A stretch of DNA of 64,000 nucleotides from Alphaproteobacteria bacterium. GTDB lineage: Bacteria > Pseudomonadota > Alphaproteobacteria > UBA7887. Of this stretch, positions 1 through 64,000 are shown piece after piece. The notes beneath the pieces are model-generated. The model saw only the letters and a list, made by a program, of their open reading frames with translations. It had not been told where the DNA came from and ran no database searches. Position numbers and translations under genes: made by a program. The stretch covers positions 4,512,001 to 4,576,000 of the forward strand of contig CBDCGL010000011.1 in NCBI GenBank assembly GCA_965216755.1, given 5' to 3'. The stretch's first letter is position 1. Each line of letters begins with the position of its first letter.

Positions 1-177
1 CGCGACGAAAGCGGCAAGCTACAGGCGCTGGATGTCAAAGTCGGCGATCGCGTCTTGTTCGGGAAATGGTCGGGAACAGAGGTGACGCTTGATGGTGAGG
101 AGCTCTTGATCATGAAGGAATCGGACATTCTTGGCGTGATCGAGGGTGCCGCAGATATCACCAAAAAAGCCGCTTAG
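1..177 (+). CDS. groES: Co-chaperonin GroES, 3' part (truncated by window start)
   Basis: Frame 1 reads [48 protein letters not shown]..., stop TAG at 175-177, directly upstream of groEL. Confidence 0.96.
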
Positions 178-201
178 CCGAATAAATTGGGAAAGGAGTG
201 A

Positions 202-1842
<1,641 letters not shown>

Positions 1843-1893
1843 GACCCAAACAGAACTGGCGTCCGCGCGATCGGATGCCATTTGCCACATGCC

Positions 1894-1924
1894 AGGGCCG
1901 CATCGTTCATGCGGCCCTTTTTTT
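1894..1924 (+). terminator. Rho-independent terminator of groESL
   Basis: AGGGCCGCAT-cgttc-ATGCGGCCCT perfect 10-bp stem followed by a T run. Confidence 0.9.
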
Positions 1925-2185
1925 GTGTGGTCGGCTCGGTTTGGCACGCGAAACGCCGAGATTAAACCGTCAAAAACAAGACCGGTAAAATTTGAACAAA
2001 CTTGCTGAACAATTCAAATAAATATCTAAGATAAAAGAAAGTAAGATCTGCTTTTTATTAGCAATGTGCGCTCGATATCAGTGTTTGATTGGTCTAAATC
2101 TCTATTAAGGCTATGCGTTGTGACCAATCGAAGCTTTGTTTGTGTCTGAACTTTTACCTCTGTGACTAGAGTCACTTCCGACAAG

Positions 2186-2200
2186 TTAACGGAACCTTAG
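2186..2200. promoter_or_regulatory. Putative CtrA-binding site upstream of the tad locus
   Basis: TTAA-N7-TTAG (reverse strand CTAA-N7-TTAAC), one mismatch from the CtrA consensus; GANTC site at 2169-2173 within a GTGACT-ag-AGTCAC inverted repeat. Confidence 0.5.
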
Positions 2201-2617
2201 TTTGTTTGCCGTGTAAAGCGGTAGTGAGAAATCGATTACGCCGCGATCACGTCCATGGTGATGACCGGCCGGTTATCAGAGGGGAACCAGCGCATGGCAC
2301 GGATAATGAGCCGCGAATGTACCGCCCTGCGGCGCTCGTCTTCGAAGTGCGCCGCGGTCGGCCCGCATTTCGGCTGGTCGCCGGGTCTGTATGACGATCG
2401 GCGAACGGAGACGCCACTATGACGAGAATATCGCCACGAAGACTCACCCGCGCAACCGCGCGCCGGAACCGAACCCCCGCGCAACTGGCGCGCGGACGGG
2501 CACGGGCAGGCACGCGCCGTCGCTATCGCGGCAGCGTGTGTGTCGAACGCGGTTTTGAGCGATGTCTCATCGGACTCGCCGGGTGACCACGGCAACGGTT
2601 GGTTTGGGACGCAGGGG

Positions 2618-3148
2618 ATGATTATCAGCGATGCCCTCCACATGCTCGCGATTGGGGCATTCGCGCTGGCGCTGGTTTGGGCGACGGTGACGGACTTCCT
2701 GTATTTGCGCGTCCTCAATGCCACCAGCGTGCTGATTGTGGCGGTGTATCCCCTTTATGTGGTGACAGCGCCCGCGGCGATTGATTGGCTCGGCGCGCTG
2801 GCTGTGGCCGGAGTCGTTTTCGCGGTTGGGTTTGTCATGTTTGTGCGCAACTGGTTTGGCGGTGGCGACGCCAAACTGCTGACCGCTGTGGCCCTGTGGG
2901 CCGGGCCGACGCACATTTTACCAGTTTTGCTGATCACAGGGCTTGCCGGGGGCGTCTTGGCGCTGGCCATGATTTCGCCGGCCAAATATCTGTTTGCCTC
3001 GATCTTGCCGATTGGGACGCGTACCCACGCCGGCGGCACCGTCGAACCGTCATCCGGTGAACACGCAAATCTCAAAATGAGCGTGCCCTACGCATTCGCG
3101 ATCGCGGTGGGCGGGCTATGGATCGTACCAAACCTAGTAGGACTATAA
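2618..3148 (+). CDS. cpaA: Prepilin peptidase, A24 family (CpaA/TadV)
   Basis: Hydrophobic; TD..YLRV.N and FGGGDAKLL aspartate motifs; VPYAFAIA; first gene of the cpa operon; start placed at ATG 2618 after AGGGG. Confidence 0.9.
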   Translation: MIISDALHMLAIGAFALALVWATVTDFLYLRVLNATSVLIVAVYPLYVVTAPAAIDWLGALAVAGVVFAVGFVMFVRNWFGGGDAKLLTAVALWAGPTHILPVLLITGLAGGVLALAMISPAKYLFASILPIGTRTHAGGTVEPSSGEHANLKMSVPYAFAIAVGGLWIVPNLVGL

Positions 3149-3204
3149 GCAATGGTTAGCAGCAAAACAGGCTGCCGTTTGACCGATATTTGCGAGGGTG
3201 AACT

Positions 3205-4182
3205 ATGAGAGCGCGCGCACTGTTTTTGCTTGTGTTCGCCGTTGTCGCGGCGGGTGGCACGGCGTATCTTGCGCGGGGGTGGCTTAACGCCCAACGGGCG
3301 CAAGTCGTCACGCCCGTTGAGCAGCCGAAAGAAGTGGCGAGCGTGTATGTGCTCGTCGCGGCGCAAACGTTGCCCACGGGCACGTTCGTGCGTGATCAGG
3401 ATCTGCGTTGGCAAGCTTGGCCGGACGAAGACATCCCCGAGAATTATTTGATCAAAGAGACGACCGACAAGGACGAGCTTGTCGGCGCCGTTGTTCGTGC
3501 GCGGATCGTGACCGGCGAGCCGATTTTGCCGGATCAGGTGGTCAAGCCGGGCGACAAGGGCTTCTTGGCGGCGGTGATCCGCCCGGGCATGCGTGCGCTT
3601 ACGGTTCATGTCGATCGTGCATCTGGCGGCGCCGGGTTGGTGTTTCCGGGCGACCAGGTCGACTTGATCCTGACCCATGGCATCGAGGTTGAGTACGAGA
3701 CCCAGGAAGACGGCAAGCAGAAGACCAAGTCGGTCGAGCACCAAGCGAGTGAAACCGTCGCACGGGGTGTGCGTGTCGTCGCTGTTGATCAGTACACGGA
3801 CGTACAAGACGGTGATTCGGTCGTCGCTAAGACGGCCACGTTAGAAGTGACGCCAAAGCAAGCCGAAGTGGTCGCCGTCAGCGCGGAGCTTGGCACACTG
3901 ACCATGAGCTTGAAAAGTTTGGTTGACACGCCGGAAAGTCTGGGCGGCCAAGAAGAGCTTATCTTGGTTGGGACACAGCCCGAGTCCGGGCCGGCGCCGG
4001 AACAGCGGTCCATGAGCCTGCCGGAGCCACAGCCGTCGGAACCCAGCTACACATGGGACAGTGACGCGAGCAACCTCATCACCCCGCCGGGCACGGTTGG
4101 CGGCAACCGTCATCAAACGCCAATTACGGTCGCGCGCGGCTCGGAGTCGGAATCAGTGAATGTCGACAGGGTCAGCAAATGA
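3205..4182 (+). CDS. cpaB: Flp pilus assembly protein CpaB (RcpC)
   Basis: N-terminal TM; VLVAAQTLPTG SAF domain; PGMRALTV, PGDQVDLILT, TATLEVTPKQAE. Confidence 0.93.
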   Translation: MRARALFLLVFAVVAAGGTAYLARGWLNAQRAQVVTPVEQPKEVASVYVLVAAQTLPTGTFVRDQDLRWQAWPDEDIPENYLIKETTDKDELVGAVVRARIVTGEPILPDQVVKPGDKGFLAAVIRPGMRALTVHVDRASGGAGLVFPGDQVDLILTHGIEVEYETQEDGKQKTKSVEHQASETVARGVRVVAVDQYTDVQDGDSVVAKTATLEVTPKQAEVVAVSAELGTLTMSLKSLVDTPESLGGQEELILVGTQPESGPAPEQRSMSLPEPQPSEPSYTWDSDASNLITPPGTVGGNRHQTPITVARGSESESVNVDRVSK

Positions 4183-5576
4183 AATTGATGTCTAAAGCCT
4201 CTGTGGCGGCACTGCTTGTTGCCCTTACCACAGCCATTCTCGGCGATCTCGGATCGGCCGCTGCGGAGAGCATCGTTGCGACCCGTAGCGAACCCATCGT
4301 GGTCGAAGTCAATCGCGGGACTGTGGTTCGCTTGGCGGCCTCGGCTAGTCACGTGTTTGTCGCCAATCCCGAGGTTGCCGACGTTCAGGTCAAATCGGAA
4401 CGGCTACTCTATATTTTTGGCAAAAAAGCGGGTCAAACCACTGTTTATGCGGTCGGGCCCGATGACACGGTCTTGATGCGCCGCGATATTGATGTCACAC
4501 ACAATCTTGGCAGCCTCAGCCAAGCCATTGAACAGATCGTTCCCAATGGCGTGGTTGCTGTTGAATCGGTGGAAGGCACGATCGTCCTAACCGGCCAAGT
4601 CGCCACGGCCGCCGAAGCGGAGACCATTCGCGCGCTCACCGCCAACATGGTCGAAGAACGCGAGCATGTGATCAATCAAATCAATATCACCGGGCCAAAC
4701 CAAGTCAGCCTGCGCGTCAAGATCGTCGAGATGCGACGGGATGTCGGCAAGAAACTGGGGATAAACTTTAACAATGCTTTACGTCTGCGCGATGTTGGCT
4801 CAGACGTGGCCTTCGGTCTGTTTACGCCGGATATCGGCAATCTGGTCGACAATATCCCGGTCAACCAGGCGAACTTGTTCGTCAACAATGCGGCCACAGA
4901 CATTGATTTGATCTTTGATCTGTTGGACCGCGAGAACCTGGTGTCGGTCTTGGCCGAACCGAATCTGACGGCCATTTCCGGCGAGACCGCCAGTTTCCTG
5001 GTTGGTGGCGAATTCCCCATCCCGATCTCGCAGCGTGAAGATCGTATCACAATCGTGTTCAAGGAATTCGGTATCAAACTGGCGTTTACGCCAACGATGG
5101 TGAGTCGGAACCGAATCAGCTTGAACGTGCGTCCGGAAGTGAGCCGATTGTCCGATGAGGGCGCGATCGAGCTGGCCAACATTCGGGTCCCAGCTTTGGC
5201 CACCCGGCGTGCCGAAACCACAGTGGAATTGGGCAGCGGGCAGAGCTTTGCAATTGCCGGCCTGCTTTCGAACGATACCCAGAACGAGATCAAGAAATAT
5301 CCCGGTTTGGGCGATTTGCCGGTTCTGGGCGCGCTGTTCCGTTCAAATCAGTTCATTCGTAACGAAACTGAACTGGTCATCATCGTCACACCGCTGATCG
5401 TCCAGCCGGTCCGCCAGCAGATGGCAACGCCGATGGATGGATACACCGTGCCGAACGATGTTGAACGCTATTGGGAAGGTCGGCGCTATCGCCAGGGTAT
5501 GCCGATCCCGTCCGGTGGGCCCGCCACGCGGTCCAGTGGCGGCATTGTCGGTCAAGCCGGTTACACGCTGTTCTAG
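4179..5576 (+). CDS. cpaC: Tad secretin CpaC/RcpA
   Basis: VANPEVADVQ N-domain, BON-like region, LAEPNLTAISGETASFLVGGEFPIP, LGDLPVLGALFRS secretin motifs. Confidence 0.95.
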   Translation: MKLMSKASVAALLVALTTAILGDLGSAAAESIVATRSEPIVVEVNRGTVVRLAASASHVFVANPEVADVQVKSERLLYIFGKKAGQTTVYAVGPDDTVLMRRDIDVTHNLGSLSQAIEQIVPNGVVAVESVEGTIVLTGQVATAAEAETIRALTANMVEEREHVINQINITGPNQVSLRVKIVEMRRDVGKKLGINFNNALRLRDVGSDVAFGLFTPDIGNLVDNIPVNQANLFVNNAATDIDLIFDLLDRENLVSVLAEPNLTAISGETASFLVGGEFPIPISQREDRITIVFKEFGIKLAFTPTMVSRNRISLNVRPEVSRLSDEGAIELANIRVPALATRRAETTVELGSGQSFAIAGLLSNDTQNEIKKYPGLGDLPVLGALFRSNQFIRNETELVIIVTPLIVQPVRQQMATPMDGYTVPNDVERYWEGRRYRQGMPIPSGGPATRSSGGIVGQAGYTLF

Positions 5577-5590
5577 GGAGTAGGCAGATT

Positions 5591-6259
5591 ATGTCGATAG
5601 CAACCAAACCACTGCGCGCTCTTCTGCCTATCGGGGTGGCGCTCGCCACGCTGACGGCAGTTTCCGGATGCGCCAATGTCAATGAGCAATATCGTTCCGA
5701 CAACGACAGACCAAAGGAACTGCAAGTCGATCTGGTAAAGATGCATCACGCGGTGCGCTTCAACAACGGCAGCACGGATATCGGCCAAATGGAGTTGGCT
5801 GAGCTTGACATGTTCCTGCAACGGATCCGCCTGGAACGCGGCGATCAGATCTTTGTCAGCGGGCTAGGTCCGGTTGACCCGTTGACTGAAGACCGTGTGT
5901 CGACCGTTGTGAGTCAACTCGGCGGCTGGGGCGTTCCCGCGCGTTTTGGTGGCCGCGTCGCCGGTGGAGCACGCACCGATGGACCCACGGTCTTGGTCAC
6001 GGTCGAACGGCATGTGATCATCTATCCGGATTGCCCGGATTGGGAGAAGTCCGCCGTTGGCGATTTCAAGAATACGCCCGGCAGCAACTTTGGCTGCGCG
6101 AACGTCACCAATTTGGGATTGATGGTCGCCGATCCGCGCGACTTGCTCGGCGGACAGCCGATGACAGAGTCCGACGCCACCCGGTTGGCGGCGGGAGTCG
6201 AGCGATATCGCAATGACGAAACCAAAGAAATCCTCGTCGAGGAGTCGAAAGTAGAATGA
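5591..6259 (+). CDS. cpaD: Pilus assembly lipoprotein CpaD
   Basis: Lipobox VSGC; CPDW...NFGCANVTNLGLMVADPRDLL; start ATG 5591 after GGGAG. Confidence 0.9.
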   Translation: MSIATKPLRALLPIGVALATLTAVSGCANVNEQYRSDNDRPKELQVDLVKMHHAVRFNNGSTDIGQMELAELDMFLQRIRLERGDQIFVSGLGPVDPLTEDRVSTVVSQLGGWGVPARFGGRVAGGARTDGPTVLVTVERHVIIYPDCPDWEKSAVGDFKNTPGSNFGCANVTNLGLMVADPRDLLGGQPMTESDATRLAAGVERYRNDETKEILVEESKVE

Positions 6260-7473
6260 CCGCGCTCGCAACGCGTCCAAACGGCAAGGGGCAAGCCGGC
6301 GCTCAGCGGCCGTCCACTGTCACCGCTTTTTTGCAGGATGATCAAAGTCGTCAGGTTATCGAACAGGTCCTTAACGGGCGACTTTGGCCGTCGAACGATC
6401 TTCGCGTCGGCGAAGTGGACGACGCCGTTCAGTTTCTGACCGACCACGAATCGCCAGATGTATTGATCGTCGATGTGTCCTCGGCGCGCAATCCGGCCAC
6501 GCGCGTACAGTTGTTGTCGAAGCTTTGCGCAAGCAGCTCACGCATCATCGGCATCGGCGAGATCAATGATGTCGATCTCTATAGGCAGGTTCTGGACGCC
6601 GGATTGGTCGACTATTTGATCAAGCCATTGACCCCCGAGTCGGTCGAACGCGCTTTTGACGCGGAGCCGCGGCAGTCAGGGGCCGCCATCGCCAGCAATA
6701 AGCGTTTGATGGCATTTGTTGGTGCGCGCGGCGGCGTTGGCACGACAACGATTGCTGTCAGCACGGCTTGGCTGCTGGCTCACGACTATGCGCAGCAGAC
6801 GGCACTTGTGGATCTAGACCTGCATTTCGGGACTTGTTCCTTGTCGTTGGATCTGCTGCCCGGGCGCGGGTTGCGTGAGGCACTTGAGCATCCGGAACGT
6901 ATCGATACGTTGTTTGTAGCCCGTGCCATGGTCAAGGAAAGCGACAATTTGTCCATCCTTGGTGGCGAAGAATCGCTTCATGAGAGCGCGCAGCTTAACG
7001 GCCATGGGCTCGAAATGCTGCTTGCGGAGTTGCAGCAAAATTTCGATCAGATCGTAATCGACCTCCCGCGTGACATACTGATCGCGTTTCCGCAGCTGCT
7101 TAACGCCATCCAGAAATTGGTCGTTGTGTCCGATCTGTCCTTGCCCGGCGTTCGCGACGCGTTGCGTGTGCTGACCTTGGCGAAGGATTCGGCGCCTGAT
7201 CTGGACGTACGCATGCTGGTCAATCAAGCAGGTCGGAGCAAGTTTGACGGTCTGCCTGTGGGCGAGTTCGAACGCGGCATTTCGGCGAAGATCGATTGGT
7301 TGGTGCCGTTTGATGCCAAAGCCATGGGCACGGCGAATAAACAAGGTCGTTCGGTGGTCGATGTTGCGCGCAATTCGAAAATGGTTCGCGAGCTGCGCGC
7401 CATGTGCGAGGCGCTCTCGGGCGCCGTGCAACCGAAGAAGCGCACCATCCTTCCGTTCAAGAAAGCTAGCTAG
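6256..7473 (+). CDS. cpaE: Pilus assembly protein CpaE/TadZ (receiver-like + ParA/MinD-like domain)
   Basis: GARGGVGTTTIA deviant Walker A, VDLDLHFG, N-terminal atypical receiver domain. Confidence 0.92.
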   Translation: MTALATRPNGKGQAGAQRPSTVTAFLQDDQSRQVIEQVLNGRLWPSNDLRVGEVDDAVQFLTDHESPDVLIVDVSSARNPATRVQLLSKLCASSSRIIGIGEINDVDLYRQVLDAGLVDYLIKPLTPESVERAFDAEPRQSGAAIASNKRLMAFVGARGGVGTTTIAVSTAWLLAHDYAQQTALVDLDLHFGTCSLSLDLLPGRGLREALEHPERIDTLFVARAMVKESDNLSILGGEESLHESAQLNGHGLEMLLAELQQNFDQIVIDLPRDILIAFPQLLNAIQKLVVVSDLSLPGVRDALRVLTLAKDSAPDLDVRMLVNQAGRSKFDGLPVGEFERGISAKIDWLVPFDAKAMGTANKQGRSVVDVARNSKMVRELRAMCEALSGAVQPKKRTILPFKKAS

Positions 7474-7481
7474 CGAGCGGT

Positions 7482-9299
7482 ATGTTTCGGCGACGCGATA
7501 GACCAGGCGATGGGGGACAACGACGACGGCCGCTGACAGCGGATGGCGCTGAGCCGGTCGTCGACGAAACGCCCCCTGAAGCGCCGGCGCCCGCGCCGCC
7601 GACGCCGGATGCACCGAAGATTGGGAATGACCGATTGGGCTTGATCCAATCGGTTTGCGATTTGGTCTGCTCCCAAATCGGCGAGCGTGTTGATCTGGAT
7701 GATGCGGTCAAGCAATCGCGCGGCAAATTCTCGCACATCGTTGGTGTCGTCGCTGGCGAAGTGCTGGGTGAGACCGGCGTTCAGCTGGAACCGATTGAAC
7801 AGCGTTATTTGGTGACCATGATCATGAAGGAGGTGGCCTCCTTCGTCGAAGAACATGGTGGCGATGCCGATGACGTGCCTGACCTTGACGAAGATCCGAT
7901 GGTCGCGAGCCTCGGACTTGCGGTGCAATCCGCCGACGAAAATGCGCGCAGGAATAGTTCAGCGCCGAAGCCCGCCGCCAAGGCGCAGGCCGGCGACGAC
8001 GGCGATATTATTTCGGCCAGTAAGAACAGCGTCGAAGCGGCCAAAAAAGCAATTCAGCCGGTTTTGCTGGAACGGATCGATGTAACAATCGCCACACAGC
8101 TGCCGCGCGCTGAACTCGCCGAGCAGATCAACGAACTCGTCCAAGAGATCTCCGACGAGTCCAAGATTCAGCTTAACAGCCTAGAGCAACGCAATCTTGT
8201 CACCTCGTTGATCAACGATATGATCGGCTTGGGGCCGCTTGAACCATTGCTGGCTGATCGTTCGGTTACCGACATCATGGTCAACGGCCCCGACAGCGTC
8301 TATGTCGAACGCGCCGGCAAGCTGGATTTGACGGACGTCACATTTATCGACAACACGCACGTTCTCAACGTTGCCACGCGCATTGTGACGGCGGTCGGCC
8401 GGCGCATTGATGAGACCACGCCACTTTGCGATGCGCGCTTGGAAGACGGTAGCCGCGTAAACGTCATCATACCGCCCTTGGCCATCGACGGTCCGTCGAT
8501 CTCGATTCGTAAGTTTGCGGCGAAAAAAATCACACTGGATGTGATGGAGAAGCAACGCAATCTATCGCCGGCGATGGCTAATGTTCTCAAGATTGCTGGG
8601 CGTTGTCGCCTCAACATCATTATTTCCGGCGGTACCGGTTCGGGTAAGACGACAACGCTGAACGCGATTTCGCAACTGATCGAGCCCGGAGAGCGCATTG
8701 TCACGATCGAGGACGCCGCGGAACTTCAGCTTCAGCAGCCGCATGTCGTGCGTTTGGAAACACGACCGGCAAATCTGGAGGGCAAAGGCGAGATCACCAT
8801 GCGTGACTTGCTGCGCAACACACTGCGTATGCGCCCGGATCGCATCATCTTGGGCGAGGTTCGTGGCGCCGAGGTGGTTGACATGCTGCAGGCTATGAAC
8901 ACTGGCCACGATGGTTCGTTGTGTACCATTCACGCCAACAATCCGCGTGAAGGATTGACGCGGCTTGAAAACATGGTTGGCCTAGCGGGTGTCAATCTCT
9001 CGCCAAAAGCGATCCGCACGCAGATCGTTCAAGCGGTCGATCTGATCGTGCAAGTCAGCCGCATGCGCGACGGTGTGCGGCGCGTGACCCACATCACAGA
9101 AGTTGTTGGCCAAGAAGAAGACGTCATTCTCACGCAGGACCTGTTCACCTTCAAATATGAGGGCGAAGGCGACGACAATCGCCTTAAAGGGCAGTACGTG
9201 TCGAGTGGCATTCGACCACATCTGATGACCAAAGCCGAGTATTTTGGTCTGGATCGCGCATTGTTAGAGACGATGTCTTGGGAGTCGGCGGCGGCATGA
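7482..9299 (+). CDS. cpaF: Tad secretion ATPase CpaF/TadA with extended N-terminus
   Basis: [19 protein letters not shown] Walker [31 protein letters not shown]. Confidence 0.96.
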
Positions 9300-10306
9300 G
9301 TTCAGATCAATCAATTCTGCTGCTTATCATGGGCGGTAGCGTCATATTCTTCCTATTGTTTGGCATGTTCGGCATCGAGCTGGTGGCTGGCGACGCGCGG
9401 CGCACCCGCAAACGAGTCGAGGGTTTGCGCAATCGCTGGCGGCCGGACGCGTCGGCAGCGGCACAACGCATGGCGGTTAAGGCATCGAGCGTGAAGCGCG
9501 ATACCAACTACAGCGCCAACCCGTTGATCGACCGCGTGCTGCGCCAGGCCATTCCCCGACCGGATCGCCTGCGCGCGCGACTACAGCAAACCGGAAAGGA
9601 CATTACGCTCGGCGTCTATGCGATCATCAATGTCCTAATGTTGATTGCCGCCGGTGGCGGCGCGCATTTCTGGATCGGGCTGTCACCAATCCTATCGGCC
9701 ATGGTCGGTCTTACGATCGGTGTCGGCCTGCCCCATTTCATGATTGGGCGCATGATTGCCAAGCGGCAGAAAAAGTTCTTGGGTCAATTTCCGGAATCGC
9801 TCGACCTGATTGTCCGGGGCTTGAAGTCGGGCCTGCCTGTGACCGAGACGATGGGCATGGTTGCACGCGAAATGCCCGATCCTGTTGGAACCGAGTTTCG
9901 CCGGGTGGCGGACGAAGTTCAATTGGGCCAAACCATGGAGCAAGCCCTGTGGGAGGCCGCCCAGCGTATCGCCGTCCAGGAGATGAAGTTTTTCATCATC
10001 GCACTTTCGATTCAACGGGAAACGGGCGGTAATCTGGCCGAAACACTTGAGAATCTGTCTGATATCTTGCGCCGACGTCGGCAAATGAAGATGAAAATCC
10101 GGGCCATGTCCTCGGAAGCACGTGCCAGTGCCATGATTATTGGTGCTATGCCGTTTATTGTCAGCGGCATCCTTTATTTGGTGAACCGGGATTACGTCAT
10201 GATGCTGGTCACCGATCCGCGTGGCGTGGTCTTGGCGTCCGTCGGATTGACCCTGATGGCGGTTGGCGGTGGTGTGATGGCGAAAATGATTAGGTTCGAC
10301 GTATGA
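9296..10306 (+). CDS. tadB: Tad inner-membrane platform protein TadB
   Basis: QFPESLDLIVRGLKSGLP, ETGGNLAETLENL T2SS-F motifs; ATGA overlap with cpaF stop. Confidence 0.93.
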   Translation: MSSDQSILLLIMGGSVIFFLLFGMFGIELVAGDARRTRKRVEGLRNRWRPDASAAAQRMAVKASSVKRDTNYSANPLIDRVLRQAIPRPDRLRARLQQTGKDITLGVYAIINVLMLIAAGGGAHFWIGLSPILSAMVGLTIGVGLPHFMIGRMIAKRQKKFLGQFPESLDLIVRGLKSGLPVTETMGMVAREMPDPVGTEFRRVADEVQLGQTMEQALWEAAQRIAVQEMKFFIIALSIQRETGGNLAETLENLSDILRRRRQMKMKIRAMSSEARASAMIIGAMPFIVSGILYLVNRDYVMMLVTDPRGVVLASVGLTLMAVGGGVMAKMIRFDV

Positions 10307-11277
10307 ACTTTGAACTTTTATTGCCGCCCGGCGTAACCGGGGATGAGGTGATCGCGGTGCTTGCCGGGATTGCCATGTTTATCACGCTGGTGTCACTCTG
10401 GCAGGCACTGATTGCGCGCGACCCGACGGCAGCCCGAGTCCGTGCGATGTCTGAACGCAGCCGAGCCTTGAAATCCCAAGTGTTGGCACCGGTCCATCGC
10501 AAACGACGCGATACAGGGATGGGGTTCGTCCGGCAAGCGGTGACCAGTCTCAAGTTGGTCGGTGGCGAGACGTCGAAACGCGTGACCATTTCGTTGGCGC
10601 GCGCGGGGTTCCGCTCGCGCGACGCGCTGATGCTGTTCATGTTTATGAAGTTTGTGCTGCCGGTTGCGTTCGGAATTGGTGGATTGGTCTTTTTGAGCGG
10701 CCTGAAACTGTTCAGCTTGCCGCCGATGGCCAACACGATCATCTCAGGCATTCTTGTCGTGTTCGGCGTTTTTGCGCCCGATATCTTTGTCAAGAACCGC
10801 GCGGACAAGCGGCGTACGGCGCTGCGCAAATCATTACCCGATGCGATTGACCTGTTGGTCGTTTGTTCGGAGGCAGGCCTAAGCCTGGATGCCGCGTTGG
10901 ATCGCGTGGCGCGCGAGATCGCCGGGCCGTCGCCGGAACTTGCCGACGAGCTCGGCCTGACGGCGGTGGAGCTGCGCTTTCTACCGGAACGCAGAAAGGC
11001 GCTGGAGAACATGGCCGAGCGGACCGGGTTACCCGGCATTCAGGGTTTGATGAACACACTGATCCAGACGGAAAAATACGGCACGCCACTGGCCAATTCG
11101 TTGCGTGTACTGGCTAACGAAATGCGCAATGAACGGCTGATGCGGGCAGAGGAAAAGGCTGCCCGCTTGCCGGCCATTCTGACGGTCCCGATGGTGGTGT
11201 TCATCATGCCGGCCCTATTCATTGTGCTGATAGGGCCGGGCATTCTGAAAACGATCGATGGACTTAGTGGACTCTAG
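10303..11277 (+). CDS. tadC: Tad inner-membrane platform protein TadC
   Basis: LPDAIDLLVVCSEAGLSLDAAL, QTEKYGTP, RAEEKAARLP. Confidence 0.93.
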   Translation: MNFELLLPPGVTGDEVIAVLAGIAMFITLVSLWQALIARDPTAARVRAMSERSRALKSQVLAPVHRKRRDTGMGFVRQAVTSLKLVGGETSKRVTISLARAGFRSRDALMLFMFMKFVLPVAFGIGGLVFLSGLKLFSLPPMANTIISGILVVFGVFAPDIFVKNRADKRRTALRKSLPDAIDLLVVCSEAGLSLDAALDRVAREIAGPSPELADELGLTAVELRFLPERRKALENMAERTGLPGIQGLMNTLIQTEKYGTPLANSLRVLANEMRNERLMRAEEKAARLPAILTVPMVVFIMPALFIVLIGPGILKTIDGLSGL

Positions 11278-11325
11278 ATAATGTCGTTTCGGTATCGAGT
11301 TAGGCAGCGTCTGGCCGGGACCCGC

Positions 11326-12285
11326 TTAGAGCGGATCCACAGCCGTGAAATCGCCGATGCCGACACCGATCGCGTCGGCCTGATTGATCGCCGTGCCGGA
11401 ACCACGCAAGACTTCGTAGTAGCCGAGGTTCTGTTGAACGTCGTCTTCGGCGAGGTCGCGGCGCGCAACCTCTGCCGCTTTCTCGGGTTGGCCGGCAAGC
11501 CCGTAGGCAAGCGCCAGATTTTGGCGATGGCGGGGCGTGGCGTCGGGCCCGGTGGCCAATTCAGACAGCGTTTCAATGGCGGCGTCGTAGTCACCGCTCA
11601 ACGCCAGGGACAGGCCCAAATTGCCACGGACAGACTCGTCATTGGGCGCCAGGGCCATGGCTTGACGGTAGTGCTTTTGCGCTTCGCCAAACTGGCCGGC
11701 TTTATCCCGCGCGACCCCCATGCTGTTCAAGGCGCGCACATCAGCCGGGTTTTTTGCCAACACAACATTCAGCTTTTCGACCGCAAGTTCGGTCTGGTCA
11801 AGCTGAATCAGGGCATTGGCCAGGCCGCGCAAGGCTTGGCTGTTATCTGGCACGAAGTCCAACGCTTCGCGGAAAGTTTCGGCGGCTTCGTTTGGTTGGC
11901 CGATCGCCGCCAACGTTTCTCCCAGGCCGATCAGCGGCACGGGGTCTTGCGGGGCAAAAGCAAGCGCACGGCGATAGAGATTGATGGCCGTTGCGTATTC
12001 ACCGCGGGCGCGCGCGTTGTCCGCAACACGCACTATGGCCGCGGCCGGGCCTTCCACCTGGGCGCCATCTTCGGCGGCTTCGGCGGGTGGCCAAACGTCC
12101 TTGCTGTTCTTCTGGACATGGTTTGTGTACATGTCCGTGCACGCACCCAGCATGAGAGCCAGGACACTGCACGCGATCATCGGGCGGTCGAAACGGCGGC
12201 TCGACTTTCTCTCATTGGCATCGCCCCGAACGGATTGGTCGGGGCCAAGATCATGGGTACCTTGCAATGCTAACCGTAACGTCAC
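11326..12285 (-). CDS. tadD: TPR lipoprotein, TadD/CpaO-like pilotin
   Basis: Lipobox LGAC, TPR repeats, NLGLSLALSG and RQNLALAYGLAG; exact start uncertain (12180-12285). Confidence 0.85.
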   Translation of the reverse strand: MTLRLALQGTHDLGPDQSVRGDANERKSSRRFDRPMIACSVLALMLGACTDMYTNHVQKNSKDVWPPAEAAEDGAQVEGPAAAIVRVADNARARGEYATAINLYRRALAFAPQDPVPLIGLGETLAAIGQPNEAAETFREALDFVPDNSQALRGLANALIQLDQTELAVEKLNVVLAKNPADVRALNSMGVARDKAGQFGEAQKHYRQAMALAPNDESVRGNLGLSLALSGDYDAAIETLSELATGPDATPRHRQNLALAYGLAGQPEKAAEVARRDLAEDDVQQNLGYYEVLRGSGTAINQADAIGVGIGDFTAVDPL

Positions 12286-12920
12286 AGATCGTCTCCATAT
12301 TTCGGCAATTTGTCAGAATTGGTTCGCGCCGGAAGTGCTCAGCGAGCGCCGATGGCATAGCAGTGAATGACAATGGCGCTACCATTGTTGAGTTTTCGTT
12401 AATTTTCCCTGTCTTCATGTTCTTTTTCTTGGGCGTGATCGAACTCACGATGGTGTTGTTCGTGTCCGCTCTGTTGGAAGGTGGCTTGCGCGAAGCATCG
12501 CGTGTCGGTGCGACTGGATTCGCACCCGAAGGCAGTGATCGCCTGACCAACATTTTGAATATCATCGAAGACAACACGATTGGGCTTGTCGAGATGAGCG
12601 ATGTCGAACTTGAGACTTTGGTCTACAACAGCTTCGACAGTGTCGGCGCTGGCGAGCAACGGGTCGACGAAGATCCCTGCCCGGAAACCTTGGACGGTGG
12701 CGTTTGCTTTATCGACAGCAACGGCAACGGCCAATTCGATGAAGATTTCGGCGAGCCGGGCCTGGGTGGATCGAACGACATTGTTCTATATCGCCTCAGT
12801 TATGACTGGCCTTCGATCACCGGCTATTTGGGCACGGTGTTTGGGGGCGATGACCAAAAGATTACGCTGGAAGCCGCGGTCGCGGTGCGCAACGAACCCT
12901 TTGGCGCAGCGCAGCAATAA
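12267..12920 (+). CDS. tadE: TadE-like pseudopilin
   Basis: GATIVEFSLIFP prepilin motif followed by TM; C-terminal RNEPF; start uncertain. Confidence 0.85.
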   Translation: MLTVTSQIVSIFRQFVRIGSRRKCSASADGIAVNDNGATIVEFSLIFPVFMFFFLGVIELTMVLFVSALLEGGLREASRVGATGFAPEGSDRLTNILNIIEDNTIGLVEMSDVELETLVYNSFDSVGAGEQRVDEDPCPETLDGGVCFIDSNGNGQFDEDFGEPGLGGSNDIVLYRLSYDWPSITGYLGTVFGGDDQKITLEAAVAVRNEPFGAAQQ

Positions 12921-12950
12921 TGAGCCACAGCGTGAGGATAGACGTTGACC

Positions 12951-13535
12951 ATGAACACAATTCACACGAAAACGATACCGCATAAGCGGTCCGCGGTCCC
13001 TGCTGCGTTGTGGCGCGACACGCGCGGCGTGGCCTTTATCGAAGTGGCGATTTTTCTGCCTGTGCTGGTCATGCTGACCTTGGGCACGTTGGATCTCGCG
13101 CGCTACATCTTGATCAACCAGCGCATGGATCGGGCGGCCGCGACGCTGGCGGATCTGACCGCGCGAGTCGAAGCTGTGACTGAAACGGACGTCGACCAAA
13201 TCTTCTTCTCTGTTGAACAGGTTGCCCAGCCGTTTGAACTCAACAACGATGGCATTGCCATCCTGTCGTCGGTTGTCGGACAAGGTGGCGCACCGATTAT
13301 CGATTGGCAGCGCTCTGGCGTCGGCACGCTCGGCGAAGCAAGTCGGCTCGGCACAGAAGGTGGCACCGCTGATCTGCCCGATGGGTTCACTGTTGGTGAC
13401 GGTGAGGGCATGGTTGCTGCGGAAATTATCTACAGCTATACGTCGATTTGGTTGTCGGGACTGGTGCCGGCGCGCGAACTGTACTTCCGCACGTTCTTCC
13501 GGCCGCGCCGAAGCTTGACGGTGGAGTTGGAATAG
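12951..13535 (+). CDS. TadE/TadF-like pseudopilin
   Basis: RGVAFIEVAIFLP prepilin motif, AAATLADL, C-terminal RPR. Confidence 0.85.
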   Translation: MNTIHTKTIPHKRSAVPAALWRDTRGVAFIEVAIFLPVLVMLTLGTLDLARYILINQRMDRAAATLADLTARVEAVTETDVDQIFFSVEQVAQPFELNNDGIAILSSVVGQGGAPIIDWQRSGVGTLGEASRLGTEGGTADLPDGFTVGDGEGMVAAEIIYSYTSIWLSGLVPARELYFRTFFRPRRSLTVELE

Positions 13536-13962
13536 GCGCCGGAAAGCGGCGACATCCGAGCGGCGGTGCGGCAACCGCCGCCGCTTCGCCGCGTTACGTT
13601 TGATTGATGTCCCGCCGCGCTGCGCCCGTGCCGCGGCGTTAGCACCCCGTGACACGAAATTCGGTCGTGCCGCGACCATCTCGTGGCCGGCCAAATACGG
13701 GTCCGTTTGCAGTTCATAGGTTCAAACGGACTCGTTGCGGGTGCGAATCAAGTTTGTTTGGTAGGGGCTTGATTTCGTTCTCTATTGCAAATTTTCATAA
13801 TATTCGATAAAAATCCAATTAGTGGTGCACAAACCAATGCCTAAACTTGCTATCGGTCTTGGATGATATTTTTCGGTGGCAGGGCGGCGGCGATGACGAT
13901 TGCGCGCGCATCATGACAACGCTGCTATTGGGATAGATCCATCGAAAAGGACGCCGGACAGC

Positions 13963-14655
13963 ATGCCAGAGACGGGGGCTCTGTACCGATTACTGTCATG
14001 GCTCACACCTTTGTTTCCACTTGAAACAGCCCGCATGGATCAGGGGTTGGAGGATGCCGTCGCGTCCGGCGTTCTGGTGGACCGTGAGACGTTGGTGGCT
14101 TGGAGCCGCGGCATTCTGGAGTATGGCGCTGCGTCGTTTGATGCGGTTGTTTTCGCGGCCGCGTGGCGGGCGGCGCGTCGGTCCGACCTGTCGGCGCTGG
14201 AGAACGTCTGCGACTTTGCGGTCAGTCTTTCTGGTGACGCGCATCGCGCGTTGGACAGTACACAGCAGGGCGACGCCTTTCTTCAGGCCGTGATGCGAAC
14301 TTGGCCCGAGTCCGGCCTCATGCGCACGGTCGACCGGCTGCGAAAGCGTGATCATGTGGTTGCCCATCCGATTGCAGTGGCACTGGTGTGCTACGATTCT
14401 GACGTCGCCCTAGAGCATGGCCTGCTGGCATATTTGCACGCCTACGTATCACACATTGTTCTTAAAGCGCGTCGATTGATCCCACTCGACATTAAAGATG
14501 GACAACGCGCAATCGGCATGCTGGAAATGGACGTGCTGCGTGCTGCCCGTATTGCGCGAACACGTACGCCGGCTGAAATCGGGGCGATCCTCAGTCGACA
14601 ACCCGGCGAGGCGTCAGATCCCGACGACCTGACCGGGCAGCCGTTGCGTCATTAG
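13963..14655 (+). CDS. UreF-like (urease accessory) protein, divergent and orphan
   Basis: LYRLLSWLTPLFP...QGLEDAV, STQQGDAF, HPIAVA, AYLHAYVS, RLIPL...GQR follow the UreF pattern. Confidence 0.7.
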   Translation: MPETGALYRLLSWLTPLFPLETARMDQGLEDAVASGVLVDRETLVAWSRGILEYGAASFDAVVFAAAWRAARRSDLSALENVCDFAVSLSGDAHRALDSTQQGDAFLQAVMRTWPESGLMRTVDRLRKRDHVVAHPIAVALVCYDSDVALEHGLLAYLHAYVSHIVLKARRLIPLDIKDGQRAIGMLEMDVLRAARIARTRTPAEIGAILSRQPGEASDPDDLTGQPLRH

Positions 14656-14801
14656 GATCAGGTCGGACGACTTTGGCATTGGCCGCCACGCGTGGCACAC
14701 ATATTCTTGGCCCGAGGCTGGTCACATGGCTATTGCGACTCGGCTGAATAACCTTATCGTTCCGACCAACGCGGCCTGTTCGCGCTTTTGATTGTGGGAT
14801 C

Positions 14802-16637
14802 ATGTGTCAATGTGTCGCGAAGAGGTGGAGCCGGTCGTGCCTGGGGCGTATTTATGTGGTGGTTGGCACCATCGTATCCATTGTGACGGCCGGTGGGTTC
14901 GATGGCGTTGTCGACTTGGCTTTGGCGGACTCCGAGTTGTCGACGCCCTATCAGGTCGAGTTTCTTGGCATTGACGACCAAGCGTTGAGGTCGGCCATTC
15001 GGGCGGCCTCGCGTCTGGTCGCGGACCAAGAAAATCCGCCGGCGACCCCGGCGCAGCTGGATCGTCGCGCCCGACGCGATATGGATACGATCGATCAAGT
15101 ACTGGATTCGCGCGGCTATTATGGTGCCAATGCGACATTTGTGATCGACCAGTCAACCGATCCCGCAACCGTGTTCGTCGCGGTGGAGTCGGGTCCCCCA
15201 TACCCGCTGACCTCGTATCACGCGGTGGCGAAGACCGCGGATGGCATCCCGACCGTACCCATTGAGGAATTGGGTTTGATTTTGGGCGCGCCGGCTGAGG
15301 CGGACACGATTCTAGCTGCCGAGCCGGTTCTGCTCGCGAACATCAAAGCGCGTGGATATCCCTTTGCGGAAATTGCCGATCGCGAGGTCATTGTTGACCA
15401 TCTGACACCTTCGGTCACGGTCACCGTGACAATTGAACCGGGACCGCGTTCCCGGTTCGGCGACGTGAACATTATTGGTCTCGATACTGTTAGGGCAGCC
15501 GTTGTCGAGGACAATATTGCATGGACCATGGGCGAGATATATGACGGTGCGCGCGTTTCCGAGACGATACAGAACCTGCGCGAAACGCAGCTCTTCGACT
15601 CGGTTCGGGTCGACCCGCAGCGGCCCTTGCCTGGCCGCGAAGACGCCACCATGCGCATCACACTTAGCGAGCGACCCGCGCGGACGGTGGGCGCCGGTGC
15701 TGGATATGCAACCAGCGAGGGACCGCGCGTCAAGGCCTTTTGGGAGCACCGCAACATTCTGGGCGACAACGAGCGGTTGCGGATTACGGGCCGACTTGCG
15801 CAACTCGCTAGTGGTCTTGATGGCAGGCTGACAATCCCCAAATTTTGGTCGAAAAGACAGGATTTGTTACTGGGGGCTGAGCTGACGCGTGAATCGACGG
15901 ATGCGTTCGACAGCGACAATATTATTGGTAATGTGGCATTGCGACGGCACTTGACCGAAGATGTCACGGTCTCAGGCGGTGCCCAGGTTGAACGATCATT
16001 CTTGACCGAGAATGGCATTGAATCCAAGTTTACGCTGGTGTCATTGCCGCTTGATGCGCAGTACGACACCAGCAACGATCGTTTGCATCCCACCGGTGGG
16101 ACCCGATTGTCCGCGACAGTATCCCCGTATTTGCAAGCGATTGGCAGTGATCTGAGTTTTGTCAGCGTGAGCCTGTCCGGCGCCAACTACTACCAGGTGT
16201 TTGAACAGGATGGCATCGTTCTGGCCGGTCGCTGGCGCGTGGGCTCCATCCTTGGTCTTGACTTCGACGCAATCCCCACCAACAAGCGATTTTTCTCAGG
16301 TGGCGGCGGATCGGTGCGTGGGTACCAATTCCAAGACATCGGGCCGCGCGGTGGCGATGGCGAACCAGCCGGCGGCCGTTCGCTGATTGAACTGGGCGCT
16401 GAGATACGCTTTCGCGTATTCGAGGATTTCGGGATCGTCCCATTTATCGAAGGTGGCCAAGTTTTTGTCGACGAATTGCCGGACGTGCTTAGTGAATTGC
16501 AATGGGGCGCGGGGCTGGGTCTGCGATACTTCACCGCTGTTGGTCCAATTCGCCTCGACGTGGGCTTTCCTATCAACAAACGTTCGGGGATCGATGATCC
16601 GTTTCAGATCTATATCAGCCTTGGCCAGGCGTTCTAG
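14802..16637 (+). CDS. tamA: Omp85-family translocation and assembly module TamA
   Basis: POTRA domains, RFFSGGGGSVRGY, GLGLRYFTAVGPIRLDVG, C-terminal SLGQAF; upstream of tamB. Confidence 0.93.
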   Translation: MCQCVAKRWSRSCLGRIYVVVGTIVSIVTAGGFDGVVDLALADSELSTPYQVEFLGIDDQALRSAIRAASRLVADQENPPATPAQLDRRARRDMDTIDQVLDSRGYYGANATFVIDQSTDPATVFVAVESGPPYPLTSYHAVAKTADGIPTVPIEELGLILGAPAEADTILAAEPVLLANIKARGYPFAEIADREVIVDHLTPSVTVTVTIEPGPRSRFGDVNIIGLDTVRAAVVEDNIAWTMGEIYDGARVSETIQNLRETQLFDSVRVDPQRPLPGREDATMRITLSERPARTVGAGAGYATSEGPRVKAFWEHRNILGDNERLRITGRLAQLASGLDGRLTIPKFWSKRQDLLLGAELTRESTDAFDSDNIIGNVALRRHLTEDVTVSGGAQVERSFLTENGIESKFTLVSLPLDAQYDTSNDRLHPTGGTRLSATVSPYLQAIGSDLSFVSVSLSGANYYQVFEQDGIVLAGRWRVGSILGLDFDAIPTNKRFFSGGGGSVRGYQFQDIGPRGGDGEPAGGRSLIELGAEIRFRVFEDFGIVPFIEGGQVFVDELPDVLSELQWGAGLGLRYFTAVGPIRLDVGFPINKRSGIDDPFQIYISLGQAF

Positions 16638-16658
16638 GCTCTGGGTAGGCTAGCCGCC

Positions 16659-19600
16659 GTGCGCGTTCTGTTCTGGATCGTCACGGGCATTCTGGTCGTG
16701 TCGCTGGTTGCGATCGGCGGTACCTATGGCGCGCTGCAGACCAATACCGGGCGCGACTATCTGTCTGCCCAAGTCGAAGCCCTGACCCGCGGTACCGACA
16801 ACCATGTGCGGATATCCGGACTGCAGGGGCATGTGCCATTCGATTTTGCTGCCGATGAAATCTCCGTCGCCGATGGCGATGGGGTTTGGTTGACCGTCCG
16901 TGGCCTGGTGCTGGACTGGTCGCCACAATACTTGGTTGGCCGCGTGTTCCGCGCCGAGCGTTTCGCCGTCGAGGAAATTGCCCTGGATCGGGCGCCGCGC
17001 TTGTCAGCAGCGCAGTCCTCAGCGGATTCGGATGCAGACGCCGGCATGGCGATACCGCTGGGGATCGATATTCAGAGCATCCAATTGACTCGGGTCGTGG
17101 TCGGCGCCGCGCTCGCGGGACGCGATGTCGTGTTTGCCGTTGATGGCGAGGCGGCCATCGATCTACCGGCCCAACAGCTTCACGTCGCCATGAAGCTCGA
17201 CAGGTTAGATGGCGTGCCCGGGCGGGCCCGGATCAACGGCACATTTGCCACTGTTACCGAGACGCTGACTCTTGATATATCGATCGACGAGGCGGCCGGC
17301 GGGTTGCTTGGCGCGTTGGCCGGGATGCCCGATCTGCCTGCGGTCACGATGGCGTTGGCCGGCAACGGCCGCCTTGACGACTGGCAGGCAACGCTCGACG
17401 CCCGGGTGCAAGGCCTGGCTGCCGTGACCGGGCAGGCACGCTTGGCCGCCATGCCCGGCGGGCGACAGGCTGAGGCAACATTGGACGCCGATGTCGCCGG
17501 GTTGCTACCCGCCAACCTGCGGCATTTGCTGCGCGATGGCGTTCATGTCGTCGCCTCGTCTCAGTTGATTGATCGCGGTCCGATCGATATCGACCTGCTA
17601 CGTCTCGAAACAACCGCTGGCGCAGCGACATTGTCCGGAACCGTCGACATCGAAGCGCAGCGTGTTGATATGTCCGTTCAAGCCGATGTGGGCGATTTGG
17701 CGGTCGCTGCGCCGTTGATTGGACAAGACATAGCGGGACGCGCGATTCTTGAGGCCGACCTGCACGGGCCTTGGATGTCGACGGTGGCCGAATTTCGTGC
17801 GCGCGCCGATGACCTGGTGCTGACCGATGCCGCGGTCGGCACGATCACCCTTGACGGTGTTGTCCGGCCCGACGGTGGAGACTGGGGTGCCGCCGGGACG
17901 GAGATCGCAGTGAGCGCTGATGGGCACCTCGACGATGTCATGGTCGCCGGCGCCGAGACGGTTTTGGCGGCATTGGGCAACGACGTCGGACTCGCGGCAG
18001 AAGCCCGGGTAAATCAACACACGCAGCTTGTTCTTGTCGACTCTGCCACCGTGCAAACAGCGACCATGGTTCTGTCGTCGGCCGGCCGCGTCGAACTGAT
18101 GGATGGCCGCATGCGGTTCGCCGTGCGCGGTGAGGTGCCTGACTTGGTGCCGTTTGCGCCACTTGCGGGCACGGCACTCGCCGGCGGCATCGGCCTCGAT
18201 GCCGAAATTGAGTTTGGCCAGGCGATGCCAGCAGTTATCGCGTTCAGCGTCGACGGCAAGGAGATGCGCTCAGGCGTCCCGTTCGCTGACGCTTTGATTG
18301 GGACGGCACCGATGGTGGCCGGGGTCGCGGAGATCGATCCCGGGGGCGCGGTGACCGTACGCGAAGCCCGATTGCAAGGGGCGTCGGTGTCGGCCGATGT
18401 TGCGGGCACGCTTGGCGCCGACGGCCATGTTGATGCGATGGTTCAGGCAGCATTGCCCGAACTTGCCGCGCTCAGCGATGCCACCGGCATGGGCGTGGCC
18501 GGCTCCTTCGATGTCAGTGCCGCGCTTAGCGGGACAGTCGCGGCGCCTGCCGCGGTGGTCGATTTCGGATTGCGCGACGCCGTGGTCGACCAATCTCCGC
18601 CGTTGAGCGCCACGGGGCGTATCCATGCCGCCGATCTAACGGGAGCGATTAACGGTCGTGCAGCAATCAATGTAGGCCTTATGGATACCGAAACAACGGC
18701 TGCGTTTGACTATGCCATGGTTGAAGAGGCTGTGTTGATCGACGACATCACGGTCGATGCGACCGCATTGAGAATAGGCGGCGACCTAAGCGTGCCGCTC
18801 AATGGTGGTGCGGCAATTGGCGCGTTGACCGGTCAGGTGACGGATCTGAGCCCCTGGGGCGCGTTGGCGGGTGTAGATGCCGGCGGCCATGTTAGGTTTG
18901 ACTTGGCCTTGCGCGCCGATGCCGGCGGCCAGGGTTTCCAACTCGCCGCAAATGGCGAATCGCTTGTGATGGCCGACAACCCGGTGTCGCTTGCCGCGGT
19001 GGCCGTTAATGTCACGGGCCGTCCCGATCAGTTCGAGTTCGACGTTGACCTTGATGGCAATCACGACCGTCCGATTTCGCTGCAGAGCGCCGGCAACGTG
19101 GCGCGGACATCCGACGGCGGGCAACAGCTGCGGCTGGCTCGGCTCGACGGCCGATACGGAGATATTCCCGTGCAACTCGCCGAGACGGCGGTGATCGATT
19201 TTCTGGGCGGCGCGGTTTCCGTTGAGAATTTCGCGGCGACGGTCGCGACCGGCACCGTGCGCGCACGTGGCCGCTACGGTGAAGAACGCATCGTCTTGAA
19301 TGCCGCGCTCGCCCAACTTCCCGTTGCGCTGGTGGCGCCGGACATTGCCGGCACGGTGGACGTGCAGATTGACGCGGATTTGACGGCAGGTTCACCACGA
19401 CTCGATGGCCGGGCGGAGCTTGTCGGCCTGCGCGTGCAAGATGACTCGATAGGGCCGTTGCCCGGGATCGATATCGGCGCAGACTTGACTTGGCAGGGGC
19501 AAAGTGCGGCCGTTGACATTGCGGCCACTGGCGTGCCCGGTGCCACGATCAGCGCCGGTTTCAGCCTGCCGCTGGGCACCGACGGCGTATCACCCTTGCC

Positions 19601-20915
19601 ACAATGGTCCAGCTCAGGAGAACTAAAAGGTCATGTCTCGGTCGATGCCGCCTTGGAGAAGTTGGCCTTTTTGATTCCGGACGAGAACAGTGTCGTACGT
19701 GGGGCACTGGCGGTTCAGGCCGATATTACCGGCAACATCGCCGAACCCGAGGTTCGCGGGACCACGGCCCTGAGCGGCGGCTATTACGAGAATGTTGCGA
19801 CGGGCACGATTGTCGACGATATCGAGCTGCGGATCCAAGGTGACGATCGTCGGATAACGATTGTCGAGCTCACGGCAAACGATGGTGGCGACGGTCGGAT
19901 CAACGGACACGGGCATATCGACTTGGATGCCGCGACTGATTTCCCGGTTTCATTTGATGTCGAGTTTGATCGCTTTGAAGCTCTGCGCAGCGACGATGCC
20001 ACCGCCGCGGCGTCGGGGGCGCTAGCGGTGCGCGGTCCGACCACGGCGCTTGCGCTAACGGGCGGTGTTACTGTCGGACCCGCGGAAATCCGCATTCCGG
20101 ATTCTGCGCCGGCGGGGGTCACGACATTGGATGTGATCGAAGTTAACGGCCAGGAGGGCGCCGGCGATGACATAGCCCAGCGGGAGCCGAAACGGGAGTC
20201 GCCAATCGCACTGGATATCGATATCAATATGCCCGGCCGGGTGTTCGTCCGTGGTCGCGGCCTGACTTCGGAATGGCGGGGACAACTCAGCGTCACGGGA
20301 ACGAGCGATGCGCCGCTGGTGCTCGGCACCTTACAGGTCGTACGGGGGCAATTCGAACTGATCGGCCGGCTATTGGACCTGGAACGTGGGGTGATTACTT
20401 TTGACCAGGCGGCGGTCAATGACCCGGGGTTGGACATCCGCGCGGTTGGCGACGCGGATGACATCATTGCAGTGATCTTGGTCTCAGGGCGCGCGTCGGC
20501 GCCAGTGTTGGAGTTGACCAGCGAGCCGCCGCTGCCGTCAGACGAAGTTCTGGCGCGGGTCCTGTATGGCAAGAGTGTCGGCAACCTCTCACCCATTCAG
20601 GCTTTGGGCGTGGCTCGCGGCCTGGCCACTTTAACCGGCGTGGGATCGGGTCCCGGGTTTTTGGACAAAGTACGCGGCGTCACCGGGCTTGACACCTTGG
20701 ACGTGCAGTCGGGGGGCGAAAGCGTTGACGAGGGTCGGTTGCGGGCCGGGAAATATATCGCTGATGGGGTTCTGTTGTCCGTTGAGCAAGGGCTAGCTCA
20801 GGGTAGCACGCGCGCCACATTGGAAGTGGATATCACACCAAATATTTCAGTTGAAACGAATGTTGGCGCCGATGCCCAAACTGGGATTGGCGTCAACGTC
20901 AAAACCGACTATTGA
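16659..20915 (+). CDS. tamB: Translocation and assembly module TamB
   Basis: 1418 aa; N-terminal anchor, beta-rich repeats, C-terminal DUF490-like region (VFVRGRGL.SEW.G, S.PPLPSDEVLARVLYG, GKYIAD). Confidence 0.92.
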   Translation: MRVLFWIVTGILVVSLVAIGGTYGALQTNTGRDYLSAQVEALTRGTDNHVRISGLQGHVPFDFAADEISVADGDGVWLTVRGLVLDWSPQYLVGRVFRAERFAVEEIALDRAPRLSAAQSSADSDADAGMAIPLGIDIQSIQLTRVVVGAALAGRDVVFAVDGEAAIDLPAQQLHVAMKLDRLDGVPGRARINGTFATVTETLTLDISIDEAAGGLLGALAGMPDLPAVTMALAGNGRLDDWQATLDARVQGLAAVTGQARLAAMPGGRQAEATLDADVAGLLPANLRHLLRDGVHVVASSQLIDRGPIDIDLLRLETTAGAATLSGTVDIEAQRVDMSVQADVGDLAVAAPLIGQDIAGRAILEADLHGPWMSTVAEFRARADDLVLTDAAVGTITLDGVVRPDGGDWGAAGTEIAVSADGHLDDVMVAGAETVLAALGNDVGLAAEARVNQHTQLVLVDSATVQTATMVLSSAGRVELMDGRMRFAVRGEVPDLVPFAPLAGTALAGGIGLDAEIEFGQAMPAVIAFSVDGKEMRSGVPFADALIGTAPMVAGVAEIDPGGAVTVREARLQGASVSADVAGTLGADGHVDAMVQAALPELAALSDATGMGVAGSFDVSAALSGTVAAPAAVVDFGLRDAVVDQSPPLSATGRIHAADLTGAINGRAAINVGLMDTETTAAFDYAMVEEAVLIDDITVDATALRIGGDLSVPLNGGAAIGALTGQVTDLSPWGALAGVDAGGHVRFDLALRADAGGQGFQLAANGESLVMADNPVSLAAVAVNVTGRPDQFEFDVDLDGNHDRPISLQSAGNVARTSDGGQQLRLARLDGRYGDIPVQLAETAVIDFLGGAVSVENFAATVATGTVRARGRYGEERIVLNAALAQLPVALVAPDIAGTVDVQIDADLTAGSPRLDGRAELVGLRVQDDSIGPLPGIDIGADLTWQGQSAAVDIAATGVPGATISAGFSLPLGTDGVSPLPQWSSSGELKGHVSVDAALEKLAFLIPDENSVVRGALAVQADITGNIAEPEVRGTTALSGGYYENVATGTIVDDIELRIQGDDRRITIVELTANDGGDGRINGHGHIDLDAATDFPVSFDVEFDRFEALRSDDATAAASGALAVRGPTTALALTGGVTVGPAEIRIPDSAPAGVTTLDVIEVNGQEGAGDDIAQREPKRESPIALDIDINMPGRVFVRGRGLTSEWRGQLSVTGTSDAPLVLGTLQVVRGQFELIGRLLDLERGVITFDQAAVNDPGLDIRAVGDADDIIAVILVSGRASAPVLELTSEPPLPSDEVLARVLYGKSVGNLSPIQALGVARGLATLTGVGSGPGFLDKVRGVTGLDTLDVQSGGESVDEGRLRAGKYIADGVLLSVEQGLAQGSTRATLEVDITPNISVETNVGADAQTGIGVNVKTDY

Positions 20916-20925
20916 TCTCTCGTTT

Positions 20926-23421
20926 TCAATCGGCAGAAGGCGGCGTCTGTGACAGGGCCAGTGGCGCGGCAGCCAGCGCCGGCGGAAAGTCTCCGATATG
21001 GTAGTTGTGGCATTCCGTGCAGCGATCGCCGGCCAGTTCATGCTTATGGCATGCAGCGCAGGTTGATTTGTCCAATGAACGGAAATTACTCGCGAATTGG
21101 GCGGGTTGGCGGTGGTCAAAACTGGCCATGTACGCTGCTGCCGGATCCAGGATGTGGCAAGTGAGGCATCCGGCCTCGTTCAACAGGCTGAAATGGGGGA
21201 CATGCGCGTAGACGCTGAATCGCTTGTCATTTGGCTGTGGCGGCACGGTCAGCCAATTGATGAGGAACCCGCCATTTTGGCCCTTGCGGTCGTCGACGCT
21301 GTGGCACTTGGTACAGGAGCCGACTGTTTTTGAGTTGGTGAGTAGTTGTGCCAGCGGTGCGCCAAGGGGATCAGCGCCGCCGATCATGCCGGACAGGTCA
21401 AGCCATGCGCGCATGAACCCGTCGGCATGATCGCCAGGTCGGTAATACAAGCCATAGTCTTGCCGATACCAGCCGCCAGCATTGCTCCAGGCTTCTGGGG
21501 CGACCGGCCTTAGCGCTTGCGGCAGCGGTGTCACGTCCACGTCCGCCACCGGCGCCGACGCGCGGTCGTTGCTGTCCGGCATGTCGCCCGCGTTGCCGTC
21601 CGAAAGGCTGATTTCATCGTCGTCTGCCAGCAGTCCTTCGTCCCCCAGTAGGTCGCCGTCGTTGCCCAGCAGGTCGCCACCGTCTGCTAGCAAATCATCG
21701 CCCAGCAAATCACCATCGTCCGCCAGCAGATCGTCGTCGAGCAGGCCGCCAAGGTCGCCATTGTCGGCTTCCGCGGTCGGTGTATCGAATAGGGTCTCGG
21801 CATCGTCAGCGGCGCCGTCGCTGTCGAGCAGGCCGCCAAGGTCCAGCTCTTCCGTTGTTTGGGCGGGCGTCTCGGCAAGGTCACCAGTCGCCTCCGGTTC
21901 CGACACGTGGCTGGCGATTTCCGAGGCCGTTGGCCCCATGACGATGTCGCCCGCCGCGTGGCGCGCCAACTCGGTGCCCAAGTCTGGAAACCACTCGCTT
22001 TGTGCCGCCAAGACGGCATCGGTTGGCAGCATGCCGATCAATGATGCGACTTGGTCACTTGTTAGCTGTCGCCCAGCCACTCGTGACAGTCGATCGGCAT
22101 ATGCGTCGTGGCCGTCGACGACAATTGACCCGAGCATTTTTTTGACGCCCCACGCGACGCGGGCGACGGCGGCCAATTGGTGGTCGTCTGCGTCCAACAA
22201 ATCGAGCAGGTCCAGCGTCGACACCTCGTCCAGAGCGTCGGCGACATCGGGGTCCGCGGCCAGTAGCACACGCACGAAGGGCGTGATCGGGCCGTCGGCA
22301 TAATAGGGCCAATGGCCGATCTCAACATTGCGGGCGTCGAGGGTCTGCAGGTCCAGACCCGGCAACGCAATAACCGGCAGTCCTTTGACACCCGCGCGGC
22401 CCTCGCCGGCGATTTGTTTGCCGTGGCACGCGCGGCAAGTTTGGTCGAAGTCCTTCACCAGCATGTAGGCTCCGCCCGTGTCGGGTTCATGGCAGCCGGT
22501 GCAGGCCGTTGGCGCGTCGACGGTGTCCGGTTCCCTAAAATGCTTACCGATATGACCGACATGGTCGAAAATAATCCGCGTTCGCCTTTGATAAGGAAAC
22601 GACTCAAACTGCGGATGACCCTGGACAAACGTATCAAATGCTCTTTCGTGACATGTGTGGCAGTGCAGGTTGGAAATCTCGTCCAAGGTATAGCGCTGCC
22701 CGTGATGCTCTCGATGACACGTTGAACAGGCCAAATCTTGGTCCTTCGGCTGTTGGCCGAATACGAACTTGGCCACTGTCGGCATAATTGAAACTTGCTG
22801 CGGTCGTGGCATGTTCTGCAAGCGGGTCGTGACCGGCTTCAATGTTTCCGGCGCCAAGCTGTGTGCTTTGGTCGCGTAGTTGCCAAGCCGATGGCACGCA
22901 AGACATGGCGCGCTGTCTTCCGCTGCGCTCCGCGGTAAGAACGCTGCCTGCAGCCAGCCAATAAGTCCGTGCTCGGAACCAGTGTGGCATCCGTCGCAGG
23001 TCGCCACGTCGCCATGTTGATAGGTCACTTCGCCGGGCACGACCACACGCTCCGCCAGGCGACCATTGAGCAGTAAGAGGATGGCACCAACGGTCAGGCA
23101 CACAAGCCACAGTGTTGTCAAACCGCGTCGGGCACGATCACTACGTTTGGGGACGCAGCGGTCTATCGGACGGGCGCAGCGACCATCAGGAAGCGGGCCG
23201 TCGGTGCAACGGCCGCCATATTGCGGTGCACGCGTGCACGACCATCGATCGTCGGTATTGAGTGGAATGCATTCAAAATCGGCCCGGCATTGGCCACGCA
23301 AATCCGGTCCGATCCGGCATGTGCGACCGTCTTGGGCGCGTCCGCAGACCCATGGCTGCGACGGCCGTTCATAAGCACTTTCGCGGTGACCAAACCGCTG
23401 CCAAAGGGATGACATACTCAC
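20926..23421 (-). CDS. Membrane-anchored decaheme c-type cytochrome with N-terminal Cys-rich domain
   Basis: Ten CxxCH motifs (CDGCH, CLACH, CSTCH, CHTCH, CTGCH, CRACH, CTKCH, CLTCH, CAACH, CTECH); one TM after an 8-Cys N-terminal segment; acidic DLL(G/A) repeat linker. Confidence 0.9.
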   Translation of the reverse strand: MSMSSLWQRFGHRESAYERPSQPWVCGRAQDGRTCRIGPDLRGQCRADFECIPLNTDDRWSCTRAPQYGGRCTDGPLPDGRCARPIDRCVPKRSDRARRGLTTLWLVCLTVGAILLLLNGRLAERVVVPGEVTYQHGDVATCDGCHTGSEHGLIGWLQAAFLPRSAAEDSAPCLACHRLGNYATKAHSLAPETLKPVTTRLQNMPRPQQVSIMPTVAKFVFGQQPKDQDLACSTCHREHHGQRYTLDEISNLHCHTCHERAFDTFVQGHPQFESFPYQRRTRIIFDHVGHIGKHFREPDTVDAPTACTGCHEPDTGGAYMLVKDFDQTCRACHGKQIAGEGRAGVKGLPVIALPGLDLQTLDARNVEIGHWPYYADGPITPFVRVLLAADPDVADALDEVSTLDLLDLLDADDHQLAAVARVAWGVKKMLGSIVVDGHDAYADRLSRVAGRQLTSDQVASLIGMLPTDAVLAAQSEWFPDLGTELARHAAGDIVMGPTASEIASHVSEPEATGDLAETPAQTTEELDLGGLLDSDGAADDAETLFDTPTAEADNGDLGGLLDDDLLADDGDLLGDDLLADGGDLLGNDGDLLGDEGLLADDDEISLSDGNAGDMPDSNDRASAPVADVDVTPLPQALRPVAPEAWSNAGGWYRQDYGLYYRPGDHADGFMRAWLDLSGMIGGADPLGAPLAQLLTNSKTVGSCTKCHSVDDRKGQNGGFLINWLTVPPQPNDKRFSVYAHVPHFSLLNEAGCLTCHILDPAAAYMASFDHRQPAQFASNFRSLDKSTCAACHKHELAGDRCTECHNYHIGDFPPALAAAPLALSQTPPSAD
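21615..21850 (-). repeat. Intragenic acidic D-L-L-(G/A)-D peptide repeats
   Basis: DLGGLLD occurs twice, then DDLLADDGDLLGDDLLADGGDLLGNDGDLLGDEGLLADDDE. Confidence 0.85.
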
Positions 23422-23424
23422 GGC

Positions 23425-24249
23425 TTACGAGAACGCATAGACCAGGACAATATGAACCAAGATGAGGATCAGAAGCACGGTGCTGACTGGCACGTGGACA
23501 AACTGCCAACGGCGCAACAAAGATTGCATCGCGTATTGAAAATCCAAGTCGTCTTTTGTGCGCACCAAATCGGCAAGCTGGTCCATCACGGCGCACTCGC
23601 CAGCGTCCAGATAACGTTCGAGGCCGCGCATTTGATTGAGCAACCGGGTGCGTGGTCGGCCGGACAGCATGGCGTGGCGCCAGAAATTTCGGGGCCGATC
23701 AAAAAAGCTATGCAACTGGTCGCTGTAATAATCCGCGATCGTCGTCGAGCGGGCGTCCTTAACAGAATTGATCGCCAGAGCTTCGGCTTGCGTCGCCAGT
23801 TTGCGCCGGTAGATCGGAATCCGTTCGTAAACGACATTCTCACCCCGCACAGACAGCCGGGGCGGCACGGCGCGGAACAGAAGCCAACCGACCAAACCGC
23901 TGGCGACGACGAAAGCAAAAGCAATGGCGAGAACGGTTTCGAACGGCCCGTCCGGTACTTGCCAGTCGACGTGCACGCCGAAGAGAAACGCACAGACCAA
24001 GCCGATATAGACGTGCAGTTGCAGCCAAGCGGACGACGAACCCAACGGCAAAAACGGCAACCGCCGGCGAATTTGATAGCAAGCCAAGAAGAGGATCGTC
24101 AGAAACAATGTCCAGCCGGTCAAGAATGATGGATTGCGCAGCGTCGATGCATAGATCGCGTGCACGCCGGCGAGTACGATCACGATCACAACAGCCGTCC
24201 CCGCATGCACCATTCGGCGCCTGGCAAAGGTGATCATCTGTGGATCCAA
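23425..24249 (-). CDS. Integral membrane protein, probable diheme b cytochrome (ferric-reductase-like TM domain)
   Basis: About 5 hydrophobic helices; two helices each carry H-x13-H (HVYIGLVCAFLFGVH; HVPVSTVLLILILVH). Confidence 0.75.
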   Translation of the reverse strand: MDPQMITFARRRMVHAGTAVVIVIVLAGVHAIYASTLRNPSFLTGWTLFLTILFLACYQIRRRLPFLPLGSSSAWLQLHVYIGLVCAFLFGVHVDWQVPDGPFETVLAIAFAFVVASGLVGWLLFRAVPPRLSVRGENVVYERIPIYRRKLATQAEALAINSVKDARSTTIADYYSDQLHSFFDRPRNFWRHAMLSGRPRTRLLNQMRGLERYLDAGECAVMDQLADLVRTKDDLDFQYAMQSLLRRWQFVHVPVSTVLLILILVHIVLVYAFS

Positions 24250-25946
24250 GCCATCAACTTGTCCGGTGTTCTGAGATCGATGCGAACCAAGGCATCATTC
24301 GGACACGCGCGCTGGCACGCGGGACCACCCAATTGATCGGCACAAAGGTCGCATTTGGTTGCCCGCTCGATGGGCGCATTGGTGGCCTGATCGATGACGA
24401 ATTCGCCAGCCCGATTACGGATGTTCACCAACCGAATATTATTGTAGGGGCACGCACTCGCACAGGTCCCACAACCGATGCATGTGTCGTCGTTGATCAC
24501 CACAGTGCCGCCCTCTGTATCGCGGTGGATCGCGCCGGTTGGACAGCCGATGAGGCAGACCGGATCGACGCAATGCATGCAGGCATTGGCGATCATGAAA
24601 TGATCATAGTGCGGGCCGTGGCGGACAAATCGCGGGTTGTTGCCATGCGCGGCGGCGCACGCGCGCACGCATTCGTCGCAGCGTGTGCACCGGTCGACGT
24701 CGATGACCATAGTCTGTGTGCCGTTAATAAACCGATTGTCGACCAAAAACTCCAGCATGGCCGACTCGATGCGCCCTTCGGACGTGCCACGCTGCCACGC
24801 CGATTGAACGCCGCTGCGGGTTTCAACCGGTTCCGGCAGCGCCGCGGCCGGCATGGTTGGCAAAATGTGGTCGGCGACCAGATCACCGGGGATGCGCAGC
24901 ACGTCGACATATCCTGTCGCGCGCATGGTGCCTTGGAATGAAATCTGCTGATCGTTACGCCAATTGTGGACGATTTCCCTCAGGCCGAACGTGCCCCCGG
25001 GGCCCAAATAGCCGACCGTGCGATGGCCGTGGTCGACCCGTTCGGTGACCCGCGCAAATCCCGACCGCACAATAATCAAGCTATCGGCGTGTTCATCTTC
25101 GCCAGCGATAATCGGCTCGCCGGCGAGCCTTTCAGCATGTGTCCGTTCGCCCGCTGCCTTGTAGGCCGTGTACCATTCGAAACTGCCATAAGAGGCAAAC
25201 TGCGTGCGCGGCGCAATCTCCGCGATTTGCCCGGGGGTCAGGTGGGAGAGCAGGGGTGTGTCGCGAAGCTGGGCCGCCAAACTGCGCTCGCGATATAGCT
25301 GATCAATCTGTTCACGAAACTTGCGATCGCGACGGCGGATATCACGCAGACCTTGCCATCGAATTTCCAGCAGCTCCGAATCGCCGTCGGCGTAGATCGT
25401 TGCCGTTCGAGGCGCGCGCGATATGGCGCCAATCTCGCCGAACATTTCGCCCGCGCCTATGAGGGCGGTCCGATGGTTCTTCGTCACTTGCGCCGGATCG
25501 GGCAACGCGACGCGGATATCGTCGTCACCGTCGCCACGGACAATGACTTGCTCGCGCCGTCCCAAGTCACGGACTTCCGGTTGGCCAGGGTTGTTCCAAA
25601 GCTGGCTGATCGCCGACCACATCCCCCGCCGACTCGCTTCTTGGCGACCCAACGCTTTGGCAGGTAGCCGTGGGCCAAGCACGACCCGCGCGGCACCGGT
25701 CAGCACAACAAACGCCGAATTGCCATAATCCTCGGCGCGCACGACAATGTCGCCATAGCTATAACTGCGAATGCGCGTGTCATTGCGGATGATATCGCGC
25801 AAAGGCGCTGTATCTGGGAAGCTTGACGGATCGACTTGGGCAAAGGGATCGTGCGCCAAAACGCGATCAATGTCGGCTTCCGACATCGACGTGCTAAACG
25901 GATTTTCCCAACGGTCCGGACGATGAATTTCTACCGGTCGCGCCAT
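24234..25946 (-). CDS. Cyclic-nucleotide-binding (2 domains) + 4x[4Fe-4S] ferredoxin (NrfC/DmsB-like) fusion
   Basis: GEMFGEIGAISRAPRTATI phosphate-binding cassette; second degenerate cNMP domain; CTRCDECVRAC, CMHCVDPVCLIGCP, CIGCGTCASACP, KCDLC...PACQRACP; no signal peptide. Confidence 0.9.
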   Translation of the reverse strand: MARPVEIHRPDRWENPFSTSMSEADIDRVLAHDPFAQVDPSSFPDTAPLRDIIRNDTRIRSYSYGDIVVRAEDYGNSAFVVLTGAARVVLGPRLPAKALGRQEASRRGMWSAISQLWNNPGQPEVRDLGRREQVIVRGDGDDDIRVALPDPAQVTKNHRTALIGAGEMFGEIGAISRAPRTATIYADGDSELLEIRWQGLRDIRRRDRKFREQIDQLYRERSLAAQLRDTPLLSHLTPGQIAEIAPRTQFASYGSFEWYTAYKAAGERTHAERLAGEPIIAGEDEHADSLIIVRSGFARVTERVDHGHRTVGYLGPGGTFGLREIVHNWRNDQQISFQGTMRATGYVDVLRIPGDLVADHILPTMPAAALPEPVETRSGVQSAWQRGTSEGRIESAMLEFLVDNRFINGTQTMVIDVDRCTRCDECVRACAAAHGNNPRFVRHGPHYDHFMIANACMHCVDPVCLIGCPTGAIHRDTEGGTVVINDDTCIGCGTCASACPYNNIRLVNIRNRAGEFVIDQATNAPIERATKCDLCADQLGGPACQRACPNDALVRIDLRTPDKLMAWIHR

Positions 25947-25967
25947 ACCAGACGAGGCCGCGCCGCG

Positions 25968-27020
25968 CTAGCGGGCTGGCTTACCCTTGTAGCTTTCCGG
26001 CGCGGGAAGCAGGGCATCGAGCCCGGCAAGGTCGGCGCCGTCATTGGATTCGGCAAATTGTCGTGCGGCGGCTTCGATCTCATCGGCGGCCGCGTTCAGC
26101 GCATCCGCGTTGTTCAGCTTGAGTTTGACGCTGCCCGCGACCGCCAGCATGGCGTCAACCTCGGCAATCGACGCGGCTTTGCCGATTTGCTGCAGCCGCT
26201 GAGCCGCGGTCTTTGCCCGTTTTGCCATTGCCTTTGCATAGTCGGCGTTGGCCGTCGCCTTGGCGACGCCGCGCAGGGCGAATGTCAGGTCCAGGGCGCG
26301 CCCGACGACATACATGACGCGCTTGCGCGCGTCAGTCGCCTCGCGATTGGCTTTGCCTTCGGAAAACCAAATATTGTGACGCACTTCGCCTTGCGACCAG
26401 GCAACGAGCTCAAAAGCGCTGCCAGCCGGGTGGCCGCCTTCATTGACGAGTTTTTCCTCTGGCACGGTATGGCAGCCATAGCAGTTCGATGCCCAATCGA
26501 CGATCCACAACGGCCGGATCAATCCGGCAGCCTCGACCGTTGCTAGTCGTTCCGCCTTATGTTCAGGTGTCTCCGATTCTGCGGTGACATCCTTGCCGCC
26601 AAAATCGCTGTGGGGATCATTCCAATCCTTGGCCGCGCCGTGGCACGATTCACAACTGATTCCGGCAATTGCTTTTGTTTCACCGTCTGAAACAGCTTCG
26701 GTGAAATGACAACTCAGACAAACGCTCTCGTCTTTGATGCGGCGCAGGCCCAGCTTGTCGGCGATTTCGCGGGCCTTGTCCTCGCGCGGCATGGTCGTAA
26801 AGGTCTTGGCGTGATGCGTCTCTCGCCACACTTCGACCTCTTCCTTATGGCACTCGCCACACGTGTCGGGCCCCAGCACCATGGCCGGATCAGTTGCCGC
26901 ACCCCCAGCCGCGGCCGGTGCGGCCCAAAGCAGCATCACACCGCCGGCAACGGCGGCTGCCGCGCTGGCAAGTTGATTGTCCATGCCAGGACTTACACTC
27001 AAGGACATCTTGACCGGCAT
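25968..27020 (-). CDS. Periplasmic tetraheme c-type cytochrome (c554/c552-like) with helical C-terminal domain
   Basis: Signal-peptide-like N-terminus; CGECH, CLSCH, CESCHG, CYGCH. Confidence 0.88.
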   Translation of the reverse strand: MPVKMSLSVSPGMDNQLASAAAAVAGGVMLLWAAPAAAGGAATDPAMVLGPDTCGECHKEEVEVWRETHHAKTFTTMPREDKAREIADKLGLRRIKDESVCLSCHFTEAVSDGETKAIAGISCESCHGAAKDWNDPHSDFGGKDVTAESETPEHKAERLATVEAAGLIRPLWIVDWASNCYGCHTVPEEKLVNEGGHPAGSAFELVAWSQGEVRHNIWFSEGKANREATDARKRVMYVVGRALDLTFALRGVAKATANADYAKAMAKRAKTAAQRLQQIGKAASIAEVDAMLAVAGSVKLKLNNADALNAAADEIEAAARQFAESNDGADLAGLDALLPAPESYKGKPAR

Positions 27021-27135
27021 TCGCTCGCAATCCTCCCATTGAGGCGCCAGTTGATTATGTTTGGCGCCATGACCTCGCCAGGCGAGAATAGCATACTCGT
27101 TGACGCCTTCGGAATCCGACTCCCCGTGTCAACAT

Positions 27136-28407
27136 TTACGCATCAAGAACCAAGTCGGTCTTGGGAATCGCGATGCATGTCAGGCACGTACCGGCTTTGA
27201 CCTCGGCGGTCGGCTCAGTCAGATAGGTGACTTCGCCCGTCCGGATTGCCGTCACACAGGTTCCGCAATTGCCGACCCGGCAGCCAAAATCTATGGGTAC
27301 GGTGTTGGCTTGCGCCAGATCCAAAAGCGATCCTGCCGCGCCAGTCCATTTCGCCGTGCGGTTTGAGCGTTCAAAACTCACGGCCAAAGGGGTCTCGTCT
27401 TTGTCGTCGGCGACACCGGGTGCAGCGGCGCCTTGGACGCTGGCCGCCGCAAACGCTTCGCGATGCACGCGATCGTCCGGAACGCCCCATTTTCGGAGAT
27501 CCCCGCTCACTTGGGTCATCATCGCGGGCGGCCCGCAGATAAAGAAATCGTAGTTGGACGAGGGCAGTGTGTCTTTCAGATGATCGATCGAGATATGGCC
27601 CTTCAGATCGTAATCGGACTCGCCGTCCAGTCCCGGCCGTGGGCTGCTATAGGCGACGGTGACGTGAATGTTTTCGTTATCCAGATCAAAATCGCGTAGG
27701 CGCTCTTTGGTAAGATGCTCCAAGCCATTGCGCACACCGTAGAAAACCCAAACTTCACGCTTGCTGCCTGTTTCCACAATCGCGTCGAGCATGCTCAATA
27801 TGGGCGTGATGCCGATGCCGCCGGCGATCAACACCAAAGGCGAGTTTTCCAGCGGATCGATCGTGAAGTTGCCGCTGGGCGCGATCACGTCGATCAGGTC
27901 GCCCGCGTGCATGCCCCGATGCAAATGATTGGAAACCAGCCCCTCCGGCGCCGTATCGTTCTTGGCCGGGGCGGCCAGTCGCTTGACAGTGATTTGATAC
28001 TCGTCCGGCTCCGGCGTCCATTGCGACAGTGAATAGCAGCGCACCACCGGCCGCGGCTGGTCTTTCATGGCAAACCGAAAGGTCAGGAACTGGCCGGGTC
28101 GGTACGGGGGCAGGGGGCGATGATCGTGAGGCACCAAGCGAAACGAGGCGATATTGTCCGCTTCCGGAACGACTTCCGAGATTTCGAACTTGCGATAACC
28201 GCTCCAGCCAAAATTGACCCGATCCGTTTCCCCCTGAGTGGTCGCGGCCGCGGCCATCACATTTTGCCTGAGCACTTCCAGGGACAAGCGCCGCCGGTCG
28301 CGTTCGAAGGTCGAGCGCCTGGCAGATTCGACCAGCATCATCGTGGCTTGCGCCAATACCAACGCGATGATCAAGGCACCGGCAATTTGAACCAGCAATG
28401 CCATCAC
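27136..28407 (-). CDS. Membrane-anchored FAD/NAD(P)H oxidoreductase with C-terminal [2Fe-2S] (FNR/PDR-like)
   Basis: RCYSLS FAD motif, GLVSNHLH, AGGIGITP, FICGPP, GCRVGNCGTC...C plant-type ferredoxin; N-terminal TM; AGGAG RBS before GTG 28407/ATG 28404. Confidence 0.92.
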   Translation of the reverse strand: MMALLVQIAGALIIALVLAQATMMLVESARRSTFERDRRRLSLEVLRQNVMAAAATTQGETDRVNFGWSGYRKFEISEVVPEADNIASFRLVPHDHRPLPPYRPGQFLTFRFAMKDQPRPVVRCYSLSQWTPEPDEYQITVKRLAAPAKNDTAPEGLVSNHLHRGMHAGDLIDVIAPSGNFTIDPLENSPLVLIAGGIGITPILSMLDAIVETGSKREVWVFYGVRNGLEHLTKERLRDFDLDNENIHVTVAYSSPRPGLDGESDYDLKGHISIDHLKDTLPSSNYDFFICGPPAMMTQVSGDLRKWGVPDDRVHREAFAAASVQGAAAPGVADDKDETPLAVSFERSNRTAKWTGAAGSLLDLAQANTVPIDFGCRVGNCGTCVTAIRTGEVTYLTEPTAEVKAGTCLTCIAIPKTDLVLDA

Positions 28408-28468
28408 GCGCGTGGCTCCTTGGTTGGTCTTGACGATGGGACGTTCACGGCAGCCAGACCGAGTAGAA

Positions 28469-29887
28469 CTAGAACTTAACCTGAATCTCGGTTCGCGCGC
28501 CAAAACCGGCGCCCTCTGTCTCGGTCATCGAGCCGAACAAATCCAATTGCCAAAACGCCTGATTGTGAATTTGCAATTGATAGCGGCCGCCCAGCGCAAA
28601 CGCGTCTGAGTCAGACCCGTCGGCTGATTTCCGCGCGCCAAACTCAAGCACCAATTGTTCACGGTTGTTTGGGACCAAGAACCATTGGTGGCCGACCGAA
28701 AACCCGATAACGTCCTTGGCGCGATTGCTGAGCGCCGAACCAAAACGGCCGAGGCGCTGCGACGCGAACAGGATTCCGGCGCGTCCCAGCGGCCCGCCGA
28801 CCTGCGGATCACGGGCGGCCATGGTGAATTCATCCAATGCTGCGAACGCGGTGGCGTAGAGAATGTTGTCCGTACCCAAGGGTGTCGTCGACACATCGGC
28901 GAATAACAGATAGCCGTCCTTGGCAGCACGCGTGTCGCCGTCGAATGCCTGCGAGGTCATGAAGCGAAACGACGATGTCCAAAGCCCGAAACGTTGTACC
29001 GCGCTGAGACCCAAATAGGCCGCGTCACCGCCATTGTCGTCGGACGCCACATAGATTGCGTCCAAAGCCACGGTGCTCTTGTAAAAATCCGCCTCGTTGA
29101 ACAGCCCAAACAATTGCGCGTTGCTGTCCACGTCACTGTCGCCGCGGCTCACCTCGCCCCAACCATAAAGCCCAGAGACCCGCAAGTTCGCGCCGCCGGG
29201 AACGGTCAGGGAATTGCGCACGATGCCAATCGAGTCGAGCGCGGTATCGTCGATCAGGATCCCTTGTTGATAGGAGATCGCCTGACGCCCGACCGCAAAG
29301 CCATAGTCGAGGGTGCCGGAATCGTCCCGGTCCAGGTCGGGAAACAGTTCGCCGAAATCGCCTTCGAAAAACAGGGTGCGCACGTTGCCGTTGAAGCTTT
29401 CAAACGAGCCGCGCTCTGAGTCCGGCCCCAGCGTATAGCCGGTGTAGTTGACGCCTTGTCGCAACGGGTTGATTCCCAACAGCAATCTTTCCGTGCCCGT
29501 GAGCTGCAGATTGGCAAACAGATCGAGCGAGTTGGCCCATTCGGTGATTGGCTTGCGATCACCGCGGTCGAAGCTCTGCAAAGCCGTACGATAGGTTCCA
29601 AAGACCCACAAGGACGGTCGCCAGACGGCGCCGGTTGGCAGTTCCCAGCCCGGCTCGATATTGCCGACTTCCAGGAACGGGTCGCCAAATATCACCAGTG
29701 GTTTCGCCTGTGGCGGCAGCTCATCGACGACGTAGGGTACGGGCTCATCGGGTAGACTACGGCCGTAGATGCTGACCGCCGCGTCAACGGACCCGCATTC
29801 GAACGCCACCCATCCCGCCGCTCCAGCGATCGCCCATGCTGTAAAGTGCCACCGTCGGCGACACCAATCGCCCACCCGTTCCGCCAT
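28469..29887 (-). CDS. Putative outer-membrane beta-barrel (porin-like)
   Basis: Signal-like N-terminus, alternating amphipathic beta strands, C-terminal EIQVKF (terminal Phe); lies between cytochrome genes. Confidence 0.72.
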   Translation of the reverse strand: MAERVGDWCRRRWHFTAWAIAGAAGWVAFECGSVDAAVSIYGRSLPDEPVPYVVDELPPQAKPLVIFGDPFLEVGNIEPGWELPTGAVWRPSLWVFGTYRTALQSFDRGDRKPITEWANSLDLFANLQLTGTERLLLGINPLRQGVNYTGYTLGPDSERGSFESFNGNVRTLFFEGDFGELFPDLDRDDSGTLDYGFAVGRQAISYQQGILIDDTALDSIGIVRNSLTVPGGANLRVSGLYGWGEVSRGDSDVDSNAQLFGLFNEADFYKSTVALDAIYVASDDNGGDAAYLGLSAVQRFGLWTSSFRFMTSQAFDGDTRAAKDGYLLFADVSTTPLGTDNILYATAFAALDEFTMAARDPQVGGPLGRAGILFASQRLGRFGSALSNRAKDVIGFSVGHQWFLVPNNREQLVLEFGARKSADGSDSDAFALGGRYQLQIHNQAFWQLDLFGSMTETEGAGFGARTEIQVKF

Positions 29888-29907
29888 TTGCGACCTCGAC
29901 GACGTTA

Positions 29908-31842
29908 TTATTCGATTTCAAACTCGACTATCTTACGAGCGGCGACCGTGTGTCCGTCAACCAGGGCGTCGCCGACCGATCGTGGGCTCATGTTGAAGTC
30001 GAAGCCGACATCTTGAATTGCGTGGATCAAGTTTATCGGCACCATGCCAACAACGATTTCGACCTCAGCCGTGTAGGGACCGTAAACAATTAGTTCTTCA
30101 CCCGGCACCGTATAGGCGGTGCGGCGGCTGCCGAGCGGTTCGATGCCGCGCTTGTGGATGCGCGCGCTAAGTGGCCGACCGGTCAGAATGGTCGACCGTG
30201 TCGCCGGGCGAACAAACGGCAGCACATCGAGTGAATAGTTGGCGGCCAAGACTTGCTCGCGTTCGCCGCCGCGATTGTTCAGGGTCACAAAAAACGATTG
30301 CAGGCTATACAGCTGATCATCCAGCGGCACATCGCCACTGAGCACCAATTGCGAATGGGAATCGCGCAGGTCGCCGTTGCTGTCCAGGTCGCCAGAGACG
30401 AACACGGGTTGATCATCGCTGTCATATACGGTCACCCGCAGCCAGACGAGACGTTCCGCAATAAAGCCGGTCGGCACATTGTGTCCGTCGGTCCCGTTCC
30501 TAATTTCGACGTTGAGGCGAATGCCGTTGCGATCAGCTTTTTCAATGATCACCTCGCCGATCTTGAAGCCGGCACTGAGTACTTCTTGGCGCTTCGCCTT
30601 GGCCCAGGCGAGCAGCTCGAATTGGTCATCAAGGATATCGCGCGCGTCATAGCGATCATCGATCGTGCGCCAGCGTTCCGGAAATGTGTAATCCTCCGGC
30701 ACGTTGTCTTCGAACGAATCAGTGCCCCAACCGGCCTCATAATCGAACGTCAGCCACTCCTCCAACGTGGCCATGCGCGCGGCTTCGACATTGTGCGGAA
30801 AGATCCCCGGATGCACGATTGAATGGTCCGGACCGGCGAAATAATGATTGGTCAACTTGCGCGGCTCTGTCGCCACGCCGCCGATCTCTGCCGCCGGCCC
30901 GTGTTCGTATCCGGACACCACGCCCTGCACCTTGCCCATATGGCAATCGTGGCACGTGGCGCCGCCATCGGCACCGCTATTGCGCAAATCGTTGGCCGGT
31001 GACGTCTTGAATTCACTAAATGCTTCTTCCAGTCGAAACCCGTTGGGCAGTGTCACATCGTGGCAGGTACCGCAAAAGCCCGGCTCGACCATCTGGAAAA
31101 AACGTTCGGCCTCGGTGTGGATCTTGCGACCCGGCTGGTCCGCGTCGGTGACCACTTTGTAACGATTCCGGTTGTCGAGGACCCGATTGAGTTCGTCACC
31201 CCCCGTTGGGCCGCGCACCGGCTTTAGGATGTCGCCTTGGTCGATGGCCATGCGACCACTGATCTTGCCATACGCTTGGCTGACACGATGACAGACCACG
31301 CAGGTGATGCCTTCGCGTGACGTGGGATGCCGGTCGAGATTGTTAGTGGCGATGCCTTCGCCGAGATTCATGCCCACCTGGTTGTGACAGCGGATGCAGA
31401 AGTCACCCACCGTGCCACTCAGGCGATCATAGCTAAATCTCTGCATGGCCATGTAAATTGGGCTCAGCTGGGCATAGGAATGTTGTGAGACGGACCACTC
31501 GCGATAGTGTTTCGGGTGGCAGGTCATGCAGGTCGTCGCCGAGGGGTAGCGATCTTCCAGAAACAGGGCTTCGTGGGCCGCGGCCGCAGTCGAACCCGCT
31601 AGCGCACCCGGTTCGTCTTCAGCTTCAGTATCAGCGTCGGCCGTCGGTTCATCGAGTGGTACTTCGTCGTCGCCGAGCAAGTCGTCGCCACCCAAAAGGT
31701 CGTCGCCGCCGAGCAAGTCATCATCTGCAAGCAGCGTGTCGTCGCCAAGTAGGTTGTCATCTTGCGCAAGACTTGGCCCGGCCAAAGTAAGCGCCGCCGC
31801 CATGCCGATCGCCATAGCAACTCGCGAGAACCTGATTTGCAT
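29908..31842 (-). CDS. Exported pentaheme c-type cytochrome with C-terminal beta-rich domain
   Basis: Signal peptide (…GPSLA); CMTCH, CIRCH, CVVCH, CGTCH, CHDCH; GHNVPTG motif; N-terminal acidic DDLLGG repeats. Confidence 0.88.
   Translation of the reverse strand: MQIRFSRVAMAIGMAAALTLAGPSLAQDDNLLGDDTLLADDDLLGGDDLLGGDDLLGDDEVPLDEPTADADTEAEDEPGALAGSTAAAAHEALFLEDRYPSATTCMTCHPKHYREWSVSQHSYAQLSPIYMAMQRFSYDRLSGTVGDFCIRCHNQVGMNLGEGIATNNLDRHPTSREGITCVVCHRVSQAYGKISGRMAIDQGDILKPVRGPTGGDELNRVLDNRNRYKVVTDADQPGRKIHTEAERFFQMVEPGFCGTCHDVTLPNGFRLEEAFSEFKTSPANDLRNSGADGGATCHDCHMGKVQGVVSGYEHGPAAEIGGVATEPRKLTNHYFAGPDHSIVHPGIFPHNVEAARMATLEEWLTFDYEAGWGTDSFEDNVPEDYTFPERWRTIDDRYDARDILDDQFELLAWAKAKRQEVLSAGFKIGEVIIEKADRNGIRLNVEIRNGTDGHNVPTGFIAERLVWLRVTVYDSDDQPVFVSGDLDSNGDLRDSHSQLVLSGDVPLDDQLYSLQSFFVTLNNRGGEREQVLAANYSLDVLPFVRPATRSTILTGRPLSARIHKRGIEPLGSRRTAYTVPGEELIVYGPYTAEVEIVVGMVPINLIHAIQDVGFDFNMSPRSVGDALVDGHTVAARKIVEFEIE
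31660..31765 (-). repeat. Intragenic DDLLG(G) tandem repeat
   Basis: QDDNLLGDDTLLADDDLLGGDDLLGGDDLLGDDE immediately after the signal peptide. Confidence 0.85.
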
Positions 31843-31984
31843 CGGAAAATTCCCCGTTCCCTGACGTTTCCGAGCTTGCAACTTTGCCCTGAAACCGATC
31901 GACTCTCCACCACGTCTCATTATACGGCGATCGTGTTGAACCCGACCACCTCAACGCCATGTTAGGGGGCATGGCGCGCCTATC

Positions 31985-32000
31985 TATGAACAAGGTCACA
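31985..32000. promoter_or_regulatory. CRP/FNR-family-like box in the divergent promoter of the cytochrome operon
   Basis: TATGA-acaagg-TCACA, 9/10 match to TGTGA-N6-TCACA. Confidence 0.5.
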
Positions 32001-32134
32001 GCTGGAAGTCGCGGGCCGACGTCACAATATGGCCAGCTTGGCGGGCTAAATTGCACCATTCGCAGCGGTCGCCTGTCGATCGCGTATTGCGTATGCTGCT
32101 GCCAAATGACAACCAAAATGGGAGGCGCACAGTC

Positions 32135-32848
32135 ATGACTACCGGGCGTTTTGCACTCGCCTTTGTGGCGCTATCCGCCGTGATGCTGATCGATGCCGTG
32201 GCCGCACAGGCCGAGACGACATTTGTCTTGAGGATTCGGAATGTCAGCGAGGCCAATACCATGGCGCTCAGCGACGGCACGCGCGAGGCCGCGTTGTTGT
32301 CGTGGGGTGTTTATGCGATTCACGATAGCGGCACGCCGATCTTCACACCCGGTCAAGCGGCAGGAGGCGCGGGACTGGAACCTTTGGCGGAAGACGGCGT
32401 TGCGGACCAGTTGGCCGAATCGCTCCGGTCCGCGGCCGGTGTCAAGACAGCCGGCGTTCTGAAAGCTCGTTTGGTCGATGGCGTTCCGGTCATTCCCGCG
32501 GGCGGCCTGATGCGCGCGGTGGCCAAAGCCAATCCGGGCGACCGTTTGTCTTTCGCCGTGATGTTGGAACAATCCAATGACTTGTTCTATGCATTCGCTG
32601 AAACAGGGGTCCCTTTGTTTGATGATTCAGGCGCGCCGATTAGCGCTGATTTGACCCCGCAGATCATGCTTTGGGACGCCGGCACCGAGGTCAATCAGGA
32701 TCCCGGATTGGGGCCGGACACGGGCAACAACGAGCAAGAGCTGAACCAAGGCCCCGACGAAGGTGGTGTCGTGCGACTGGTGGACGACGGCTTTACCTAT
32801 CCGGCGATCGCCAATGTAATCAAGCTGACGGTTGAGCCGCGCGAATAG
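32135..32848 (+). CDS. Secreted spondin-N-domain protein
   Basis: Signal peptide; GLEPLAEDG, LSFAVMLEQSNDLF, WDAGTEVNQ. Confidence 0.85.
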   Translation: MTTGRFALAFVALSAVMLIDAVAAQAETTFVLRIRNVSEANTMALSDGTREAALLSWGVYAIHDSGTPIFTPGQAAGGAGLEPLAEDGVADQLAESLRSAAGVKTAGVLKARLVDGVPVIPAGGLMRAVAKANPGDRLSFAVMLEQSNDLFYAFAETGVPLFDDSGAPISADLTPQIMLWDAGTEVNQDPGLGPDTGNNEQELNQGPDEGGVVRLVDDGFTYPAIANVIKLTVEPRE

Positions 32849-35800
32849 GGACCGCGCCAGCCTGCAATTGGTGGAGCAGGTCGGCCGCACCAATCAAGTC
32901 CGGGCTGGTGAAACCTTCGCTAAACCAGTCGTAAACGGGCTTCAGTACGCAAATTGCGGCTGGGGTTTCACCTTGGGCGTGGCGTAAACGGGCGAGGGAC
33001 GTCGCGGCACGAAGTTCAAGCGACTTCTCGCCCTGTTCACGCGCGCTTTGCAGTGCGCTGCATAAGTCCTTTTTCGCCGCGTCGATGACAGAGTTGGGAA
33101 GGACACCACGCGTGCCCGCGGCCAATCGCAGTTCGCCGCGCAATCGGTAGAGTTCGGGCGCGATGGCCCGGCCGCCTTTGCCCGTTAAGCGGTCCAGCCC
33201 TTGCACAATCGCATCGTGCGCGGCGTCGTAACGACCGGCGCTGCACAGTGCTGTGGCTCGCGACGCAGAATAGAATGTTGACGGACCGCGTTGCCACATG
33301 GGTGCACCGGCTTCGAAGCCTCTGTCGATTTCGGCCAGGCCTGCCTCGATGTCGCCGGTTTCGACCATCGCCCAACCGCGATGGATCATGCTGTGGACGC
33401 GCCAGGTTGGGAAGTTGTGCTGTGTTGAGATAGCCAACGAGCGTTCGGCACGCGCCTTTAGCACATCCCACTGGCCCAACCGGGCATAGACCGATCCGCC
33501 GACGCTGAGAGCAAACGCTAGGCTAAACGGGTGGCCAATATGCTCTGCGGCCTCAAGGGCTGAATCCGCCGCCCGCGCGGCTTGATCAGGGTAGCCCAAA
33601 TACCATAGCACCAAAGCCAATACAGAGCGGCATACAACGCCGAGATCATTGAGTTGCGACCCGAGGATCTGACCGGCCTCGCTGGGTCGGTACATCAGTG
33701 AAGCACGCTCCAAATAGGCACGCGCTTTGACAATTTCGCCGTGATCATACAGGCACACACCGACAGCCGTATTGGCCGCCAGCGTGATTTCCGAGTCATC
33801 GACGCGCTCAGATAACGCCATGAGCCGTTCGGCATAGTGACGGGCCTCGCGCGCCCGTCCCGTGCTCAAATTGTGGCTATAAAAGCCAAGCAATGCGCGC
33901 GCTGTCTGCCGGTCATCGCCGAGTTCTTCGGCCAAAGCCAAAACGCGATCCAGGGATAGTCGAACCTGCGGCGCCGCGTAGCCGTGCGACGCGGCCAGCG
34001 CACCGGCACGCAGCGATCGTAAGCGCAGTTCCATGCATTTTTCGGCGCGACCCGAAGGCAACGTTTCCAGCCAGCCAAGACCTTTTTCCGTCTCGCTCAG
34101 CGCTTCGGCCATGGCGGCACTGCGCACGCTGCGTTCTGCGGCGCGGATGCAGTAGGTGAGCGCTTTGTCGAGCAAGCCGGCCGCCGCGTAGTGTCGGGCG
34201 ACGGTGCCCGGCGTCGCCTCGGCGATTCCAGGAAATTTCGTGGCCAGTGTGTCACCGATCGTGTGGTGATATTGCTGGCGTTTGCGTCTAAGCAGCGATT
34301 CGTAGGCGACGTCATGGATCAAGGCATGCCGGAAAACGTAAGACTCATCGGCGGTCGTTCGCCGTTTCGAAATGATGCCCGCGTTCACAAGCTGCGCAAG
34401 GGCGCCGCGCAATGCCGGTTCGGCCAGGGATGCGACGGATGCCAAGACATCGAAATTGAAGGTTCGACCGATCACCGACGCCAGCTGGGCGACATCTTTT
34501 GCGGCGCCGAGACCGTCAAGGCGTGCCATAAGCGAATCCTGCAGGGTCTCGGGGACGGCCAATACCGGATGTCTGTCGTTGTTGTCAGCGGATTCGGGGT
34601 CCTGTTCGGGATCACGCTGCAACAACATGCGCGTGACTTCCTCGAGAAATATGGGGACACCATCGGCGCGTTTGACAATTTTCGCGATGATCTCGGCGGG
34701 CAATCGCGCGGCACCTTCGATACCGTTGACGATCGCCGTAGCCTGATCGTTGTCCAGCCGTTTAAGGGGCAAATGCGCTACGTTCGGCAAATAGTGCCAG
34801 GGCGATTCATAGTCTGCGCGATGGGCGATCAACAGCAATATGCGGTGCGCAGGCGCCAGTTCGATAACGCGCTCAAAGAAGGCCGCCGTCGACGGGTCGA
34901 TCCAGTGGGCATCTTCCAGCACAATGAGCACCGGCTTTCGCGCGGCGATCGCCAACAATAGCGCGCACAGGCTCTCTAGCTTGCGTTCCTTCTGGTCAAT
35001 GCCGCTTGTCGCGGGCACTGCGAAGCGATCGTCAACCGGTACGGACAGCAACGCCGCAAACGCCGGCAAATGCGTTTCCACATCCAGTCCGAAGTGGCTC
35101 AACATCCGTTCCAGGCGCGCCTGCTTCTCCCCAACTTTCATTTCACGCGAGAATCCAAGACGCCGTTCCAAAGCGCGGATCAGCGGATGAAACGCGGTTG
35201 CGCTATGGTAAGTTGAGCAATAATGACGCAGCCAACTAAATTCTTGCGCTGAAAACTGCGCCCGCACGGCCGCAATAACGCGGGATTTGCCGATCCCAGG
35301 ATCACCAGTCAGTATGATCGTGCCGCCACGTCCTTCTTGCGTGCGGTCCCACGCTTGCGCGATCGCCTCAATTTCATGTGTGCGGCCGACCAACGGCGTC
35401 AGCGCACGGCCGACGGCGTCGAGACGGGTTGCGACATCCAGGCTTCCGTGCACCTCAAAGATCGGCATGGGTGCGTCAACGCCTCGCAAATCTTGCGATC
35501 CGCGGCCGACACAGTCGAAATATCCGGCGATCAGGCGATGGGTAGCCGCACTGACAAACACCGTATTTGGTGCAGCGGCGGCCTGGATGCGTGCGGCAAT
35601 ATTGGGGGTACCGCCAATGGCATCTTCCGAATTGAGCACGTCCGCGGTGTGCTCCTGACCGACAACAACGAGGCCGGAGTGGATGCCGACGCGGACCGAC
35701 AAGCCGGCGTCGTGATCCAGGTCCGCAACAACGTCGATGAGTTCCAATCCGGCTCGGACCGCCCGCTGCGCATCATCTTCGTGGGCGCTTGGATAACCGA

Positions 35801-36140
35801 AATAGACCAGGATCCCGTCGCCATAGAACTGGGCGACATAGCCCTCGTGCCCAGCGACGACACGGTTAGCCGTGGCACGATAGGTGCCCATGATTTCACG
35901 ATAGTCCTCTGGGTCCACGCTTTGTGACAGCGCGGTCGAGCCGACCAAATCGCAAAACATGACAGTTAAGTGGCGTCGTTCCGCGCCGCCACGTCTCGGA
36001 ACCGGGCGCGCGCCAGCGTCCGATGGGTGGCGCGCGGCGTCTGCCCCGGAGACCGTACCGTCCAGCCGGTTGCCGCATTGGCCGCAGAACCGGAAACGCG
36101 GATCATTTGGATTGTCAAAGCCGCAATGGCCACATTTCAT
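32820..36140 (-). CDS. Class III adenylate/guanylate cyclase with double zinc ribbon, AAA/STAND ATPase and TPR domains
   Basis: CGHC/CGQC ribbon; VMFCDLVGST, YGDG, VRVGIHSG, NIAARIQ; GDPGIGKSR Walker A; LEDAHWID; C-terminal TPR region. Confidence 0.92.
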   Translation of the reverse strand: MKCGHCGFDNPNDPRFRFCGQCGNRLDGTVSGADAARHPSDAGARPVPRRGGAERRHLTVMFCDLVGSTALSQSVDPEDYREIMGTYRATANRVVAGHEGYVAQFYGDGILVYFGYPSAHEDDAQRAVRAGLELIDVVADLDHDAGLSVRVGIHSGLVVVGQEHTADVLNSEDAIGGTPNIAARIQAAAAPNTVFVSAATHRLIAGYFDCVGRGSQDLRGVDAPMPIFEVHGSLDVATRLDAVGRALTPLVGRTHEIEAIAQAWDRTQEGRGGTIILTGDPGIGKSRVIAAVRAQFSAQEFSWLRHYCSTYHSATAFHPLIRALERRLGFSREMKVGEKQARLERMLSHFGLDVETHLPAFAALLSVPVDDRFAVPATSGIDQKERKLESLCALLLAIAARKPVLIVLEDAHWIDPSTAAFFERVIELAPAHRILLLIAHRADYESPWHYLPNVAHLPLKRLDNDQATAIVNGIEGAARLPAEIIAKIVKRADGVPIFLEEVTRMLLQRDPEQDPESADNNDRHPVLAVPETLQDSLMARLDGLGAAKDVAQLASVIGRTFNFDVLASVASLAEPALRGALAQLVNAGIISKRRTTADESYVFRHALIHDVAYESLLRRKRQQYHHTIGDTLATKFPGIAEATPGTVARHYAAAGLLDKALTYCIRAAERSVRSAAMAEALSETEKGLGWLETLPSGRAEKCMELRLRSLRAGALAASHGYAAPQVRLSLDRVLALAEELGDDRQTARALLGFYSHNLSTGRAREARHYAERLMALSERVDDSEITLAANTAVGVCLYDHGEIVKARAYLERASLMYRPSEAGQILGSQLNDLGVVCRSVLALVLWYLGYPDQAARAADSALEAAEHIGHPFSLAFALSVGGSVYARLGQWDVLKARAERSLAISTQHNFPTWRVHSMIHRGWAMVETGDIEAGLAEIDRGFEAGAPMWQRGPSTFYSASRATALCSAGRYDAAHDAIVQGLDRLTGKGGRAIAPELYRLRGELRLAAGTRGVLPNSVIDAAKKDLCSALQSAREQGEKSLELRAATSLARLRHAQGETPAAICVLKPVYDWFSEGFTSPDLIGAADLLHQLQAGAVPIRAAQPSA

Positions 36141-36270
36141 ATTTGCTGATTCCGACCCAACGCAGTGTACCTGCCAGTCCGTGCCAGATACGCAATTGGT
36201 GCCTCTATTTCAAGGCGATGCCGATGATCGTAAGATGACAATCCAGTTCCCGATCGACGTCGGACTTGGG

Positions 36271-37410
36271 TTAGGCGGCGGGTTCCGCATCGAAAGTTTG
36301 TAAGTCGGTATTGCCGAGGCCGAGATAAAGTGGCGCCGCGTGGCCGCGATAGATGCTCACCTTGGCGTTGAAAACGGTCCGACGGTGGCCGTGTTTATCC
36401 GAGACGCGATAGGACTTGACATTGAAGGATTGGCTGTCGAGCCGCTCGCCGGTCAAATACGCCTTGATCGCGGAGATTTGTTCACCAGCAAGTGTCACAT
36501 CCATCAAGCGGTCAAGTTGCTCTTGTGCGCGGCCCATAAAACTGGTCGTTGCCATCGGCGTCGGCGATCCGGCCCCGCTGTCGTCCGGGCGTTCGAAGCT
36601 CCCGATCAAGATCTGTCCGGCCAGGGCTTTTTGAACCATCCGTGCGAGTGTGATTGTCAGGTCACCGACGATGAAGCCATTCATTGATGGGTTGAGTCCG
36701 TCAGCCTGGTAATACTCGTAGTGGCTGCCAATGTGAAACGACGTTCGCAACACGGGCGTCGTGTTGGGTCGACCCTTGGCCATCGCCAGCGCGTTGTCGG
36801 CCAAAATCAGCATCATCAGATAGAATAGGTTGACGTCGGCCTCGATGCCGGTGTCGCGGTTCCAAACATAGAAGCCGTCGCCGGTCGTCGATCGGCCCAG
36901 GTCGATGGGCAGATCGTAAGCCATGGCTTTGCTCTGGGCGACGTTGATGCTGTACGACAGACTGTTGAGTAGGGTGACCTGTTCCAGTGGTGAATGCAGC
37001 GAGAAGCCGACGATGTCGAACAAGATCGCGGCCCGGTGTTCTGACTTGGTGACACTGTAGCGGCGCACAAGCGTATCGATCTCGGTCGACGCCGCCACGC
37101 CGCCGAGGGGCGCGGACGGCAGCTCGATCGCTGTCGGCTCTATGCCGCCATGGGTGGCGAGACGATCGAATTGCGCATCGCCGAGTTGGTGGCTTTCCGA
37201 CAGGATTTCTGCGTGCGCGTCGATCAACGACGGCAGCATGAATTGCGGCAGCACCAGAAGGTCGATGCCGTGCGGCGCCGGCCGCCAGCCGACAATCAAG
37301 TTACGGCCCAATTTCCAGATGGCATTGAGCGCTTGGTCGAGCTGGCGCAGATAGTCGCCCGAGGCGCCCACACTGAGCGCGGCCGAAACTGAAGACAGGC
37401 GGGCCGTCAT
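36271..37410 (-). CDS. Divergent class III nucleotide cyclase-like protein
   Basis: ILFDIVGFS and TTGDGFYV (two metal-binding Asp), LRTSFHIG, IVGDLTITLARM, AGQILI. Confidence 0.68.
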   Translation of the reverse strand: MTARLSSVSAALSVGASGDYLRQLDQALNAIWKLGRNLIVGWRPAPHGIDLLVLPQFMLPSLIDAHAEILSESHQLGDAQFDRLATHGGIEPTAIELPSAPLGGVAASTEIDTLVRRYSVTKSEHRAAILFDIVGFSLHSPLEQVTLLNSLSYSINVAQSKAMAYDLPIDLGRSTTGDGFYVWNRDTGIEADVNLFYLMMLILADNALAMAKGRPNTTPVLRTSFHIGSHYEYYQADGLNPSMNGFIVGDLTITLARMVQKALAGQILIGSFERPDDSGAGSPTPMATTSFMGRAQEQLDRLMDVTLAGEQISAIKAYLTGERLDSQSFNVKSYRVSDKHGHRRTVFNAKVSIYRGHAAPLYLGLGNTDLQTFDAEPAA

Positions 37411-37554
37411 CTACATCTGGTGATCATGTTTCGGGATCCATCCCATATATTGCGGTATTGGCGCGTACGTTTTGTCCTGCGCCATGCCACAGCAGAGAAT
37501 ATAAGCCGGCCAGGAAGACCACCCAGTGTGGCGCCCCGGCGTCACGCCGGCCGT

Positions 37555-37851
37555 CTAACGCCGCCAGCGATGGGATGCGACAACCCCACGGCTTGGCCAG
37601 TCGGGTCGGGCGTCGATTCGCCGCCCGCCGCACTGTCCGCATCGCAAGCGGCGCGCGACCTCCGGAACCGCTGTGCACCCGCCGAGACGCGTGACCAATA
37701 GCGTCACCGGGATGACGCGACGGTGGCCGCAATCCTCACACCAGGCCCAAATATCACAGCCCATATCGGCCAGTTCCCGGAGGCTCAGCGCCGAGACGCT
37801 CCGGTCTGTGGCCGGCCGTTGCCTTCGTTGTGGCGGCGCGCGATTGCTCAA
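37555..37851 (-). CDS. Small Zn-ribbon protein (CxxC...CxxC), probably SOS-regulated
   Basis: WCEDCGH...LRCGQCG; likely TTG start at 37851, just downstream of a LexA box. Confidence 0.7.
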
Positions 37852-37868
37852 GAGAATCTCATTAGTTA

Positions 37869-37883
37869 GAACAAAAAGTGAAC
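37869..37883 (-). promoter_or_regulatory. Alphaproteobacterial LexA box
   Basis: GAAC-AAAAAGT-GAAC on the + strand (GTTC-N7-GTTC on the - strand), exact consensus. Confidence 0.8.
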
Positions 37884-37990
37884 ACATAGACGATCTAAAG
37901 GGCCGGGAAAGTCAAGCCTGTCGCCAAGACGTTGTATTATGTTGGCCGTTGACGGCCGAGTTCGGTCTTTGGCGCAAAGAGGGGACGCGC

Positions 37991-38374
37991 ATGCGACGAA
38001 TCACGATGGTCATGGGAAATGTGACGGTCACCGGTGTTTTGCACGATACGCCGACGGCGGACGCGATCTGGGCGGCGCTACCGATCCATGCGATCGCGCG
38101 CACCTGGGGTGAGGAAGTTTATTTTGACACGCCGGTTCGCGCCGATCGTGAGCCAGACGCCCGCGCGGTCGTCGAATGCGGCGAGTTGGCGTTCTGGTTG
38201 GCTGGCGACGCCATCGCGATTTGCTTCGGCCGCACGCCGGTTTCGACCGCGGATGAAATCCGGTTGATATCGGAGGCGAATATTTGGGGACGCGTAGATG
38301 GAGATCCGCGGGTGCTCGCGGATGTGCGCGACGGCGATGCGGTTGCCGTGGCTCGCGAAACGCGCGCGGCGTGA
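37991..38374 (+). CDS. Cyclophilin-like fold protein (TM1367/DUF369-like)
   Basis: [26 protein letters not shown]...[10 protein letters not shown]; GAGGGG RBS. Confidence 0.82.
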
Positions 38375-38383
38375 CGGCTGGCG

Positions 38384-38905
38384 TTACGGTACTTTGACGA
38401 ATTTGGCGAGCGTCGCGCGTAGGCCTTCTTCCAGTTGCTTGCCGATTTCGCCACCGTCGTCTTTGAGTTGTTGTTTGAACACCAGGGTCATGGCATCAAC
38501 GTGCACTTGCGACACAGGCACTTTCTCATCGTCGTTCAGTGTCGATTTGCGCAAAATCAGTGACAGCGAATCGGCAAACTTGGTCAGCAGCGGAAACCCG
38601 ATGCTGCTGCCGTAGCCCTTGATTTCGTGGGCGGCTTGTTGGATTGCCTTAAGCGAGTCCGTCCGCGCGTTCGGATTAGTCGTGAGCTCACGAAAGGCCG
38701 CCGTCAGGCGCTCCATATCCTTGTCGAGTTCTTGGATGAAGACGTCTGAGTAAGCTTCGGCGGCTTCTTCAGCGCGTTTCAACATTTCCGGATCAAATCC
38801 GTCGCCGGCAACGGGCTTGGCGCCGGCGACCTTGTTCTTGATCTTGTTCGGTGGTCGGATCACGGTGGCTGTTTCGTCCGTGGCGTTCACATCGCGGTCT
38901 GCCAT
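38384..38905 (-). CDS. Hpt (histidine phosphotransfer) domain protein
   Basis: AAHEIKGYGSSIGFPLLT. Confidence 0.82.
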   Translation of the reverse strand: MADRDVNATDETATVIRPPNKIKNKVAGAKPVAGDGFDPEMLKRAEEAAEAYSDVFIQELDKDMERLTAAFRELTTNPNARTDSLKAIQQAAHEIKGYGSSIGFPLLTKFADSLSLILRKSTLNDDEKVPVSQVHVDAMTLVFKQQLKDDGGEIGKQLEEGLRATLAKFVKVP

Positions 38906-38963
38906 GCTCCAATGCTCCTCAATTCCGGTCCATGCGGTCGCAATGCACCAGGTCGAAAATCTG

Positions 38964-39503
38964 TTAAAAGGCTCGAGACCGGGCGGCGATCAATTGTGCG
39001 CCATCCGCGCCGTCTTCGGTCGGTGGGCTCTTGCGCCGTTCCGGACCGTTATGCGGCATATCGCGGCGGCGTCGATCAGGCCCGAAGTAAGACTTGCATT
39101 GGACAAACGGTCGGGGGTGATTGATCACCTCCAGGACCCGGGAATAGGCGGCGCGCGCCTGAATGGGTTTGGTCAGAAACTCGGTCACACCTGCGTCGCG
39201 CGCCTCGACCACGGTGCCATAATCGCTGTAGCCGGTGACCATGATGACCGGAACAAATCGGTCCGGGCTGTCTGCACTGGTGCGCAATAGCTGTACGAAC
39301 TCAATGCCGCTCAACGGTTCCATGCTGTGGTCGCAAAACACCAAGTCAACCGGGCAGATTTGCATCTCTTTAAAGGCATCGGCCGCGTTGGTAAGTTGGT
39401 GTACGTCTCGGATGCCCAATCCACGCAGGATTTCGGCGATCAGTGTCAGCATGTAGCGGTTGTCATCAACAACCATCACCGAGACACGTTCCAGTCGATA
39501 CAT
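38964..39503 (-). CDS. Response regulator (receiver domain with GPDRRR tail)
   Basis: VVDDN, VFCD, MVTG, FLTKP; YFGPDRRRR C-terminal motif. Confidence 0.9.
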   Translation of the reverse strand: MYRLERVSVMVVDDNRYMLTLIAEILRGLGIRDVHQLTNAADAFKEMQICPVDLVFCDHSMEPLSGIEFVQLLRTSADSPDRFVPVIMVTGYSDYGTVVEARDAGVTEFLTKPIQARAAYSRVLEVINHPRPFVQCKSYFGPDRRRRDMPHNGPERRKSPPTEDGADGAQLIAARSRAF

Positions 39504-39646
39504 TCCGCGACCCTATTCAGCTGCGCATTGGGGAAACAGGTATACCCAACAGCCGTCGCACCCCAGATTCCGGGGGACGCGTCACCGTCTATTGACAATG
39601 GTGTCGGTCGGGTACGATTTCCACGCCGCGGCGCGATAGCCGACGA

Positions 39647-40420
39647 TTAGACTTTGTAAGACGGATCGCGGCGCTCAATCAGGCGGGTCAGAGCGGCGAA
39701 TGCCAGATGGCCATTATCACTGTCTTCCAGAGCGGATGCGTGCTGTTCACAAACGTCGTCAGTGGGGCGCAATAGTGGTTCACCCGTAGCCTGGGCGGTG
39801 GTTTGGACGCGACACGCCGTCTCCAATGCATATAGACGGATGAATGCCTCCGGGATCGTCCGACCGCAGCTCAATAGGCCGTGGTTGCGCAATATCAGGA
39901 AGTTCTTGTCGCCAAGGCTATCAACCAGGCGTTTCCGCTCATCCTCGCGTACCGTCAGGCCCTCGAAATCGTGATAAGCCACCCGATCGCGCAGCGCAAT
40001 TCCCGAAAAGTCGTGACATTTGAGGCCGGTCTTTGTCGCCGCGACGGCCATGCCCGCGGTTGTGTGAGTGTGCATGACGCAGCGCACGTCGTCGCGGGCC
40101 GCGTGAATGGCGCTGTGAATAACGAAGCCGGCCGGATTGACCGGGTGTTGGGTCGCGTCGACAATATTGCCGTCGAGGTCGATTTTGACCAGGTTCGACG
40201 CGGTTACCTCGCTGTAGAGAAGGCCGTACGGATTGATTAGGAAGTGCCTATCCGGGCCCGGGACGCGAGCAGTTATGTGGCCGTAGATTAGCTGTGTCCA
40301 CCCGAGATGGTCGAGAATCCGATAAGCAGCAGCCAACTGAATCCGCAGCGCCTGTTCGTCGTCTGGAACCTTGTCAGTGCGAAAGGACGCCAGTGACGTC
40401 ACACGATGATACTCGGTCAT
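39647..40420 (-). CDS. Class II aldolase/adducin family protein
   Basis: GHITARVP, FLINPYG, VIHSAIH, MHTHT, LRNHGLL. Confidence 0.92.
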   Translation of the reverse strand: MTEYHRVTSLASFRTDKVPDDEQALRIQLAAAYRILDHLGWTQLIYGHITARVPGPDRHFLINPYGLLYSEVTASNLVKIDLDGNIVDATQHPVNPAGFVIHSAIHAARDDVRCVMHTHTTAGMAVAATKTGLKCHDFSGIALRDRVAYHDFEGLTVREDERKRLVDSLGDKNFLILRNHGLLSCGRTIPEAFIRLYALETACRVQTTAQATGEPLLRPTDDVCEQHASALEDSDNGHLAFAALTRLIERRDPSYKV

Positions 40421-40944
40421 GGTGCCTGCCTCGGTGGGATACATGTGAATGCATAGCCGCGGCCCGCCACTGGATTGGGCACCGGCGGGCGGCGCTTAGC
40501 AAATTGCCGCAGCGGAGTAGTGTGCCACATCCCTGTGTGGCGGGTCGAGCGGCCGGTTGGTCGATCCGGCCAGAACGGTTTCCATGTGGTCGGCAAGACA
40601 GTCAGTTCGGACGCAATGTGTCTAAAAAGTAGTAGAAACATGAGATGACATCCTACAGTGGCCATCTCAATTGCAATTGATACGTCTTATACGAGTATAT
40701 GATTGCATTAACACTCGTTATGAGGCATGGATATCGCGACTGACGCGTTCGCGATTTTGCGGTCTGCGGGTCGTAGGAGTCCATGTTGTGACAAAGGCGT
40801 GGTGGCCTGCAAGTCGGGGGTACGGCGGCAACTGAGCCCGGACAGGTTGACCGAACGGCGCAACCGTTGGGGAAATAAGGTTTTGTGACAGCAACCACAG
40901 CTTTGGAGCAGGGTGGCGGCGCGACCGGGGAGACAATCTGAACC

Positions 40945-41331
40945 ATGCATGGTGATGAAAACGATCAACGATTGATCTGCTTGGAACAGGAATGGCGTGA
41001 TCTTGATCGCGTGGCGGCTGAGTTGGAGCGGCGGCACGGGCAGGTGCTCTGGCATTCGCCCGAGTGGAGCGCCGGGGATCGAGATCGCGCGTTTGAACGC
41101 GCCGACGTGCAAGCGCTGAACGAAGAAATCACCGAAATCGCGAGCAGATTGCGAAAAATCCCTTTCTTGGTTTCCGAAATCCCGGCTGTGTCGATTGTCG
41201 GCGCACTGGTCAAAGTGCGCTTGCTGCGCGAGAGTCTGGAGGCGGGATCGTCCGATCATGATTTACCGCTTTTGGCGTCTCTCGCGGACGATATCTCCCG
41301 ACTGCTGAACCATCCGAAGACCCGCGAATGA
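40945..41331 (+). CDS. Hypothetical helical protein
   Basis: 128-aa ORF with GGGGAG RBS; no recognised motif. Confidence 0.55.
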   Translation: MHGDENDQRLICLEQEWRDLDRVAAELERRHGQVLWHSPEWSAGDRDRAFERADVQALNEEITEIASRLRKIPFLVSEIPAVSIVGALVKVRLLRESLEAGSSDHDLPLLASLADDISRLLNHPKTRE

Positions 41332-41445
41332 TCCTGCCGCGGTGTGGTGTTGGGGTGCGGTAAGGCGCGATCAAACGGATCAACGGCGATAACCTAATCT
41401 TTGATGGTAGTGGGCGACCGCGCTGCGCTGTTTCGCGCACGACCA

Positions 41446-41461
41446 TTCACAGTCCGTTAAC
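41446..41461. promoter_or_regulatory. Putative CtrA-binding site
   Basis: TTCA-N7-TTAAC upstream of the DUF2336 gene. Confidence 0.45.
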
Positions 41462-41587
41462 ACCTACGGGACTACGCTTGTGCGGCGGAATCCCGATCTC
41501 GCGTAGGACGATCGGGGTGCATGCGGCGGCCCAATCACCATCAGATTCGAAGCCGGGCAGAGTGGAACGAAACGGTAACTGGGGTCA

Positions 41588-42715
41588 ATGTCAGACAGAC
41601 TGAGCCGAACCGACGTCATTCGTCTACTTCACGATAAGTCGACCGTGGTTCGAGAGGAAACCGCGGCCAAGCTGGTCGCGGACTTCAATGGCGACGAGAT
41701 CACTGACGGCGAGCGGCGGATCGCCGAGGACATTCTGCGCATTATGGTTCATGACACGGCGATCCAGGTGCGCCAGGTCCTTTCGGACAATCTAAAAGAC
41801 AGCTCGATGGTCCCGCGCGACATCGCCAGCGCTTTGGCACGGGATGTCGACACGGTCGCACTGCCGGTCCTCGAATTTTCAAAAGTTCTGACCGATCAAG
41901 ACCTTATTGACGTTGTGCGGACGCGCGATCGCAACAAGCAGACGGCCATTGCGCGACGCACTCAAGTCTCTGCCGAGGTTTCCGATGCCTTGGTCGAGGA
42001 TGGTGGCGAAGACGTCGTCGTGACACTGCTTGAGAATGAAGGTGCGGACATCGCCGAACGGGCGATGCAAAAGGTGCTCGACACCTACGCCGAAAGCGAA
42101 GCGGTCAAAACCAAGATGACCCAACGGTCACGGTTGCCGATTACCGTTGCCGAACGCCTGGTCGTCATGGTTTCCGACAGTCTTAAGGAGTACCTGCTGA
42201 CCCATCATGAAGTGAGTCCCGATGTGGCCAGCAATCTCATCTTGCAAGCGCGCGAGCGCGCCACGACCTCGTGGTTGGCGGATGACGCCCAACCGATGGA
42301 CGTGGAGACTTTGGTCCGCCATCTGGACGAGAACGCGCGCCTAACGCCGTCGATTATTCTACGGGCGCTGTGCGTTGGCGACATGACGTTTTTCGAAGCG
42401 AGTTTGGCGCGTCGTGCCGGTATTCCGGTCCTAAATGCACAGAAACTGATCCACGATCCGGGTGGCCGCGGCCTCGAGTCTTTGCTTTCCGCGGCTGACA
42501 TACCAGAGAACATGTTCAGCGCGACACGTGTTGCCGTCGAGGTTGCCCATGAAACGGACTATGACGGGGGCGACAATGACCGCGAGCGTTACCGTCGCCG
42601 CATGGTTGAACGGATCTTGACCCAGTACGCCGATATTGACGCTCCGGATCTTGAGTATCTGCTTGGGATGTTAGCGGCGCAAGCTGGATCAGCGTCGCAG
42701 CACGCAGCGGCCTGA
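41588..42715 (+). CDS. DUF2336 family protein
   Basis: LARDVDTVALPVLEFSKVLTDQDL, AIARR..VSAEVSDALV, LLENEGA, LTPSIILRALCVGD; C-terminal AAA. Confidence 0.88.
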   Translation: MSDRLSRTDVIRLLHDKSTVVREETAAKLVADFNGDEITDGERRIAEDILRIMVHDTAIQVRQVLSDNLKDSSMVPRDIASALARDVDTVALPVLEFSKVLTDQDLIDVVRTRDRNKQTAIARRTQVSAEVSDALVEDGGEDVVVTLLENEGADIAERAMQKVLDTYAESEAVKTKMTQRSRLPITVAERLVVMVSDSLKEYLLTHHEVSPDVASNLILQARERATTSWLADDAQPMDVETLVRHLDENARLTPSIILRALCVGDMTFFEASLARRAGIPVLNAQKLIHDPGGRGLESLLSAADIPENMFSATRVAVEVAHETDYDGGDNDRERYRRRMVERILTQYADIDAPDLEYLLGMLAAQAGSASQHAAA

Positions 42716-42911
42716 CCCTGCCGGTGGCGCCGGCACGCGCCGACGCGCCCCAGATTATGTGACCACCGTCACCAAGCGGTTCGATTCGAACCGGTGGCGT
42801 TTGGCAAAAACTCGTCAAACAGCGTCACGCCTATCATATCGCTGGCAAACCGGACATGCCGCCACGGGCGTGATCCGGCGTTGCCGCTGCCCAGAAGGAA
42901 CTAGGCCGACC

Positions 42912-43067
42912 ATGAAGCTCAACGAAAACTATCACCAGGAACTTGCCCAACGTCTCATCGACGCCCTCGGAATCGCGCAGGCTATTGAGACCGCCAAGGC
43001 GAACCACTGGGATGCGGTTCTGGCACTGGTCGAAGGCAAACCGAACGGGTCGCCCGCAGACCGATAG
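42912..43067 (+). CDS. Small hypothetical protein (51 aa)
   Basis: AAGGA RBS; MKLNENYHQELAQRLIDALG...NHWDAVL. Confidence 0.55.
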   Translation: MKLNENYHQELAQRLIDALGIAQAIETAKANHWDAVLALVEGKPNGSPADR

Positions 43068-43177
43068 CACCGCGCAAACGCTTGCGCTTGGACGCCCGCA
43101 TCGCAATGATCACCTCGCGATCGGGGGCCGCGCAATAGGTCTGGTGCCGATCGCCTGGTACAGGGGAGCGGGCCGAA

Positions 43178-43663
43178 ATGTTTGCGTGGATGAGACTATG
43201 TTTTTCGTTTTTCGTGATTGGTATTGCTGGTTGTGCGGCGGTATCCGACGCAAAGTCGCCGGATGTCAGGCTGGCGGATTTGAAGCTGCTCAGCAGTGGC
43301 TTGTTCGAACAGCGCTTTCAGCTGGATCTGCGGGTATCGAACCCCAACGATTTTGCGCTTCGCCTGGACGGCCTGACGTTCAATCTTGATCTAAATGACG
43401 CGTCATTCGCGACTGGCCAGTCCGATCAGAACGTGACCGTGCCCAGCCTTGGTGAAACATTGGTCTCCGTCCAAGCGTCAACGACGTTTCTGGACGTCGC
43501 GCAGCAAGTGCTCGCCCTAACCGAGGGTGGAAATGTCAAATACCGGCTCAGTGGGATTGCGTTTCTGCGCGGTCTGGGACGCAACGAAGTGCCCTATGAG
43601 AAGGAGGGCTCGCTGCGCCTTTTCGACGCGCTGGGGGGCGGCCGGACGTTGGTTCCGCGCTAG
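43178..43663 (+). CDS. LEA_2/WHy-domain lipoprotein
   Basis: Lipobox IAGC; LFEQRFQLDLRVSNPNDF. Confidence 0.87.
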   Translation: MFAWMRLCFSFFVIGIAGCAAVSDAKSPDVRLADLKLLSSGLFEQRFQLDLRVSNPNDFALRLDGLTFNLDLNDASFATGQSDQNVTVPSLGETLVSVQASTTFLDVAQQVLALTEGGNVKYRLSGIAFLRGLGRNEVPYEKEGSLRLFDALGGGRTLVPR

Positions 43664-43674
43664 CGCAGGCGCCC

Positions 43675-44442
43675 CTAAAAGGGTGGCTGAAACTTGGCCA
43701 GCCGCGCTTGGGCAGCACGCACCACCGTCACATAGGGGCCGTACTTGCTCAGGGTGAGTTCCGTCCCCGCGTTTTCCGCCAATTCCGCGACCAATTGTGC
43801 GTGTTGGTCGGGCGGCGGGAGGATCTCGTATCCGGCCGGATCCTCGACATAACGCGCGATGGCGGACTTGGCGCCGACGAACGCACCGCCGATGCTGGCA
43901 TCCAACAAATCGCGCCGATATTCAGCGGTAATTGGGTGTTTGGGAACCGCGCCGTTCCAATGTTCGATTTCGCGCGACATGCCCTCCAGATACGGGCGAC
44001 AGTGGCTGTATGCGCGTTCGACCACCGCCGTGAGCGGACGTTCAAACGCCTCTGTGTCGCCGTTCCTTAGGAGGTCGGTCAAAGTCGCGTCGGTTGCCAC
44101 ACCCGTTACGGTAACCGACCCAACACAACCGAAGTGAAGCTGCTTCCACGGTTCCAACACGCGCTCGGCCGCGCCAAACAACTTCGGCCGGTCGGTTCGG
44201 TCGGCCTGAGAAATCGGGGTGATGTCTTGGCCCAATGTGCGGCCGCTGAAACATAACCCGATCGCCAACGCGGCCAACGACACGGTAACAAGGTGGGGCA
44301 CAGCATGAGGGCTTCGGCCGCGGCGGCAATACCCGCGGACAACTTCACCCAGTTGCCCAAGAGTTGTGATCATCGGCCATAGCCTCCGCGCAAGCGATCC
44401 GTCATCAAGGCCCGAACGCGACCCGATCCGCCGCATCGCCAA
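43675..44442 (-). CDS. Hypothetical exported protein (start uncertain)
   Basis: Long ORF with a hydrophobic signal-like segment; no family recognised. Confidence 0.45.
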   Translation of the reverse strand: MAMRRIGSRSGLDDGSLARRLWPMITTLGQLGEVVRGYCRRGRSPHAVPHLVTVSLAALAIGLCFSGRTLGQDITPISQADRTDRPKLFGAAERVLEPWKQLHFGCVGSVTVTGVATDATLTDLLRNGDTEAFERPLTAVVERAYSHCRPYLEGMSREIEHWNGAVPKHPITAEYRRDLLDASIGGAFVGAKSAIARYVEDPAGYEILPPPDQHAQLVAELAENAGTELTLSKYGPYVTVVRAAQARLAKFQPPF

Positions 44443-44615
44443 ACAATTGCGATCACGATTTAGCCTTCGGTCGGCCGCTGGTCGAGCGCATGATTATAGG
44501 CTATCAACGGGATCGACCATAGTTGAAGGCGCAGCCCGATGGCATAATGTGTGGCTGCGGGTACTATGGCATTCTAGCATTTGTGCCGATTATCTGAACC
44601 TTGAGAGAACGAGAC

Positions 44616-45410
44616 ATGATCGCGTACCGAATGGTCACCGCGTTATTTGGGTTCGTGGTATATGGGGCTCTTACTTCGGGGGTCCATGCTGCTGCCAGTG
44701 ACGATCCATTGGACTCGGCGCTTTGGCCGGAAATCTTTGCTATGGCCTTCGGTGAAAGTGAGCATGTCGCGGTGGTCTTTGACGACGCAATGCGTTTGAT
44801 GATGCCTGAGGTCGTGGAGGACGCACACCAGGTTCCGGTTATGGTCAAGATTCCTTCCGATCTGGGGACCGTGCGGGAATTTGTGCTGCTTGCCGAGAAT
44901 AATCCCATTCAAATGGTGACACGGGCTTTTCCGCACCGTCCGATCGAGGCGATCGGCATGAATATTCGGCTCGAAATGTCGACGCCTGTGCGGGCGGCGG
45001 CGCTGACCGGTGACGGCGTCTGGCACGTCAGTTCCGTCGCGGTGACGGTCATGGCGCCCGGTGGCTGTTCCATCGCATTACCTGGCGCCGGTGACGAGGT
45101 CGGCGAGGTGGCGCTAAAGACGTTTGATCGTGTCGGTGGGGCGGGCCGCGCCAAGGTGCGCATATTGCACCCAATGCACACAGGATTTGCGACCAACGAT
45201 GCGGGGAGCCTGATCCCTGCGTTCTATGTCGACCGCCTTGAAATCGCAGACGACGATGGGCCGATCGTTGACATGATCACCTGGGCGGCGATGGCGTCCG
45301 ATCCGACCATAATTCTCGATTTGCCTGCGCGTCGGCAGAGCCTGCGCATCACGGCCAGCGATTCCGAAGGCGGCCTGTTCGAGGCTTATGAGAACGCGCC
45401 GTCAATGTAA
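44616..45410 (+). CDS. Fused SoxY-SoxZ-like carrier protein
   Basis: Signal peptide; ENNP, IRLEMSTPVRAAA, GGC swinging-arm motif, then HPMHTG and SDP SoxZ-like half. Confidence 0.82.
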   Translation: MIAYRMVTALFGFVVYGALTSGVHAAASDDPLDSALWPEIFAMAFGESEHVAVVFDDAMRLMMPEVVEDAHQVPVMVKIPSDLGTVREFVLLAENNPIQMVTRAFPHRPIEAIGMNIRLEMSTPVRAAALTGDGVWHVSSVAVTVMAPGGCSIALPGAGDEVGEVALKTFDRVGGAGRAKVRILHPMHTGFATNDAGSLIPAFYVDRLEIADDDGPIVDMITWAAMASDPTIILDLPARRQSLRITASDSEGGLFEAYENAPSM

Positions 45411-45426
45411 ATGACGGCGCGCTCGA

Positions 45427-45933
45427 TCAAAGTCGATCACCATATTTTGCTTCATGGGCGGCTTTGGCTTGGGAAATCCAATCGTCTTGACGAATACGAT
45501 CCGGGAAACTCTTCAACACCTCCGCCACGCGGGCGATATCGTCATCGGTAAATTGGCCTATCTGGCGATAGGTGGTGATGCCCAAGCTATTTAGCCGTTT
45601 CTCCAAGACCGGACCTATCCCTTTGATTTTTTTTAGATCATCTGGTTCGGTCGTAGCTGTCGCGGGCGGCGACCAAGCCACAGGCGTAGCGTCGGCGGCG
45701 GCGGCGGCGTCCGAGGTCAACTCCAACTCGTGAATGCGGGCGTCGCGTGCACGAACCTGTTCCTCTAGGTCGCCTATCTCTGCGCGCAGGCGATCTTCAT
45801 TCGCCGAAACCGTGGCCGGTTGCGCGATTTCTGCCGCCGACCAATCTGCGGCAGCCATGTCTTGGCGCGCGCGTCGTTCGCGCAGCATCCAACCCAAAAT
45901 AAACCCCAAGATACCCCCGACGATGAACCACAT
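45427..45933 (-). CDS. Membrane-anchored protein with helix-hairpin-helix domain (COG3743-like)
   Basis: N-terminal TM MWFIVGGILGFILGW, coiled coil, DDLKKIKGIGPVLEKRLNSLGITTYRQI, DDWISQA. Confidence 0.82.
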   Translation of the reverse strand: MWFIVGGILGFILGWMLRERRARQDMAAADWSAAEIAQPATVSANEDRLRAEIGDLEEQVRARDARIHELELTSDAAAAADATPVAWSPPATATTEPDDLKKIKGIGPVLEKRLNSLGITTYRQIGQFTDDDIARVAEVLKSFPDRIRQDDWISQAKAAHEAKYGDRL

Positions 45934-46185
45934 GCCGTCCCCCAATTCGACGTTCGATCTGACGCAGTATGTGCCTGGCGCCATTCTCACCGGCGGTGGC
46001 GCTCGGCGCAACGGTGCTGCACATCGCACAGTAATCTGCCGACCCACCATATGGCGTTTGCGTGGCCAATCGGCATCATTCGGCAAAGGTTCACCACGAT
46101 ACCTCGCCGATTGCAGCAAGAGACCCCATTCTGTATCGGGGAGCCCCATTTCACGGGTTGCGGGGCACGCAGAAAGAGGCGCGTC

Positions 46186-47034
46186 GTGCCCAGCTATATC
46201 GACCGATTTCACGAGCAAGGGTTCGCGGTGATACGCGGCGTGTTCAGCGTTGAAGAGGTCCGCGCCATGCAAAACGCATTCGACCGCGTATACGCCCGGG
46301 CGATGGATTATGGGGCCACATTTCGCCACCAAAACGTCCTGTATCGCCTCACCGACGACAAGAACCTGGGCCGTATCGTGCGCATGGTCCAATGGCCCTC
46401 TTACGTCGATCCGGCTTTGGCCGCAATTCGAATCGATAAAAGAGTTTGCGATATATTGAAGCCACTTATAGGAAATAATTTGAAGCAAATTATCAATCAG
46501 ATGCACTGGAAACCGCCGGGTGCGGAGTCTGTTGAGTTTGGCTATCACCAAGATATTCGATTTCGTCGTCCACGATCGGCGTATAGGAGGCCGAGTGCCT
46601 CATACATTCAGACCGGCATCGCAGTTGATCCCCATTCCATGGCCAACGGTGCCATGGTCTTTTGTCCCGGGAGCCACAAGCGTGGCGAGGTGAACATCGA
46701 CCCGGCGACGCGCGTCATGGATCGGCCGCTGACAGACGCCGATCTGACCAAAATCGGCATTGACCCCGCGACGAAAGTCAGCCTGGACTTGGCGCCTGGC
46801 GATCTCGCTCTATGGCATCTTCTGGCCATTCATGGCTCCGGCGAAAACCGCGCCCCGATCGACCGGCGGCTTTACATCAACGGCTATGTGATCGCGGACC
46901 GTTGCGACCGCGGCGAATGGGCCTTTCGCAATGGCGTACCGATACAGCTGGGCACGCCGGTGCTGGTCCACTATGAGCAACTCTACGAACGACCCGAACC
47001 GCACTATGTCGATCAACCGCCACCAAACGATTGA
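46186..47034 (+). CDS. Phytanoyl-CoA dioxygenase (PhyH) family Fe(II)/2OG enzyme
   Basis: FHEQGF, YHQD (HxD), PGSHK, IHGSGEN...RR; GTG start after AGAGG. Confidence 0.88.
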   Translation: MPSYIDRFHEQGFAVIRGVFSVEEVRAMQNAFDRVYARAMDYGATFRHQNVLYRLTDDKNLGRIVRMVQWPSYVDPALAAIRIDKRVCDILKPLIGNNLKQIINQMHWKPPGAESVEFGYHQDIRFRRPRSAYRRPSASYIQTGIAVDPHSMANGAMVFCPGSHKRGEVNIDPATRVMDRPLTDADLTKIGIDPATKVSLDLAPGDLALWHLLAIHGSGENRAPIDRRLYINGYVIADRCDRGEWAFRNGVPIQLGTPVLVHYEQLYERPEPHYVDQPPPND

Positions 47035-47175
47035 AAAGTCGAGGTTTGAAATTTACCTCCTCCTAACAGAGCTCGCATAGCATTAGGGACGCCAGGCATC
47101 CGGGTGCCACACGGGACGCTTTTTTGCAGAAGGCCAGCGACCTTGATCCAGCAGTTTCCGCCGCGGCGTTCCGCG

Positions 47176-48627
47176 ATGAACCGGCCCACCGAGGACGCCA
47201 ATCGAACCCAAGATAAGGGCCTGGAAGGATTGGTCCGAGCCAGTTTCGGGGATCATCGGCTTTATCGCACCGTGCTCGAGAATATAACCGACGCCCTATA
47301 TGTGCGCGGGCCTGGCCGTGAACTGTTGTATATGAACCCGGCCGCCGAGCGCCTGACGGGCTGGTCACGTACCAAAGCCGAGGTTTTACCCTGCTACGAG
47401 GTGTTTGGCGACGTTGGCCAGGCTTGCAATCGCAATTGTCCCGTCGACCGCGCGTGCGCTGAGAGAACAAGTGTCACACATGTCGAGGGCAATGTGGTTC
47501 GAAAGGATGGCACCAAATTGCCCGTCGCAGCGTCGATATCGCCCGTGTACGAGGGCGATCATGTCGTTGCCTCGATTGTCTTGTTGTCGGATTTGACGGA
47601 GTTGCAGGCGCTGCAACGGGCGAATAACGATGCCCTGACGCGGCTCGCGAAGATGCACGAGGCGCTGCAAAAGAGCGAGAGCCTGTTCCGTGATTTCGCG
47701 GAGGTTTCTTCGGATTGGTTTTGGGAAACTGATGAAGAACATCGCTTCAGGGACGTCTTTGGCGAATCCTTAAGCCCTCCGAGTTCTTTTCTAGGCAAGA
47801 CACGTCGGGATGTGATCGCACACGATGTGGCGCCGGATGTTTGGTCCACTCATGAGGAAGATCTGGCGGCGCGCCGTTCGTTCCGCGACTTTGTTTATCC
47901 AATGCGAGGGCCCGGTGGTCATTTGGTTTGGGTCCGCATTTCCGGCAAGCCCATACAGTGCGCCGACGGCTCGTTCGCAGGCTATCGCGGCGTCGGTCAT
48001 GATGTGACCGCCGAAATGGAAGCCCGACGGCGCATTGAACGCTTGGCCAGCTATGATGATTTGACCGGTTTGGCCAATCGCCGCCTGTTTGATGATCTAT
48101 TGGCAAAATCAATTGCCCGCGCGACCCGAGATCGGCGAATGCTGGCGCTTTTGATGATCGATCTTGACGGGTTTAAGGCTGTCAACGACGGTTTCGGACA
48201 TCAAGCGGGTGATGCGCTCTTGATCGACGTTGGCGACCGTCTGACGGTGGCGGTACGCGCCAGTGACACCGTTGCGCGCTTGGGCGGCGATGAATTCGCG
48301 GTGATCGTGCCCGATGCCGCGGATCAACGGGCGATTACCGCGGTGGCCCAGAAAATCGTGTCGGCGGTTCGACAACCGGTCACAATAGGTGACAACGAGG
48401 TGGCGGTATCTGCGAGCGTCGGTATCGCTGTCTATCCGGATGACGCGGTCGACCCGGCGGTCTTGTTCCGGCGCGCTGACATGGCGATGTACGCGGCCAA
48501 AAATGCCGGCAAAAACAACTATGTCAGGTACGTGCCTCCACCGTCGACCGAGCTATCCAAGGATCCGGCGGGCGTGTCGAATCCGTTGAGAGATCGCAGG
48601 CGTGCGCGCAAACAGGCGCGCACGTGA
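47176..48627 (+). CDS. PAS-PAS diguanylate cyclase
   Basis: Two PAS domains; DDLTGLANR, DLDGFKAVND, RASD I-site, RLGGDEF. Confidence 0.93.
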   Translation: MNRPTEDANRTQDKGLEGLVRASFGDHRLYRTVLENITDALYVRGPGRELLYMNPAAERLTGWSRTKAEVLPCYEVFGDVGQACNRNCPVDRACAERTSVTHVEGNVVRKDGTKLPVAASISPVYEGDHVVASIVLLSDLTELQALQRANNDALTRLAKMHEALQKSESLFRDFAEVSSDWFWETDEEHRFRDVFGESLSPPSSFLGKTRRDVIAHDVAPDVWSTHEEDLAARRSFRDFVYPMRGPGGHLVWVRISGKPIQCADGSFAGYRGVGHDVTAEMEARRRIERLASYDDLTGLANRRLFDDLLAKSIARATRDRRMLALLMIDLDGFKAVNDGFGHQAGDALLIDVGDRLTVAVRASDTVARLGGDEFAVIVPDAADQRAITAVAQKIVSAVRQPVTIGDNEVAVSASVGIAVYPDDAVDPAVLFRRADMAMYAAKNAGKNNYVRYVPPPSTELSKDPAGVSNPLRDRRRARKQART

Positions 48628-48674
48628 TGCGCGTGGCACGCACGCCGGCGACTTAGACGGTTCGGCCGCGAATT

Positions 48675-48824
48675 CTATTCCTGGGCTTCTTTTTCGATCG
48701 CCTCGCCAGCCTTTTGAACATCTCTGCCGAAACCCTCGGCGGTGTTGCATCCTGTCAAGGAAAGCAGCGCCAAAGTGACGACCGTCACCGCCAATGCCGA
48801 CCAGTTGCGTGACAAACGTAACAT
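48675..48824 (-). CDS. Entericidin A/B family lipoprotein
   Basis: LTGCNTAEGFGRDVQKAGEAIE; AAGGAGG RBS. Confidence 0.88.
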   Translation of the reverse strand: MLRLSRNWSALAVTVVTLALLSLTGCNTAEGFGRDVQKAGEAIEKEAQE

Positions 48825-48973
48825 GTTTCCTCCTTCCCGGATTCTGCCCGTGACTGTGGTCTTTGGTCCCCGACCGTGCAGCCTATCAAAGTGTAGCAAC
48901 TTGCCCGCGGGGACGTCCGAACCAAGTTTACTTATGACATACGGGCATTTAACGCAAAATCGGGGGCAAGAAC

Positions 48974-49237
48974 ATGATCCATGACGATGTGGAGATCGAC
49001 GAACCGGAAGGTATGTGGCGGATCTGGGTTGACCGCGATCCATCCGGTGCGTTTCGGCGCTTGTGCATTGGCCAATCGCCACCAGAGGCTGCCGAAGTCT
49101 TGTTCGAGAGCGAGAACATTGATGTCGTCCAACGACAGAAATGGGCGATCGAATGGCGGATCGCGAATGGGCAGCAGGATCTCGGCAACGACGAGGATCA
49201 GGCGCCTGTGGCCACCACCGGCACAACCGGCCGCTAG
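48974..49237 (+). CDS. Hypothetical protein
   Basis: 87-aa ORF divergent from the entericidin gene; no motif recognised. Confidence 0.45.
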   Translation: MIHDDVEIDEPEGMWRIWVDRDPSGAFRRLCIGQSPPEAAEVLFESENIDVVQRQKWAIEWRIANGQQDLGNDEDQAPVATTGTTGR

Positions 49238-49500
49238 CATACACCCGACGGTCTGCGGTCGATTGCACGCACGACAGCTGTCGCCGTCGCCGGACAGTGG
49301 GAACTTTATTGCTGAAAGTGGATTGCGCCCCCGTGGCTTATGTATACTCAGCCGCCGTCTATCGGTCGGCAGGTCACGTCTTCACGCCTGAGAGAGTCCA
49401 AGACATTCGATCAACACCCCGCGCGCCCGGCTGTGGGCGCATCGCAGGTATCTAGCAGTGCGGCGCCGGCATTTGGGGTATCGCCGAGGAGGAATGAAGT

Positions 49501-50502
49501 ATGGCGAATAGTCCGTCAACACCTGCGGTCAAAGGGTTGGACCTGGGCACGAGCCGAATCGTCGTTGCGCGCCCCCGCGGGGAAAAGGTTGCTTTCGATG
49601 AACAACTCAATGCCTTTGTGGCGCTGCCATACGCAAAGATGACCGAAGGAATGTTGGAGCGGGAATCGATTTCGTATCGCGTCGAGAACGACGAGATCCT
49701 CGCCTACGGCAATCGCGTCGACGAGTTTGCGAATATTTTTGGTGGCGACACGCGTCGGCCCATGCAGACCGGGTTGCTGAATTCAAGCGAACCCCTGAGC
49801 CTGCAAATGGTCGAGCTGATGCTGGAGGAGATGGTCGGCGAGGCCCGCAAGGGCGAGAAGATTTGCTTCAGTGTGCCCGGCGCTCCCCCCGGTCATGAGA
49901 GCGATCTCTTGTACCACGAACGCACGGTAACCCAATTTCTGGAAGCCCTCGGGTATCAAGTAAAGAGCTTGAATGAAGGTCTTGCGATCGTGTTTTCGGA
50001 ACTGGAAAGTGCGGGTTTTACCGGCATTGGCGTCAGTTTCGGCGGCGGCATGTGCAATGTCTGTTTGGCTTACCTTGGTCTGCCGGTCATCACGTTCTGT
50101 ACCGTCCGCGCTGGCGACTATATCGACCGAAGCGCTGCTTCGGTCACCGGCAACACCCCCGTTAACGTGCGCATGCACAAGGAAGAGGACTTCGTTCTTG
50201 ACGGATTGAGTGACGACAATCTTGACCAAGCGTTGTCTGTATATTACGGCGACGTGGTGCGCAGTGTCGTTGATGGCTTGGAAACACATTTGGCAGATAC
50301 CAGCAAGCTGCCACGAATCACCAAGCCGATTCCGATCGCCCTGGGTGGCGGTACGGCCCGCGTCGATGGTTTTGAAGCGGAGTTTGAGAAGGCGGTGAGG
50401 GAAGCGGATTTACCGATTGAGATATCGGACGTTGAACTGGCCAAGACGCCACATTTCTGTACGGCCAAGGGAACGCTGATGGCGGCACTGTTGAATATGT
50501 GA
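49501..50502 (+). CDS. Actin-like ATPase (not MreB or FtsA; possibly Mad28-like)
   Basis: GLDLGTS (phosphate 1), TRRPMQTG, FSVP, NEGLA (connect 1), SFGGGMCN (phosphate 2), AGDYID, LGGGT (adenosine); GAGGAGG RBS. Confidence 0.85.
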   Translation: MANSPSTPAVKGLDLGTSRIVVARPRGEKVAFDEQLNAFVALPYAKMTEGMLERESISYRVENDEILAYGNRVDEFANIFGGDTRRPMQTGLLNSSEPLSLQMVELMLEEMVGEARKGEKICFSVPGAPPGHESDLLYHERTVTQFLEALGYQVKSLNEGLAIVFSELESAGFTGIGVSFGGGMCNVCLAYLGLPVITFCTVRAGDYIDRSAASVTGNTPVNVRMHKEEDFVLDGLSDDNLDQALSVYYGDVVRSVVDGLETHLADTSKLPRITKPIPIALGGGTARVDGFEAEFEKAVREADLPIEISDVELAKTPHFCTAKGTLMAALLNM

Positions 50503-50550
50503 TTTTGTTTGGCGGGGCCTTTTCGCGACTGACATGGGGATGTTCGTCGG

Positions 50551-50835
50551 ATGGGGGAGGCGAATTCAGAGGCCAAGGCAGCCAGCACAAGGCTACCGGG
50601 TGCCGGGTCGGACGCGGGCTCGTCGGCGGTTGTTGGCGAGGGGCGCGAGGCCGACTTGTCGCTCGAGGAGCTTAAGGCCGCGGCACGCCGCCTCAAGTCC
50701 GAACATGACCTGTTTCACCTTCTAAATCGCTTGAGCAAGCCTCTTGATGAGGACGCCGGCGCTGGCAAAGGCGCGCGCCTCGCTTCACGGTGGCTCACGC
50801 GCTTGCTCAGACGGGTCGGTCGCCGCAAATTGTAG
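50551..50835 (+). CDS. Small protein with basic amphipathic C-terminal helix
   Basis: Directly downstream of the actin-like gene; ends RLASRWLTRLLRRVGRRKL. Confidence 0.55.
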   Translation: MGEANSEAKAASTRLPGAGSDAGSSAVVGEGREADLSLEELKAAARRLKSEHDLFHLLNRLSKPLDEDAGAGKGARLASRWLTRLLRRVGRRKL

Positions 50836-50872
50836 CTTGCGGTTGCCGGCGGCGCGTTGTTTGGATCAGCTC

Positions 50873-51901
50873 TCAGAACTCGTAGGCGAGGCTGGCCTTG
50901 GTAACCGTGTCCGTTGCAACGGAATCGGTGGGCGGGCTGCTATTGTGCCGAACCTCGAAGGCGAGCTTGCCCGACCATTGGGCCATGATCTTGGCCGAAA
51001 GCGCCGTGACTGTTTTTGTGGTCGTGCGTTCTTCGCCGACAACCACCGACGTGTCGTTTGTCAGTGCCGCGTTGTCTGAAATCTGCCACTCTAAACCACT
51101 GGTAATTCTGCCAATCAGCTCGACCTCGGTTTGGCCGGTGGCGGTTACGCGGCTTTGGCGCGAGCCTGGACCCGCCTCGAGATCGAAAGTCAGTCTTGGC
51201 CGATCGATAAGCCGGTAGCCAACACCAATACTCTCAGTCAATTGCCAGTCAAATCCGCTGAATCGGTCATCTTCATACTCGATGAATCCGAAGCTATAGG
51301 CGCGGCCATTGAAGTGGTAGCGGGTCTCGCCGTTGACCAGCAGGCGCTGTTTCTTGGTTTCCCCGTCGTCGCGGGCAAGATCGAAGCTTGAGCCCAGATC
51401 ATGCTCCCAGTCGGAATAAGTGCCGACGAGCTTTGCCGCCACGCTGACACTGTCCGTCCGGCTATTTCCGGTAGTCCGGCTGCCGCCGAGCTCGATTTCG
51501 CCGGACCAGGGCGGCTCGGCACCGGGCGCGCTTGCTTCACTCGGCGCGGCCGTCGTATCTGCCGCGGCGACCACACCGCCATAGGCGGCTTGGCGTATGA
51601 TGCCGTTAAAGCCCGGATAGGCGCTGGCCACCCTATCGGCAATGGCCTCGGCATTATCCGGATCAATCGAAACCGCGTAGCCGACAAGCGCCGCGCTGAA
51701 CTCAGGGCGTCGGCTGATTTCGGCGATTATCGTGCTGATCAAGACATTGCCGCCGCCCTGGCGAAACGCATTGTCCAGGGCCGCCGTCGCGTTTGCGGGC
51801 AAGGTTGTTTGGCCGAACGCCGCCGACGTTACGACGATGATGGTCAGGCTAACAGCGAAGCTATTGACTACCGTGCGGGACTGACGGTCGCTGTGGGCCA
51901 T
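50873..51901 (-). CDS. DUF481 (YdiY-like) outer-membrane beta-barrel with N-terminal helical extension
   Basis: WSGEIELGGSRTTGNS, YEDDRFSG, EAGPG, C-terminal LAYEF. Confidence 0.85.
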   Translation of the reverse strand: MAHSDRQSRTVVNSFAVSLTIIVVTSAAFGQTTLPANATAALDNAFRQGGGNVLISTIIAEISRRPEFSAALVGYAVSIDPDNAEAIADRVASAYPGFNGIIRQAAYGGVVAAADTTAAPSEASAPGAEPPWSGEIELGGSRTTGNSRTDSVSVAAKLVGTYSDWEHDLGSSFDLARDDGETKKQRLLVNGETRYHFNGRAYSFGFIEYEDDRFSGFDWQLTESIGVGYRLIDRPRLTFDLEAGPGSRQSRVTATGQTEVELIGRITSGLEWQISDNAALTNDTSVVVGEERTTTKTVTALSAKIMAQWSGKLAFEVRHNSSPPTDSVATDTVTKASLAYEF

Positions 51902-52104
51902 GATGGCCGGCAACTCCGATTGCGAGCGGGGCGGCATCATCGTGCATTGGCGCGGCAAGGGCCAGTGACAACAAAAATACTCGCTGTGATTATTTTTCTT
52001 CCCGTGAGCTGAGCATATCTTGTAGCGCTCATGAAAAGGGAAGGCTATATTTCGTGCCGGCAACGTTGGGAGGCACACATATCTATCCTATCGGGGGGCA
52101 TTGA

Positions 52105-52503
52105 ATGTCACTTTCTGACGCGGATTTGGACGTCACTAAGGGCTTGTACGAACGACTACTCTCTGAACTCTCCGACATGGAGGTCCGTCTACAAAAAGGG
52201 CACACCAACGCGGCGCGTCTGATGTGCGGGTCGTTGGTTTTTGCAGCGTCGGCCTATATCGGTTCGTGCCTCGCCGACGATGTATTCGAGGATGACAAGA
52301 AAGACGGGGACGTCGAAGACCAAGTCGAGTTGGTGGCCGGATGGATGCGTCTGTTTGGAGAACATGTGGCAAAGTCGTTACAACATCGCGTCGAGCACAA
52401 GCGGGATGTTGACAAGGATGTGCCGCCGCCGCTGGACGACGCGGGCGAGATCGACTTCTCGGGTTTCGATACACCAGTGTTTGCGCGCCAAGGGCTTCGC
52501 TGA
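52105..52503 (+). CDS. Hypothetical protein
   Basis: 132-aa ORF with GGGGG RBS. Confidence 0.55.
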   Translation: MSLSDADLDVTKGLYERLLSELSDMEVRLQKGHTNAARLMCGSLVFAASAYIGSCLADDVFEDDKKDGDVEDQVELVAGWMRLFGEHVAKSLQHRVEHKRDVDKDVPPPLDDAGEIDFSGFDTPVFARQGLR

Positions 52504-52683
52504 TTTCCGCCCAAGATGGTCGCAGGCGCCGGCCGGCGCGTGTAGCCATTTGCTGATCGTTTGATGATTTGGATCAATGCGCGCGCATCCTGGCATGAGC
52601 TAAGGACAGCGTTTGGCGTCGGTAATTTCGATACTTAGTCGGAGTTCTGGCCAAACGCCTGAAATCAGTCCACGAGCTGTGTC

Positions 52684-53325
52684 ATGGCCTCAAGCCTCAT
52701 CGAGAGACCCGTGGATATTCTGGACGCAACCGTGCCTGGATATCTGCGTCTGCCGGATGCGCCGCAAGGAATTGTCGTCTATAGCGGCGACGATGACGAT
52801 CCACATGACGACGCCGTCGCAGAAGAGGCCGCCGTGGTATTGGATGGGCGCGCGATTGGGTTTCTGCGCGTGCCGTTGATGTCTCCGCGCGAACGGCTTG
52901 TTCATCACGCAGGTGCGGTCTTGGACATCAAACGCTTGGCCTTACATCTGATGGCGGTGACCGATTGGGCGGTGGGACAGGCGGATCTGGGCGACCTGTC
53001 CCTCGGCTATTTGGGTGTCGGCGCGGGCGGCGCCCCGGCGTTGATTGCCGCCGGAGATATGGGCACGCGTGTACGCGCGCTCGTCGTTGAACGTGGCCAT
53101 CCTGATCTTGCTAATCATGACCTTTCCAAGGTTACGGCGCCGACTCTGCTGGTGACCGGGGAAGTCGACTGGCCGCGTGTAACCGAGTCGATCGATGCCT
53201 TTCACATGTTGCGCTGTCAACGCGCGCTTCATGCCGTACCAAGCGTCGGCAATGTCTTTGCAGATCCCGACTCACGCGGCCACGTTTTGTCCGTCGCGGC
53301 CGATTGGTTTCAAAAGCATCTCTGA
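52684..53325 (+). CDS. Alpha/beta-hydrolase (dienelactone hydrolase-like), nucleophile motif degenerate
   Basis: LGYLGVGAGGAPALIAA, V.APTLLVTGE, AADWFQKHL. Confidence 0.75.
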   Translation: MASSLIERPVDILDATVPGYLRLPDAPQGIVVYSGDDDDPHDDAVAEEAAVVLDGRAIGFLRVPLMSPRERLVHHAGAVLDIKRLALHLMAVTDWAVGQADLGDLSLGYLGVGAGGAPALIAAGDMGTRVRALVVERGHPDLANHDLSKVTAPTLLVTGEVDWPRVTESIDAFHMLRCQRALHAVPSVGNVFADPDSRGHVLSVAADWFQKHL

Positions 53326-53356
53326 TCCATTTTTGGGCACTGTCTGTCCGCCGTGT

Positions 53357-53815
53357 TTCGGCATCCCCATTTATGGCACGATGACCCATTCCTATGTGCA
53401 AGCCCACGACAGTGAGGCGATGGCCTTTGAGAGCTTCGCGCGCCCACGTCCGGAAAGCGTGGTGCTGCTGATTGATACCTACGACACCGAAAACGGCGCG
53501 CGCAAGGTCGCTGCCTTGGCACCGAAATTACGTGGGTCCGGGATCTCGGTGCACGGCGTCCGATTGGACAGCGGCCATTTAATTGAATACGCACATACCG
53601 TGCGCGCAATATTGGATGATGCCGGGCTACGTGGAATTACGATTTTTGCAAGCGGTGGCCTAGATGAAAATGCCTTGCGGCGGATCACCGCGTCGCGCGC
53701 GCCGATTGATGGGTTCGGCATTGGCTCCAGCCTGACCACGGTGGCCGACGCGCCGGCGCTGCATGCGTTGACCATGGCCGTCGGTCGAGACAATCCGGAT
53801 TTGACCAACCGCTAA
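53357..53815 (+). pseudogene. pncB: Nicotinate phosphoribosyltransferase internal fragment
   Basis: FGIPIYGTMTHS, LLIDTYD, GVRLDSG, IFASGGLDE, IDGFGIGS present; N-terminal third and C-terminal domain missing. Confidence 0.82.
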
Positions 53816-53876
53816 ACCGTTTCCGTTCCGCGCTTGTTCACGAAATTACAAGCCCCCGCTGTGATTTCGGTTTGAT

Positions 53877-53897
53877 TATACAAATGGATTTTGTATA
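53877..53897. promoter_or_regulatory. Palindromic operator candidate upstream of Rrf2-cysK
   Basis: TATACAAA-tggat-TTTGTATA perfect 8-bp inverted repeat (core ATACA-N9-TGTAT). Confidence 0.55.
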
Positions 53898-53962
53898 TGT
53901 ATATAGAAGACACGCAATATCTGTCGATCGCAATAATGATCCACAGTCTGTTGAAGTAGGGC

Positions 53963-54418
53963 ATGACATTGATTCTGCGTTTTTCCGATAAGGAAATCGC
54001 GGCCATCGAAGCAGTCCTGGATATCGCTTTGAATGGCGGCGGAGGGCCTGTGCAAAGCCGCGATATCACGCGGCGCCAAGGCATTCCGCCGCGCTATTTG
54101 GAACCGGTGTTGCAACAGCTCGGCCGGGCTGGGCTCATCGTCGGTATTCGTGGGCCGAACGGTGGTTATCGTCTCGCTCGCGAGCGTCGGCGAATCACGC
54201 TTGCGGACCTGCTCAATGCCATGGAGCCGGAGCGGACCGCTACCCACGGGTCTGCGAATGATGATCCTTTGCGGTCCATGCTTCAGGGCGTTTTCGAAGG
54301 TCTGGAAAGCGACATGCAGGCGCGTTTGGCGGCGGTTACGGTCGAGGCATTGTGTTGGCGCGCGCACGGGCTTATGCAAGCCGAAGCGCCCGACGGAAAA
54401 GTGAGTTTCAGCATTTGA
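53963..54418 (+). CDS. Rrf2 family transcriptional regulator (CymR-like context)
   Basis: RYLEPVLQQL, GIRGPNGGYRLAR; lacks the IscR Cys triad; upstream of cysK. Confidence 0.9.
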   Translation: MTLILRFSDKEIAAIEAVLDIALNGGGGPVQSRDITRRQGIPPRYLEPVLQQLGRAGLIVGIRGPNGGYRLARERRRITLADLLNAMEPERTATHGSANDDPLRSMLQGVFEGLESDMQARLAAVTVEALCWRAHGLMQAEAPDGKVSFSI

Positions 54419-54428
54419 GTGCGCGGTC

Positions 54429-55430
54429 ATGACCAAAGTCGCGCCAAAGCGCCGGGCCAACCAAGGCATGGCGCAAACCGGCATCGTGCCCCACCGTGGG
54501 CGCGTTTTTGATGATGTGTTGCAGACCATCGGTTGTACGCCGGTGATCCGCCTCAGTCGTTTGATGGCGCGCCATGGCTGCGCCGGCGACGTCCTTGGAA
54601 AATGTGAATTTTTCAACCCGTTGGGTTCGGTCAAGGATCGTATCGGCTATGCCATGATCGAGGCGGCCGAGCGAGAAGGCCAGCTGTCGCCCGGCACCGT
54701 CGTGATCGAGCCGACTTCGGGCAACACCGGGATCGCGCTGGCGTTCGTGTGCGCGGTCAAGGGCTATCGGTTGATACTGACGATGCCAGCGGGGTTGTCG
54801 AACGAACGCACCAAGATGTTGCGTTTGTTGGGGGCGGAAATCGAATTGACACCCGCGGCACTGGGGATGCGCGGCGCCATCGACCGTGCCCACGCATTGG
54901 TTCAACAGGTACCCTCGGCCTTTATGCCGCACCAGTTTGCAAACGCTGCCAATCCTGACGTGCACAGCCAAACGACGGCCGAGGAGATCTGGTTGGATAC
55001 CGGCGGACACGTTGATGTCTTGGTCAGCGCAATTGGCACGGGCGGGACTTTTACGGGCGTCGCCCGTGTGCTCAAGGCGCGGAATCCAGAATTACGGCTG
55101 GTGGCCGTCGAGCCGGAAGACAGCCCTGTCTTGTCCGGCGGTCCGGCTGGCGTGCACCAAATCCAGGGAATCGGGGCCGGTTTCGTGCCGGAGATCTTGG
55201 CCACCGATTTCATCGACGAAGTGCTGCGTATCGGCAACGAGACCGCTTTCGCGACCGCGCGCGAAGTTGCCCGGTTCGAGGGCTTGCCCGTCGGCATTTC
55301 GTCGGGTTCTGCCTTGGCGGCGGCGCTGGAAGTGGCGACGCGCCCGGAGATGGCCGGCAAACAAATCGTCGTCATTTTGGCGTCATTCGCCGAACGCTAT
55401 CTTTCATCGGCCTTGTTCGAGGGCATTTAA
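54429..55430 (+). CDS. cysK: Cysteine synthase A
   Basis: NPLGSVKDR (PLP Lys), EPTSGNTG, GTGGT, HQIQGIGAG, SFAERYLS. Confidence 0.96.
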   Translation: MTKVAPKRRANQGMAQTGIVPHRGRVFDDVLQTIGCTPVIRLSRLMARHGCAGDVLGKCEFFNPLGSVKDRIGYAMIEAAEREGQLSPGTVVIEPTSGNTGIALAFVCAVKGYRLILTMPAGLSNERTKMLRLLGAEIELTPAALGMRGAIDRAHALVQQVPSAFMPHQFANAANPDVHSQTTAEEIWLDTGGHVDVLVSAIGTGGTFTGVARVLKARNPELRLVAVEPEDSPVLSGGPAGVHQIQGIGAGFVPEILATDFIDEVLRIGNETAFATAREVARFEGLPVGISSGSALAAALEVATRPEMAGKQIVVILASFAERYLSSALFEGI

Positions 55431-55511
55431 GCGTCGGCACACGGGCGCAGTTCCACCCGCGCATTCCGACACGTGAAGCCGCACAATGCGGCAGCATCGG
55501 CGGTCGCAAAA

Positions 55512-55532
55512 AATACAGAAAATAAATGTATT
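55512..55532. promoter_or_regulatory. Palindromic operator candidate upstream of the sulfite-reduction operon
   Basis: AATACA-N9-TGTATT, same core as 53878-53896. Confidence 0.55.
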
Positions 55533-55619
55533 GAAATGTAATTCACGTGATGATGTCGTTGCTACACGGAAAGAGCGAATCACGGACGTTTATTATACAT
55601 ATTCCGGATAGGAGCCGAT

Positions 55620-55808
55620 ATGGCGATGACGGCCTTGGCACGCCAATTTCAGACCCAAGAACGACTCGATCGGAATCGGATTCAGACCAATCTGCCGGCC
55701 GGTGCGCCGAGCCATGAGACCGATAAGGAACCCATTGCACCAACCGAACGCCAAAGTGAGGTGACGCCGGCGACGGCCGAACCACTTGTCTGGCGCGCCC
55801 ATTGGTAG
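55620..55808 (+). CDS. Small hypothetical protein at the head of the cys operon
   Basis: 62 aa, AGGAG RBS, ends 7 nt before the likely SUMT start. Confidence 0.45.
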   Translation: MAMTALARQFQTQERLDRNRIQTNLPAGAPSHETDKEPIAPTERQSEVTPATAEPLVWRAHW

Positions 55809-55815
55809 ACGCAAC

Positions 55816-56685
55816 GTGACACGACTCACGAAATCGCCGCCAGCAGACGCGGCACCTGCACCTATCGTCGCCTTTGCTGATCGGGCCGCCGCGGCCGCGC
55901 CGGCACGCGACGGCCAGGGGCGGGTCACGTTGGTTGGCGCCGGTCCCGGGGACCCCGACCTGTTGACCTTGCGGGCGGTCCAGGCTTTACGGCGCGCGGA
56001 CGTCGTGATCTACGACGGCTTGGTCGATTTGCAAATTCTGGATCATGTCCGTCCTGGTGCGCATCGCGTGTTGGCCGGCAAACGGGCCGGGCGGCCGGGT
56101 CGTTCACAGCTAGAGATCAACGCCATGATGGTGCACCACGCGCGCTTGGGCCGCGATGTTGTGCGGCTTAAAGGTGGCGATCCGATGATTTTCGGCCGTG
56201 CCGGCGAGGAACTCGCCTATTTGCGCGGTCATAGCATTGCGGTTGATGTTGTGCCCGGCGTAACCGCCGCGACCGGTTGCGCTGCGGCGGCCGGATTTTC
56301 GCTCACCCACCGGGATGCCTCTCACGCAGTGACGTTCTTGACCGGGCAGGAATGCTGTCAGACATCGGCGCTCGATTGGCGGGCATTGGCCACGCTCGAT
56401 CAAACCATGGTGGTCTACATGGGTGTCGGGTCGGCGGCGACAGTCGCGGTTCGCTTGATCGAACACGGTATGTCGGCGGAAAAACCAATTGCCATCATCG
56501 AAAACGGCACGCGGCCGAACAGTCGGACGTTGCGCGGCCAACTGTGTGATTTGGCGAGTCTGATCGCGGACCACGGCATTCGATCACCCGCGCTGCTGGT
56601 CATTGGCGATGTCACCACGTCCGTGAATACATCCATCGAAGCCATTGCAACGCACGGTCACTTTTCGATAGGGAGCCAGTCATGA
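55816..56685 (+). CDS. cobA: Uroporphyrinogen-III C-methyltransferase (SUMT; CysG methylase module only)
   Basis: LVGAGPGDPDLLTLRA, VRLKGGDPMIFGR, VPGVTAA; lacks the CysG dehydrogenase/chelatase N-terminus. Confidence 0.9.
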   Translation: MTRLTKSPPADAAPAPIVAFADRAAAAAPARDGQGRVTLVGAGPGDPDLLTLRAVQALRRADVVIYDGLVDLQILDHVRPGAHRVLAGKRAGRPGRSQLEINAMMVHHARLGRDVVRLKGGDPMIFGRAGEELAYLRGHSIAVDVVPGVTAATGCAAAAGFSLTHRDASHAVTFLTGQECCQTSALDWRALATLDQTMVVYMGVGSAATVAVRLIEHGMSAEKPIAIIENGTRPNSRTLRGQLCDLASLIADHGIRSPALLVIGDVTTSVNTSIEAIATHGHFSIGSQS

Positions 56686-56984
56686 GTGATAAGATCATTA
56701 CTGCCAATCGCTTGAGCGATGGTCGCGTCATCTATCTGGCTAACTCTGGCAACTGGACCGAAGAACTGGCTGAAGCCGCGCGCGCCGCGGATCCGGGCGC
56801 CGAAGCCCGTCTGTTGGCTGTGGCGGAAGACGAAAGTCAGCGATGGATCGCTATCTCGCCCTACGTAATCGACGTGGGTGATTCAGCCGATACGACGCGG
56901 CCAAAGAGGTTCAGAGAATGGATCCGCGCGTTCGGCCCGACCATACGCACCCCTGTTGGGCCCCAGCCAGATCAACAGGTTTGA
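56682..56984 (+). CDS. DUF2849 protein
   Basis: IITANRLSDGRVIYL, FREWIRAFGPT; usual position before the sulfite reductase gene. Confidence 0.88.
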   Translation: MSDKIITANRLSDGRVIYLANSGNWTEELAEAARAADPGAEARLLAVAEDESQRWIAISPYVIDVGDSADTTRPKRFREWIRAFGPTIRTPVGPQPDQQV

Positions 56985-56986
56985 TC

Positions 56987-58645
56987 ATGTATCGCTATGA
57001 CGAATACGATCACACTCTGGTGCGTGAACGCATTGCCCAGTTCCGCGACCAAGTCGCGCGGCGTATCAGCGGCGATCTCACCGAGGACGAGTTCAAGCCG
57101 TTACGCTTGATGAATGGCCTCTATTTACAACTGCACGCCTATATGCTGCGGGTCGCGATACCCTATGGCACGTTGTCGTCAGGGCAGTTGCGCGCTTTGG
57201 CTGATATCGCGCGCCGCTTTGATAAAGGCTACGGGCATTTTACCACCCGGCAGAACCTCCAATACAACTGGCCGAAATTGGTTGAGACGCCCGATATTCT
57301 CGATGCGTTGGCTGATGTTGAGATGCATGCCATACAAACCAGTGGCAATTGCATACGCAATGTCACAGCTGACCCTTATGCGGGCGTCGCCGCCGACGAA
57401 ATTGAGGACCCCAGAGTCTATTGCGAGTTGATTCGTCAGTGGTCAACCCTGCATCCGGAATTCTCTTTCCTGCCACGCAAGTTCAAGATCGCTGTGACTG
57501 GGGCCAGGCAGGATCGCGCCGCTGTGCGGGTTCATGACATTGGCCTGGTTATGAAACGGTCGGACGACGGCGAGATCGGTTTTGAGGTGATGGTTGGTGG
57601 CGGCCAAGGTCGCACGCCCCGGCTCGCACGAACCATACGCCCATTTCTGGCCAAGCGAGACATGCTGTCCTATTTGGAGGCCATCCTGCGTGTCTACAAT
57701 CAGCTTGGCCGGCGCGACAATCTCTATAAGGCGCGGATCAAGATCCTGGTTGACCAGGTGGGCGTCGACGCATTCCGCGATATGGTTGAGGAGGCGTGGG
57801 CGTCTATACGAGACGGAGTCCTGGATCTTGACGGGGAGGCGTTGGAACGAATTGCGGCGTTCTTCGCGCCGCCGAACTACGAGTCTTTGTCGGCAAGGTG
57901 CCAGGCGCTGGACGAGGCCCGTTCTGCCGATGCAGATTTTGATCGCTGGGTCGCGACCAATGTACGTCCCCACAAACAGCCGGGATACGGAATTGTTGAA
58001 ATTTCACTGAAGCCGATCGGTGGGATCCCGGGCGACGCCACGGCTGCGCAGATGGAAACCGTTGCCGATTTGGCCGAAGTCTATGGTTTCGGCGAGATTC
58101 GCGTTAACCATACACAAAACCTGGTGCTGCCCGATGTGCGGTTGCAGGACCTCGCCGATTTGTGGCGTGTCCTGGTCGCCAATGGGCTTGGCACGGCCAA
58201 TCTGGGTCTGGTCAGTGATATCATTGCCTGCCCAGGGCTGGACTATTGCGCTTTGGCGAATGCCCGGTCGATACCGGTGGCAACAGCCATCTCACGGCGT
58301 TTCCACGATTTGGATCGCCAGCACAATATTGGTGAGCTGAATATAAAAATCTCGGGCTGTATCAACGCGTGCGGCCACCATCATGTTGGTCACATCGGGA
58401 TTCTCGGCGTCGATCGCAAAGGTGAAGAGTATTACCAGGTTACCCTGGGCGGGACGGCCGACAATGGCGCCGCGATTGGCAAGATCATTGGGCCGGCGTT
58501 CGCCGAGAACAAGATCGTCGATGCGGTCGAAACGATCGTCGATACGTATTTGGAATTGCGCGCCAACGACGATGAGCGCTTTGTCGAGACCTATCGTCGT
58601 GTTGGCGCATCACCTTTCGCGGAGGTCCTCTATGGTTCTCGTTAG
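56987..58645 (+). CDS. cysI: Assimilatory sulfite reductase hemoprotein
   Basis: MYRYDEYD, HFTTRQN, TSGNCIRNV, CPGLDYC and SGCINAC siroheme/[4Fe-4S] ligands. Confidence 0.94.
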   Translation: MYRYDEYDHTLVRERIAQFRDQVARRISGDLTEDEFKPLRLMNGLYLQLHAYMLRVAIPYGTLSSGQLRALADIARRFDKGYGHFTTRQNLQYNWPKLVETPDILDALADVEMHAIQTSGNCIRNVTADPYAGVAADEIEDPRVYCELIRQWSTLHPEFSFLPRKFKIAVTGARQDRAAVRVHDIGLVMKRSDDGEIGFEVMVGGGQGRTPRLARTIRPFLAKRDMLSYLEAILRVYNQLGRRDNLYKARIKILVDQVGVDAFRDMVEEAWASIRDGVLDLDGEALERIAAFFAPPNYESLSARCQALDEARSADADFDRWVATNVRPHKQPGYGIVEISLKPIGGIPGDATAAQMETVADLAEVYGFGEIRVNHTQNLVLPDVRLQDLADLWRVLVANGLGTANLGLVSDIIACPGLDYCALANARSIPVATAISRRFHDLDRQHNIGELNIKISGCINACGHHHVGHIGILGVDRKGEEYYQVTLGGTADNGAAIGKIIGPAFAENKIVDAVETIVDTYLELRANDDERFVETYRRVGASPFAEVLYGSR

Positions 58646-59906
58646 AGACGGCGGCACGGCCGAAGATATTTGGCTGAAGGTCGACGACGAGGCCGCTTTG
58701 CCCGCGGATGGCGCAGTTCTTGTGTCGTTGGCGCGTTGGCGGCGCGATCGGGACGTTCTGCTGGGCCGCGGAGACGTCGTCGGCGTGCGCCTGGCGAGCG
58801 ATCAGGAGCCAAAGGAAATTGCCGAGGACCTCGATGCGTTGTCGCTTGTCGCGCTTGAGTTCCCCCGATTCACGGACGGGCGCGCCTTTTCACACGCCAG
58901 AGTATTGCGCGAAAACTATCGTTTTCGTGGCGAGATCAGGGCGGTTGGCAAGGTCTTGCGTGACCAGTTCTTGTTTTTGCAACGGTGTGGCTTTGACACG
59001 GTCGAAGTGGACAATGCTGCCGATGCTGCTGCCTGGCCAGCGGCGACATCTGAGATATCGGTATTCTATCAACCGAGCACGGACGGCCGCGCGACGCCGT
59101 CCATGCTCCGTCGGCGGTTGTCGGCCGGTGCGAATGCCCAAAGTGAATGCGGTGTCGTGCGGTCGTTCCTCCACGACCGGTCTGGGCCGGCGACCGCCGC
59201 GCGCATGGCACGCGACTTGAACCGTCGCTACGGCCACCTTGACGGCGAAGAGCTGCTGCGGCCGCTCATGACACAGGTTTTTCCTGAAAGGATCGCATTG
59301 GTGACGGCGTTTGGCGCCGAATCGGTGGTGTTGCTCGACATGGTCGCGCGCATCAACACGGCAACCCCGATCATCTTCCTGGACACGGGCAAGCATTTTG
59401 ATGAGACGTTGGCTTATCGTGATGAGCTGGTGCAGACCTTTGGGTTGACTGACGTGCGCGCGATTGGCCCCAATCTTGACAGTATCCGTCGCGCCGACGC
59501 GGCTGGCACATTGTGGGCCAGCAACCCCGATCGGTGCTGCTACTTGCGCAAGGTCGAACCATTGCGCCGCGCCCTGATCGGGTTTGATGCCTGGATCGCC
59601 GGCGCCAAACGCTATCACGGCGCTGGGCGGGAAGCCTTGCCGGTGATTGAGGCCGACGGCGGCCGCATCAAGATCAATCCTCTGGCAAGTTGGTCGCCCG
59701 ATGACGTGGATCAGGCTTTAGCAGCACGTCAACTTCCTCGGCATCCCCTGGTGGCCGCGGGTTTCCTGTCGATTGGCTGCGCACCGTGCACCGCGCCAAC
59801 CGGCGACGCGGCGCGACCGCGCAGCGGCCGTTGGCCGGGTTTCGAGAAGACCGAATGTGGCATTCATATGCGCCAGTTTGGCGCCGTGGCCGGGGGAAAG
59901 CTCTAG
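58632..59906 (+). CDS. cysH: DUF934-APS/PAPS reductase (CysH) fusion
   Basis: N-half FPRFTDGRAFSHARVLRE...LRDQF..RCGFD (DUF934); C-half FLDTGKHF, RCCYLRKVEPL, SIGCAPCT, ECGIH; single frame; GGAGG RBS. Confidence 0.9.
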   Translation: MVLVRDGGTAEDIWLKVDDEAALPADGAVLVSLARWRRDRDVLLGRGDVVGVRLASDQEPKEIAEDLDALSLVALEFPRFTDGRAFSHARVLRENYRFRGEIRAVGKVLRDQFLFLQRCGFDTVEVDNAADAAAWPAATSEISVFYQPSTDGRATPSMLRRRLSAGANAQSECGVVRSFLHDRSGPATAARMARDLNRRYGHLDGEELLRPLMTQVFPERIALVTAFGAESVVLLDMVARINTATPIIFLDTGKHFDETLAYRDELVQTFGLTDVRAIGPNLDSIRRADAAGTLWASNPDRCCYLRKVEPLRRALIGFDAWIAGAKRYHGAGREALPVIEADGGRIKINPLASWSPDDVDQALAARQLPRHPLVAAGFLSIGCAPCTAPTGDAARPRSGRWPGFEKTECGIHMRQFGAVAGGKL

Positions 59907-60415
59907 GGCACTCCACTCAAATGCATCGCCCTAGCCGCTTTGCCATTTCAGGATGCATGCCTTATTTGGCGCATATTGCGCATTAGGTTAGAGTCACCGA
60001 CGTGGCAAGGAATGTACGGTCGGCCTCAAAGTCCATCCAACACGCCATCTGCGCCATCAATTGCCCCAACATTGTCGCACGTTCAATGGCGTGTTGGTCG
60101 GCCGCGCAAGGCTTTACGCTGATATAACGTAGCGCGATCCACGAACGGACGTGCGCTGTACGGGCAATACGACGGCAGGCTCCATCCGCTCGGAACACTG
60201 CCGCATCAGTGCGTACGACATCGCGGTCAACTCTAGAATTTGCTGTGAGATATCAATACCCGCGCTCGCCATTCAATCGGTGAACGCGGTCGGTTTTGCG
60301 GCACCCGTCGCTTATTGATCAACCTTGTCGTTGAACACCGCCGCAGCATGGCGTTGGCTATCCTCGGTCGAGGGATTATCTTTACATACGGCGTCCGTCG
60401 ATGGAGAGGCCGTGC

Positions 60416-62749
60416 ATGGGAAAACAAGCCAAATTTTGCGCTAAAGATACTGGGCAGAATGTATCGTCCACTATTGATCATTTCGATAACTATGCAAGAA
60501 ATTGTGCACAAGGGATCTTGGTTCATATCGAATTTGTGCCGCTCTATGTGAATTCGGTGGCGGCCTCCATGCTGGGATATGACGATCCCGGCGTCGTGCG
60601 CGCCATGGACACGGTATTGCCGCTCATCAGTCCGGTAACGTTCCGATCGACACAATCCGAATCGACTGGTCGTGCATCTGGCGATCAGCTTCCAGAGCGC
60701 TACCGACTTGAGATTCATCGTGCCGGAGCGCCGTCGCAATTGCTTGAGTGTTTTTCCAGTACCATGATCTGGCACGGCGAGCGCGCCACCGTTACGACAA
60801 TGGTCGATGCCGGTAAGACGGCGGCGGCGGATTCTTCAGGGCATGAGACGGAACAAATTCGGGCTGAGGGCGAAGACCTGCTTCGCGAATTTGTCCGGAC
60901 ATTGCCTGACTGGTATTGGGAAACCGATGTTGATCACCGCTTCGTCGATCGATTTCAATGGCCGTATTGGATTCCCCAGAAAAACTATGGTCGCAAACGC
61001 TGGGAAATCGCAACCGCCGAAGACGTTGGGGCGAACACGGAAAAGTGGCGCGAACATCGAAATGCCCTGAACGACCATCGTCCTTTCAAGGACTTCCGTT
61101 ATCAGTCGCGCAACCAGAACAATGAGGTGATTTGGCTGCGCACAAGTGGACGGCCGGTTTTCGATAGTCAAGGAATTTTCAAAGGCTATCGTGGTTTTGC
61201 GAGCGATATCACCGAAGTGGTTTCGGCGGAGAACCGTGCCCGTACCGCCCGTGAGCAGCTCATGGCGGCAGTCGATGCCTTTGACGCGCCGGTTGTCTTG
61301 TTCGATCCGGACGATTGCGTCGTCCTCTCGAACGAAGCTTACAAAAGAATGTTCGACGATCGCGACGGATCGATCACGCCAGGTCGCCATGTCGAAGATC
61401 TTACGAGGCATCTCATAAACACAAACAGATTTCCCGAAGCGATCGGCTGCGAAGAAGAGTGGTTAGCGGAACGGTTGCAGCGATTTCGGCAAGGCAATCA
61501 GCCGTTCGAAGTACGTCGAGCCAATGGCGATGTTTACTTGGTTCGCGACGTGCGTTTGCCGGACGGCAGCACACTGGTCATTCCGACCAACATCACGGAA
61601 CGGATCAAGGCAGAGCACGCGCTCAATCTCGCCAAGGTCGCGGCGGAACAAGCCAGCCAATCAAAGACGCGTTTTTTGGCAGCCGCCAGTCACGATCTGC
61701 GCCAGCCTTTGCAAGCCCTGACGCTGTATGTGGACATGTTGTCGTCGTATGTGCATGCAGGGAAGGGCGTGAAAGTCATCAGCAACATCCGTGACAATGT
61801 GCGCTCCATGGCTGGCATGCTGGATATGCTGCTGGAGATTTCGGAATTTGATGGGGGCGTCATCAAAACGAACATTGCACCGATTTCCGTGGCAAGTGTG
61901 CTGCACCGGTTGGAACGCGATTTTGCCGTTCAGGCAGGTGCCAGTCGTATAGGTTTCAAAACGGTTGGATGTTCACTTTGGATCGAAAGTGACGCCGAAC
62001 TATTGACGCGAATTCTGGAGAATTTTGCCTCGAATGCCATACGTTACAGCGGTGGTGGGCGTGTCTTGGTGGGATGCCGACGGCATGCGAGAAGTTTGAC
62101 AATCGAGGTTTGGGATACCGGCATTGGTATTCCAGAAGATCAACTGGACGCGATTTTCGAGGAATATCATCAGCTCCATAACCCCGCACGCGACCGCAGC
62201 AAGGGTCTAGGACTGGGGTTGTCGGTTGTGAAGCGTATTGCCAATCTTCTTGGTCACACGATCGAGGTCCGCTCCATTGTTGGCAAAGGATCAATGTTTG
62301 CGGTCTCGGTACCTGTGACCACGCCGCCTTTTGTGGCTAACGTCGAGAAAATCAAATCGGCCCCGGTCCCCGTGGACCTAACCGGAAAACACGTCATCTT
62401 GGCCGAAAACGACGATCGCGTTCGGGATGGGATCCATCAGGTTTTGGCTGCGAATGGCGCCGAGGTTCACAGCTTCTACAATGCCAGCGATGTGGCCGTG
62501 ACGCTGGCAGGGGCGACATGGCATCCGGCTTTGGCGATTGTCGACTATTGGCTTGGCGACGGCGTAACCGGCGCGGCTGTTGTTTGCGCGATCCGGCGGC
62601 AATCGGAGATGGAAGTTCCGGCAATAATAATGACCGGTGATATGGGACCTGGACCCAAACAATCGGCGCGCGAAGCCGATTGCGAGGTTTTGTACAAGCC
62701 CGTTGCCAGAGATACAATTTGTGCGGCAATTTCACGTGCTTTGTCTTAG
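60416..62749 (+). CDS. PAS-domain hybrid histidine kinase
   Basis: Three PAS-like domains; FLAAASHDLRQPL H-box, SNAIRYS, DTGIGI, GLGLGL; C-terminal receiver domain. Confidence 0.93.
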   Translation: MGKQAKFCAKDTGQNVSSTIDHFDNYARNCAQGILVHIEFVPLYVNSVAASMLGYDDPGVVRAMDTVLPLISPVTFRSTQSESTGRASGDQLPERYRLEIHRAGAPSQLLECFSSTMIWHGERATVTTMVDAGKTAAADSSGHETEQIRAEGEDLLREFVRTLPDWYWETDVDHRFVDRFQWPYWIPQKNYGRKRWEIATAEDVGANTEKWREHRNALNDHRPFKDFRYQSRNQNNEVIWLRTSGRPVFDSQGIFKGYRGFASDITEVVSAENRARTAREQLMAAVDAFDAPVVLFDPDDCVVLSNEAYKRMFDDRDGSITPGRHVEDLTRHLINTNRFPEAIGCEEEWLAERLQRFRQGNQPFEVRRANGDVYLVRDVRLPDGSTLVIPTNITERIKAEHALNLAKVAAEQASQSKTRFLAAASHDLRQPLQALTLYVDMLSSYVHAGKGVKVISNIRDNVRSMAGMLDMLLEISEFDGGVIKTNIAPISVASVLHRLERDFAVQAGASRIGFKTVGCSLWIESDAELLTRILENFASNAIRYSGGGRVLVGCRRHARSLTIEVWDTGIGIPEDQLDAIFEEYHQLHNPARDRSKGLGLGLSVVKRIANLLGHTIEVRSIVGKGSMFAVSVPVTTPPFVANVEKIKSAPVPVDLTGKHVILAENDDRVRDGIHQVLAANGAEVHSFYNASDVAVTLAGATWHPALAIVDYWLGDGVTGAAVVCAIRRQSEMEVPAIIMTGDMGPGPKQSAREADCEVLYKPVARDTICAAISRALS

Positions 62750-62920
62750 TAGTACGCGCGTGTGTGGGTCGACTGCGCGATAGCGCGACCAGAAAGGACA
62801 CAGCCAAGTTCTTGGTAGAATGCCTGCCGACCCTGAGCGTATGGTTCCGCTATTGGAGCTATCTGTTTCGAGCTTGGTAGCGTCGGGGGTCGCCGGTTGC
62901 GTCAGCCTAATGCCAACTGC

Positions 62921-63151
62921 GCGCGGATCGAGATCGATCCGCTGGCGCGTTGGTTGGCCGACGACGTGGATCAGGATTTGGCCGCGCGCCAACCGCCTCG
63001 GCGTTCCCTGATGGCCGCGGGCTTCCCGTCGATTGGTTGCACCCCGCGCACGGCCCCAACTGGCGACGCAGCGCGCCCGCGTGGCGGCCGCTGGCCGCGC
63101 TTCGAGAACACCGAATGCGGCATTCACGGTGCCTTGGCGCTCACCAAATAA
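62921..63151 (+). pseudogene. Duplicated, degenerate 3' end of cysH
   Basis: 62921-63127 aligns without gaps to 59661-59867 (about 80% identity by hand count); SIGCAPC is changed to SIGCTPR. Confidence 0.88.
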
Positions 63152-63169
63152 CCGATGGCCAAAGCGCGA

Positions 63170-63991
63170 TTACTCCGCTGCCACAAACACCTCCGGCGTG
63201 ATCGTTACCGCCAGCACTTCGGCGGCAGGCGGATAATAGTAGCCGTCGTCGATCGGCTCGACGGGTTCGGATTCAGCTGGGCCGGTATCTTGGCCGCGTT
63301 GGAACATGCCGGCATCCGGCCCAAAGCCACCTTCCTGATTGACCTCGGTACCCGCGTCCCAAAGCACGATTCGCTTCGACACATCGCCCGAAATCGGCCG
63401 GCCATCCGCATCGAACAGATCGAGGCCGCCGCCGGCCGGCGCATAGATGGCGTCGTTCGACTGCATCAACATGGTCGCGAATGACAGCTTGTCACCGGGA
63501 TCCGCGGTAACGCGGAACTCATAGGCTTTGCCCGGCCACAATTCCTCGTCTTTGATGGCGCCGACGGGCATGTAAAAGATGCCGCCTTCCAAAACATCTG
63601 GATGCTGGAACAAGTAATATTGCAGCGGCCGCACATTGCCGTCTTCGGCCAATTCTTCCAGGCCGGACCCGGCCACGGCTTCGGTGCCCGGTTCAAACAG
63701 CGGCGCGCCCTGGCGGTAGACGGCGTAGTTCCCGTGTGACATGCCGGCCGCCCACGTGCGATCGTGCCCCGATGCCATGGCATCCGGCGGTGATATGTTT
63801 TCGATCCGAATCTTGAATGTCGTTCGTCCCAACCGCATGCGCCAGACATCGGGAACGCGGGTTACGGCTTGGCCCTGCGCCAAACGTTCTGTGGCGCCGA
63901 CCACGGGTTTTTGCAAGGGCATGGCCTGGCCGGCCAGCGATCCGACCAGTAGCCCAATCGCGGTCAGCACGATCGTTCGATGATACGACAA
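63170..63991 (-). CDS. Secreted spondin-N-domain protein (paralog of 32135-32848)
   Basis: Signal peptide; GLEELAEDG, LSFATMLMQSND, WDAGTEVNQ; start lies at the window edge. Confidence 0.85.
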   Translation of the reverse strand: MSYHRTIVLTAIGLLVGSLAGQAMPLQKPVVGATERLAQGQAVTRVPDVWRMRLGRTTFKIRIENISPPDAMASGHDRTWAAGMSHGNYAVYRQGAPLFEPGTEAVAGSGLEELAEDGNVRPLQYYLFQHPDVLEGGIFYMPVGAIKDEELWPGKAYEFRVTADPGDKLSFATMLMQSNDAIYAPAGGGLDLFDADGRPISGDVSKRIVLWDAGTEVNQEGGFGPDAGMFQRGQDTGPAESEPVEPIDDGYYYPPAAEVLAVTITPEVFVAAE

Positions 63992-64000
63992 AATTTCACC

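Follow-up and report, generated by a model that had tools for sequence, protein, structure and literature searches.

Seven closely spaced open reading frames occupy positions 20926-31920 on the minus strand of the window that we analysed, a stretch of 64,000 nt. Their products include three multiheme c-type cytochromes, a predicted outer-membrane barrel, a reductase of the NAD(P)H type and a protein with cyclic-nucleotide-binding domains, which raises the question of where such a chain would take its electrons from, where it would deliver them and how the delivery would be controlled. Our preferred answer, to which we assign a probability of roughly 0.5, is that the locus encodes a two-module chain that senses cNMPs, takes electrons from NAD(P)H and exports them as far as the pentaheme cytochrome PtdA on the pore of the barrel PtdB. 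The first-pass annotation did not recognise the cluster as a characterised system. It is indeed experimentally uncharacterised, but it already has a name: a preprint (bioRxiv 10.1101/2023.11.21.568154) called exactly this architecture ptdABCDEFG, assigning it no function as far as its description of the cluster goes. Compared with that published description, the locus belongs to the widespread ptdABCDEFG cluster and shows no structural difference from it. The genes of the cluster and their immediate neighbours are as follows.

ptdA, 29908..31842, minus strand: Sec-exported pentaheme cytochrome (motifs, Cytochrome_C554 match, solved relatives)
ptdB, 28469..29887, minus strand: outer-membrane beta-barrel of ~18 strands with C-terminal Phe (predicted structure, Foldseek)
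ptdC, 27136..28503, minus strand: membrane-anchored FNR-type FAD/NAD(P)H and [2Fe-2S] protein (Pfam, NCBIfam)
ptdD, 25968..27020, minus strand: exported soluble tetraheme cytochrome, relative of cytochrome c554 (Pfam, match to PDB 1bvb)
ptdE, 24234..25946, minus strand: cytoplasmic protein with two cNMP-binding domains and a four-cluster ferredoxin domain (Pfam, NCBIfam)
ptdF, 23425..24249, minus strand: inner-membrane protein of 274 aa, putative di-heme b cytochrome (conserved His, predicted structure)
ptdG, 20926..23421, minus strand: 8-Cys cytoplasmic domain, one TM helix and a periplasmic decaheme part (motifs, conservation)
Class III cyclase gene, 32820..36140, minus strand: directly upstream of the cluster (Pfam)
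Spondin-domain protein gene, 32051..32848, plus strand: exported protein, encoded between the cyclase gene and ptdA (NF038123, 104 bits)

The genes are separated by gaps of 20 nt (ptdA-ptdB), 115 nt (ptdC-ptdD), 21 nt (ptdD-ptdE) and 3 nt (ptdF-ptdG); ptdE and ptdF share 16 nt, and ptdB and ptdC either overlap by 35 nt or, with a ptdC start at codon 34, lie 64 nt apart. The reading frame of ptdA (29908-31920) extends at most to 31920, and its likelier start is the ATG at 31842 (codon 27), which opens a signal-peptide-like N-terminus; the other six reading frames span the positions listed. A motif scan finds five CxxCH motifs in PtdA, four in PtdD and ten in PtdG, 19 altogether, and no CxxCK or longer-spaced heme motif in the cluster. 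Pfam and NCBIfam searches detect no molybdopterin, hydrogenase or NrfD-type subunit within it. The seven packed, co-oriented genes, the 19 motifs, the named parts and the absence of these catalytic partners are all as the first-pass annotation had described them. Conserved candidate distal histidines suffice for all 19 c-hemes (ten for ten hemes in PtdG, four for four in PtdD, seven for five in PtdA). For PtdD and PtdG at least, a conserved distal histidine at every c-heme speaks for electron transfer rather than catalysis.

The inner-membrane module

PtdC is composed of an N-terminal anchor, a cytoplasmic FNR-type module and a C-terminal plant-type [2Fe-2S] domain. It has a single hydrophobic segment, at residues 29-62 near the N-terminus, and matches NAD_binding_1 (70.6 bits), Fer2 (36.4) and FAD_binding_6 (29.0) in Pfam. 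Among NCBIfam models it matches the reductase half of flavohemoprotein (226 bits), and also PaaE, Hcr, NqrF, BenC and MmoC. C408, C413, C416 and C443, as well as C156, Y157 and C323, are invariant in 57/57 sequences. Because homologues align only from residue 32-42 onwards, the start of the protein probably lies near 28404. With NqrF, PaaE, Hcr, BenC and MmoC it shares the FNR fold, the RxYS and GGIGITP-type motifs and the plant-type [2Fe-2S] domain. NqrF has an N-terminal membrane anchor as well, but its ferredoxin domain comes first, whereas the order in PtdC is anchor-FNR-[2Fe-2S].

PtdE, in which a sequence scan found neither a signal peptide nor a hydrophobic segment, matches cNMP_binding in two stretches (83 bits), Fer4_11 and Fer4_7 in Pfam, and HydN, DmsB, DsrO, HybA and NrfC in NCBIfam (E 1e-13 to 1e-18). 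Sixteen cysteines in a four-cluster pattern are invariant in 76/76 sequences, and the protein therefore should carry four clusters, not two. Its first cNMP domain has a canonical phosphate-binding cassette (G170 and R177 in 76/76, E171 in 75/76, R180 in 71/76); the cassette of the second is lengthened and atypical, with G321, R342 and G345 in 76/76. No fusion of PtdE to PtdC or PtdF occurs among the 15 longer relatives found, which counts weakly against the chain proposed below.

PtdF is modelled as an all-helical protein (pLDDT 93, pTM 0.83) that crosses the inner membrane five times, with a helical domain of ~115 aa inserted on the cytoplasmic side between TM4 and TM5. All 41 of the 41 aligned homologues keep two H-x13-H pairs (H79/H93 and H252/H266), which sit on TM3 and TM5, helices that run parallel in the confident model. 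The four histidines are thus positioned for two stacked b-hemes across the membrane, a putative assignment drawn solely from the histidines and the modelled geometry, and one that fits the transmembrane heme path expected in the first-pass annotation. No heme-protein family in Pfam matches PtdF above threshold (DUF4405 appears below it), its fold matches have ordinary helical-bundle scores (Z <= 11.3), and our searches found no clear solved relative.

PtdG crosses the membrane once (residues 99-124). The ~95-aa cytoplasmic domain before this segment has eight cysteines (C26, C35, C45, C51, C62, C72, C82 and C89) conserved in 46-48 of 49 sequences. The periplasmic part has six hemes at 142-333 and four at 703-805, with an acidic D/L/G repeat (549-603) in the linker; ten non-motif histidines are conserved in 49/49, and 26 of 27 full-length homologue reading frames have ten motifs. 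PtdD is related to cytochrome c554 (Pfam Cytochrome_C554, 55.7 bits; PDB 1bvb, E 3.5e-8). It has four motifs in 69 of 70 homologue reading frames, the exception being a 51-aa fragment at a contig edge, and its candidate distal ligands H70, H137, H197 and H215 are kept in 67/67.

The PtdE-PtdF pair resembles NarHI and FdnHI, where a four-cluster protein of the DmsB/NrfC family likewise stands beside a small membrane protein with two membrane-spanning His pairs. The Tmc and Hmc complexes of sulfate reducers connect a multiheme cytochrome in the periplasm with an Fe-S protein in the cytoplasm, an arrangement that also recalls ptd. Unlike these four systems, however, ptd has no molybdopterin or CCG-type partner, PtdF has no NarI or FdnI match, PtdE bears cNMP domains, and an NAD(P)H reductase forms the cytoplasmic end. 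The connection expected here between cytoplasmic NAD(P)H and two transmembrane b-hemes has a parallel in NOX; in contrast to NOX and ferric reductases, the heme-b protein of ptd is encoded by a separate gene and has no Ferric_reduct match, and the four-cluster PtdE is placed between it and the reductase.

The outer module

In the numbering of the long reading frame, residues 54-86 of PtdA form an acidic D/L/G-repeat tail, the CxxCH motifs of its five-heme domain lie at 131, 175, 207, 283 and 323, and a C-terminal beta-sandwich bears a basic hairpin at about 543-599. It matches Cytochrome_C554 (32 bits), and no lipobox cysteine was found in its sequence. Five motifs are present in 32 of the 35 homologue reading frames that reach the C-terminus; the remaining three are cut N-terminally. 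An alignment of 33 sequences has seven conserved non-motif histidines. The best solved relative by sequence is the pentaheme cytochrome c552 of Thermochromatium tepidum (PDB 5ze8), matched over both heme domain and beta-sandwich with E 5.9e-8 for the single sequence and 3.4e-16 for the family profile. At 435 aa, as against about 640 in PtdA, c552 lacks the acidic tail, and we know of no barrel partner for it. Like ptd, it is without assigned function in the preprint's account (bioRxiv 10.1101/2023.11.21.568154).

A weaker match leads to MccSep (PDB 9wt8). MccSep (ExtKL) of Geobacter sulfurreducens is a soluble, periplasmic, tetrameric polysulfide reductase encoded together with the porin ExtI; the description of the enzyme names no electron donor (Sci Adv 2026, PMC13510729). 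From that description, it has in common with PtdA a pentaheme cap, an Ig-like stem with an extended hairpin and a gene that adjoins an outer-membrane channel gene, and the stem's 'GH..P.G' loop is kept in PtdA. L297 and the invariant E298 of PtdA fill the column of the cysteine that ligates heme 2 in MccSep, F486 fills that of the selenocysteine, and in the alignment of 33 sequences PtdA has no conserved cysteine outside CxxCH. PtdA moreover scores only 36 bits against the ExtKL model (cut-off 250) and is encoded with a whole chain of carriers that would supply it from NAD(P)H. PtdA has the fold of this polysulfide reductase but not its catalytic Cys and Sec. Even so, one of its heme sites could be open or unusual. 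The first-pass annotation had weighed the case that the cluster might match a characterised enzyme complex; none matches it as a whole, but the fold of its pentaheme cytochrome is that of such an enzyme.

That the product of 28469-29887 is a beta-barrel is borne out by the predicted structure of PtdB (~18 strands, pLDDT 85, pTM 0.78), which Foldseek places closest to OccK/OprD, MOMP, chitoporin and AlgE, with E about 1e-11 for these top matches. PtdB has no Pfam match, and our search found no solved chains of similar sequence. Its homologues mostly end in an aromatic residue (F in 32, Y in 3 and L in 2 of 39 reading frames, the other two being shortened). Going by side-chain parity in the contact list of the model, the conserved charges R100, R299, R308, R465, E415 and E467 point into the lumen.

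PtdA and PtdB are predicted to form a complex. The pair reached an ipSAE of 0.90 in three runs, against 0.01 for the best of three controls; in a benchmark, the mark was attained in 116 of 157 cases among solved complexes and in 2 of 215 among mismatched pairs, a calibration that applies only roughly here as the pair was scored with custom alignments. The models have about 300 contacts, at least 89% of them common to the runs, with partner pLDDT of at least 88. A heme-free beta-hairpin of PtdA is inserted into the modelled barrel, and the heme domain touches the periplasmic rim and turns of PtdB. The solved relatives of PtdA are not barrel complexes. MtrAB, PioAB and MtoAB resemble the predicted pair in that a barrel and a periplasmic multiheme cytochrome are co-encoded, with further multiheme cytochromes upstream in the chain. 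MtrB, however, has 26 strands against ~18 in PtdB. PtdA inserts in the model a heme-free hairpin and not a decaheme chain, and scores 23.8 bits against the DmsE/MtrA family model (cut-off 192). In ptd, modules for NAD(P)H and cNMP in the cytoplasm take the place of a CymA-type quinol dehydrogenase.

Distribution, modularity and the neighbouring cyclase

Relatives of PtdE are encoded in at least 567 species genomes, and about nine phyla are represented in the labels of the 80 best-matching public loci. Synteny holds in 12/12 loci of relatives and across the 80 public loci, so the co-occurrence of these genes in other genomes, a point raised in the first-pass annotation, is wide. Scoring each gene only at those of the 80 loci with contig room for it, ptdF directly follows ptdE in 77/77, ptdG is found in 76/76, ptdD in 70/76, and ptdC adjoins the core in 65/69. 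The full set of seven is present in 35/80 loci, which by their labels span at least six phyla. By contrast, ptdAB is absent from 28 of the 60 loci with at least 6.2 kb of upstream room, and three Myxococcota loci lack an adjacent ptdD as well. Where ptdAB is missing at the core, PtdA is encoded elsewhere in 5/5 genomes (E <= 1e-235), with PtdB adjoining it in 4/4 testable genomes; in the genomes checked, the distant pair lies 40-115 kb from the core or on another contig. Three loci (L020, L021 and L022) have the genes in another order, rearranged in intact blocks (DEFG-ABC) that are still adjacent. The cluster thus consists of two modules: ptdCDEFG, which is near-universal, and ptdAB, which is adjacent in about half of the loci and otherwise found elsewhere in the genome.

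The preprint reports alphaproteobacterial hosts, together with Gammaproteobacteria, Planctomycetes and nitrite oxidisers (bioRxiv 10.1101/2023.11.21.568154). Judging by record titles, carriers also include Verrucomicrobiota, Myxococcota and Acidobacteriota, and extend beyond saline habitats to groundwater, boreal-lake and soil bins.

By its domain matches (Guanylate_cyc 69.5 bits, AAA_16 87.8 bits, TPR_12), the product of 32820..36140 combines a class III adenylate/guanylate cyclase with an AAA_16 ATPase and TPR repeats in one protein. The same neighbour occurs in close relatives (L011/L023, L012, L014/L025), and in 14 Planctomycetota loci another gene with a cyclase domain, differing in architecture, is found upstream of ptdC in divergent orientation. 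Since these 14 loci come from related lineages, the linkage amounts to about two independent cases. Together with the canonical cassette of PtdE, the cyclase genes adjoining the cluster in two phyla sit well with the cyclic-nucleotide sensor of the first-pass annotation and make the cyclase a candidate source of the nucleotide for PtdE. No further conserved neighbour family was found around the cluster. The spondin-domain gene keeps its position only in close relatives (L011/L023, L012, L014/L025 and L026), and its connection to the ptd system is uncertain.

A model for electron export and its alternatives

We infer every electron-transfer step of the following model, as well as its direction, gating and acceptor, and read the roles within the inner-membrane module from cofactor motifs, topology and gene linkage. 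Membrane-anchored PtdC, with its bulk in the cytoplasm, would oxidise NAD(P)H and pass single electrons from FAD to its [2Fe-2S] cluster. Electrons would then run along the four [4Fe-4S] clusters of PtdE, a step that its N-terminal cNMP-binding domains may gate or tune by sensing cAMP or cGMP, with the neighbouring cyclase as the probable source of the nucleotide. PtdF would carry the electrons across the membrane on two bis-His b-hemes, and PtdG, its one helix beside PtdF, would accept them in the periplasm on ten bis-His c-hemes. Soluble PtdD would shuttle them to PtdA, docked at the periplasmic mouth of the ~18-strand PtdB with its basic, heme-free hairpin in the lumen. In the final step, a small diffusible oxidant would most likely be reduced, meeting the PtdA hemes through or at the pore; we consider a chain of hemes across the outer membrane less likely. 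The cytoplasmic parts agree with the order proposed in the first-pass annotation, NAD(P)H to FAD/[2Fe-2S], four [4Fe-4S] clusters, hemes b and c-hemes, and such a path may also bypass quinones, as that annotation envisaged.

Its claim that the conduit reaches the surface fares less well. A true porin-cytochrome conduit from PtdAB to insoluble Fe(III)/Mn(IV), humics or electrodes, with the inner module unchanged, is the reading to which the first-pass annotation and the preprint lean. The side-by-side barrel and multiheme cytochrome with strong predicted binding are consistent with it, as are the acidic repeats of PtdA and PtdG, which could bind cations or minerals; so are the Mtr/Pcc-like layout, an analogy drawn in the preprint itself, and carriers from sediment, groundwater and oxygen-deficient zones (record titles; bioRxiv 10.1101/2023.11.21.568154). 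We nevertheless consider it unlikely. The modelled in-barrel element has no CxxCH and the heme domain does not leave the periplasmic side of the barrel, ~18 strands is the size of OprD/AlgE-type substrate channels and not of MtrB, no outer-surface or lipoprotein cytochrome is encoded in the cluster, and the closest solved relatives of PtdA, c552 and the periplasmic MccSep (PMC13510729), are soluble proteins. Whether the two modules belong together at all can also be asked: PtdCDEFG might be a general feeder from NAD(P)H to periplasmic cytochromes (for example of peroxidases or N-oxide reductases) and PtdAB a separate porin-enzyme pair. The loci lacking ptdAB or ptdD and the distant location of ptdAB fit this idea, and so do the high ptdAB transcripts reported in the preprint, whose cut contigs hid the remaining genes. 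It seems very unlikely, however, given that all five genomes with an 'orphan' core encode PtdA, that PtdB accompanies it wherever this could be tested, that all seven genes stay together in at least six phyla by label, and that adjacency survives permutation.

Two further readings change the source or the direction of the electrons. PtdF, the membrane-proximal hemes of PtdG or both could exchange with the quinone pool, giving a quinol-fed periplasmic chain comparable to CymA/NapC to Mtr, in which PtdC-PtdE would reduce quinone or serve as a redox- and cNMP-sensing regulator. The layout of PtdG is that of NapC/NrfH, a single anchor helix with a tight group of four hemes beginning within ~17 residues of it; PtdG matches NrfH (E 0.004, far under the cut-off) and paired-CXXCH models weakly, and the NarHI and FdnHI pairs of four-cluster protein and di-heme b subunit act on quinones. 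Yet neither PtdF nor PtdG matches Cytochrom_NNT, NarI, FdnI or NrfD above threshold, all ten PtdG hemes have a conserved candidate sixth-ligand histidine, and an NAD(P)H reductase at the core of nearly all scored loci is hard to explain with a quinol donor; we regard this reading as quite unlikely. Least probable is inward flow, in which PtdAB would oxidise a donor outside the cell or in the periplasm (Fe(II), reduced sulfur, reduced humics) and electrons would reach NAD(P)+ or a cytoplasmic sink. Such a pathway would suit the Nitrospinota genome that carries the cluster (L027) and the nitrite-oxidising Nitrospirales listed in the preprint, organisms that need reducing power, and the title of Chen et al. 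2019 describes c552 as low-potential. But the best NCBIfam matches of PtdC (PaaE, Hcr, BenC, MmoC, NqrF) are NAD(P)H oxidisers, inward transfer would work against the membrane potential while the cluster encodes no energy-coupling subunit, and most carriers are labelled as heterotrophic lineages.

Relative to the description of the cluster in the preprint, what is new is that PtdE has four clusters instead of two, that PtdC and PtdG are membrane-anchored, with a conserved 8-Cys cytoplasmic domain in PtdG, that the cluster falls into two separable modules with a linked cyclase gene, and that its carriers are not only saline. Should export from NAD(P)H be its function, electrons would leave NAD(P)H directly and the pathway by itself would conserve no energy, in which case tight control by a signal would make sense.

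Identity, surroundings and distribution of the cluster

Between 20926 and 31920 of the window, seven open reading frames follow one another head to tail, all on the minus strand, with spacings from an overlap of 35 nt up to a gap of 115 nt (the ptdE and ptdF frames overlap by 16 nt, and ptdF lies 3 nt from ptdG). Pfam and NCBIfam profiles and motif counts give the following genes:

29908-31842 (frame open to 31920), minus: ptdA, cytochrome c554/c-prime-type multiheme domain, five CxxCH motifs
28469-29887, minus: ptdB, no family matched in Pfam or NCBIfam
27136-28503, minus: ptdC, FAD_binding_6, NAD_binding_1 and Fer2 domains after one N-terminal hydrophobic segment
25968-27020, minus: ptdD, cytochrome c554/c-prime-type domain with a stronger score than in ptdA, four CxxCH motifs
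24234-25946, minus: ptdE, cNMP_binding in two stretches, then a DmsB/NrfC/HybA-type Fe-S domain
23425-24249, minus: ptdF, predicted membrane protein
20926-23421, minus: ptdG, ten CxxCH motifs

Position 31842 is an ATG, codon 27 of the first frame, and opens a signal-peptide-like N-terminus of PtdA. The first-pass annotation had described seven genes with 19 c-heme motifs and no molybdopterin, hydrogenase or NrfD-type partner; frames, motif counts and profile matches confirm the cluster in every particular, and Pfam and NCBIfam find no such subunit among its genes. Base composition does not set the cluster apart (GC 0.58-0.62, against 0.545-0.629 for the window). Among the public sequencing runs listed as containing the sequence, none is of RNA and four, from a single study, are of DNA. 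As a scan of 20500-32300 gave three promoter-like and eight terminator-like sites, with 4.2 and 11.7 in shuffled sequence, we claim no internal signal.

The annotation had not recognised the cluster as a characterised system. It turns out to carry a name already: a "ptdABCDEFG operon" has been described in marine Alphaproteobacteria (bioRxiv 10.1101/2023.11.21.568154). In its accessible text, the preprint presents PtdC as an FAD/NAD(P) oxidoreductase, PtdE as a cNMP-binding protein with 4Fe-4S clusters, PtdF as a ferric-reductase-like membrane protein and PtdG as a decaheme cytochrome, with the penta-, tetra- and decaheme cytochromes in this order and other conserved genes interspersed. Its authors report high transcription of ptdAB in an oxygen-deficient zone. 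They suggest that the products form a porin-cytochrome complex, which might serve extracellular electron transfer; in their words, the function "remains completely unknown". The window cluster matches this architecture gene for gene and in identical order, and is a further member of this named, still uncharacterised and unusual operon. We base this membership on the identical gene architecture and on the presence of homologues in bins of marine Alphaproteobacteria, Nitrospinota and Planctomycetota. Full-text literature searches found only this preprint describing the cluster; a peat preprint on extracellular electron transfer clusters of Verrucomicrobiota and Acidobacteriota (10.64898/2026.05.27.727921, 2026) concerns, in its accessible part, unrelated architectures with 8-13-heme cytochromes. 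Relative to the accessible text of the ptd preprint, the new, testable points are the four clusters of PtdE, the full set of conserved distal histidines, the membrane anchors, an eight-cysteine domain in PtdG, the two-module structure, the spread past saline habitats, the link to a cyclase, a hairpin-in-barrel model and the relation to MccSep.

Among 41 related genomes, 13 (the window's own counted) encode full-length or near-full-length PtdE relatives; the other matches cover the Fe-S domain only. All 12 loci excised around PtdE relatives, from 11 other genomes, are syntenic. In three of them (L020, L021 and L022) the order is D-E-F-G-A-B-C instead of A-to-G, which shows that ABC and DEFG change places as two whole blocks. 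Two diverged clusters (L018 and L022) occur together in a single genome, G012, and their PtdE proteins are 51% and 46% identical to that of the window. One of these clusters is ordered A-G, while the other runs D-E-F-G-A up to the contig end; G039 and G006 have the permuted type as well.

In a scan of 185,579 genomes, one per species, PtdE relatives were found in at least 567. The linkage counts and labels that follow refer to the best 80 loci among these PtdE-bearing species.

Linkage of ptd genes in the best 80 loci (denominators are the loci whose contig leaves room)
PtdF after PtdE: 77/77
PtdG present: 76/76
PtdD present: 70/76
PtdC present: 65/69
PtdA and PtdB within the locus: 32/60
All seven ptd genes: 35/80

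Together with the synteny among relatives, this linkage bears out the expectation that the genes co-occur in other genomes. By record title, the best 80 loci are labelled Planctomycetota (32), Alphaproteobacteria (17), Verrucomicrobiota (14), Gammaproteobacteria (5), Myxococcota (3), unspecified Pseudomonadota (2), Acidobacteriota (2), Flavobacteriales (2), Nitrospinota (1), SAR324 (1) and Bifidobacteriaceae (1); the three bins labelled Flavobacteriales or Bifidobacteriaceae may be mis-assigned. The sources include ocean oxygen-deficient zones, sediments, groundwater, lakes and soils, and the spread extends beyond saline habitats. A record named Ferruginivarius sediminum WD2A32 (locus L061) holds all seven genes in order, and one named Planctomycetales bacterium ZRK34 holds the complete set in two loci, L029 and L103.

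The rest of the window contains several recognisable gene sets:

2540-12273/14802-20915: Tad/Flp pilus genes (prepilin peptidase, RcpC/CpaB, secretin, CpaD, ATPases and two of TadB/C type), then genes for a TamA-like Omp85 protein and for TamB (1418 aa), the latter ending 10 nt short of the ptdG stop, on the opposite strand
44601-45410: fused SoxY-SoxZ protein
49501-50502: Volactin-family protein
53963-59906: genes for an Rrf2 regulator, cysteine synthase, tetrapyrrole methylase, sulfite/nitrite reductase and PAPS reductase

The SoxY-SoxZ, Volactin and Rrf2/sulfur genes are ordinary context, with no evident link to ptd.

The inner-membrane module and its predicted cyclic-nucleotide sensor

PtdE joins two kinds of domain. 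Its C-terminal part matches Fer4_11 (43 bits, Pfam) and DmsB/NrfC/HybA-type NCBIfam models over residues 410-565; no equivalog cut-off is reached, so the protein is placed in the DmsB/NrfC/HybA superfamily only. Since all 16 cysteines (C420/423/426/430, C456/459/464/468, C489/492/495/499 and C532/535/544/548) are kept in 76 of 76 sequences, PtdE should bind four [4Fe-4S] clusters, and not the two stated in the accessible text of the preprint. The N-terminal half matches cNMP_binding (PF00027) in two stretches, with 83.1 bits against a cut-off of 27.5. The first of these domains has a canonical phosphate-binding cassette (F169 in 74/76, G170 in 76/76, E171 in 75/76, R180 in 71/76 and T/S181 in 64/76 sequences), and the second keeps the Gly, Glu and Arg in a cassette about ten residues longer than usual. 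PtdE thereby qualifies as a predicted cyclic-nucleotide-binding protein and, having no export signal, as a cytoplasmic one. Fifteen longer relatives (1037-1244 aa) carry extra FHA and cNMP domains, which fit a signal-receiving role of the N-terminal half; fusion to an FNR-type or PtdF-type part occurs in none of the 15. Nine planctomycetotal members (P0001-P0009, about 1233 aa) resemble a larger signalling version of PtdE, with FHA domains and further cNMP domains ahead of the four-cluster Fe-S part.

Directly upstream on the ptd strand, a gene encodes a nucleotide cyclase:

32820-36140, minus: class III cyclase fused to an AAA ATPase and TPR repeats (Pfam/NCBIfam)

This neighbour is also present in close relatives of the window cluster, and clustering of neighbouring frames across ptd loci yielded one further recurrent family only, a cyclase-domain gene. 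Fourteen loci from Planctomycetota have, divergently upstream of ptdC, a gene (about 610-630 aa) of different architecture that encodes a cyclase catalytic domain. As these 14 represent related lineages, they amount, with the window type, to roughly two independent associations, and we regard the association as suggestive, not as proof. Two direct TGTGAC repeats (ptdA strand), 26 nt apart, lie at 31995-32026; inspection by eye of the 208-nt divergent region between ptdA and a spondin-domain gene revealed no CRP-type palindrome.

The residues typical of FNR-type and plant-type [2Fe-2S] domains are kept in all 57 PtdC sequences. PtdC homologues start at the hydrophobic segment and continue with a run of arginines, which by the positive-inside rule suggests that the catalytic part should face the cytoplasm.

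The confident PtdF model (pLDDT 93, pTM 0.83) has four transmembrane helices, after which a helical domain of about 115 residues lies in the cytoplasm ahead of a long fifth helix. All 41 sequences keep two pairs of histidines, one on helix 72-93 (H79/H93) and one on helix 216-273 (H252/H266); within each pair the residues are 14 apart, and in the model the two helices run in one direction. In cytochrome b, two histidines 14 residues apart on parallel helices provide the geometry that holds two stacked bis-His hemes. We consider PtdF a putative di-heme b protein, a proposal that derives solely from these four histidines. In Pfam, the only match is DUF4405, with 19.5 bits under a cut-off of 26.7, and a Foldseek search of the model against the PDB gave nothing at E <= 0.001. 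VIA-align Z-scores (10.7 for a designed two-heme bundle, 9.5 for HyaC, 8.4 for Dcytb and 8.0-8.1 for STEAP) are in the range common for helical bundles, and for this reason PtdF is assigned to no family. The label "ferric reductase-like" has no Pfam support; in our searches it turned up solely as an automatically assigned name in the Protein Atlas, where PtdF falls into unnamed or auto-named clusters that are perhaps its own. Profile searches against solved structures returned nothing below E 0.3 for PtdF and PtdB, and nothing for PtdG.

PtdG combines a cytoplasmic N-terminal domain, one helix and ten hemes, for which ten histidines outside the motifs are invariant in 49 of 49 sequences. Residues 1-95 (window 23137-23421) contain eight cysteines at spacings of 5-10 residues, kept in 46-48 of 49 homologues; this domain lacks a CxxC pattern, has no Pfam or NCBIfam match, and its best Protein Atlas score (0.76 for residues 1-130) gives no lead. 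PtdD has four conserved non-motif histidines in 67 of 67 sequences, and PtdA seven for its five hemes. With sufficient conserved histidines in all three cytochromes, every c-heme could be six-coordinate. Such a full distal-histidine set would fit electron transfer better than catalysis, although PtdA may keep one unusual site. PtdA and PtdG also have in common an acidic low-complexity repeat (units like DDLLGDD), 33 residues right after the signal peptide in PtdA (54-86, window 31663-31761) and 55 residues in the PtdG linker (549-603, window 21613-21777). A crude motif count finds it in 20 of 38 PtdA frames and 20 of 77 PtdG frames. A role in binding cations or minerals, or in docking common to both proteins, is a guess.

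A pentaheme cytochrome modelled at the mouth of a predicted porin

The product of 28469-29887, PtdB, is predicted to form the barrel that the first-pass annotation had proposed, with about 18 strands (pLDDT 85, pTM 0.78), and Foldseek aligns the model with porin-type folds (OccK/OprD, MOMP, chitoporin and AlgE; E about 1e-11, TM about 0.5-0.65). The C-terminal residue among 39 homologous frames is Phe in 32, Tyr in three and Leu in two, the remaining two being shortened.

Complex prediction with PtdB 50-472 and PtdA 100-670, each as a family alignment, gave an ipSAE of 0.90 in three of three runs, while the best of three controls reached 0.01; in calibration, 116 of 157 solved complexes attain the method's mark and so do 2 of 215 mismatched pairs, figures that are only rough for our own alignments. 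The runs have at least 89% of contacts in common, and partner pLDDT is at least 88. In the model, PtdA 543-599 and 636-646, within the C-terminal beta-sandwich and hairpin, contact every second residue at the periplasmic end of virtually all PtdB strands, as well as PtdB 369-372 in the long loop 354-390, and the heme domain (PtdA 161-228 and 275-314) contacts the N-terminal extension and periplasmic turns of PtdB. In a barrel strand, alternate residues face the lumen. The strongly scored model thus places PtdA on the periplasmic mouth of PtdB, with a heme-free, Arg-rich hairpin (R571, R587 and R599 are kept) in the lumen, where by contact parity the invariant R100, R299, R308, R465, E415 and E467 of PtdB would also point. 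Sequence searches found no similar solved complex.

Is this a conduit of the MtrAB or PioAB type, in which a wide barrel sheathes a multiheme chain? The MtrB barrel has 26 strands. PtdB has about 18, matches no Pfam family, and finds its best structural counterparts among 18-strand-type channels; PtdA scores 23.8 bits against a cut-off of 192.2 on TIGR03508, the model of the MtrA/DmsE decaheme family, and the modelled insert (PtdA about 543-599) contains no heme motif. On these grounds, membership of PtdAB in the MtrAB type was rejected.

The PtdA family profile matches Thermochromatium tepidum cytochrome c552 (5ze8, E 3.4e-16, aligned over both c552 domains) and, weakly, MccSep (9wt8, E 0.0013). 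MccSep is known in Geobacter as ExtKL. The accessible part of a 2026 paper (PMC13510729) shows it to be a soluble polysulfide reductase of the periplasm, made up of an Ig-like stem, with an extended hairpin, and a pentaheme cap; catalysis takes place at heme 2, which has Cys239 as a ligand and a selenocysteine nearby on a stem loop. The title of a work cited there names ExtI as an outer-membrane porin. In the available part of a cable-bacteria paper, extKL and extI share one gene cluster. PtdA resembles MccSep in its five CxxCH motifs and its fold, but lacks the Sec/Cys site and the Cys-ligated heme 2: L297/E298 occupy the Cys239/240 columns of the HMMER alignment and F486 the Sec column, and no cysteine outside CxxCH is conserved in 33 PtdA sequences. 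With the catalytic columns replaced and the ExtKL model NF040886 at 36.3 bits, under its cut-off of 250, a polysulfide reductase of the MccSep type was rejected. One of the modelled contacts with PtdB is PtdA residue 481, which adjoins the counterpart of the Sec loop, a hint that the pocket corresponding to the MccSep active site may look into the PtdB pore. By analogy the precedent cuts both ways, as a pentaheme protein of such a fold beside a porin gene need not be a conduit. PtdA also has an Asp-rich loop (about 501-534, window 30319-30420; D513, D517 and D534 invariant, D520 in 32/33) whose G-D-x-D-x-N-G-D-like pattern recalls calcium-binding loops.

A model for electron flow and its implications

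We propose a model built on the parts, the conserved cofactor ligands, the topology signals, the genomic linkage and the strongly scored PtdA-PtdB complex obtained here. In the cytoplasm, electrons would pass from NAD(P)H to the FAD and [2Fe-2S] cluster of PtdC and on to the four [4Fe-4S] clusters of PtdE; they would cross the inner membrane over two b-hemes of PtdF and, in the periplasm, run through the ten c-hemes of PtdG to PtdD and then to PtdA at the PtdB pore. Binding of a cyclic nucleotide to PtdE would control the flow. Because the path by itself would conserve no energy, a dedicated switch would be understandable. The modelled insert is heme-free and the barrel channel-sized, which favours reduction of a diffusible oxidant at the pore mouth. 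We give this whole reading, a cNMP-controlled, NAD(P)H-fed chain that reduces a diffusible oxidant at the mouth of PtdB, a probability of about 0.5. The wiring logic of the first-pass annotation was thus reasonable, but what it applies to is a member of an operon already named.

The annotation had extended the conduit to the cell surface. A barrel and its complex with a cytochrome are supported by modelling, whereas for a heme wire through the outer membrane the insert and the barrel width make a poor fit, and we think such a wire unlikely, in any case less likely than reduction of a diffusible oxidant. A module coupled to quinones would draw on the likeness in layout between PtdG and the NapC/NirT/NrfH quinol dehydrogenases, whose family HMM PtdG does not reach (17.2 bits against a cut-off of 134.2 for TIGR03153; PF03264 not reported); we rate it a little lower than the surface wire. 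It is more doubtful still that the two modules do not work together: ptdAB often lies apart from the other genes, and in such cases PtdA was encoded elsewhere in all five genomes checked (E <= 1e-235), with PtdB beside the distant PtdA in all four that could be tested. Inward flow seems the least probable of these alternatives. Two established facts speak for the outward direction of the proposed chain: NAD(P)H is the substrate that FNR-[2Fe-2S] reductases oxidise, and electrons that move outward follow the membrane potential.

More tentatively than for the chain of reactions itself, we suggest that Ptd may represent a new class of trans-envelope redox machine: a quinone-independent export chain in which electrons of NAD(P)H travel over Fe-S clusters and b-hemes into 19 c-hemes, switched by a cyclic nucleotide from a dedicated cyclase, and ending in a new porin-cytochrome unit in which a heme-free hairpin plugs an 18-strand barrel and an imported oxidant is reduced at its mouth.

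If the reading is true, Ptd would be fed by a cytoplasmic pyridine-nucleotide reductase, unlike the known porin-cytochrome conduits (Mtr, Pio/Mto and Pcc), which to our knowledge draw electrons from the quinone pool. We know of no earlier respiratory-type electron chain with a cyclic-nucleotide sensor inside an Fe-S subunit; this one would be the first. Its relatives in at least 567 species genomes would make it a common way of spending reducing power outside the cytoplasm that has been overlooked, and complete clusters in records named as cultured strains make it directly testable. Since the cluster is common, occurs in varied habitats and has a reportedly highly transcribed ptdAB, the identity of the acceptor could bear on the marine and soil cycling of iron, sulfur, iodine, nitrogen and reactive oxygen species.

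Follow-up and report, generated by a model that had tools for sequence, protein, structure and literature searches.

What does a protein do that joins two cyclic nucleotide-binding (CNB) domains to a ferredoxin module with four [4Fe-4S] clusters? Such a protein is encoded in the 64,000-nucleotide stretch of alphaproteobacterial DNA analysed here, which is referred to as the window. The original prediction treated it as an isolated oddity in which a second messenger may gate a redox relay. It is instead the PtdE subunit of a named operon, ptdABCDEFG. Taken jointly with the electron path and the control proposed below, the 570-residue product is probably the iron-sulfur subunit on the cytoplasmic side of Ptd, a multihaem cytochrome system.

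According to the accessible text of the preprint that named it, the ptd operon was found by searching with PtdA and comes from genomes of marine or saline origin, ptdAB is highly transcribed in ocean oxygen-deficient zones, and the function of the system "remains completely unknown" (bioRxiv 10.1101/2023.11.21.568154). A literature search for the cNMP/Fe-S fusion under other names gave this preprint as the only relevant source. A porin-multihaem cluster described in Verrucomicrobia by He et al. 2017 (PMC5615132) was considered and set aside, since it has octahaem periplasmic cytochromes and its text, as far as accessible, mentions neither cyclic nucleotides nor 4Fe-4S clusters nor ferredoxin, which marks it as a cluster other than ptd. 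The locus in the window adds one more copy to the family named in the preprint, and it therefore matters through that family rather than on its own.

The ptdE gene and its operon

The coordinates of all features are collected in Table 1. The predicted fusion of cNMP-binding domains to a four-cluster Fe-S module over 24234..25946 is confirmed, with the minus strand as the coding strand: 25946..24234 is one open reading frame, and the plus-strand reading is broken by stops. Pfam finds cNMP_binding in two stretches (E 1.4e-23) and Fer4_7/Fer4_11 across residues 449-552, while in a genome-wide search with PF00027 ptdE has two separate matches, at residues 159-206 (model 41-88) and 276-356 (model 7-81). 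The AlphaFold2 model of PtdE has a mean pLDDT of 93.3 and a pTM of 0.89. A Kyte-Doolittle scan gives no hydrophobic segment and the first 40 residues contain no twin arginine, in line with the predicted lack of a Tat or Sec signal.

Table 1. Features of the ptd locus and its neighbour, in window coordinates
Feature	Coordinates	Strand	Description and basis
ptdG	20926..23421	-	831-aa decahaem cytochrome c, one TM anchor; 10 CxxCH motifs
ptdF	23425..24249	-	274-aa membrane protein, about 5 TM helices, probable di-haem b; hydropathy
ptdE	24234..25946	-	570 aa; two cNMP-binding domains and 4x[4Fe-4S] module; ORF, Pfam, AF2
Four-cluster ferredoxin module	24237..24725	-	Residues 408-570, 16 Cys; motifs, profile, VIA
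CNB-B, divergent cassette (FGL...MRAT)	24855..25256	-	Residues about 231-364; Pfam best stretch 276-356, VIA
CNB-A including B/C helices	25257..25802	-	Residues about 49-230; VIA match to MloK1, secondary structure
CNB-A phosphate-binding cassette	25398..25442	-	Residues 169-183, FGEIGAISRAPRTAT; sequence
CNB-A insertion	25473..25673	-	Residues 92-158, between fourth and fifth beta strands; split Pfam/PF00027 matches
ptdD	25968..27020	-	350-aa tetrahaem cytochrome c, N-terminal signal or anchor; 4 CxxCH; Pfam Cytochrome_C554 E 9.6e-15
ptdC	27136..28503	-	FAD/NAD(P)-binding reductase, N-terminal TM helix, C-terminal [2Fe-2S] domain; Pfam
ptdB	28469..29887	-	472 aa, no known family; putative outer-membrane porin
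ptdA	29908..31920	-	670-aa pentahaem cytochrome c; 5 CxxCH motifs
Class III nucleotide cyclase-AAA_16-TPR protein	32820..36140	-	1106 aa; Pfam Guanylate_cyc E 3.7e-19

The gene is one of seven that are co-oriented and tightly spaced, and the first, fourth and seventh of them encode 5, 4 and 10 CxxCH motifs. In the preprint, as far as its text is accessible, the order from ptdA to ptdG is pentahaem cytochrome, putative porin, FAD/NAD(P) reductase, tetrahaem cytochrome, cNMP/Fe-S protein, membrane protein and decahaem cytochrome (bioRxiv 10.1101/2023.11.21.568154), and the gene order in the window is identical. PtdE combines cNMP-binding domains and 4Fe-4S clusters in one protein, as seen from Pfam and the 16-Cys motifs, and occupies its A-to-G position among penta-, tetra- and decahaem cytochromes, a reductase, a putative porin and a membrane protein. 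Its identity is assigned by domain content and gene order, and sequence similarity is shown to homologues that share the synteny.

The haem motifs of the cytochromes are strongly conserved: the 5 of ptdA occur in 30 of 32 complete homologous ORFs, the 10 of ptdG in 67 of 70, and all four of ptdD are invariant in 52/52. PtdC has FAD_binding_6, NAD_binding_1 and Fer2 domains in Pfam, conserved flavin and NAD motifs, and a TM segment at 29-62. Its cysteines C408, C413, C416 and C443 (CX4CX2CX26C) are kept in 58/58 sequences. The likely start of ptdC is the ATG at 28404, which is preceded by a Shine-Dalgarno-like AGGAG. PtdB, the sequence of which ends in ...QVKF, has no Pfam or NCBIfam match and is called a porin in the accessible part of the preprint (bioRxiv 10.1101/2023.11.21.568154). 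A scan of the operon for promoters and terminators gave fewer sites than shuffled controls and is not informative.

The cyclic nucleotide-binding domains

The eight-stranded beta roll and the cassette helix of CNB domains are present, with Foldseek E-values down to 7.8e-17 and VIA Z-scores of 14.9 and 15.5. These two scores come from the match of residues 14-228 to the cAMP domain of MloK1 (2k0g, rmsd 3.0, 138 residues aligned) and from that of residues 214-383 to CNB-B of PKG II (5bv6, rmsd 3.5, 141 residues aligned).

In cyclic nucleotide receptors, the cassette has the consensus Gly-Glu...Arg-[Thr/Ser/Ala]-Ala. CNB-A carries this pattern as G170-E171...R180-T181-A182, and the canonical cassette that had been proposed for it is read directly in the sequence as F169-G170-E171...P179-R180-T181-A182. 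CNB-B departs from it, with G321-L322 and with R342 placed past a longer loop. The earlier description of this second domain as degenerate is right in that F320-G321-L322 is present and Pro-Arg is absent, and overstated in that M-R342-A343-T344 is retained after the longer loop. Since MRAT is kept, "divergent" is a fairer word for CNB-B than "dead".

The same difference is seen among the 73 aligned relatives of PtdE, which are 31-63% identical. In CNB-A, G170 is kept in 71/73, E171 in 63/73, R180 in 65/73 and T/S183 in 69/73; the G170/E171/R180 triad occurs together in 57 relatives and is missing from 16. In CNB-B, R342 is found in 45/73 and A343 in 65/73, and the equivalent triad of G321, E324 and R342 occurs together in 35/73. 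This difference between the triads is compatible with a single functional ligand site, which would be CNB-A. With its cassette intact, CNB-A would most likely bind cAMP or cGMP. The large insertion noted earlier in this domain also holds: its 67 residues (92-158) split the N-terminal half (about 49-91) from the C-terminal half. All 73 relatives have an insertion here, 46-90 residues long, in which E124 and R126 are conserved.

The four-cluster ferredoxin module

PtdE has exactly the sixteen cysteines that had been counted, and all of them lie in four motifs at 420-430, 456-468, 489-499 and 532-548. Every one is invariant in 73/73 relatives. In the profile search, HycB3 (7qv7_A) is the best match (E 8.5e-29 over 412-564), with ArrB (4.3e-21), PsrB (2vpw_B, 1.6e-13), HycB and AorA also found; these nearest relatives of solved structure all transfer electrons as four-cluster subunits. 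Structural comparison of residues 408-570 by VIA points the same way, with Z 12.3 for HycB of HDCR (7qv7_G), 12.1 for ArrB (6cz7_B) and 11.5 for PsrB (2vpw_B); the range for HycB, ArrB, PsrB and AorA-type chains is Z 11-12.4 at 30-35% identity. The module had been labelled NrfC/DmsB-type. The four Cys groups and the fold bear this out, but orthology does not follow, with all NCBIfam equivalog scores far under their cut-offs (AegA 65.3/1003, HydN 64.1/260, DmsB 61.6/214.1, NrfC 50.5/377.6). Pfam and NCBIfam scans of 11 neighbouring proteins found neither a catalytic subunit of the molybdopterin, hydrogenase or NrfA kind nor an NrfD/DmsC-type anchor.

The membrane partner PtdF

The genes ptdF and ptdE share 16 nt, at the end of ptdE. 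Four histidines of PtdF, H79, H93, H252 and H266, are invariant in 61/61 sequences of alignment A2, which omits 19 of 79 F ORFs. They form two i/i+14 pairs on two helices (H79/H93 and H252/H266), the residue pattern of two bis-His haem b sites on two transmembrane helices, which presumably are occupied by haem. The four invariant histidines suggest that PtdF may be a di-haem b membrane conduit.

Its AlphaFold2 model has a pLDDT of 94.7, and Foldseek gives no match in the PDB at E <= 0.001. VIA matches it to the cytochrome b of Hyd-1 (4gd3_A, Z 10.7), 1kqg_C (Z 9.5) and SpNOX (8qq7_A, Z 9.2), which are scores at the level of helical bundles; the Z of 12.6 to a designed di-haem bundle is likewise within the range common for such bundles. 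There is no match to Pfam Ferric_reduct, and DUF4405 (E 0.0015) stays under the cut-off. The automatic Atlas cluster name for PtdF is ferric-reductase-like.

Homologues and synteny

Full-length homologues of PtdE number in the thousands. At least 443 genomes carry the gene, among them those of the cultured Tistlia consotensis (locus L039), Ferruginivarius sediminum (L002) and Aeoliella sp. (L076). In a set of 80 loci of other species, ptdE is followed by ptdF in 79 cases and by ptdG in 78, and ptdD and ptdC are present in 71 and 69. The genes for the outer-membrane pair are less constant, with ptdA within 10 kb of ptdE in 34/80 loci and ptdB in 33/80. The E-F-G core also occurs in MAGs of Verrucomicrobiota and Planctomycetota from lake, bog, groundwater and soil, often with neither ptdA nor ptdB nearby.

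Of 61 loci, 38 have overlapping E and F ORFs, and in 58 the two are at most 40 nt apart. In the natural E-F fusion P0125, residues 568-839 match PtdF (40% identity, E 2e-59), and P0141 and P0177 are further fusions of this kind. Long "F" ORFs such as the one at L039 (787 aa) were rejected as fusions, being artefacts of open overlapping frames. Some long relatives of PtdE (P0171, P0178, P0184, P0206 and P0219) have N-terminal extensions of 290-350 residues that belong to no Pfam family and, in the three scanned, to no NCBIfam family; these extensions do not resemble PtdC.

Nucleotide cyclases near the cluster

A class III cyclase gene lies upstream of ptdA in the window, and a divergent spondin-domain gene stands between the two. 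It is one of 33 PF00211 matches in a genome of 5.0 Mb, where about 0.2 would be expected by chance per 31-kb span. With so many matches in the genome the neighbouring cyclase may be there by chance, and as evidence for a link to ptd it was dropped as weak.

In the set of 80 loci, 21 have a cyclase-domain ORF no more than 10 kb from ptdE, and these belong to Planctomycetota, Verrucomicrobiota and Pseudomonadota; there is none within this distance in the other 59. Mapped on the PtdE tree, the cyclase-neighbour label changes 13 times, and at least 9 of these changes are forced by well-supported branches. Six Planctomycetota genomes contain 2, 5, 2, 3, 2 and 2 PF00211 matches, and in each of them one match is directly upstream of ptdC. 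These genomes were chosen after the cyclase neighbour had been seen, and the counts describe them and are a biased sample. In a Zetaproteobacteria MAG, a gene for a REC-cyclase-metallophosphoesterase protein comes after ptdG.

Proposed electron path and its control

In the path that we propose, membrane-anchored PtdC, with its FAD, NAD(P)H site and [2Fe-2S] cluster, would oxidise NAD(P)H, and the four [4Fe-4S] clusters of PtdE would pass the electrons from PtdC to PtdF. That PtdE serves as an electron relay between these two proteins is likely, and is the firmest part of the proposal. PtdF, with five helices and two predicted b-type haems in a stack, would move the electrons across the inner membrane and donate them in the periplasm to PtdD, with four haems, and PtdG, with ten. 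In genomes that have ptdA and ptdB, electrons may continue to the cytochrome-porin pair PtdA/PtdB at the outer membrane.

The two PKA-R-like domains of PtdE would form a built-in regulatory module. A ligand bound to CNB-A could shift the Fe-S module or change how it docks on PtdF or PtdC, and a second messenger would thereby open or close a route that otherwise drains NAD(P)H. The chances that a cyclic nucleotide controls PtdE are even or a little lower, and such control cannot be universal in the family, since 16/73 relatives are without the triad. Directly observed are the domain architecture and its conservation, the synteny, the fusions of E with F and, in other lineages, the cyclases near the cluster. 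From these we infer that the cofactors are bound, in which order and direction electrons flow, which ligand binds and that it acts as a gate; all tests that were run are compatible with a redox relay under ligand control. The fullest version of the proposal is more tentative: across hundreds of species in the Planctomycetota, Verrucomicrobiota and Proteobacteria, a nucleotide from a dedicated cyclase might act on CNB-A to switch, post-translationally, a quinone-independent conduit from NAD(P)H to the periplasm or the cell exterior.

If the proposal is true, Ptd would be a widespread envelope route for cytoplasmic reducing power that bypasses the quinone pool, and PtdE would be its second-messenger control point. 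It would represent a new output class for cyclic nucleotide signalling, the first case in which a cyclic nucleotide controls an iron-sulfur relay instead of a kinase, channel or transcription factor, and would open a way to study an abundant cytochrome system whose function is unknown.

Alternative explanations

Several CRP/FNR-type folds bind other small molecules, and PtdE might be the Fe-S relay of Ptd with CNB domains that are structural or docking modules or that bind a different ligand. The incomplete conservation of the triads (missing from 16/73 in CNB-A, kept in only 35/73 in CNB-B) fits such a role, as do the 59/80 loci with no cyclase nearby; the insertion of 46-90 residues found in CNB-A of every relative could serve docking, and the pTM of 0.89 would correspond to CNB domains packed tightly on the rest of the protein. 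Even so, the FGE-x8-PR[TS]A[TS] cassette is kept at 31-63% identity, which is hard to explain without a phosphate-ribose ligand, and cyclase genes recur beside the cluster even where a genome has no more than 2-5 cyclase-domain matches. We consider this explanation unlikely, though the strongest of the competing ones. Fe-S clusters act as sensors in some CRP/FNR-family proteins, and PtdE might also be mainly a redox sensor or regulator, the clusters reporting redox state and the CNB domains relaying the signal, rather than a through-wire. FHA signalling domains are indeed fused to some relatives (3 of 13 long forms scanned). But Pfam and NCBIfam scans of PtdE reveal neither a DNA-binding nor an enzymatic domain as output, its four-cluster module resembles those of the relays HycB, ArrB and PsrB, and ptdE is fused to, or coupled in translation with, the gene of a membrane protein in which four histidines are invariant, so that a sensor role is very improbable.

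The chain might also run the other way. The cytochromes would then take up electrons from periplasmic or extracellular donors and pass them inward through PtdF and PtdE to PtdC and NAD(P)+, or the system might serve periplasmic nitrogen-oxide chemistry instead of export to an external acceptor. The presence of ptdA and ptdB near ptdE in only 34 and 33 of 80 loci, which makes the outer-membrane part dispensable, agrees with this reading, as do the ptd genes of nitrite oxidisers and the COG link between PtdA and NrfA given in the accessible text of the preprint (bioRxiv 10.1101/2023.11.21.568154). Against it, the reduction of NAD(P)+ from haem-level potentials would be uphill on general bioenergetic grounds, and Pfam and NCBIfam identify no obvious energy-coupling subunit in the cluster. 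PtdC, moreover, is an FNR-type reductase with a [2Fe-2S] domain, a combination that usually forms the entry point of chains driven by NAD(P)H. An inward or nitrogen-oxide role therefore seems improbable, and the outward relay from PtdC through PtdE to PtdF is preferred.

Comparison with known systems

Relative to the accessible text of the preprint, in which PtdE is given two 4Fe-4S clusters and in which regulation, E-F fusions and cyclase neighbours are not discussed, the protein in the window has four complete cluster motifs (bioRxiv 10.1101/2023.11.21.568154).

The sensor region of PtdE has the same tandem fold as CNB-A/B of PKA-R and PKG (Foldseek E 7.8e-17 to 1e-12), and single CNB domains solved with cAMP or cGMP, including those of the MloK1 and SthK type, match its domains with VIA Z 14-15.5. 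Like PKA-R, PKG, MloK1 and SthK, CNB-A of PtdE has an FGE...PR[TS]A cassette. Unlike them, it contains a 67-residue insertion, and the cassette of CNB-B is lengthened and without Pro-Arg. The output differs as well, being a kinase, channel or DNA-binding domain in those proteins and an Fe-S module in PtdE.

The ferredoxin subunits HycB, HydN, DmsB, NrfC, PsrB and ArrB share with PtdE the 16 cysteines in the group I-IV pattern. PtdE differs from these subunits in having no Tat signal and in its additional N-terminal sensor region of 400 residues. Its constant partner is PtdF, in contrast to the partners of DmsB, NrfC and HydN.

In NADPH oxidase and ferric reductase, and in Fre-MsrQ, electrons from NAD(P)H pass through a flavoprotein in the cytoplasm to two stacked b haems that carry them across the membrane. 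Ptd would share this logic, with an NAD(P)H flavoprotein in PtdC and two His pairs in PtdF. Its parts, however, are split over three proteins, and a four-cluster Fe-S wire with an attached sensor is interposed between the flavoprotein and the membrane.

The ptd operon

The gene ptdE is the fifth of seven co-oriented minus-strand genes, which together span 31920 to 20926 of the window. The original prediction had placed its product, two cyclic-nucleotide-binding (cNMP) domains joined to a DmsB/NrfC-type electron-transfer subunit, at 24234-25946. The interval is right and the reading direction has to be corrected: on the minus strand it is one ORF with a 570-residue product, PtdE, and the plus-strand reading is interrupted by stops and forms no ORF. 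The public gene call begins at M21 and gives 550 residues, leaving out 20 codons (window 25887-25946). Since residues 9-17 match the family consensus R-P-x-R-W-D-x-P-F and the alignments of relatives begin at residues 1-9, the 570-residue start is the better one.

A preprint (bioRxiv 10.1101/2023.11.21.568154) names exactly such an arrangement ptdABCDEFG, from its penta-, tetra- and deca-haem proteins, and states in the portion available to us that Ptd function "remains completely unknown". Judged by architecture and operon position, the window protein belongs to the PtdE family, a kind already named in the preprint without characterisation. Literature searches under other wordings retrieved nothing on a cNMP/Fe-S fusion beyond this preprint. 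A porin-cytochrome cluster of Verrucomicrobia (PMC5615132), considered as the same system, is rejected; in the part of that paper available it is octahaem and a different cluster.

Features around ptdE in the window and cysteine motifs of PtdE
Feature	Position	Strand	Description
ptdA (gene 1)		minus	670 aa, cytochrome, 5 CxxCH motifs
ptdB (gene 2)		minus	472 aa, matches no family, sequence ends ...QVKF
ptdC (gene 3)		minus	455 aa, FAD_binding_6/NAD_binding_1/Fer2 reductase, N-terminal TM helix
ptdD (gene 4)		minus	350 aa, cytochrome, 4 CxxCH motifs
ptdE (gene 5)	24234-25946	minus	570 aa, cNMP and 4Fe-4S protein
ptdF (gene 6)		minus	274 aa, membrane protein, 16-nt overlap with ptdE end
ptdG (gene 7)		minus	831 aa, cytochrome, 10 CxxCH motifs
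Class III cyclase-AAA_16-TPR protein	32820-36140		1106 aa, upstream of ptd operon
Spondin-domain protein	32051-32848	plus	265 aa, NF038123 E 1.1e-29, divergent from ptdA, between operon and cyclase
PtdE Cys motif 1	residues 420-430		CxxCxxCxxxC
PtdE Cys motif 2	residues 456-468		CxxCxxxxCxxxCP
PtdE Cys motif 3	residues 489-499		CxxCxxCxxxC(P)
PtdE Cys motif 4	residues 532-548		CxxCx8CxxxCP

The ptdG ORF opens with a Cys-rich stretch (window 23128-23421, the first ~98 residues, 9 Cys) ahead of a single TM helix; if translated, this stretch would lie on the cytoplasmic side. Across 28 aligned homologues its Cys residues stay below 90% conservation, hence translation may in fact begin further downstream. 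Past the ptdG end, downstream of the operon, 3205-12273 and 14802-20915 (both plus strand) hold a Tad/Flp-type pilus gene set (RcpC/CpaB, secretin, ATPase and two T2SSF proteins) and a TamA/TamB pair; TamB is convergent with ptdG and ends 10 nt from it. Elsewhere in the window, a 333-residue protein (49501-50502, plus strand) matches Pfam Volactin end to end (E 6.3e-78).

Domain structure of PtdE

Pfam recognizes cNMP_binding in two stretches of PtdE (E 1.4e-23) and several 4Fe-4S families over residues 449-552. In the genome scan with PF00027, two separate matches fall within the ORF, at residues 159-206 (model 41-88) and 276-356 (model 7-81). From these positions the first domain, CNB-A, is split into an N-terminal half (~49-91), residues 92-158 and a C-terminal half. 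Its cassette reads F169-G170-E171 ... P179-R180-T181-A182, so that both the canonical cassette and the large insertion originally described are present. The second domain, CNB-B, is degenerate, as had been claimed: its cassette reads F320-G321-L322, and M-R342-A343-T344 reappears only past a longer helix and loop. The sixteen Cys residues of the predicted four-cluster arrangement are likewise found, exactly 16, each inside one of the four motifs. PtdE has no hydrophobic segment, and its N-terminal region has no twin arginine, in agreement with the proposed lack of a Tat or Sec signal.

The AlphaFold2 model, built with 73 homologues, has a mean pLDDT of 93.3 and a pTM of 0.89, with no segment below 50. 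Its top Foldseek matches are PKA regulatory subunits and the tandem CNB-A/B of PKG (E 7.8e-17 to ~1e-12). In VIA-align, residues 14-228 superimpose on the MloK1 cAMP-binding domain (2k0g; Z 14.9, rmsd 3.0, 138 aligned) and residues 214-383 on CNB-B of PKG II (5bv6; Z 15.5, rmsd 3.5, 141 aligned). Residues 408-570 match four-cluster subunits at 30-35% identity (9mqx_E, Z 12.4; HycB of HDCR, 7qv7_G, Z 12.3; ArrB, 6cz7_B, Z 12.1; PsrB, 2vpw_B, Z 11.5). Among solved structures, the Fe-S part is closest in sequence profile to HycB3 (7qv7_A, E 8.5e-29 over 412-564); HycB4, ArrB, FHL HycB and an AOR Fe-S subunit come next.

The PtdE family

A word-indexed search with PtdE gives 4570 matches at E <= 0.001 among 8000 scored candidates. 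The best 119 of these, the window protein apart, share the Pfam architecture of PtdE at 50-63% identity and are, with few exceptions, full length (543-630 residues); their names, where present, are just "cyclic nucleotide-binding domain-containing protein" or equivalent. An exhaustive search of 50%-identity representatives gives 7968 matches at E <= 0.001 and 593 at E <= 1e-30. The conservation analysis uses 73 rows: the window protein and 72 hand-picked near-full-length relatives (7 from the word-indexed search and 65 of the 150 listed from the exhaustive one), with fused, truncated and split-match rows excluded. No row lacks any of the 16 Cys. Of the CNB-A residues, G170 is retained in 71/73 rows, E171 in 63/73, R180 in 65/73 and T/S183 in 69/73; the triad G170, E171 and R180 occurs jointly in 57/73, its CNB-B counterpart in 35/73. 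The CNB-A insertion is found in every row (46-90 residues), weakly conserved except for E124 and R126.

Among the representatives listed from the exhaustive search, 27 have at least 640 residues. Two of them, P0125 and P0141, are clear PtdE-PtdF fusions (P0125 residues 568-839 are 40% identical to PtdF, E 2e-59); P0177 includes a portion of PtdF, P0144 shows a weak PtdF trace, and P0180 is an odd form without the Fe-S part. FHA (phosphothreonine-binding) domains, N-terminal or inserted between the CNB domains, occur in P0126, P0142 and P0233. Fused FHA domains, seen in 3 of 13 long forms scanned, are another sign of signalling inputs converging on PtdE. Five relatives (P0171, P0178, P0184, P0206 and P0219) have N-terminal extensions of 290-350 residues, which have no Pfam match, nor an NCBIfam match in the three scanned, and are unlike any Ptd protein of the window.

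Conserved partners

A scan of one genome per species finds at least 443 relatives among at least 550 pattern matches. The best 80 loci belong to Planctomycetota, Verrucomicrobiota, Alpha-, Gamma- and Zetaproteobacteria, Nitrospinaceae, Elusimicrobia and others; three isolates and MAGs from lakes, bogs, groundwater and marine settings are among them. In these loci tblastn with the window proteins detects ptdF in 79, ptdG in 78, ptdD in 71, ptdC in 69, ptdA in 34 and ptdB in 33, some absences being contig ends. The invariant core is therefore C-D-E-F-G, above all E-F-G, and the cytochrome-porin pair A-B is accessory. The E and F ORFs overlap in 38/61 loci and lie within 40 nt in 58/61. Five haem motifs are found in 30/32 PtdA, four in 53/67 PtdD and ten in 67/70 PtdG ORFs.

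PtdF was aligned from the window copy and 60 locus ORFs (19 of 79 were left out for length or stops). Four His residues, H79, H93, H252 and H266, are invariant in 61/61 and lie as two i/i+14 pairs on helix three and the last helix of a confident model (pLDDT 94.7). By the positive-inside rule, applied by eye, the cytoplasmic side probably holds the PtdF N terminus and its helical domain 133-246; H79/H252 would then bind an inner haem and H93/H266 an outer one. This topology fits the fusion of the PtdE C terminus to the PtdF N terminus. Foldseek with the PtdF model gives no match at E <= 0.001. The VIA matches, namely a designed di-haem bundle (Z 12.6), Hyd-1 cytochrome b (Z 10.7), FdnI (Z 9.5), SpNOX (Z 9.2) and Dcytb (Z 9.1), are all within the range common for helical bundles. 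In PtdC, C408, C413, C416 and C443 (CX4CX2CX26C) are present in 58/58, and the flavin and NAD motifs are likewise kept.

Cyclase neighbours

PF00211 matches 33 times in the 5.0 Mb of the source genome, which gives ~0.2 expected per 31-kb span. With the divergent spondin-domain gene between, the window cyclase therefore carries little weight. Its score with the "TOMM system kinase/cyclase fusion" model, 562 bits, is under the cut-off of 705.75, and 16 of the 33 matches lie in similar open frames of ~1040-1160 residues. PF00027 matches number only 10 genome-wide, including the two within the single-copy ptdE, so cyclase domains far outnumber recognizable receptor domains.

The link is stronger at the loci of other species. 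Among the best 80, tblastn matches the catalytic-domain region of the window cyclase in 14, and a local HMM built from 12 tblastn-matched segments places a cyclase ORF no more than 10 kb from ptdE in 21 (15 from Planctomycetota, 3 from Verrucomicrobiota and one each from Alpha-, Zeta- and "Delta"-proteobacteria), compared with 1-4 expected at a chance of ~1-5% per 20-kb locus from the densities of ten genomes counted. Pfam confirms Guanylate_cyc in the three ptd-adjacent cyclases checked, one of which is the product of a REC-cyclase-metallophosphoesterase gene that immediately follows ptdG in a Zetaproteobacteria MAG. One ptd-adjacent cyclase, L003:5327-7327, has an FHA-like N-terminal sequence by eye, and Pfam reports no FHA domain there. 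Six Planctomycetota genomes have 2, 5, 2, 3, 2 and 2 PF00211 matches, one of them in the ptd locus and divergent from ptdC; the genomes having been picked after the neighbour was seen, these counts describe them and are no unbiased test. A quick maximum-likelihood tree was built from 74 PtdE rows, with seven locus ORFs above 640 residues left out. On it, presence of a nearby cyclase is clustered (0/500 shuffles as low) and requires 13 changes, of which well-supported branches force at least 9; the pattern is not one inherited event.

Proposed mechanism and comparison with known systems

The best-supported reading of the observed domains, invariant ligand residues, synteny and fusions is a split, quinone-independent conduit, for which we infer cofactor occupancy, step order, flow direction and end acceptor. 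PtdC would oxidise NAD(P)H via FAD and its [2Fe-2S] cluster, the four clusters of PtdE would relay the electrons to the membrane, PtdF would pass them across by way of two b haems, and PtdD and PtdG would receive them in the periplasm, with PtdA and PtdB, where present, as the outer-membrane exit. The relay role of PtdE is quite probable; were PtdE instead a redox sensor and not a wire, its relay-type module and fixed membrane partner would be hard to account for. The chain might also run inward or serve periplasmic nitrogen chemistry, as the available part of the preprint (bioRxiv 10.1101/2023.11.21.568154) likewise considers.

Outward flow along the membrane potential would conserve no energy, so that the conduit, if left unregulated, would drain NAD(P)H; this is the rationale for a built-in switch. 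In PKA-R-type proteins, cNMP binding moves the B/C helices. A cNMP on CNB-A of PtdE may similarly shift these helices and so alter the position or docking of the Fe-S module. Such gating has at best an even chance of being correct. The 16/73 relatives lacking the triad and the 59/80 loci lacking a nearby cyclase favour CNB domains that are structural or bind another ligand. The gating idea is unpublished as far as our searches show. Relative to the portion of the preprint available, what is new is the invariant E-F-G core, which also occurs outside saline habitats, the fusions of PtdE to PtdF, the four His that never vary in PtdF, the conserved cassette of CNB-A and the recurrent cyclase neighbour.

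A further addition is that the PtdE sequence has motifs for four clusters, whereas the preprint, in the same portion, describes two. Of the DmsB/NrfC-type subunit first proposed, the four-cluster arrangement stands and the orthology does not: every equivalog score, for DmsB, NrfC and HydN alike, is far under cut-off, and the usual catalytic and anchor partners of those systems are missing at the ptd locus. Compared with relays of the HycB/PsrB type and with PKA-R, PtdE is a relay-type module bearing a PKA-R-type sensor.

Follow-up and report, generated by a model that had tools for sequence, protein, structure and literature searches.

Class III nucleotidyl cyclases rely on two metal-binding Asp residues and on transition-state Asn and Arg residues, with the purine specified by Lys (adenine) or Glu (guanine) together with Asp/Thr. 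In Sinorhizobium meliloti, CyaD1, CyaD2, and CyaK form a local cyclase-receptor circuit with Clr, a Crp-like transcription factor, and in Shewanella the genes of anaerobic respiration are controlled by cAMP-Crp. The Rv0386-type class IIIc cyclases of Mycobacterium tuberculosis are described as a cyclase followed by a STAND ATPase, TPRs, and a LuxR HTH domain, with a Gln-Asn pair associated with both adenylyl and guanylyl cyclase activity (bioRxiv 10.1101/2024.03.06.583649). The Ptd complex is reported to be widespread among bacteria from marine and saline settings across many phyla and to be strongly transcribed in oxygen-deficient zones; the main text of the preprint describes it as having no known function or regulation (bioRxiv 10.1101/2023.11.21.568154).

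The window analyzed here, a stretch of 64,000 nucleotides from an alphaproteobacterial genome (G000), contains two independent gene blocks that abut: CycSTAND-spondin-ptdABCDEFG and aldolase-REC-Hpt-F379. The operon has the gene order and domain content published for ptdABCDEFG, including the cNMP domains of PtdE, as given in the main text of the preprint from which the gene names were taken (Elbon, Stewart and Glass, bioRxiv 10.1101/2023.11.21.568154). That main text contains no use of “cyclase” or “spondin,” and its neighborhoods (Figure 4, Tables S7, S8) may show such genes. The features of the locus are as follows:

20926..31920, minus strand, ptdABCDEFG operon (Pfam/NCBIfam domains; order as in relatives)
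20926-23421, minus strand, ptdG
23425-24249, minus strand, ptdF
24234-25946, minus strand, ptdE, with two cNMP domains and 4Fe-4S
25968-27020, minus strand, ptdD
27136-28503, minus strand, ptdC
28469-29887, minus strand, ptdB
29908-31920, minus strand, ptdA
32051..32848, plus strand, spondin-domain gene (NF038123, 1.1e-29)
32820..36140, minus strand, CycSTAND (1106 aa): Zn-ribbon, class III cyclase, STAND (AAA_16) ATPase, TPR
34833..35396, minus strand, AAA_16/STAND NTPase domain of CycSTAND (aa 249-436; Pfam, with P-loop GDPGIGKS in the translation)
35478..35972, minus strand, cyclase catalytic domain of CycSTAND (aa 57-221; PF00211)
36141..36270, gap of 130 nt between F379 and CycSTAND
36271..37410, minus strand, F379 (379 aa), open reading frame with a cyclase fold in the model
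37673..40444, separate block holding F379 (Pfam)
37673-38374, plus strand, cyclophilin-like gene (Pfam)
38384-38905, minus strand, Hpt gene (Pfam)
38964-39503, minus strand, REC gene (Pfam)
39647-40444, minus strand, class II aldolase gene (Pfam)

The original prediction placed two class III cyclase genes directly upstream of the ptd operon, co-oriented with it and separated from it by a spondin gene. Both open reading frames were recovered with exactly the predicted ends and on the operon strand, and the spondin gene was the sole gene between them and ptdA. The spondin gene itself lies on the opposite strand. It converges with CycSTAND, the two 3′ ends overlapping by 29 nt, and diverges from ptdA, so that read-through from the cyclases into ptdA is not expected and co-orientation does not imply a shared transcript. 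Translation of the spondin gene likely starts near 32135, and its protein probably has a signal peptide. The 130 nt separating F379 from CycSTAND contain neither a promoter-like site nor, on the minus strand, anything convincingly resembling a terminator. Membership of the cyclases in the ptd operon was rejected, as the published cluster, in the main text of the preprint, comprises seven genes and no cyclase, and the opposite-strand gene intervenes before ptdA.

The domain composition proposed for CycSTAND was borne out, with Pfam matches above the curated cut-offs for the cyclase domain (PF00211, 3.7e-19, 69.5 bits against 21.9), AAA_16 (1.6e-24, 87.8 bits against 32.6), and TPR_12 (5.8e-13, 49.3 bits against 30.1), and with 49 cyclase sequences of the PDB matched at E<=0.001. 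The P-loop NTPase domain followed by repeats fits a STAND NTPase with TPRs. The Zn-ribbon is readable in the translation as CxxC-x12-CxxC, while its models stayed below threshold (DZR 17.3 against 27.3; DUF7577 21.4 against 28). Alignment to CyaC (1wc0) and Cya2 (2w01) placed the motifs FCDLVGST, YGDG, and PNIAAR on the catalytic residues of both enzymes, so that both metal Asp are present along with Asn and Arg. The orthologue from G003 conserves these catalytic residues, and the fragment from G010 retains Asn and Arg. CycSTAND is thus probably an active class III nucleotidyl cyclase, as judged from its residues. In the same alignment, the site of the purine-specifying residue (Lys in CyaC, Glu in Cya2) is occupied by Gln, which makes the substrate uncertain; the second specificity site, Thr in CyaC, has Asp in CycSTAND and Ser in the G003 and G010 orthologues.

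For F379, also predicted to be a class III cyclase, the fold was recovered and the sequence assignment was not. No family of Pfam, NCBIfam, or PADLOC matched, so that no sequence model assigns it to the class III cyclases; its family profile did not detect cyclases among PDB sequences, and hhalign against the 33 cyclase domains of its own genome gave an unconvincing probability of 12%. The AF2 model (pLDDT 86.9) consists of an N-terminal domain (~aa 20-115) and a divergent class III cyclase-fold domain (aa 117-354), and the top matches of Foldseek (E 5.3e-9, probability 1.00) and VIA (Z 15.6, rmsd 2.7 Å, 176/184 aligned, aa 117-352) were all cyclase catalytic domains. F379 matches canonical class III domains such as 3et6, 2w01 Cya2, and 1wc1 CyaC over the whole domain (Z 14-15.6, rmsd 2.7-3.1 Å, 176-186 residues), but is undetected by PF00211 and has an additional N-terminal domain. 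Within its family, two putative metal Asp, an Arg in the GDx..xAR helix, and a late Lys do not vary. D132, G177-D178-G179, R257, and K339 were invariant in 32/32 sequences. By motif/hhalign alignment, the positions of the canonical Asn, Lys/Glu, and Asp/Thr would correspond to Ile253, Ser/Thr174, and Phe/Tyr246, respectively. The family is large, with 2107 relatives at E<=0.001 among 8000 candidates scored. The order aldolase-REC(-REC)-Hpt-F379 was kept in G002, G004, G006, and G013, with partial conservation in G010 and G003, whereas F379 was beside ptd in none of 80 genome loci and none of 80 metagenome loci, and was not found in eight of 13 PtdE-positive relatives. F379 would be a divergent cyclase-fold enzyme that goes with a phosphorelay rather than with ptd. 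This unnamed family, in which the putative metal site is conserved and the substrate pocket apparently changed, is a candidate for new nucleotide-signal chemistry.

The CycSTAND-spondin-ptdABCDEFG block is conserved, with orthologues in the same position in G003, G010, and G016 (two other genera), all four block-bearing genomes belonging to one family. Orthology of CycSTAND was indicated by reciprocal best hits with margin, the three orthologues matching the CycSTAND of the window better than any other G000 gene (750 against 624, 577 against 498, and 142 against 85 bits), and by a quick tree that placed it with its G003 and G010 counterparts and separated it from 14 paralogues of G000 (SH-aLRT 99). 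Synteny ended at the upstream end of CycSTAND and after ptdG, both flanks differing among genomes; window ORFs from 1-52000 outside CycSTAND..ptdG had no match to the G003 or G010 contigs at E<=1e-15. The ptd gene order was unchanged in relatives. Identity to the window was just 38-41% for CycSTAND orthologues and 70-74% for PtdA. The spondin gene was kept divergent beside ptdA in G003, G010, G016, and G203, the last with no cyclase in 6.5 kb upstream, and was found in one of 80 wide genome loci (L037, the G016 contig) and in none of 80 metagenome loci.

The first cNMP domain (A) of PtdE carries a phosphate-binding cassette, FGE...PR[TS]A (Glu, Arg-Thr/Ser), that was kept in 50/60 homologues and was present wherever PtdE was seen at a locus whose upstream cyclase is co-oriented (L058, L079, L086, and L108). 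The L058 genome contains PtdE and no PF00211 match. In G000, candidate receivers are scarce relative to cyclases, which favors PtdE in that role: only nine cNMP-domain proteins are encoded, compared with 33 PF00211 matches in 5.0 Mb, 15 of these in open frames of 1039-1161 aa and thus of CycSTAND-like length. The caution that such cyclases are often multi-copy was well founded, the four block-keeping genomes having 33, 48, 23, and 79 matches. At the G000 density, the chance of at least one cyclase within 10 kb of an 11-kb operon is ~18%, so that the single adjacency here is not beyond chance.

An enrichment of cyclases near homologous operons was seen in genomes and stayed non-significant in metagenomes. 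In genomes, 62 loci had 3 kb or more of sequence upstream of ptdA, and there five upstream cyclase genes were observed vs 1.44 expected (P 0.016), and three vs 0.23 (P 0.0016) when immediately upstream and co-oriented, the expectations using candidate counts that are upper bounds for 31/62 genomes because the cyclase search was run at E<=1e-30. These three (L079 dCache-HAMP, L106 dCache, and L108 7TMR-DISM) are non-orthologous to CycSTAND and come from other phyla. The metagenome replicate of 32 loci gave one vs 0.69 expected on any strand, not significant alone, and one vs 0.17 (P 0.16) within 3 kb on the same strand, a class set after the first sample was seen; its single upstream cyclase (L152) was again of the dCache type. 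Combined, the counts were six vs 2.13 expected (P 0.02) and four vs 0.40 (P 0.0008) for the immediate co-oriented class, over loci that are not phylogenetically independent. Among loci with sufficient upstream sequence, 57/62 from genomes and 31/32 from metagenomes had no upstream cyclase. In the class sample, cyclases adjoined the ptdDEFGABC-type clusters of G282/G401, G360, and G243, and a further PF00211 match lay near the ptd cluster of G174 (by coordinates). The ptd-adjacent cyclases differ in predicted product residues (mostly Lys/Thr; Glu/Gly in L079; Gln/Asp in CycSTAND), and those upstream carry differing sensor architectures.

We tentatively favor, at slightly under an even chance, a reading of the two abutting blocks in which the CycSTAND product is read by PtdE and controls Ptd electron flow, with F379 separate. 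By analogy with STAND proteins, the C-terminal TPR region of CycSTAND would sense a ligand or partner and the NTPase would drive oligomerization, which may join the N-terminal cyclase domains into the dimer needed for catalysis. The product would most likely be cAMP, with purine specificity possibly relaxed because of the Gln. The first cNMP-binding domain of PtdE may read this product, and electron flow through the Ptd porin-cytochrome conduit would thus come under second-messenger control. In other lineages, the same slot is occasionally taken by membrane cyclases whose periplasmic sensors are of the Cache or 7TMR-DISM type. The original proposal that both cyclases supply the PtdE ligand survives in part for CycSTAND, to which the block, the cassette, and the excess all point, and is not supported for F379, which belongs with aldolase-REC-Hpt.

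That a CycSTAND paralogue landed beside ptd in the family ancestor, has yet to be parted from it, and signals elsewhere, the cyclases of other phyla being there by chance, is a real possibility, although well short of an even chance. Neutral adjacency would suit the many cyclases of G000, including those of CycSTAND-like length, and the 23-79 matches of the other block-keeping genomes, as well as the predominance of loci lacking an upstream cyclase, the metagenome replicate, the fast divergence of orthologues, and the restriction of the four block-bearing genomes to one family. It sits poorly with the retention of CycSTAND while both flanks reshuffled, with an orthologous lineage distinct from the 14 paralogues, with the combined excess, and with upstream cyclases of different sensor architectures. 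Regulation of ptd by CycSTAND through a Crp/Fnr-type factor or another cNMP-binding protein, instead of direct binding to PtdE, is quite unlikely; G000 has genes for eight further cNMP-domain proteins, Shewanella cAMP-Crp offers a precedent, and the conserved block fits transcriptional control equally well, but no cNMP-domain regulator occurs within the block and the protein with the well-conserved cassette, PtdE, is encoded inside the operon.

It is highly improbable that CycSTAND and F379 act together, for example as a heterodimer like mammalian C1/C2, and so feed PtdE. Their shared strand and 130-nt gap, the metal-binding residues retained by F379 without the base and ribose residues present in CycSTAND, and a CycSTAND-like gene 2 kb upstream of an F379 homologue in G209 would agree with joint action. 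Against it, CycSTAND alone has the full catalytic set, G003 has no F379 within 9.7 kb upstream of its CycSTAND orthologue, no CycSTAND follows the aldolase-REC-Hpt block in G002, G004, and G013, where the DNA downstream of F379 was covered, and F379 was on other contigs in 5/5 relatives having both genes. The CycSTAND-PtdE circuit itself has further points against it in the intervening opposite-strand spondin gene, in the disagreement of adjacent cyclases in predicted product, in the low identity of CycSTAND orthologues relative to PtdA, in G203, where spondin and ptdA stand together without a nearby upstream cyclase, and in the L058 genome, which has PtdE but no PF00211 match.

A broader reading, rather doubtful as a whole, holds that Ptd conduits are gated post-translationally by a cyclic nucleotide from a dedicated neighboring cyclase and that F379 founds a family producing a non-canonical signal under REC/Hpt. 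Under such gating, the cyclase would answer a redox cue or a cue from the environment by making cAMP or cGMP, and binding of this nucleotide to the iron-sulfur subunit PtdE would switch transmembrane electron flow on or off. The sensor would be STAND/TPR here and Cache or 7TMR-DISM in some Acidobacteriota, Hyphomicrobiales, and SAR324, and the unnamed cyclase-fold family that F379 would found has >2000 sequences. A second messenger acting directly on a respiratory or extracellular electron conduit, and not on its transcription, would be unusual if true, and an operon-linked cyclase offers a testable handle on Ptd through its activator, PtdE binding, and the electron-flow response.

Among known systems, the TOMM system kinase/cyclase fusion (TIGR03903) was the best full-length model match of CycSTAND, resembling it in the cyclase, ATPase, and TPR regions. 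The assignment was rejected at 562.4 bits against a cut-off of 705.75, the match covering profile positions 261-1266 of 1267 and so missing the N-terminal kinase part (first 260 positions), and no TOMM genes were seen near CycSTAND. Pycsar PycC was likewise set aside, the PycC models covering only the generic cyclase domain of CycSTAND (best 4.7e-14) and a PADLOC match being absent for F379; Pfam recognized no Pycsar effector gene in the window between 32 and 42 kb. Like the Rv0386-type cyclases, as far as the preprint describes them, CycSTAND has an N-terminal class III cyclase followed by a P-loop STAND ATPase and TPRs, and carries Gln in place of the purine-specifying Lys (bioRxiv 10.1101/2024.03.06.583649). 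It differs from that description in its additional N-terminal Zn-ribbon motif, in a second specificity residue that is Asp (Ser in orthologues) instead of Asn, in the LuxR HTH output domain, which Pfam did not find in CycSTAND, and in its genomic context, a cytochrome operon. The arrangement resembles the CyaD1/CyaD2/CyaK-Clr circuit of S. meliloti in that a cyclase gene lies beside a cNMP-receiver gene in an alphaproteobacterium with many cyclases; the receiver there is a Crp-like transcription factor, whereas the candidate receiver here is an iron-sulfur electron-transfer subunit.

The original prediction held that two class III cyclase genes may supply the ligand of PtdE, the cyclic nucleotide (cNMP)-binding FeS protein and putative receiver of the adjacent redox operon. 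One of them, CycSTAND, is a conserved companion of the ptd operon in this clade, but the other, F379, lies in a different gene block. The features concerned are:

20926-31920, minus strand: seven-gene multihaem cytochrome operon ptdABCDEFG (domain models and ORFs)
32051-32848, plus strand: spondin-domain gene (NF038123, 1.1e-29)
32820-36140, minus strand: CycSTAND, ORF of 1106 aa with class III cyclase (PF00211, 3.7e-19), STAND ATPase (AAA_16, 1.6e-24), and TPR (TPR_12, 5.8e-13) matches
36271-37410, minus strand: F379, ORF of 379 aa

The operon encodes a multihaem cytochrome extended at its C-terminus, a protein without a family match that occupies the published porin slot, a FAD/NAD/2Fe-2S reductase, a cytochrome of the tetrahaem type, PtdE with its two cNMP-binding domains and 4Fe-4S clusters, a small membrane protein, and a large multihaem cytochrome. 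Its order is exactly the ptdABCDEFG order named in a preprint whose main text calls the function unknown and contains neither “cyclase” nor “spondin” (bioRxiv 10.1101/2023.11.21.568154). A literature search for ptdABCDEFG found that naming preprint alone, and a cyclase-ptd link in no paper. Gene orders vary among loci (L018, L022-L032, L057, L061, L063, L069, L080, L082, L090, L100, L102, L109, L112, and L114), including ABCDEFG, DEFGABC, and clusters divided into halves of opposite orientation; some loci carry ptdAB alone, and L066, L115, and L116 have two ptdAB pairs.

The spondin gene lies between the cyclase genes and the operon as originally described, but on the opposite (plus) strand. 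It converges on CycSTAND, their 3' ends overlapping by 29 nt, and diverges from ptdA; from this layout, the cyclase genes would be expected to have their own transcription. A scan of 31700-38600 returned no promoter-like sites and nine terminator-like sites vs. 8.3 in shuffles, and the same type of scan gave no usable promoter or terminator signal in the 130 nt separating F379 from CycSTAND. A secreted-looking spondin protein is encoded divergently beside ptdA in five genomes (the source genome G000, G003, G010, G016, and G203; loci of the relatives L001, L002, L011, and L014), and the gene was present at only 1/80 genome and 0/80 metagenome ptd loci. It may be an accessory of the Ptd complex specific to this clade.

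The caveat that cyclase genes are multi-copy and the adjacency could be chance was well founded, as the source genome contains 33 matches to PF00211 (15 in open frames of 1039-1161 aa) along with 10 cNMP-domain matches in nine proteins. At this density, simple arithmetic predicts that about one in six genomes would have a cyclase no more than 10 kb away from an operon 11 kb long, and the lone adjacency in the source genome proves nothing. Elsewhere in that genome, on C11, a cNMP-domain gene (385-aa frame, match at 2560225-2560473) and another cyclase (685-aa frame, 2562287-2562805) are separated by about 2 kb, a possible second local cyclase-receiver pair.

PtdE was identified in 14 of 41 related genomes, including the source, and the CycSTAND-spondin pair was conserved upstream of ptdA in G010, G003, and G016, which share the family of the source but belong to two different genera. 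The best source-genome match of their cyclase genes was the CycSTAND of the window, ahead of the runner-up paralogues by 750 vs. 624, 577 vs. 498, and 142 vs. 85 bits, respectively, in genomes holding 48, 23, and 79 cyclase matches. A maximum-likelihood tree from a quick search, omitting the G016 gene as too short, placed CycSTAND in one group with its G003 and G010 counterparts (SH-aLRT 99), separate from 14 other source-genome paralogues. When the window ORFs from 1 to 52000 were compared with the G003 and G010 contigs (E ≤ 1e-15), covering 9.7 kb on the upstream side of CycSTAND and 14-17 kb past ptdG, matches were confined to CycSTAND through ptdG, which delimits the conserved unit exactly as CycSTAND-spondin-ptdABCDEFG. 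The CycSTAND orthologues were 38-41% identical vs. 70-74% for PtdA. G203, from another family, retained spondin-ptdA with no cyclase within 6.5 kb upstream, and G366, G153, G193, G012, and G001 had neither CycSTAND nor spondin within 11-14 kb upstream. In a phyletic comparison looking for joint loss of CycSTAND and ptd, G002, which had no ptd match, contained 28 paralogue matches, the best candidate being a contig-edge fragment to which other source-genome paralogues scored higher (462 vs. 446 bits); for a likewise contig-edge candidate in G013, the window CycSTAND was narrowly ahead (580 vs. 553 bits).

A PtdA alignment was used to collect 80 genome ptd loci across numerous phyla, each with flanks of at most 10 kb, among the matches listed of more than 539 relatives. 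A cyclase HMM built from the 33 domains of the source genome matched seven of these loci, including L037 (the G016 contig). The cyclases at five loci were:

Cyclase genes near ptdA at genome loci (architectures from Pfam)
L079, Thermoanaerobaculia: dCache-HAMP-cyclase, immediately upstream of ptdA, co-oriented
L106, Hyphomicrobiales: dCache-cyclase, immediately upstream of ptdA, co-oriented
L108, SAR324: 7TMR-DISM-cyclase, immediately upstream of ptdA, co-oriented
L103, Bacteroidetes-labelled MAG: SCO4226-like-cyclase, upstream, divergent, two genes away from ptdA
L066, Rhodospirillales: cyclase, beyond a second, oppositely oriented ptdAB pair

The gaps between the L079, L106, and L108 cyclases and ptdA were about 230-400 nt. 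A CHD-like/kinase/TPR gene at L058 was matched by our own HMM only (1.8e-12) and was excluded from the counts because PF00211 detected no cyclase in either the protein or the genome. In the 62 genome loci whose flank upstream of ptdA reached 3 kb or more, five upstream cyclase genes were observed vs. 1.44 expected (P 0.016), expectations being derived from the cyclase count of each genome, with candidate counts as upper bounds for 31 of them. Three cyclases were immediately upstream and co-oriented vs. 0.23 expected (P 0.0016), a class picked after the data were seen. L037 and L086, which carries a cyclase fragment just upstream of ptdA, were positive but fell outside this set with less than 3 kb upstream. 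The frequency of cyclases near homologous operons was thus elevated in the genome set, but the replicate of 80 metagenome loci among the matches listed (32 with at least 3 kb upstream) yielded one cyclase match, L152, corresponding to 1 vs. 0.69 on any strand and 1 vs. 0.17 in the narrow class, neither significant alone. At L152, a dCache cyclase, a glutamine cyclotransferase gene (3751-4659; gaps of 40 and 73 nt), and ptdA are all co-oriented, and the cyclase is a distant full-length relative of that at L106 (27% identity). The combined samples gave 6 vs. 2.13 expected (P 0.02) and 4 vs. 0.40 for the narrow class (P 0.0008). Among ptdDEFGABC-order clusters of a class-wide sample, a cyclase-TM2 gene was divergent from ptdD in G282 and G401 (one genus) and a cyclase was convergent after ptdC in G360 and G243; in G174, a PF00211 match was close to the ptd cluster by coordinates, just beyond the stretch fetched. 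Taken together, the locus counts, positions, and architectures show that the cyclase-ptd association is rare (about 5-8% of clusters) yet recurrent and positionally consistent, involving non-orthologous cyclases, with modest statistical support from counts that ignore kinship among loci.

F379 showed a different distribution. Its profile matched 8 of 41 relatives, with no F379 match in 8/13 PtdE-positive relatives, no PtdE match in 2/7 F379-positive relatives, and the two always on separate contigs in the five relatives with both. In the class-wide sample, F379 was found in 28/401 genomes, PtdA in 22/401, and both in six, sharing a contig in the source genome only, and the profile matched none of the 80 genome or 80 metagenome ptd loci. 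Instead, G002, G004, G006, and G013 share with the window a class II aldolase, one or two receiver proteins, and a phosphotransfer domain protein (Hpt) followed by the F379 orthologue (56-63% identity), the aldolase being retained beside F379 in G010 and G003. No CycSTAND was present downstream of F379 in G002, G004, and G013, the genomes with downstream DNA. F379 therefore constitutes a separate block and should be dropped from the cyclase-PtdE circuit. Between Hpt and F379, a cyclophilin-like gene (37673-38374, plus strand; PF04126, 1.6e-34) occupies the opposite strand; the gene also has this place in G006 and G003. In 8 of 20 more distant loci (L124, L128, L129, and L131-L135), a pentapeptide-repeat protein adjoins F379; most of these proteins have about 400 aa, the ORF in L131 having 124 aa, and F379 is flanked by them on either side in L134 and L135. 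At L106, the dCache cyclase is likewise preceded by a pentapeptide-repeat gene; the literature search found no paper joining a pentapeptide repeat protein with a class III cyclase. The sole other site where both gene kinds were seen together was L117 in the unrelated genome G209, where a cyclase-AAA_16 protein (1257 aa, 333-4103) is encoded 2 kb upstream of an F379 homologue (6013-7128).

Both co-oriented ORFs predicted upstream of the operon were present, but F379 is cyclase-like by fold only, since structure matches were found and sequence-model matches were absent. It had no family matches in Pfam, NCBIfam, and PADLOC; its family profile gave chance matches only against PDB sequences (E ≥ 1), and in the protein atlas it fell in unnamed clusters alone, the nearest named being a Guanylate_cyc cluster at 0.91. 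When 32 family members were used for an AlphaFold2 model (pLDDT 86.9), the match to catalytic domains of class III cyclases spanned the whole domain, both by Foldseek (E 5e-9) and by VIA (model residues 117-352; Z 15.6, rmsd 2.7 Å, 176/184 aligned). D132, GDG177-179, R257, and K339 were invariant in 32/32 sequences, while the motif and a weak profile alignment indicated Asn replaced by Ile, Lys by Ser/Thr, and Asp/Thr by Phe/Tyr; the hhalign comparison with cyclase domains of the same genome (probability 12%, 52 columns) served solely to place the GDx..xAR motif. “Cyclase-like” is thus correct at fold level, with no membership by any sequence model. F379 belongs to a large cyclase-fold family without a name, noteworthy in itself, with at least 2107 relatives at E ≤ 0.001 (8000 candidates scored), every named one being “hypothetical.” A C-terminal receiver domain was present in 2/120 of the relatives listed (P0038 and P0062), which fits with the receiver and Hpt genes adjoining F379 in the source's family of genomes.

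As to the putative receiver, the first cNMP domain of PtdE carries FGE-x5-R-x-PR-[TS]-A in 50/60 homologues, including the cyclase-adjacent ones, which we take to be the consensus phosphate-binding cassette, Glu and Arg included; in all homologues, the second domain is degenerate. GWPQS replaces PR[TS] in the remaining 10/60 from Acidobacteriota, Rhodothermales, and relatives (L075, L078, L081, L088, L091, L092, L098, L103, L110, and L111), and judging from this substitution the subgroup may bind no cNMP or another ligand. Six loci lack ptdE, ptdD being followed directly by ptdF (L038, L076, L083, L084, L096, and L097), in a gammaproteobacterium, Nitrospirales, and Phycisphaeraceae; their ptdC is a short matching piece in the Nitrospira-type loci and had no match in Phycisphaeraceae, and 0-2 cyclase matches or candidates were found per genome in the five searched (all but L096).

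A CycSTAND-to-PtdE link is the most economical reading of the conserved neighborhood and is favored tentatively, at a little under an even chance; it would operate through a diffusible ligand rather than protein contact. Its serious rival, neutral adjacency of CycSTAND and ptd, retains a substantial minority share of the probability: the abundance of cyclase paralogues in the source genome speaks for it, and the confinement of synteny to CycSTAND-spondin-ptdABCDEFG speaks against it.

The proposed ligand source, CycSTAND, has an N-terminal CxxC-x12-CxxC motif touched weakly by Zn-ribbon models. A Pycsar or defense reading was rejected by PADLOC search. Alignment with solved cyclases showed that both metal-binding Asp residues, the Asn, and the Arg are retained. 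The predicted specificity residues of ptd-adjacent cyclases are mostly Lys/Thr, with Glu/Gly in L079 and Gln/Asp in CycSTAND, where Gln stands in place of Lys (CyaC) or Glu (Cya2) and Asp in place of Thr (CyaC). The best full-length model was TIGR03903 (TOMM kinase/cyclase fusion), scoring below the cut-off, and CycSTAND lacks the kinase part. At the purine-specifying position, the mycobacterial cyclase/STAND/TPR protein Rv0386 is described as having Gln, like CycSTAND (bioRxiv 10.1101/2024.03.06.583649).
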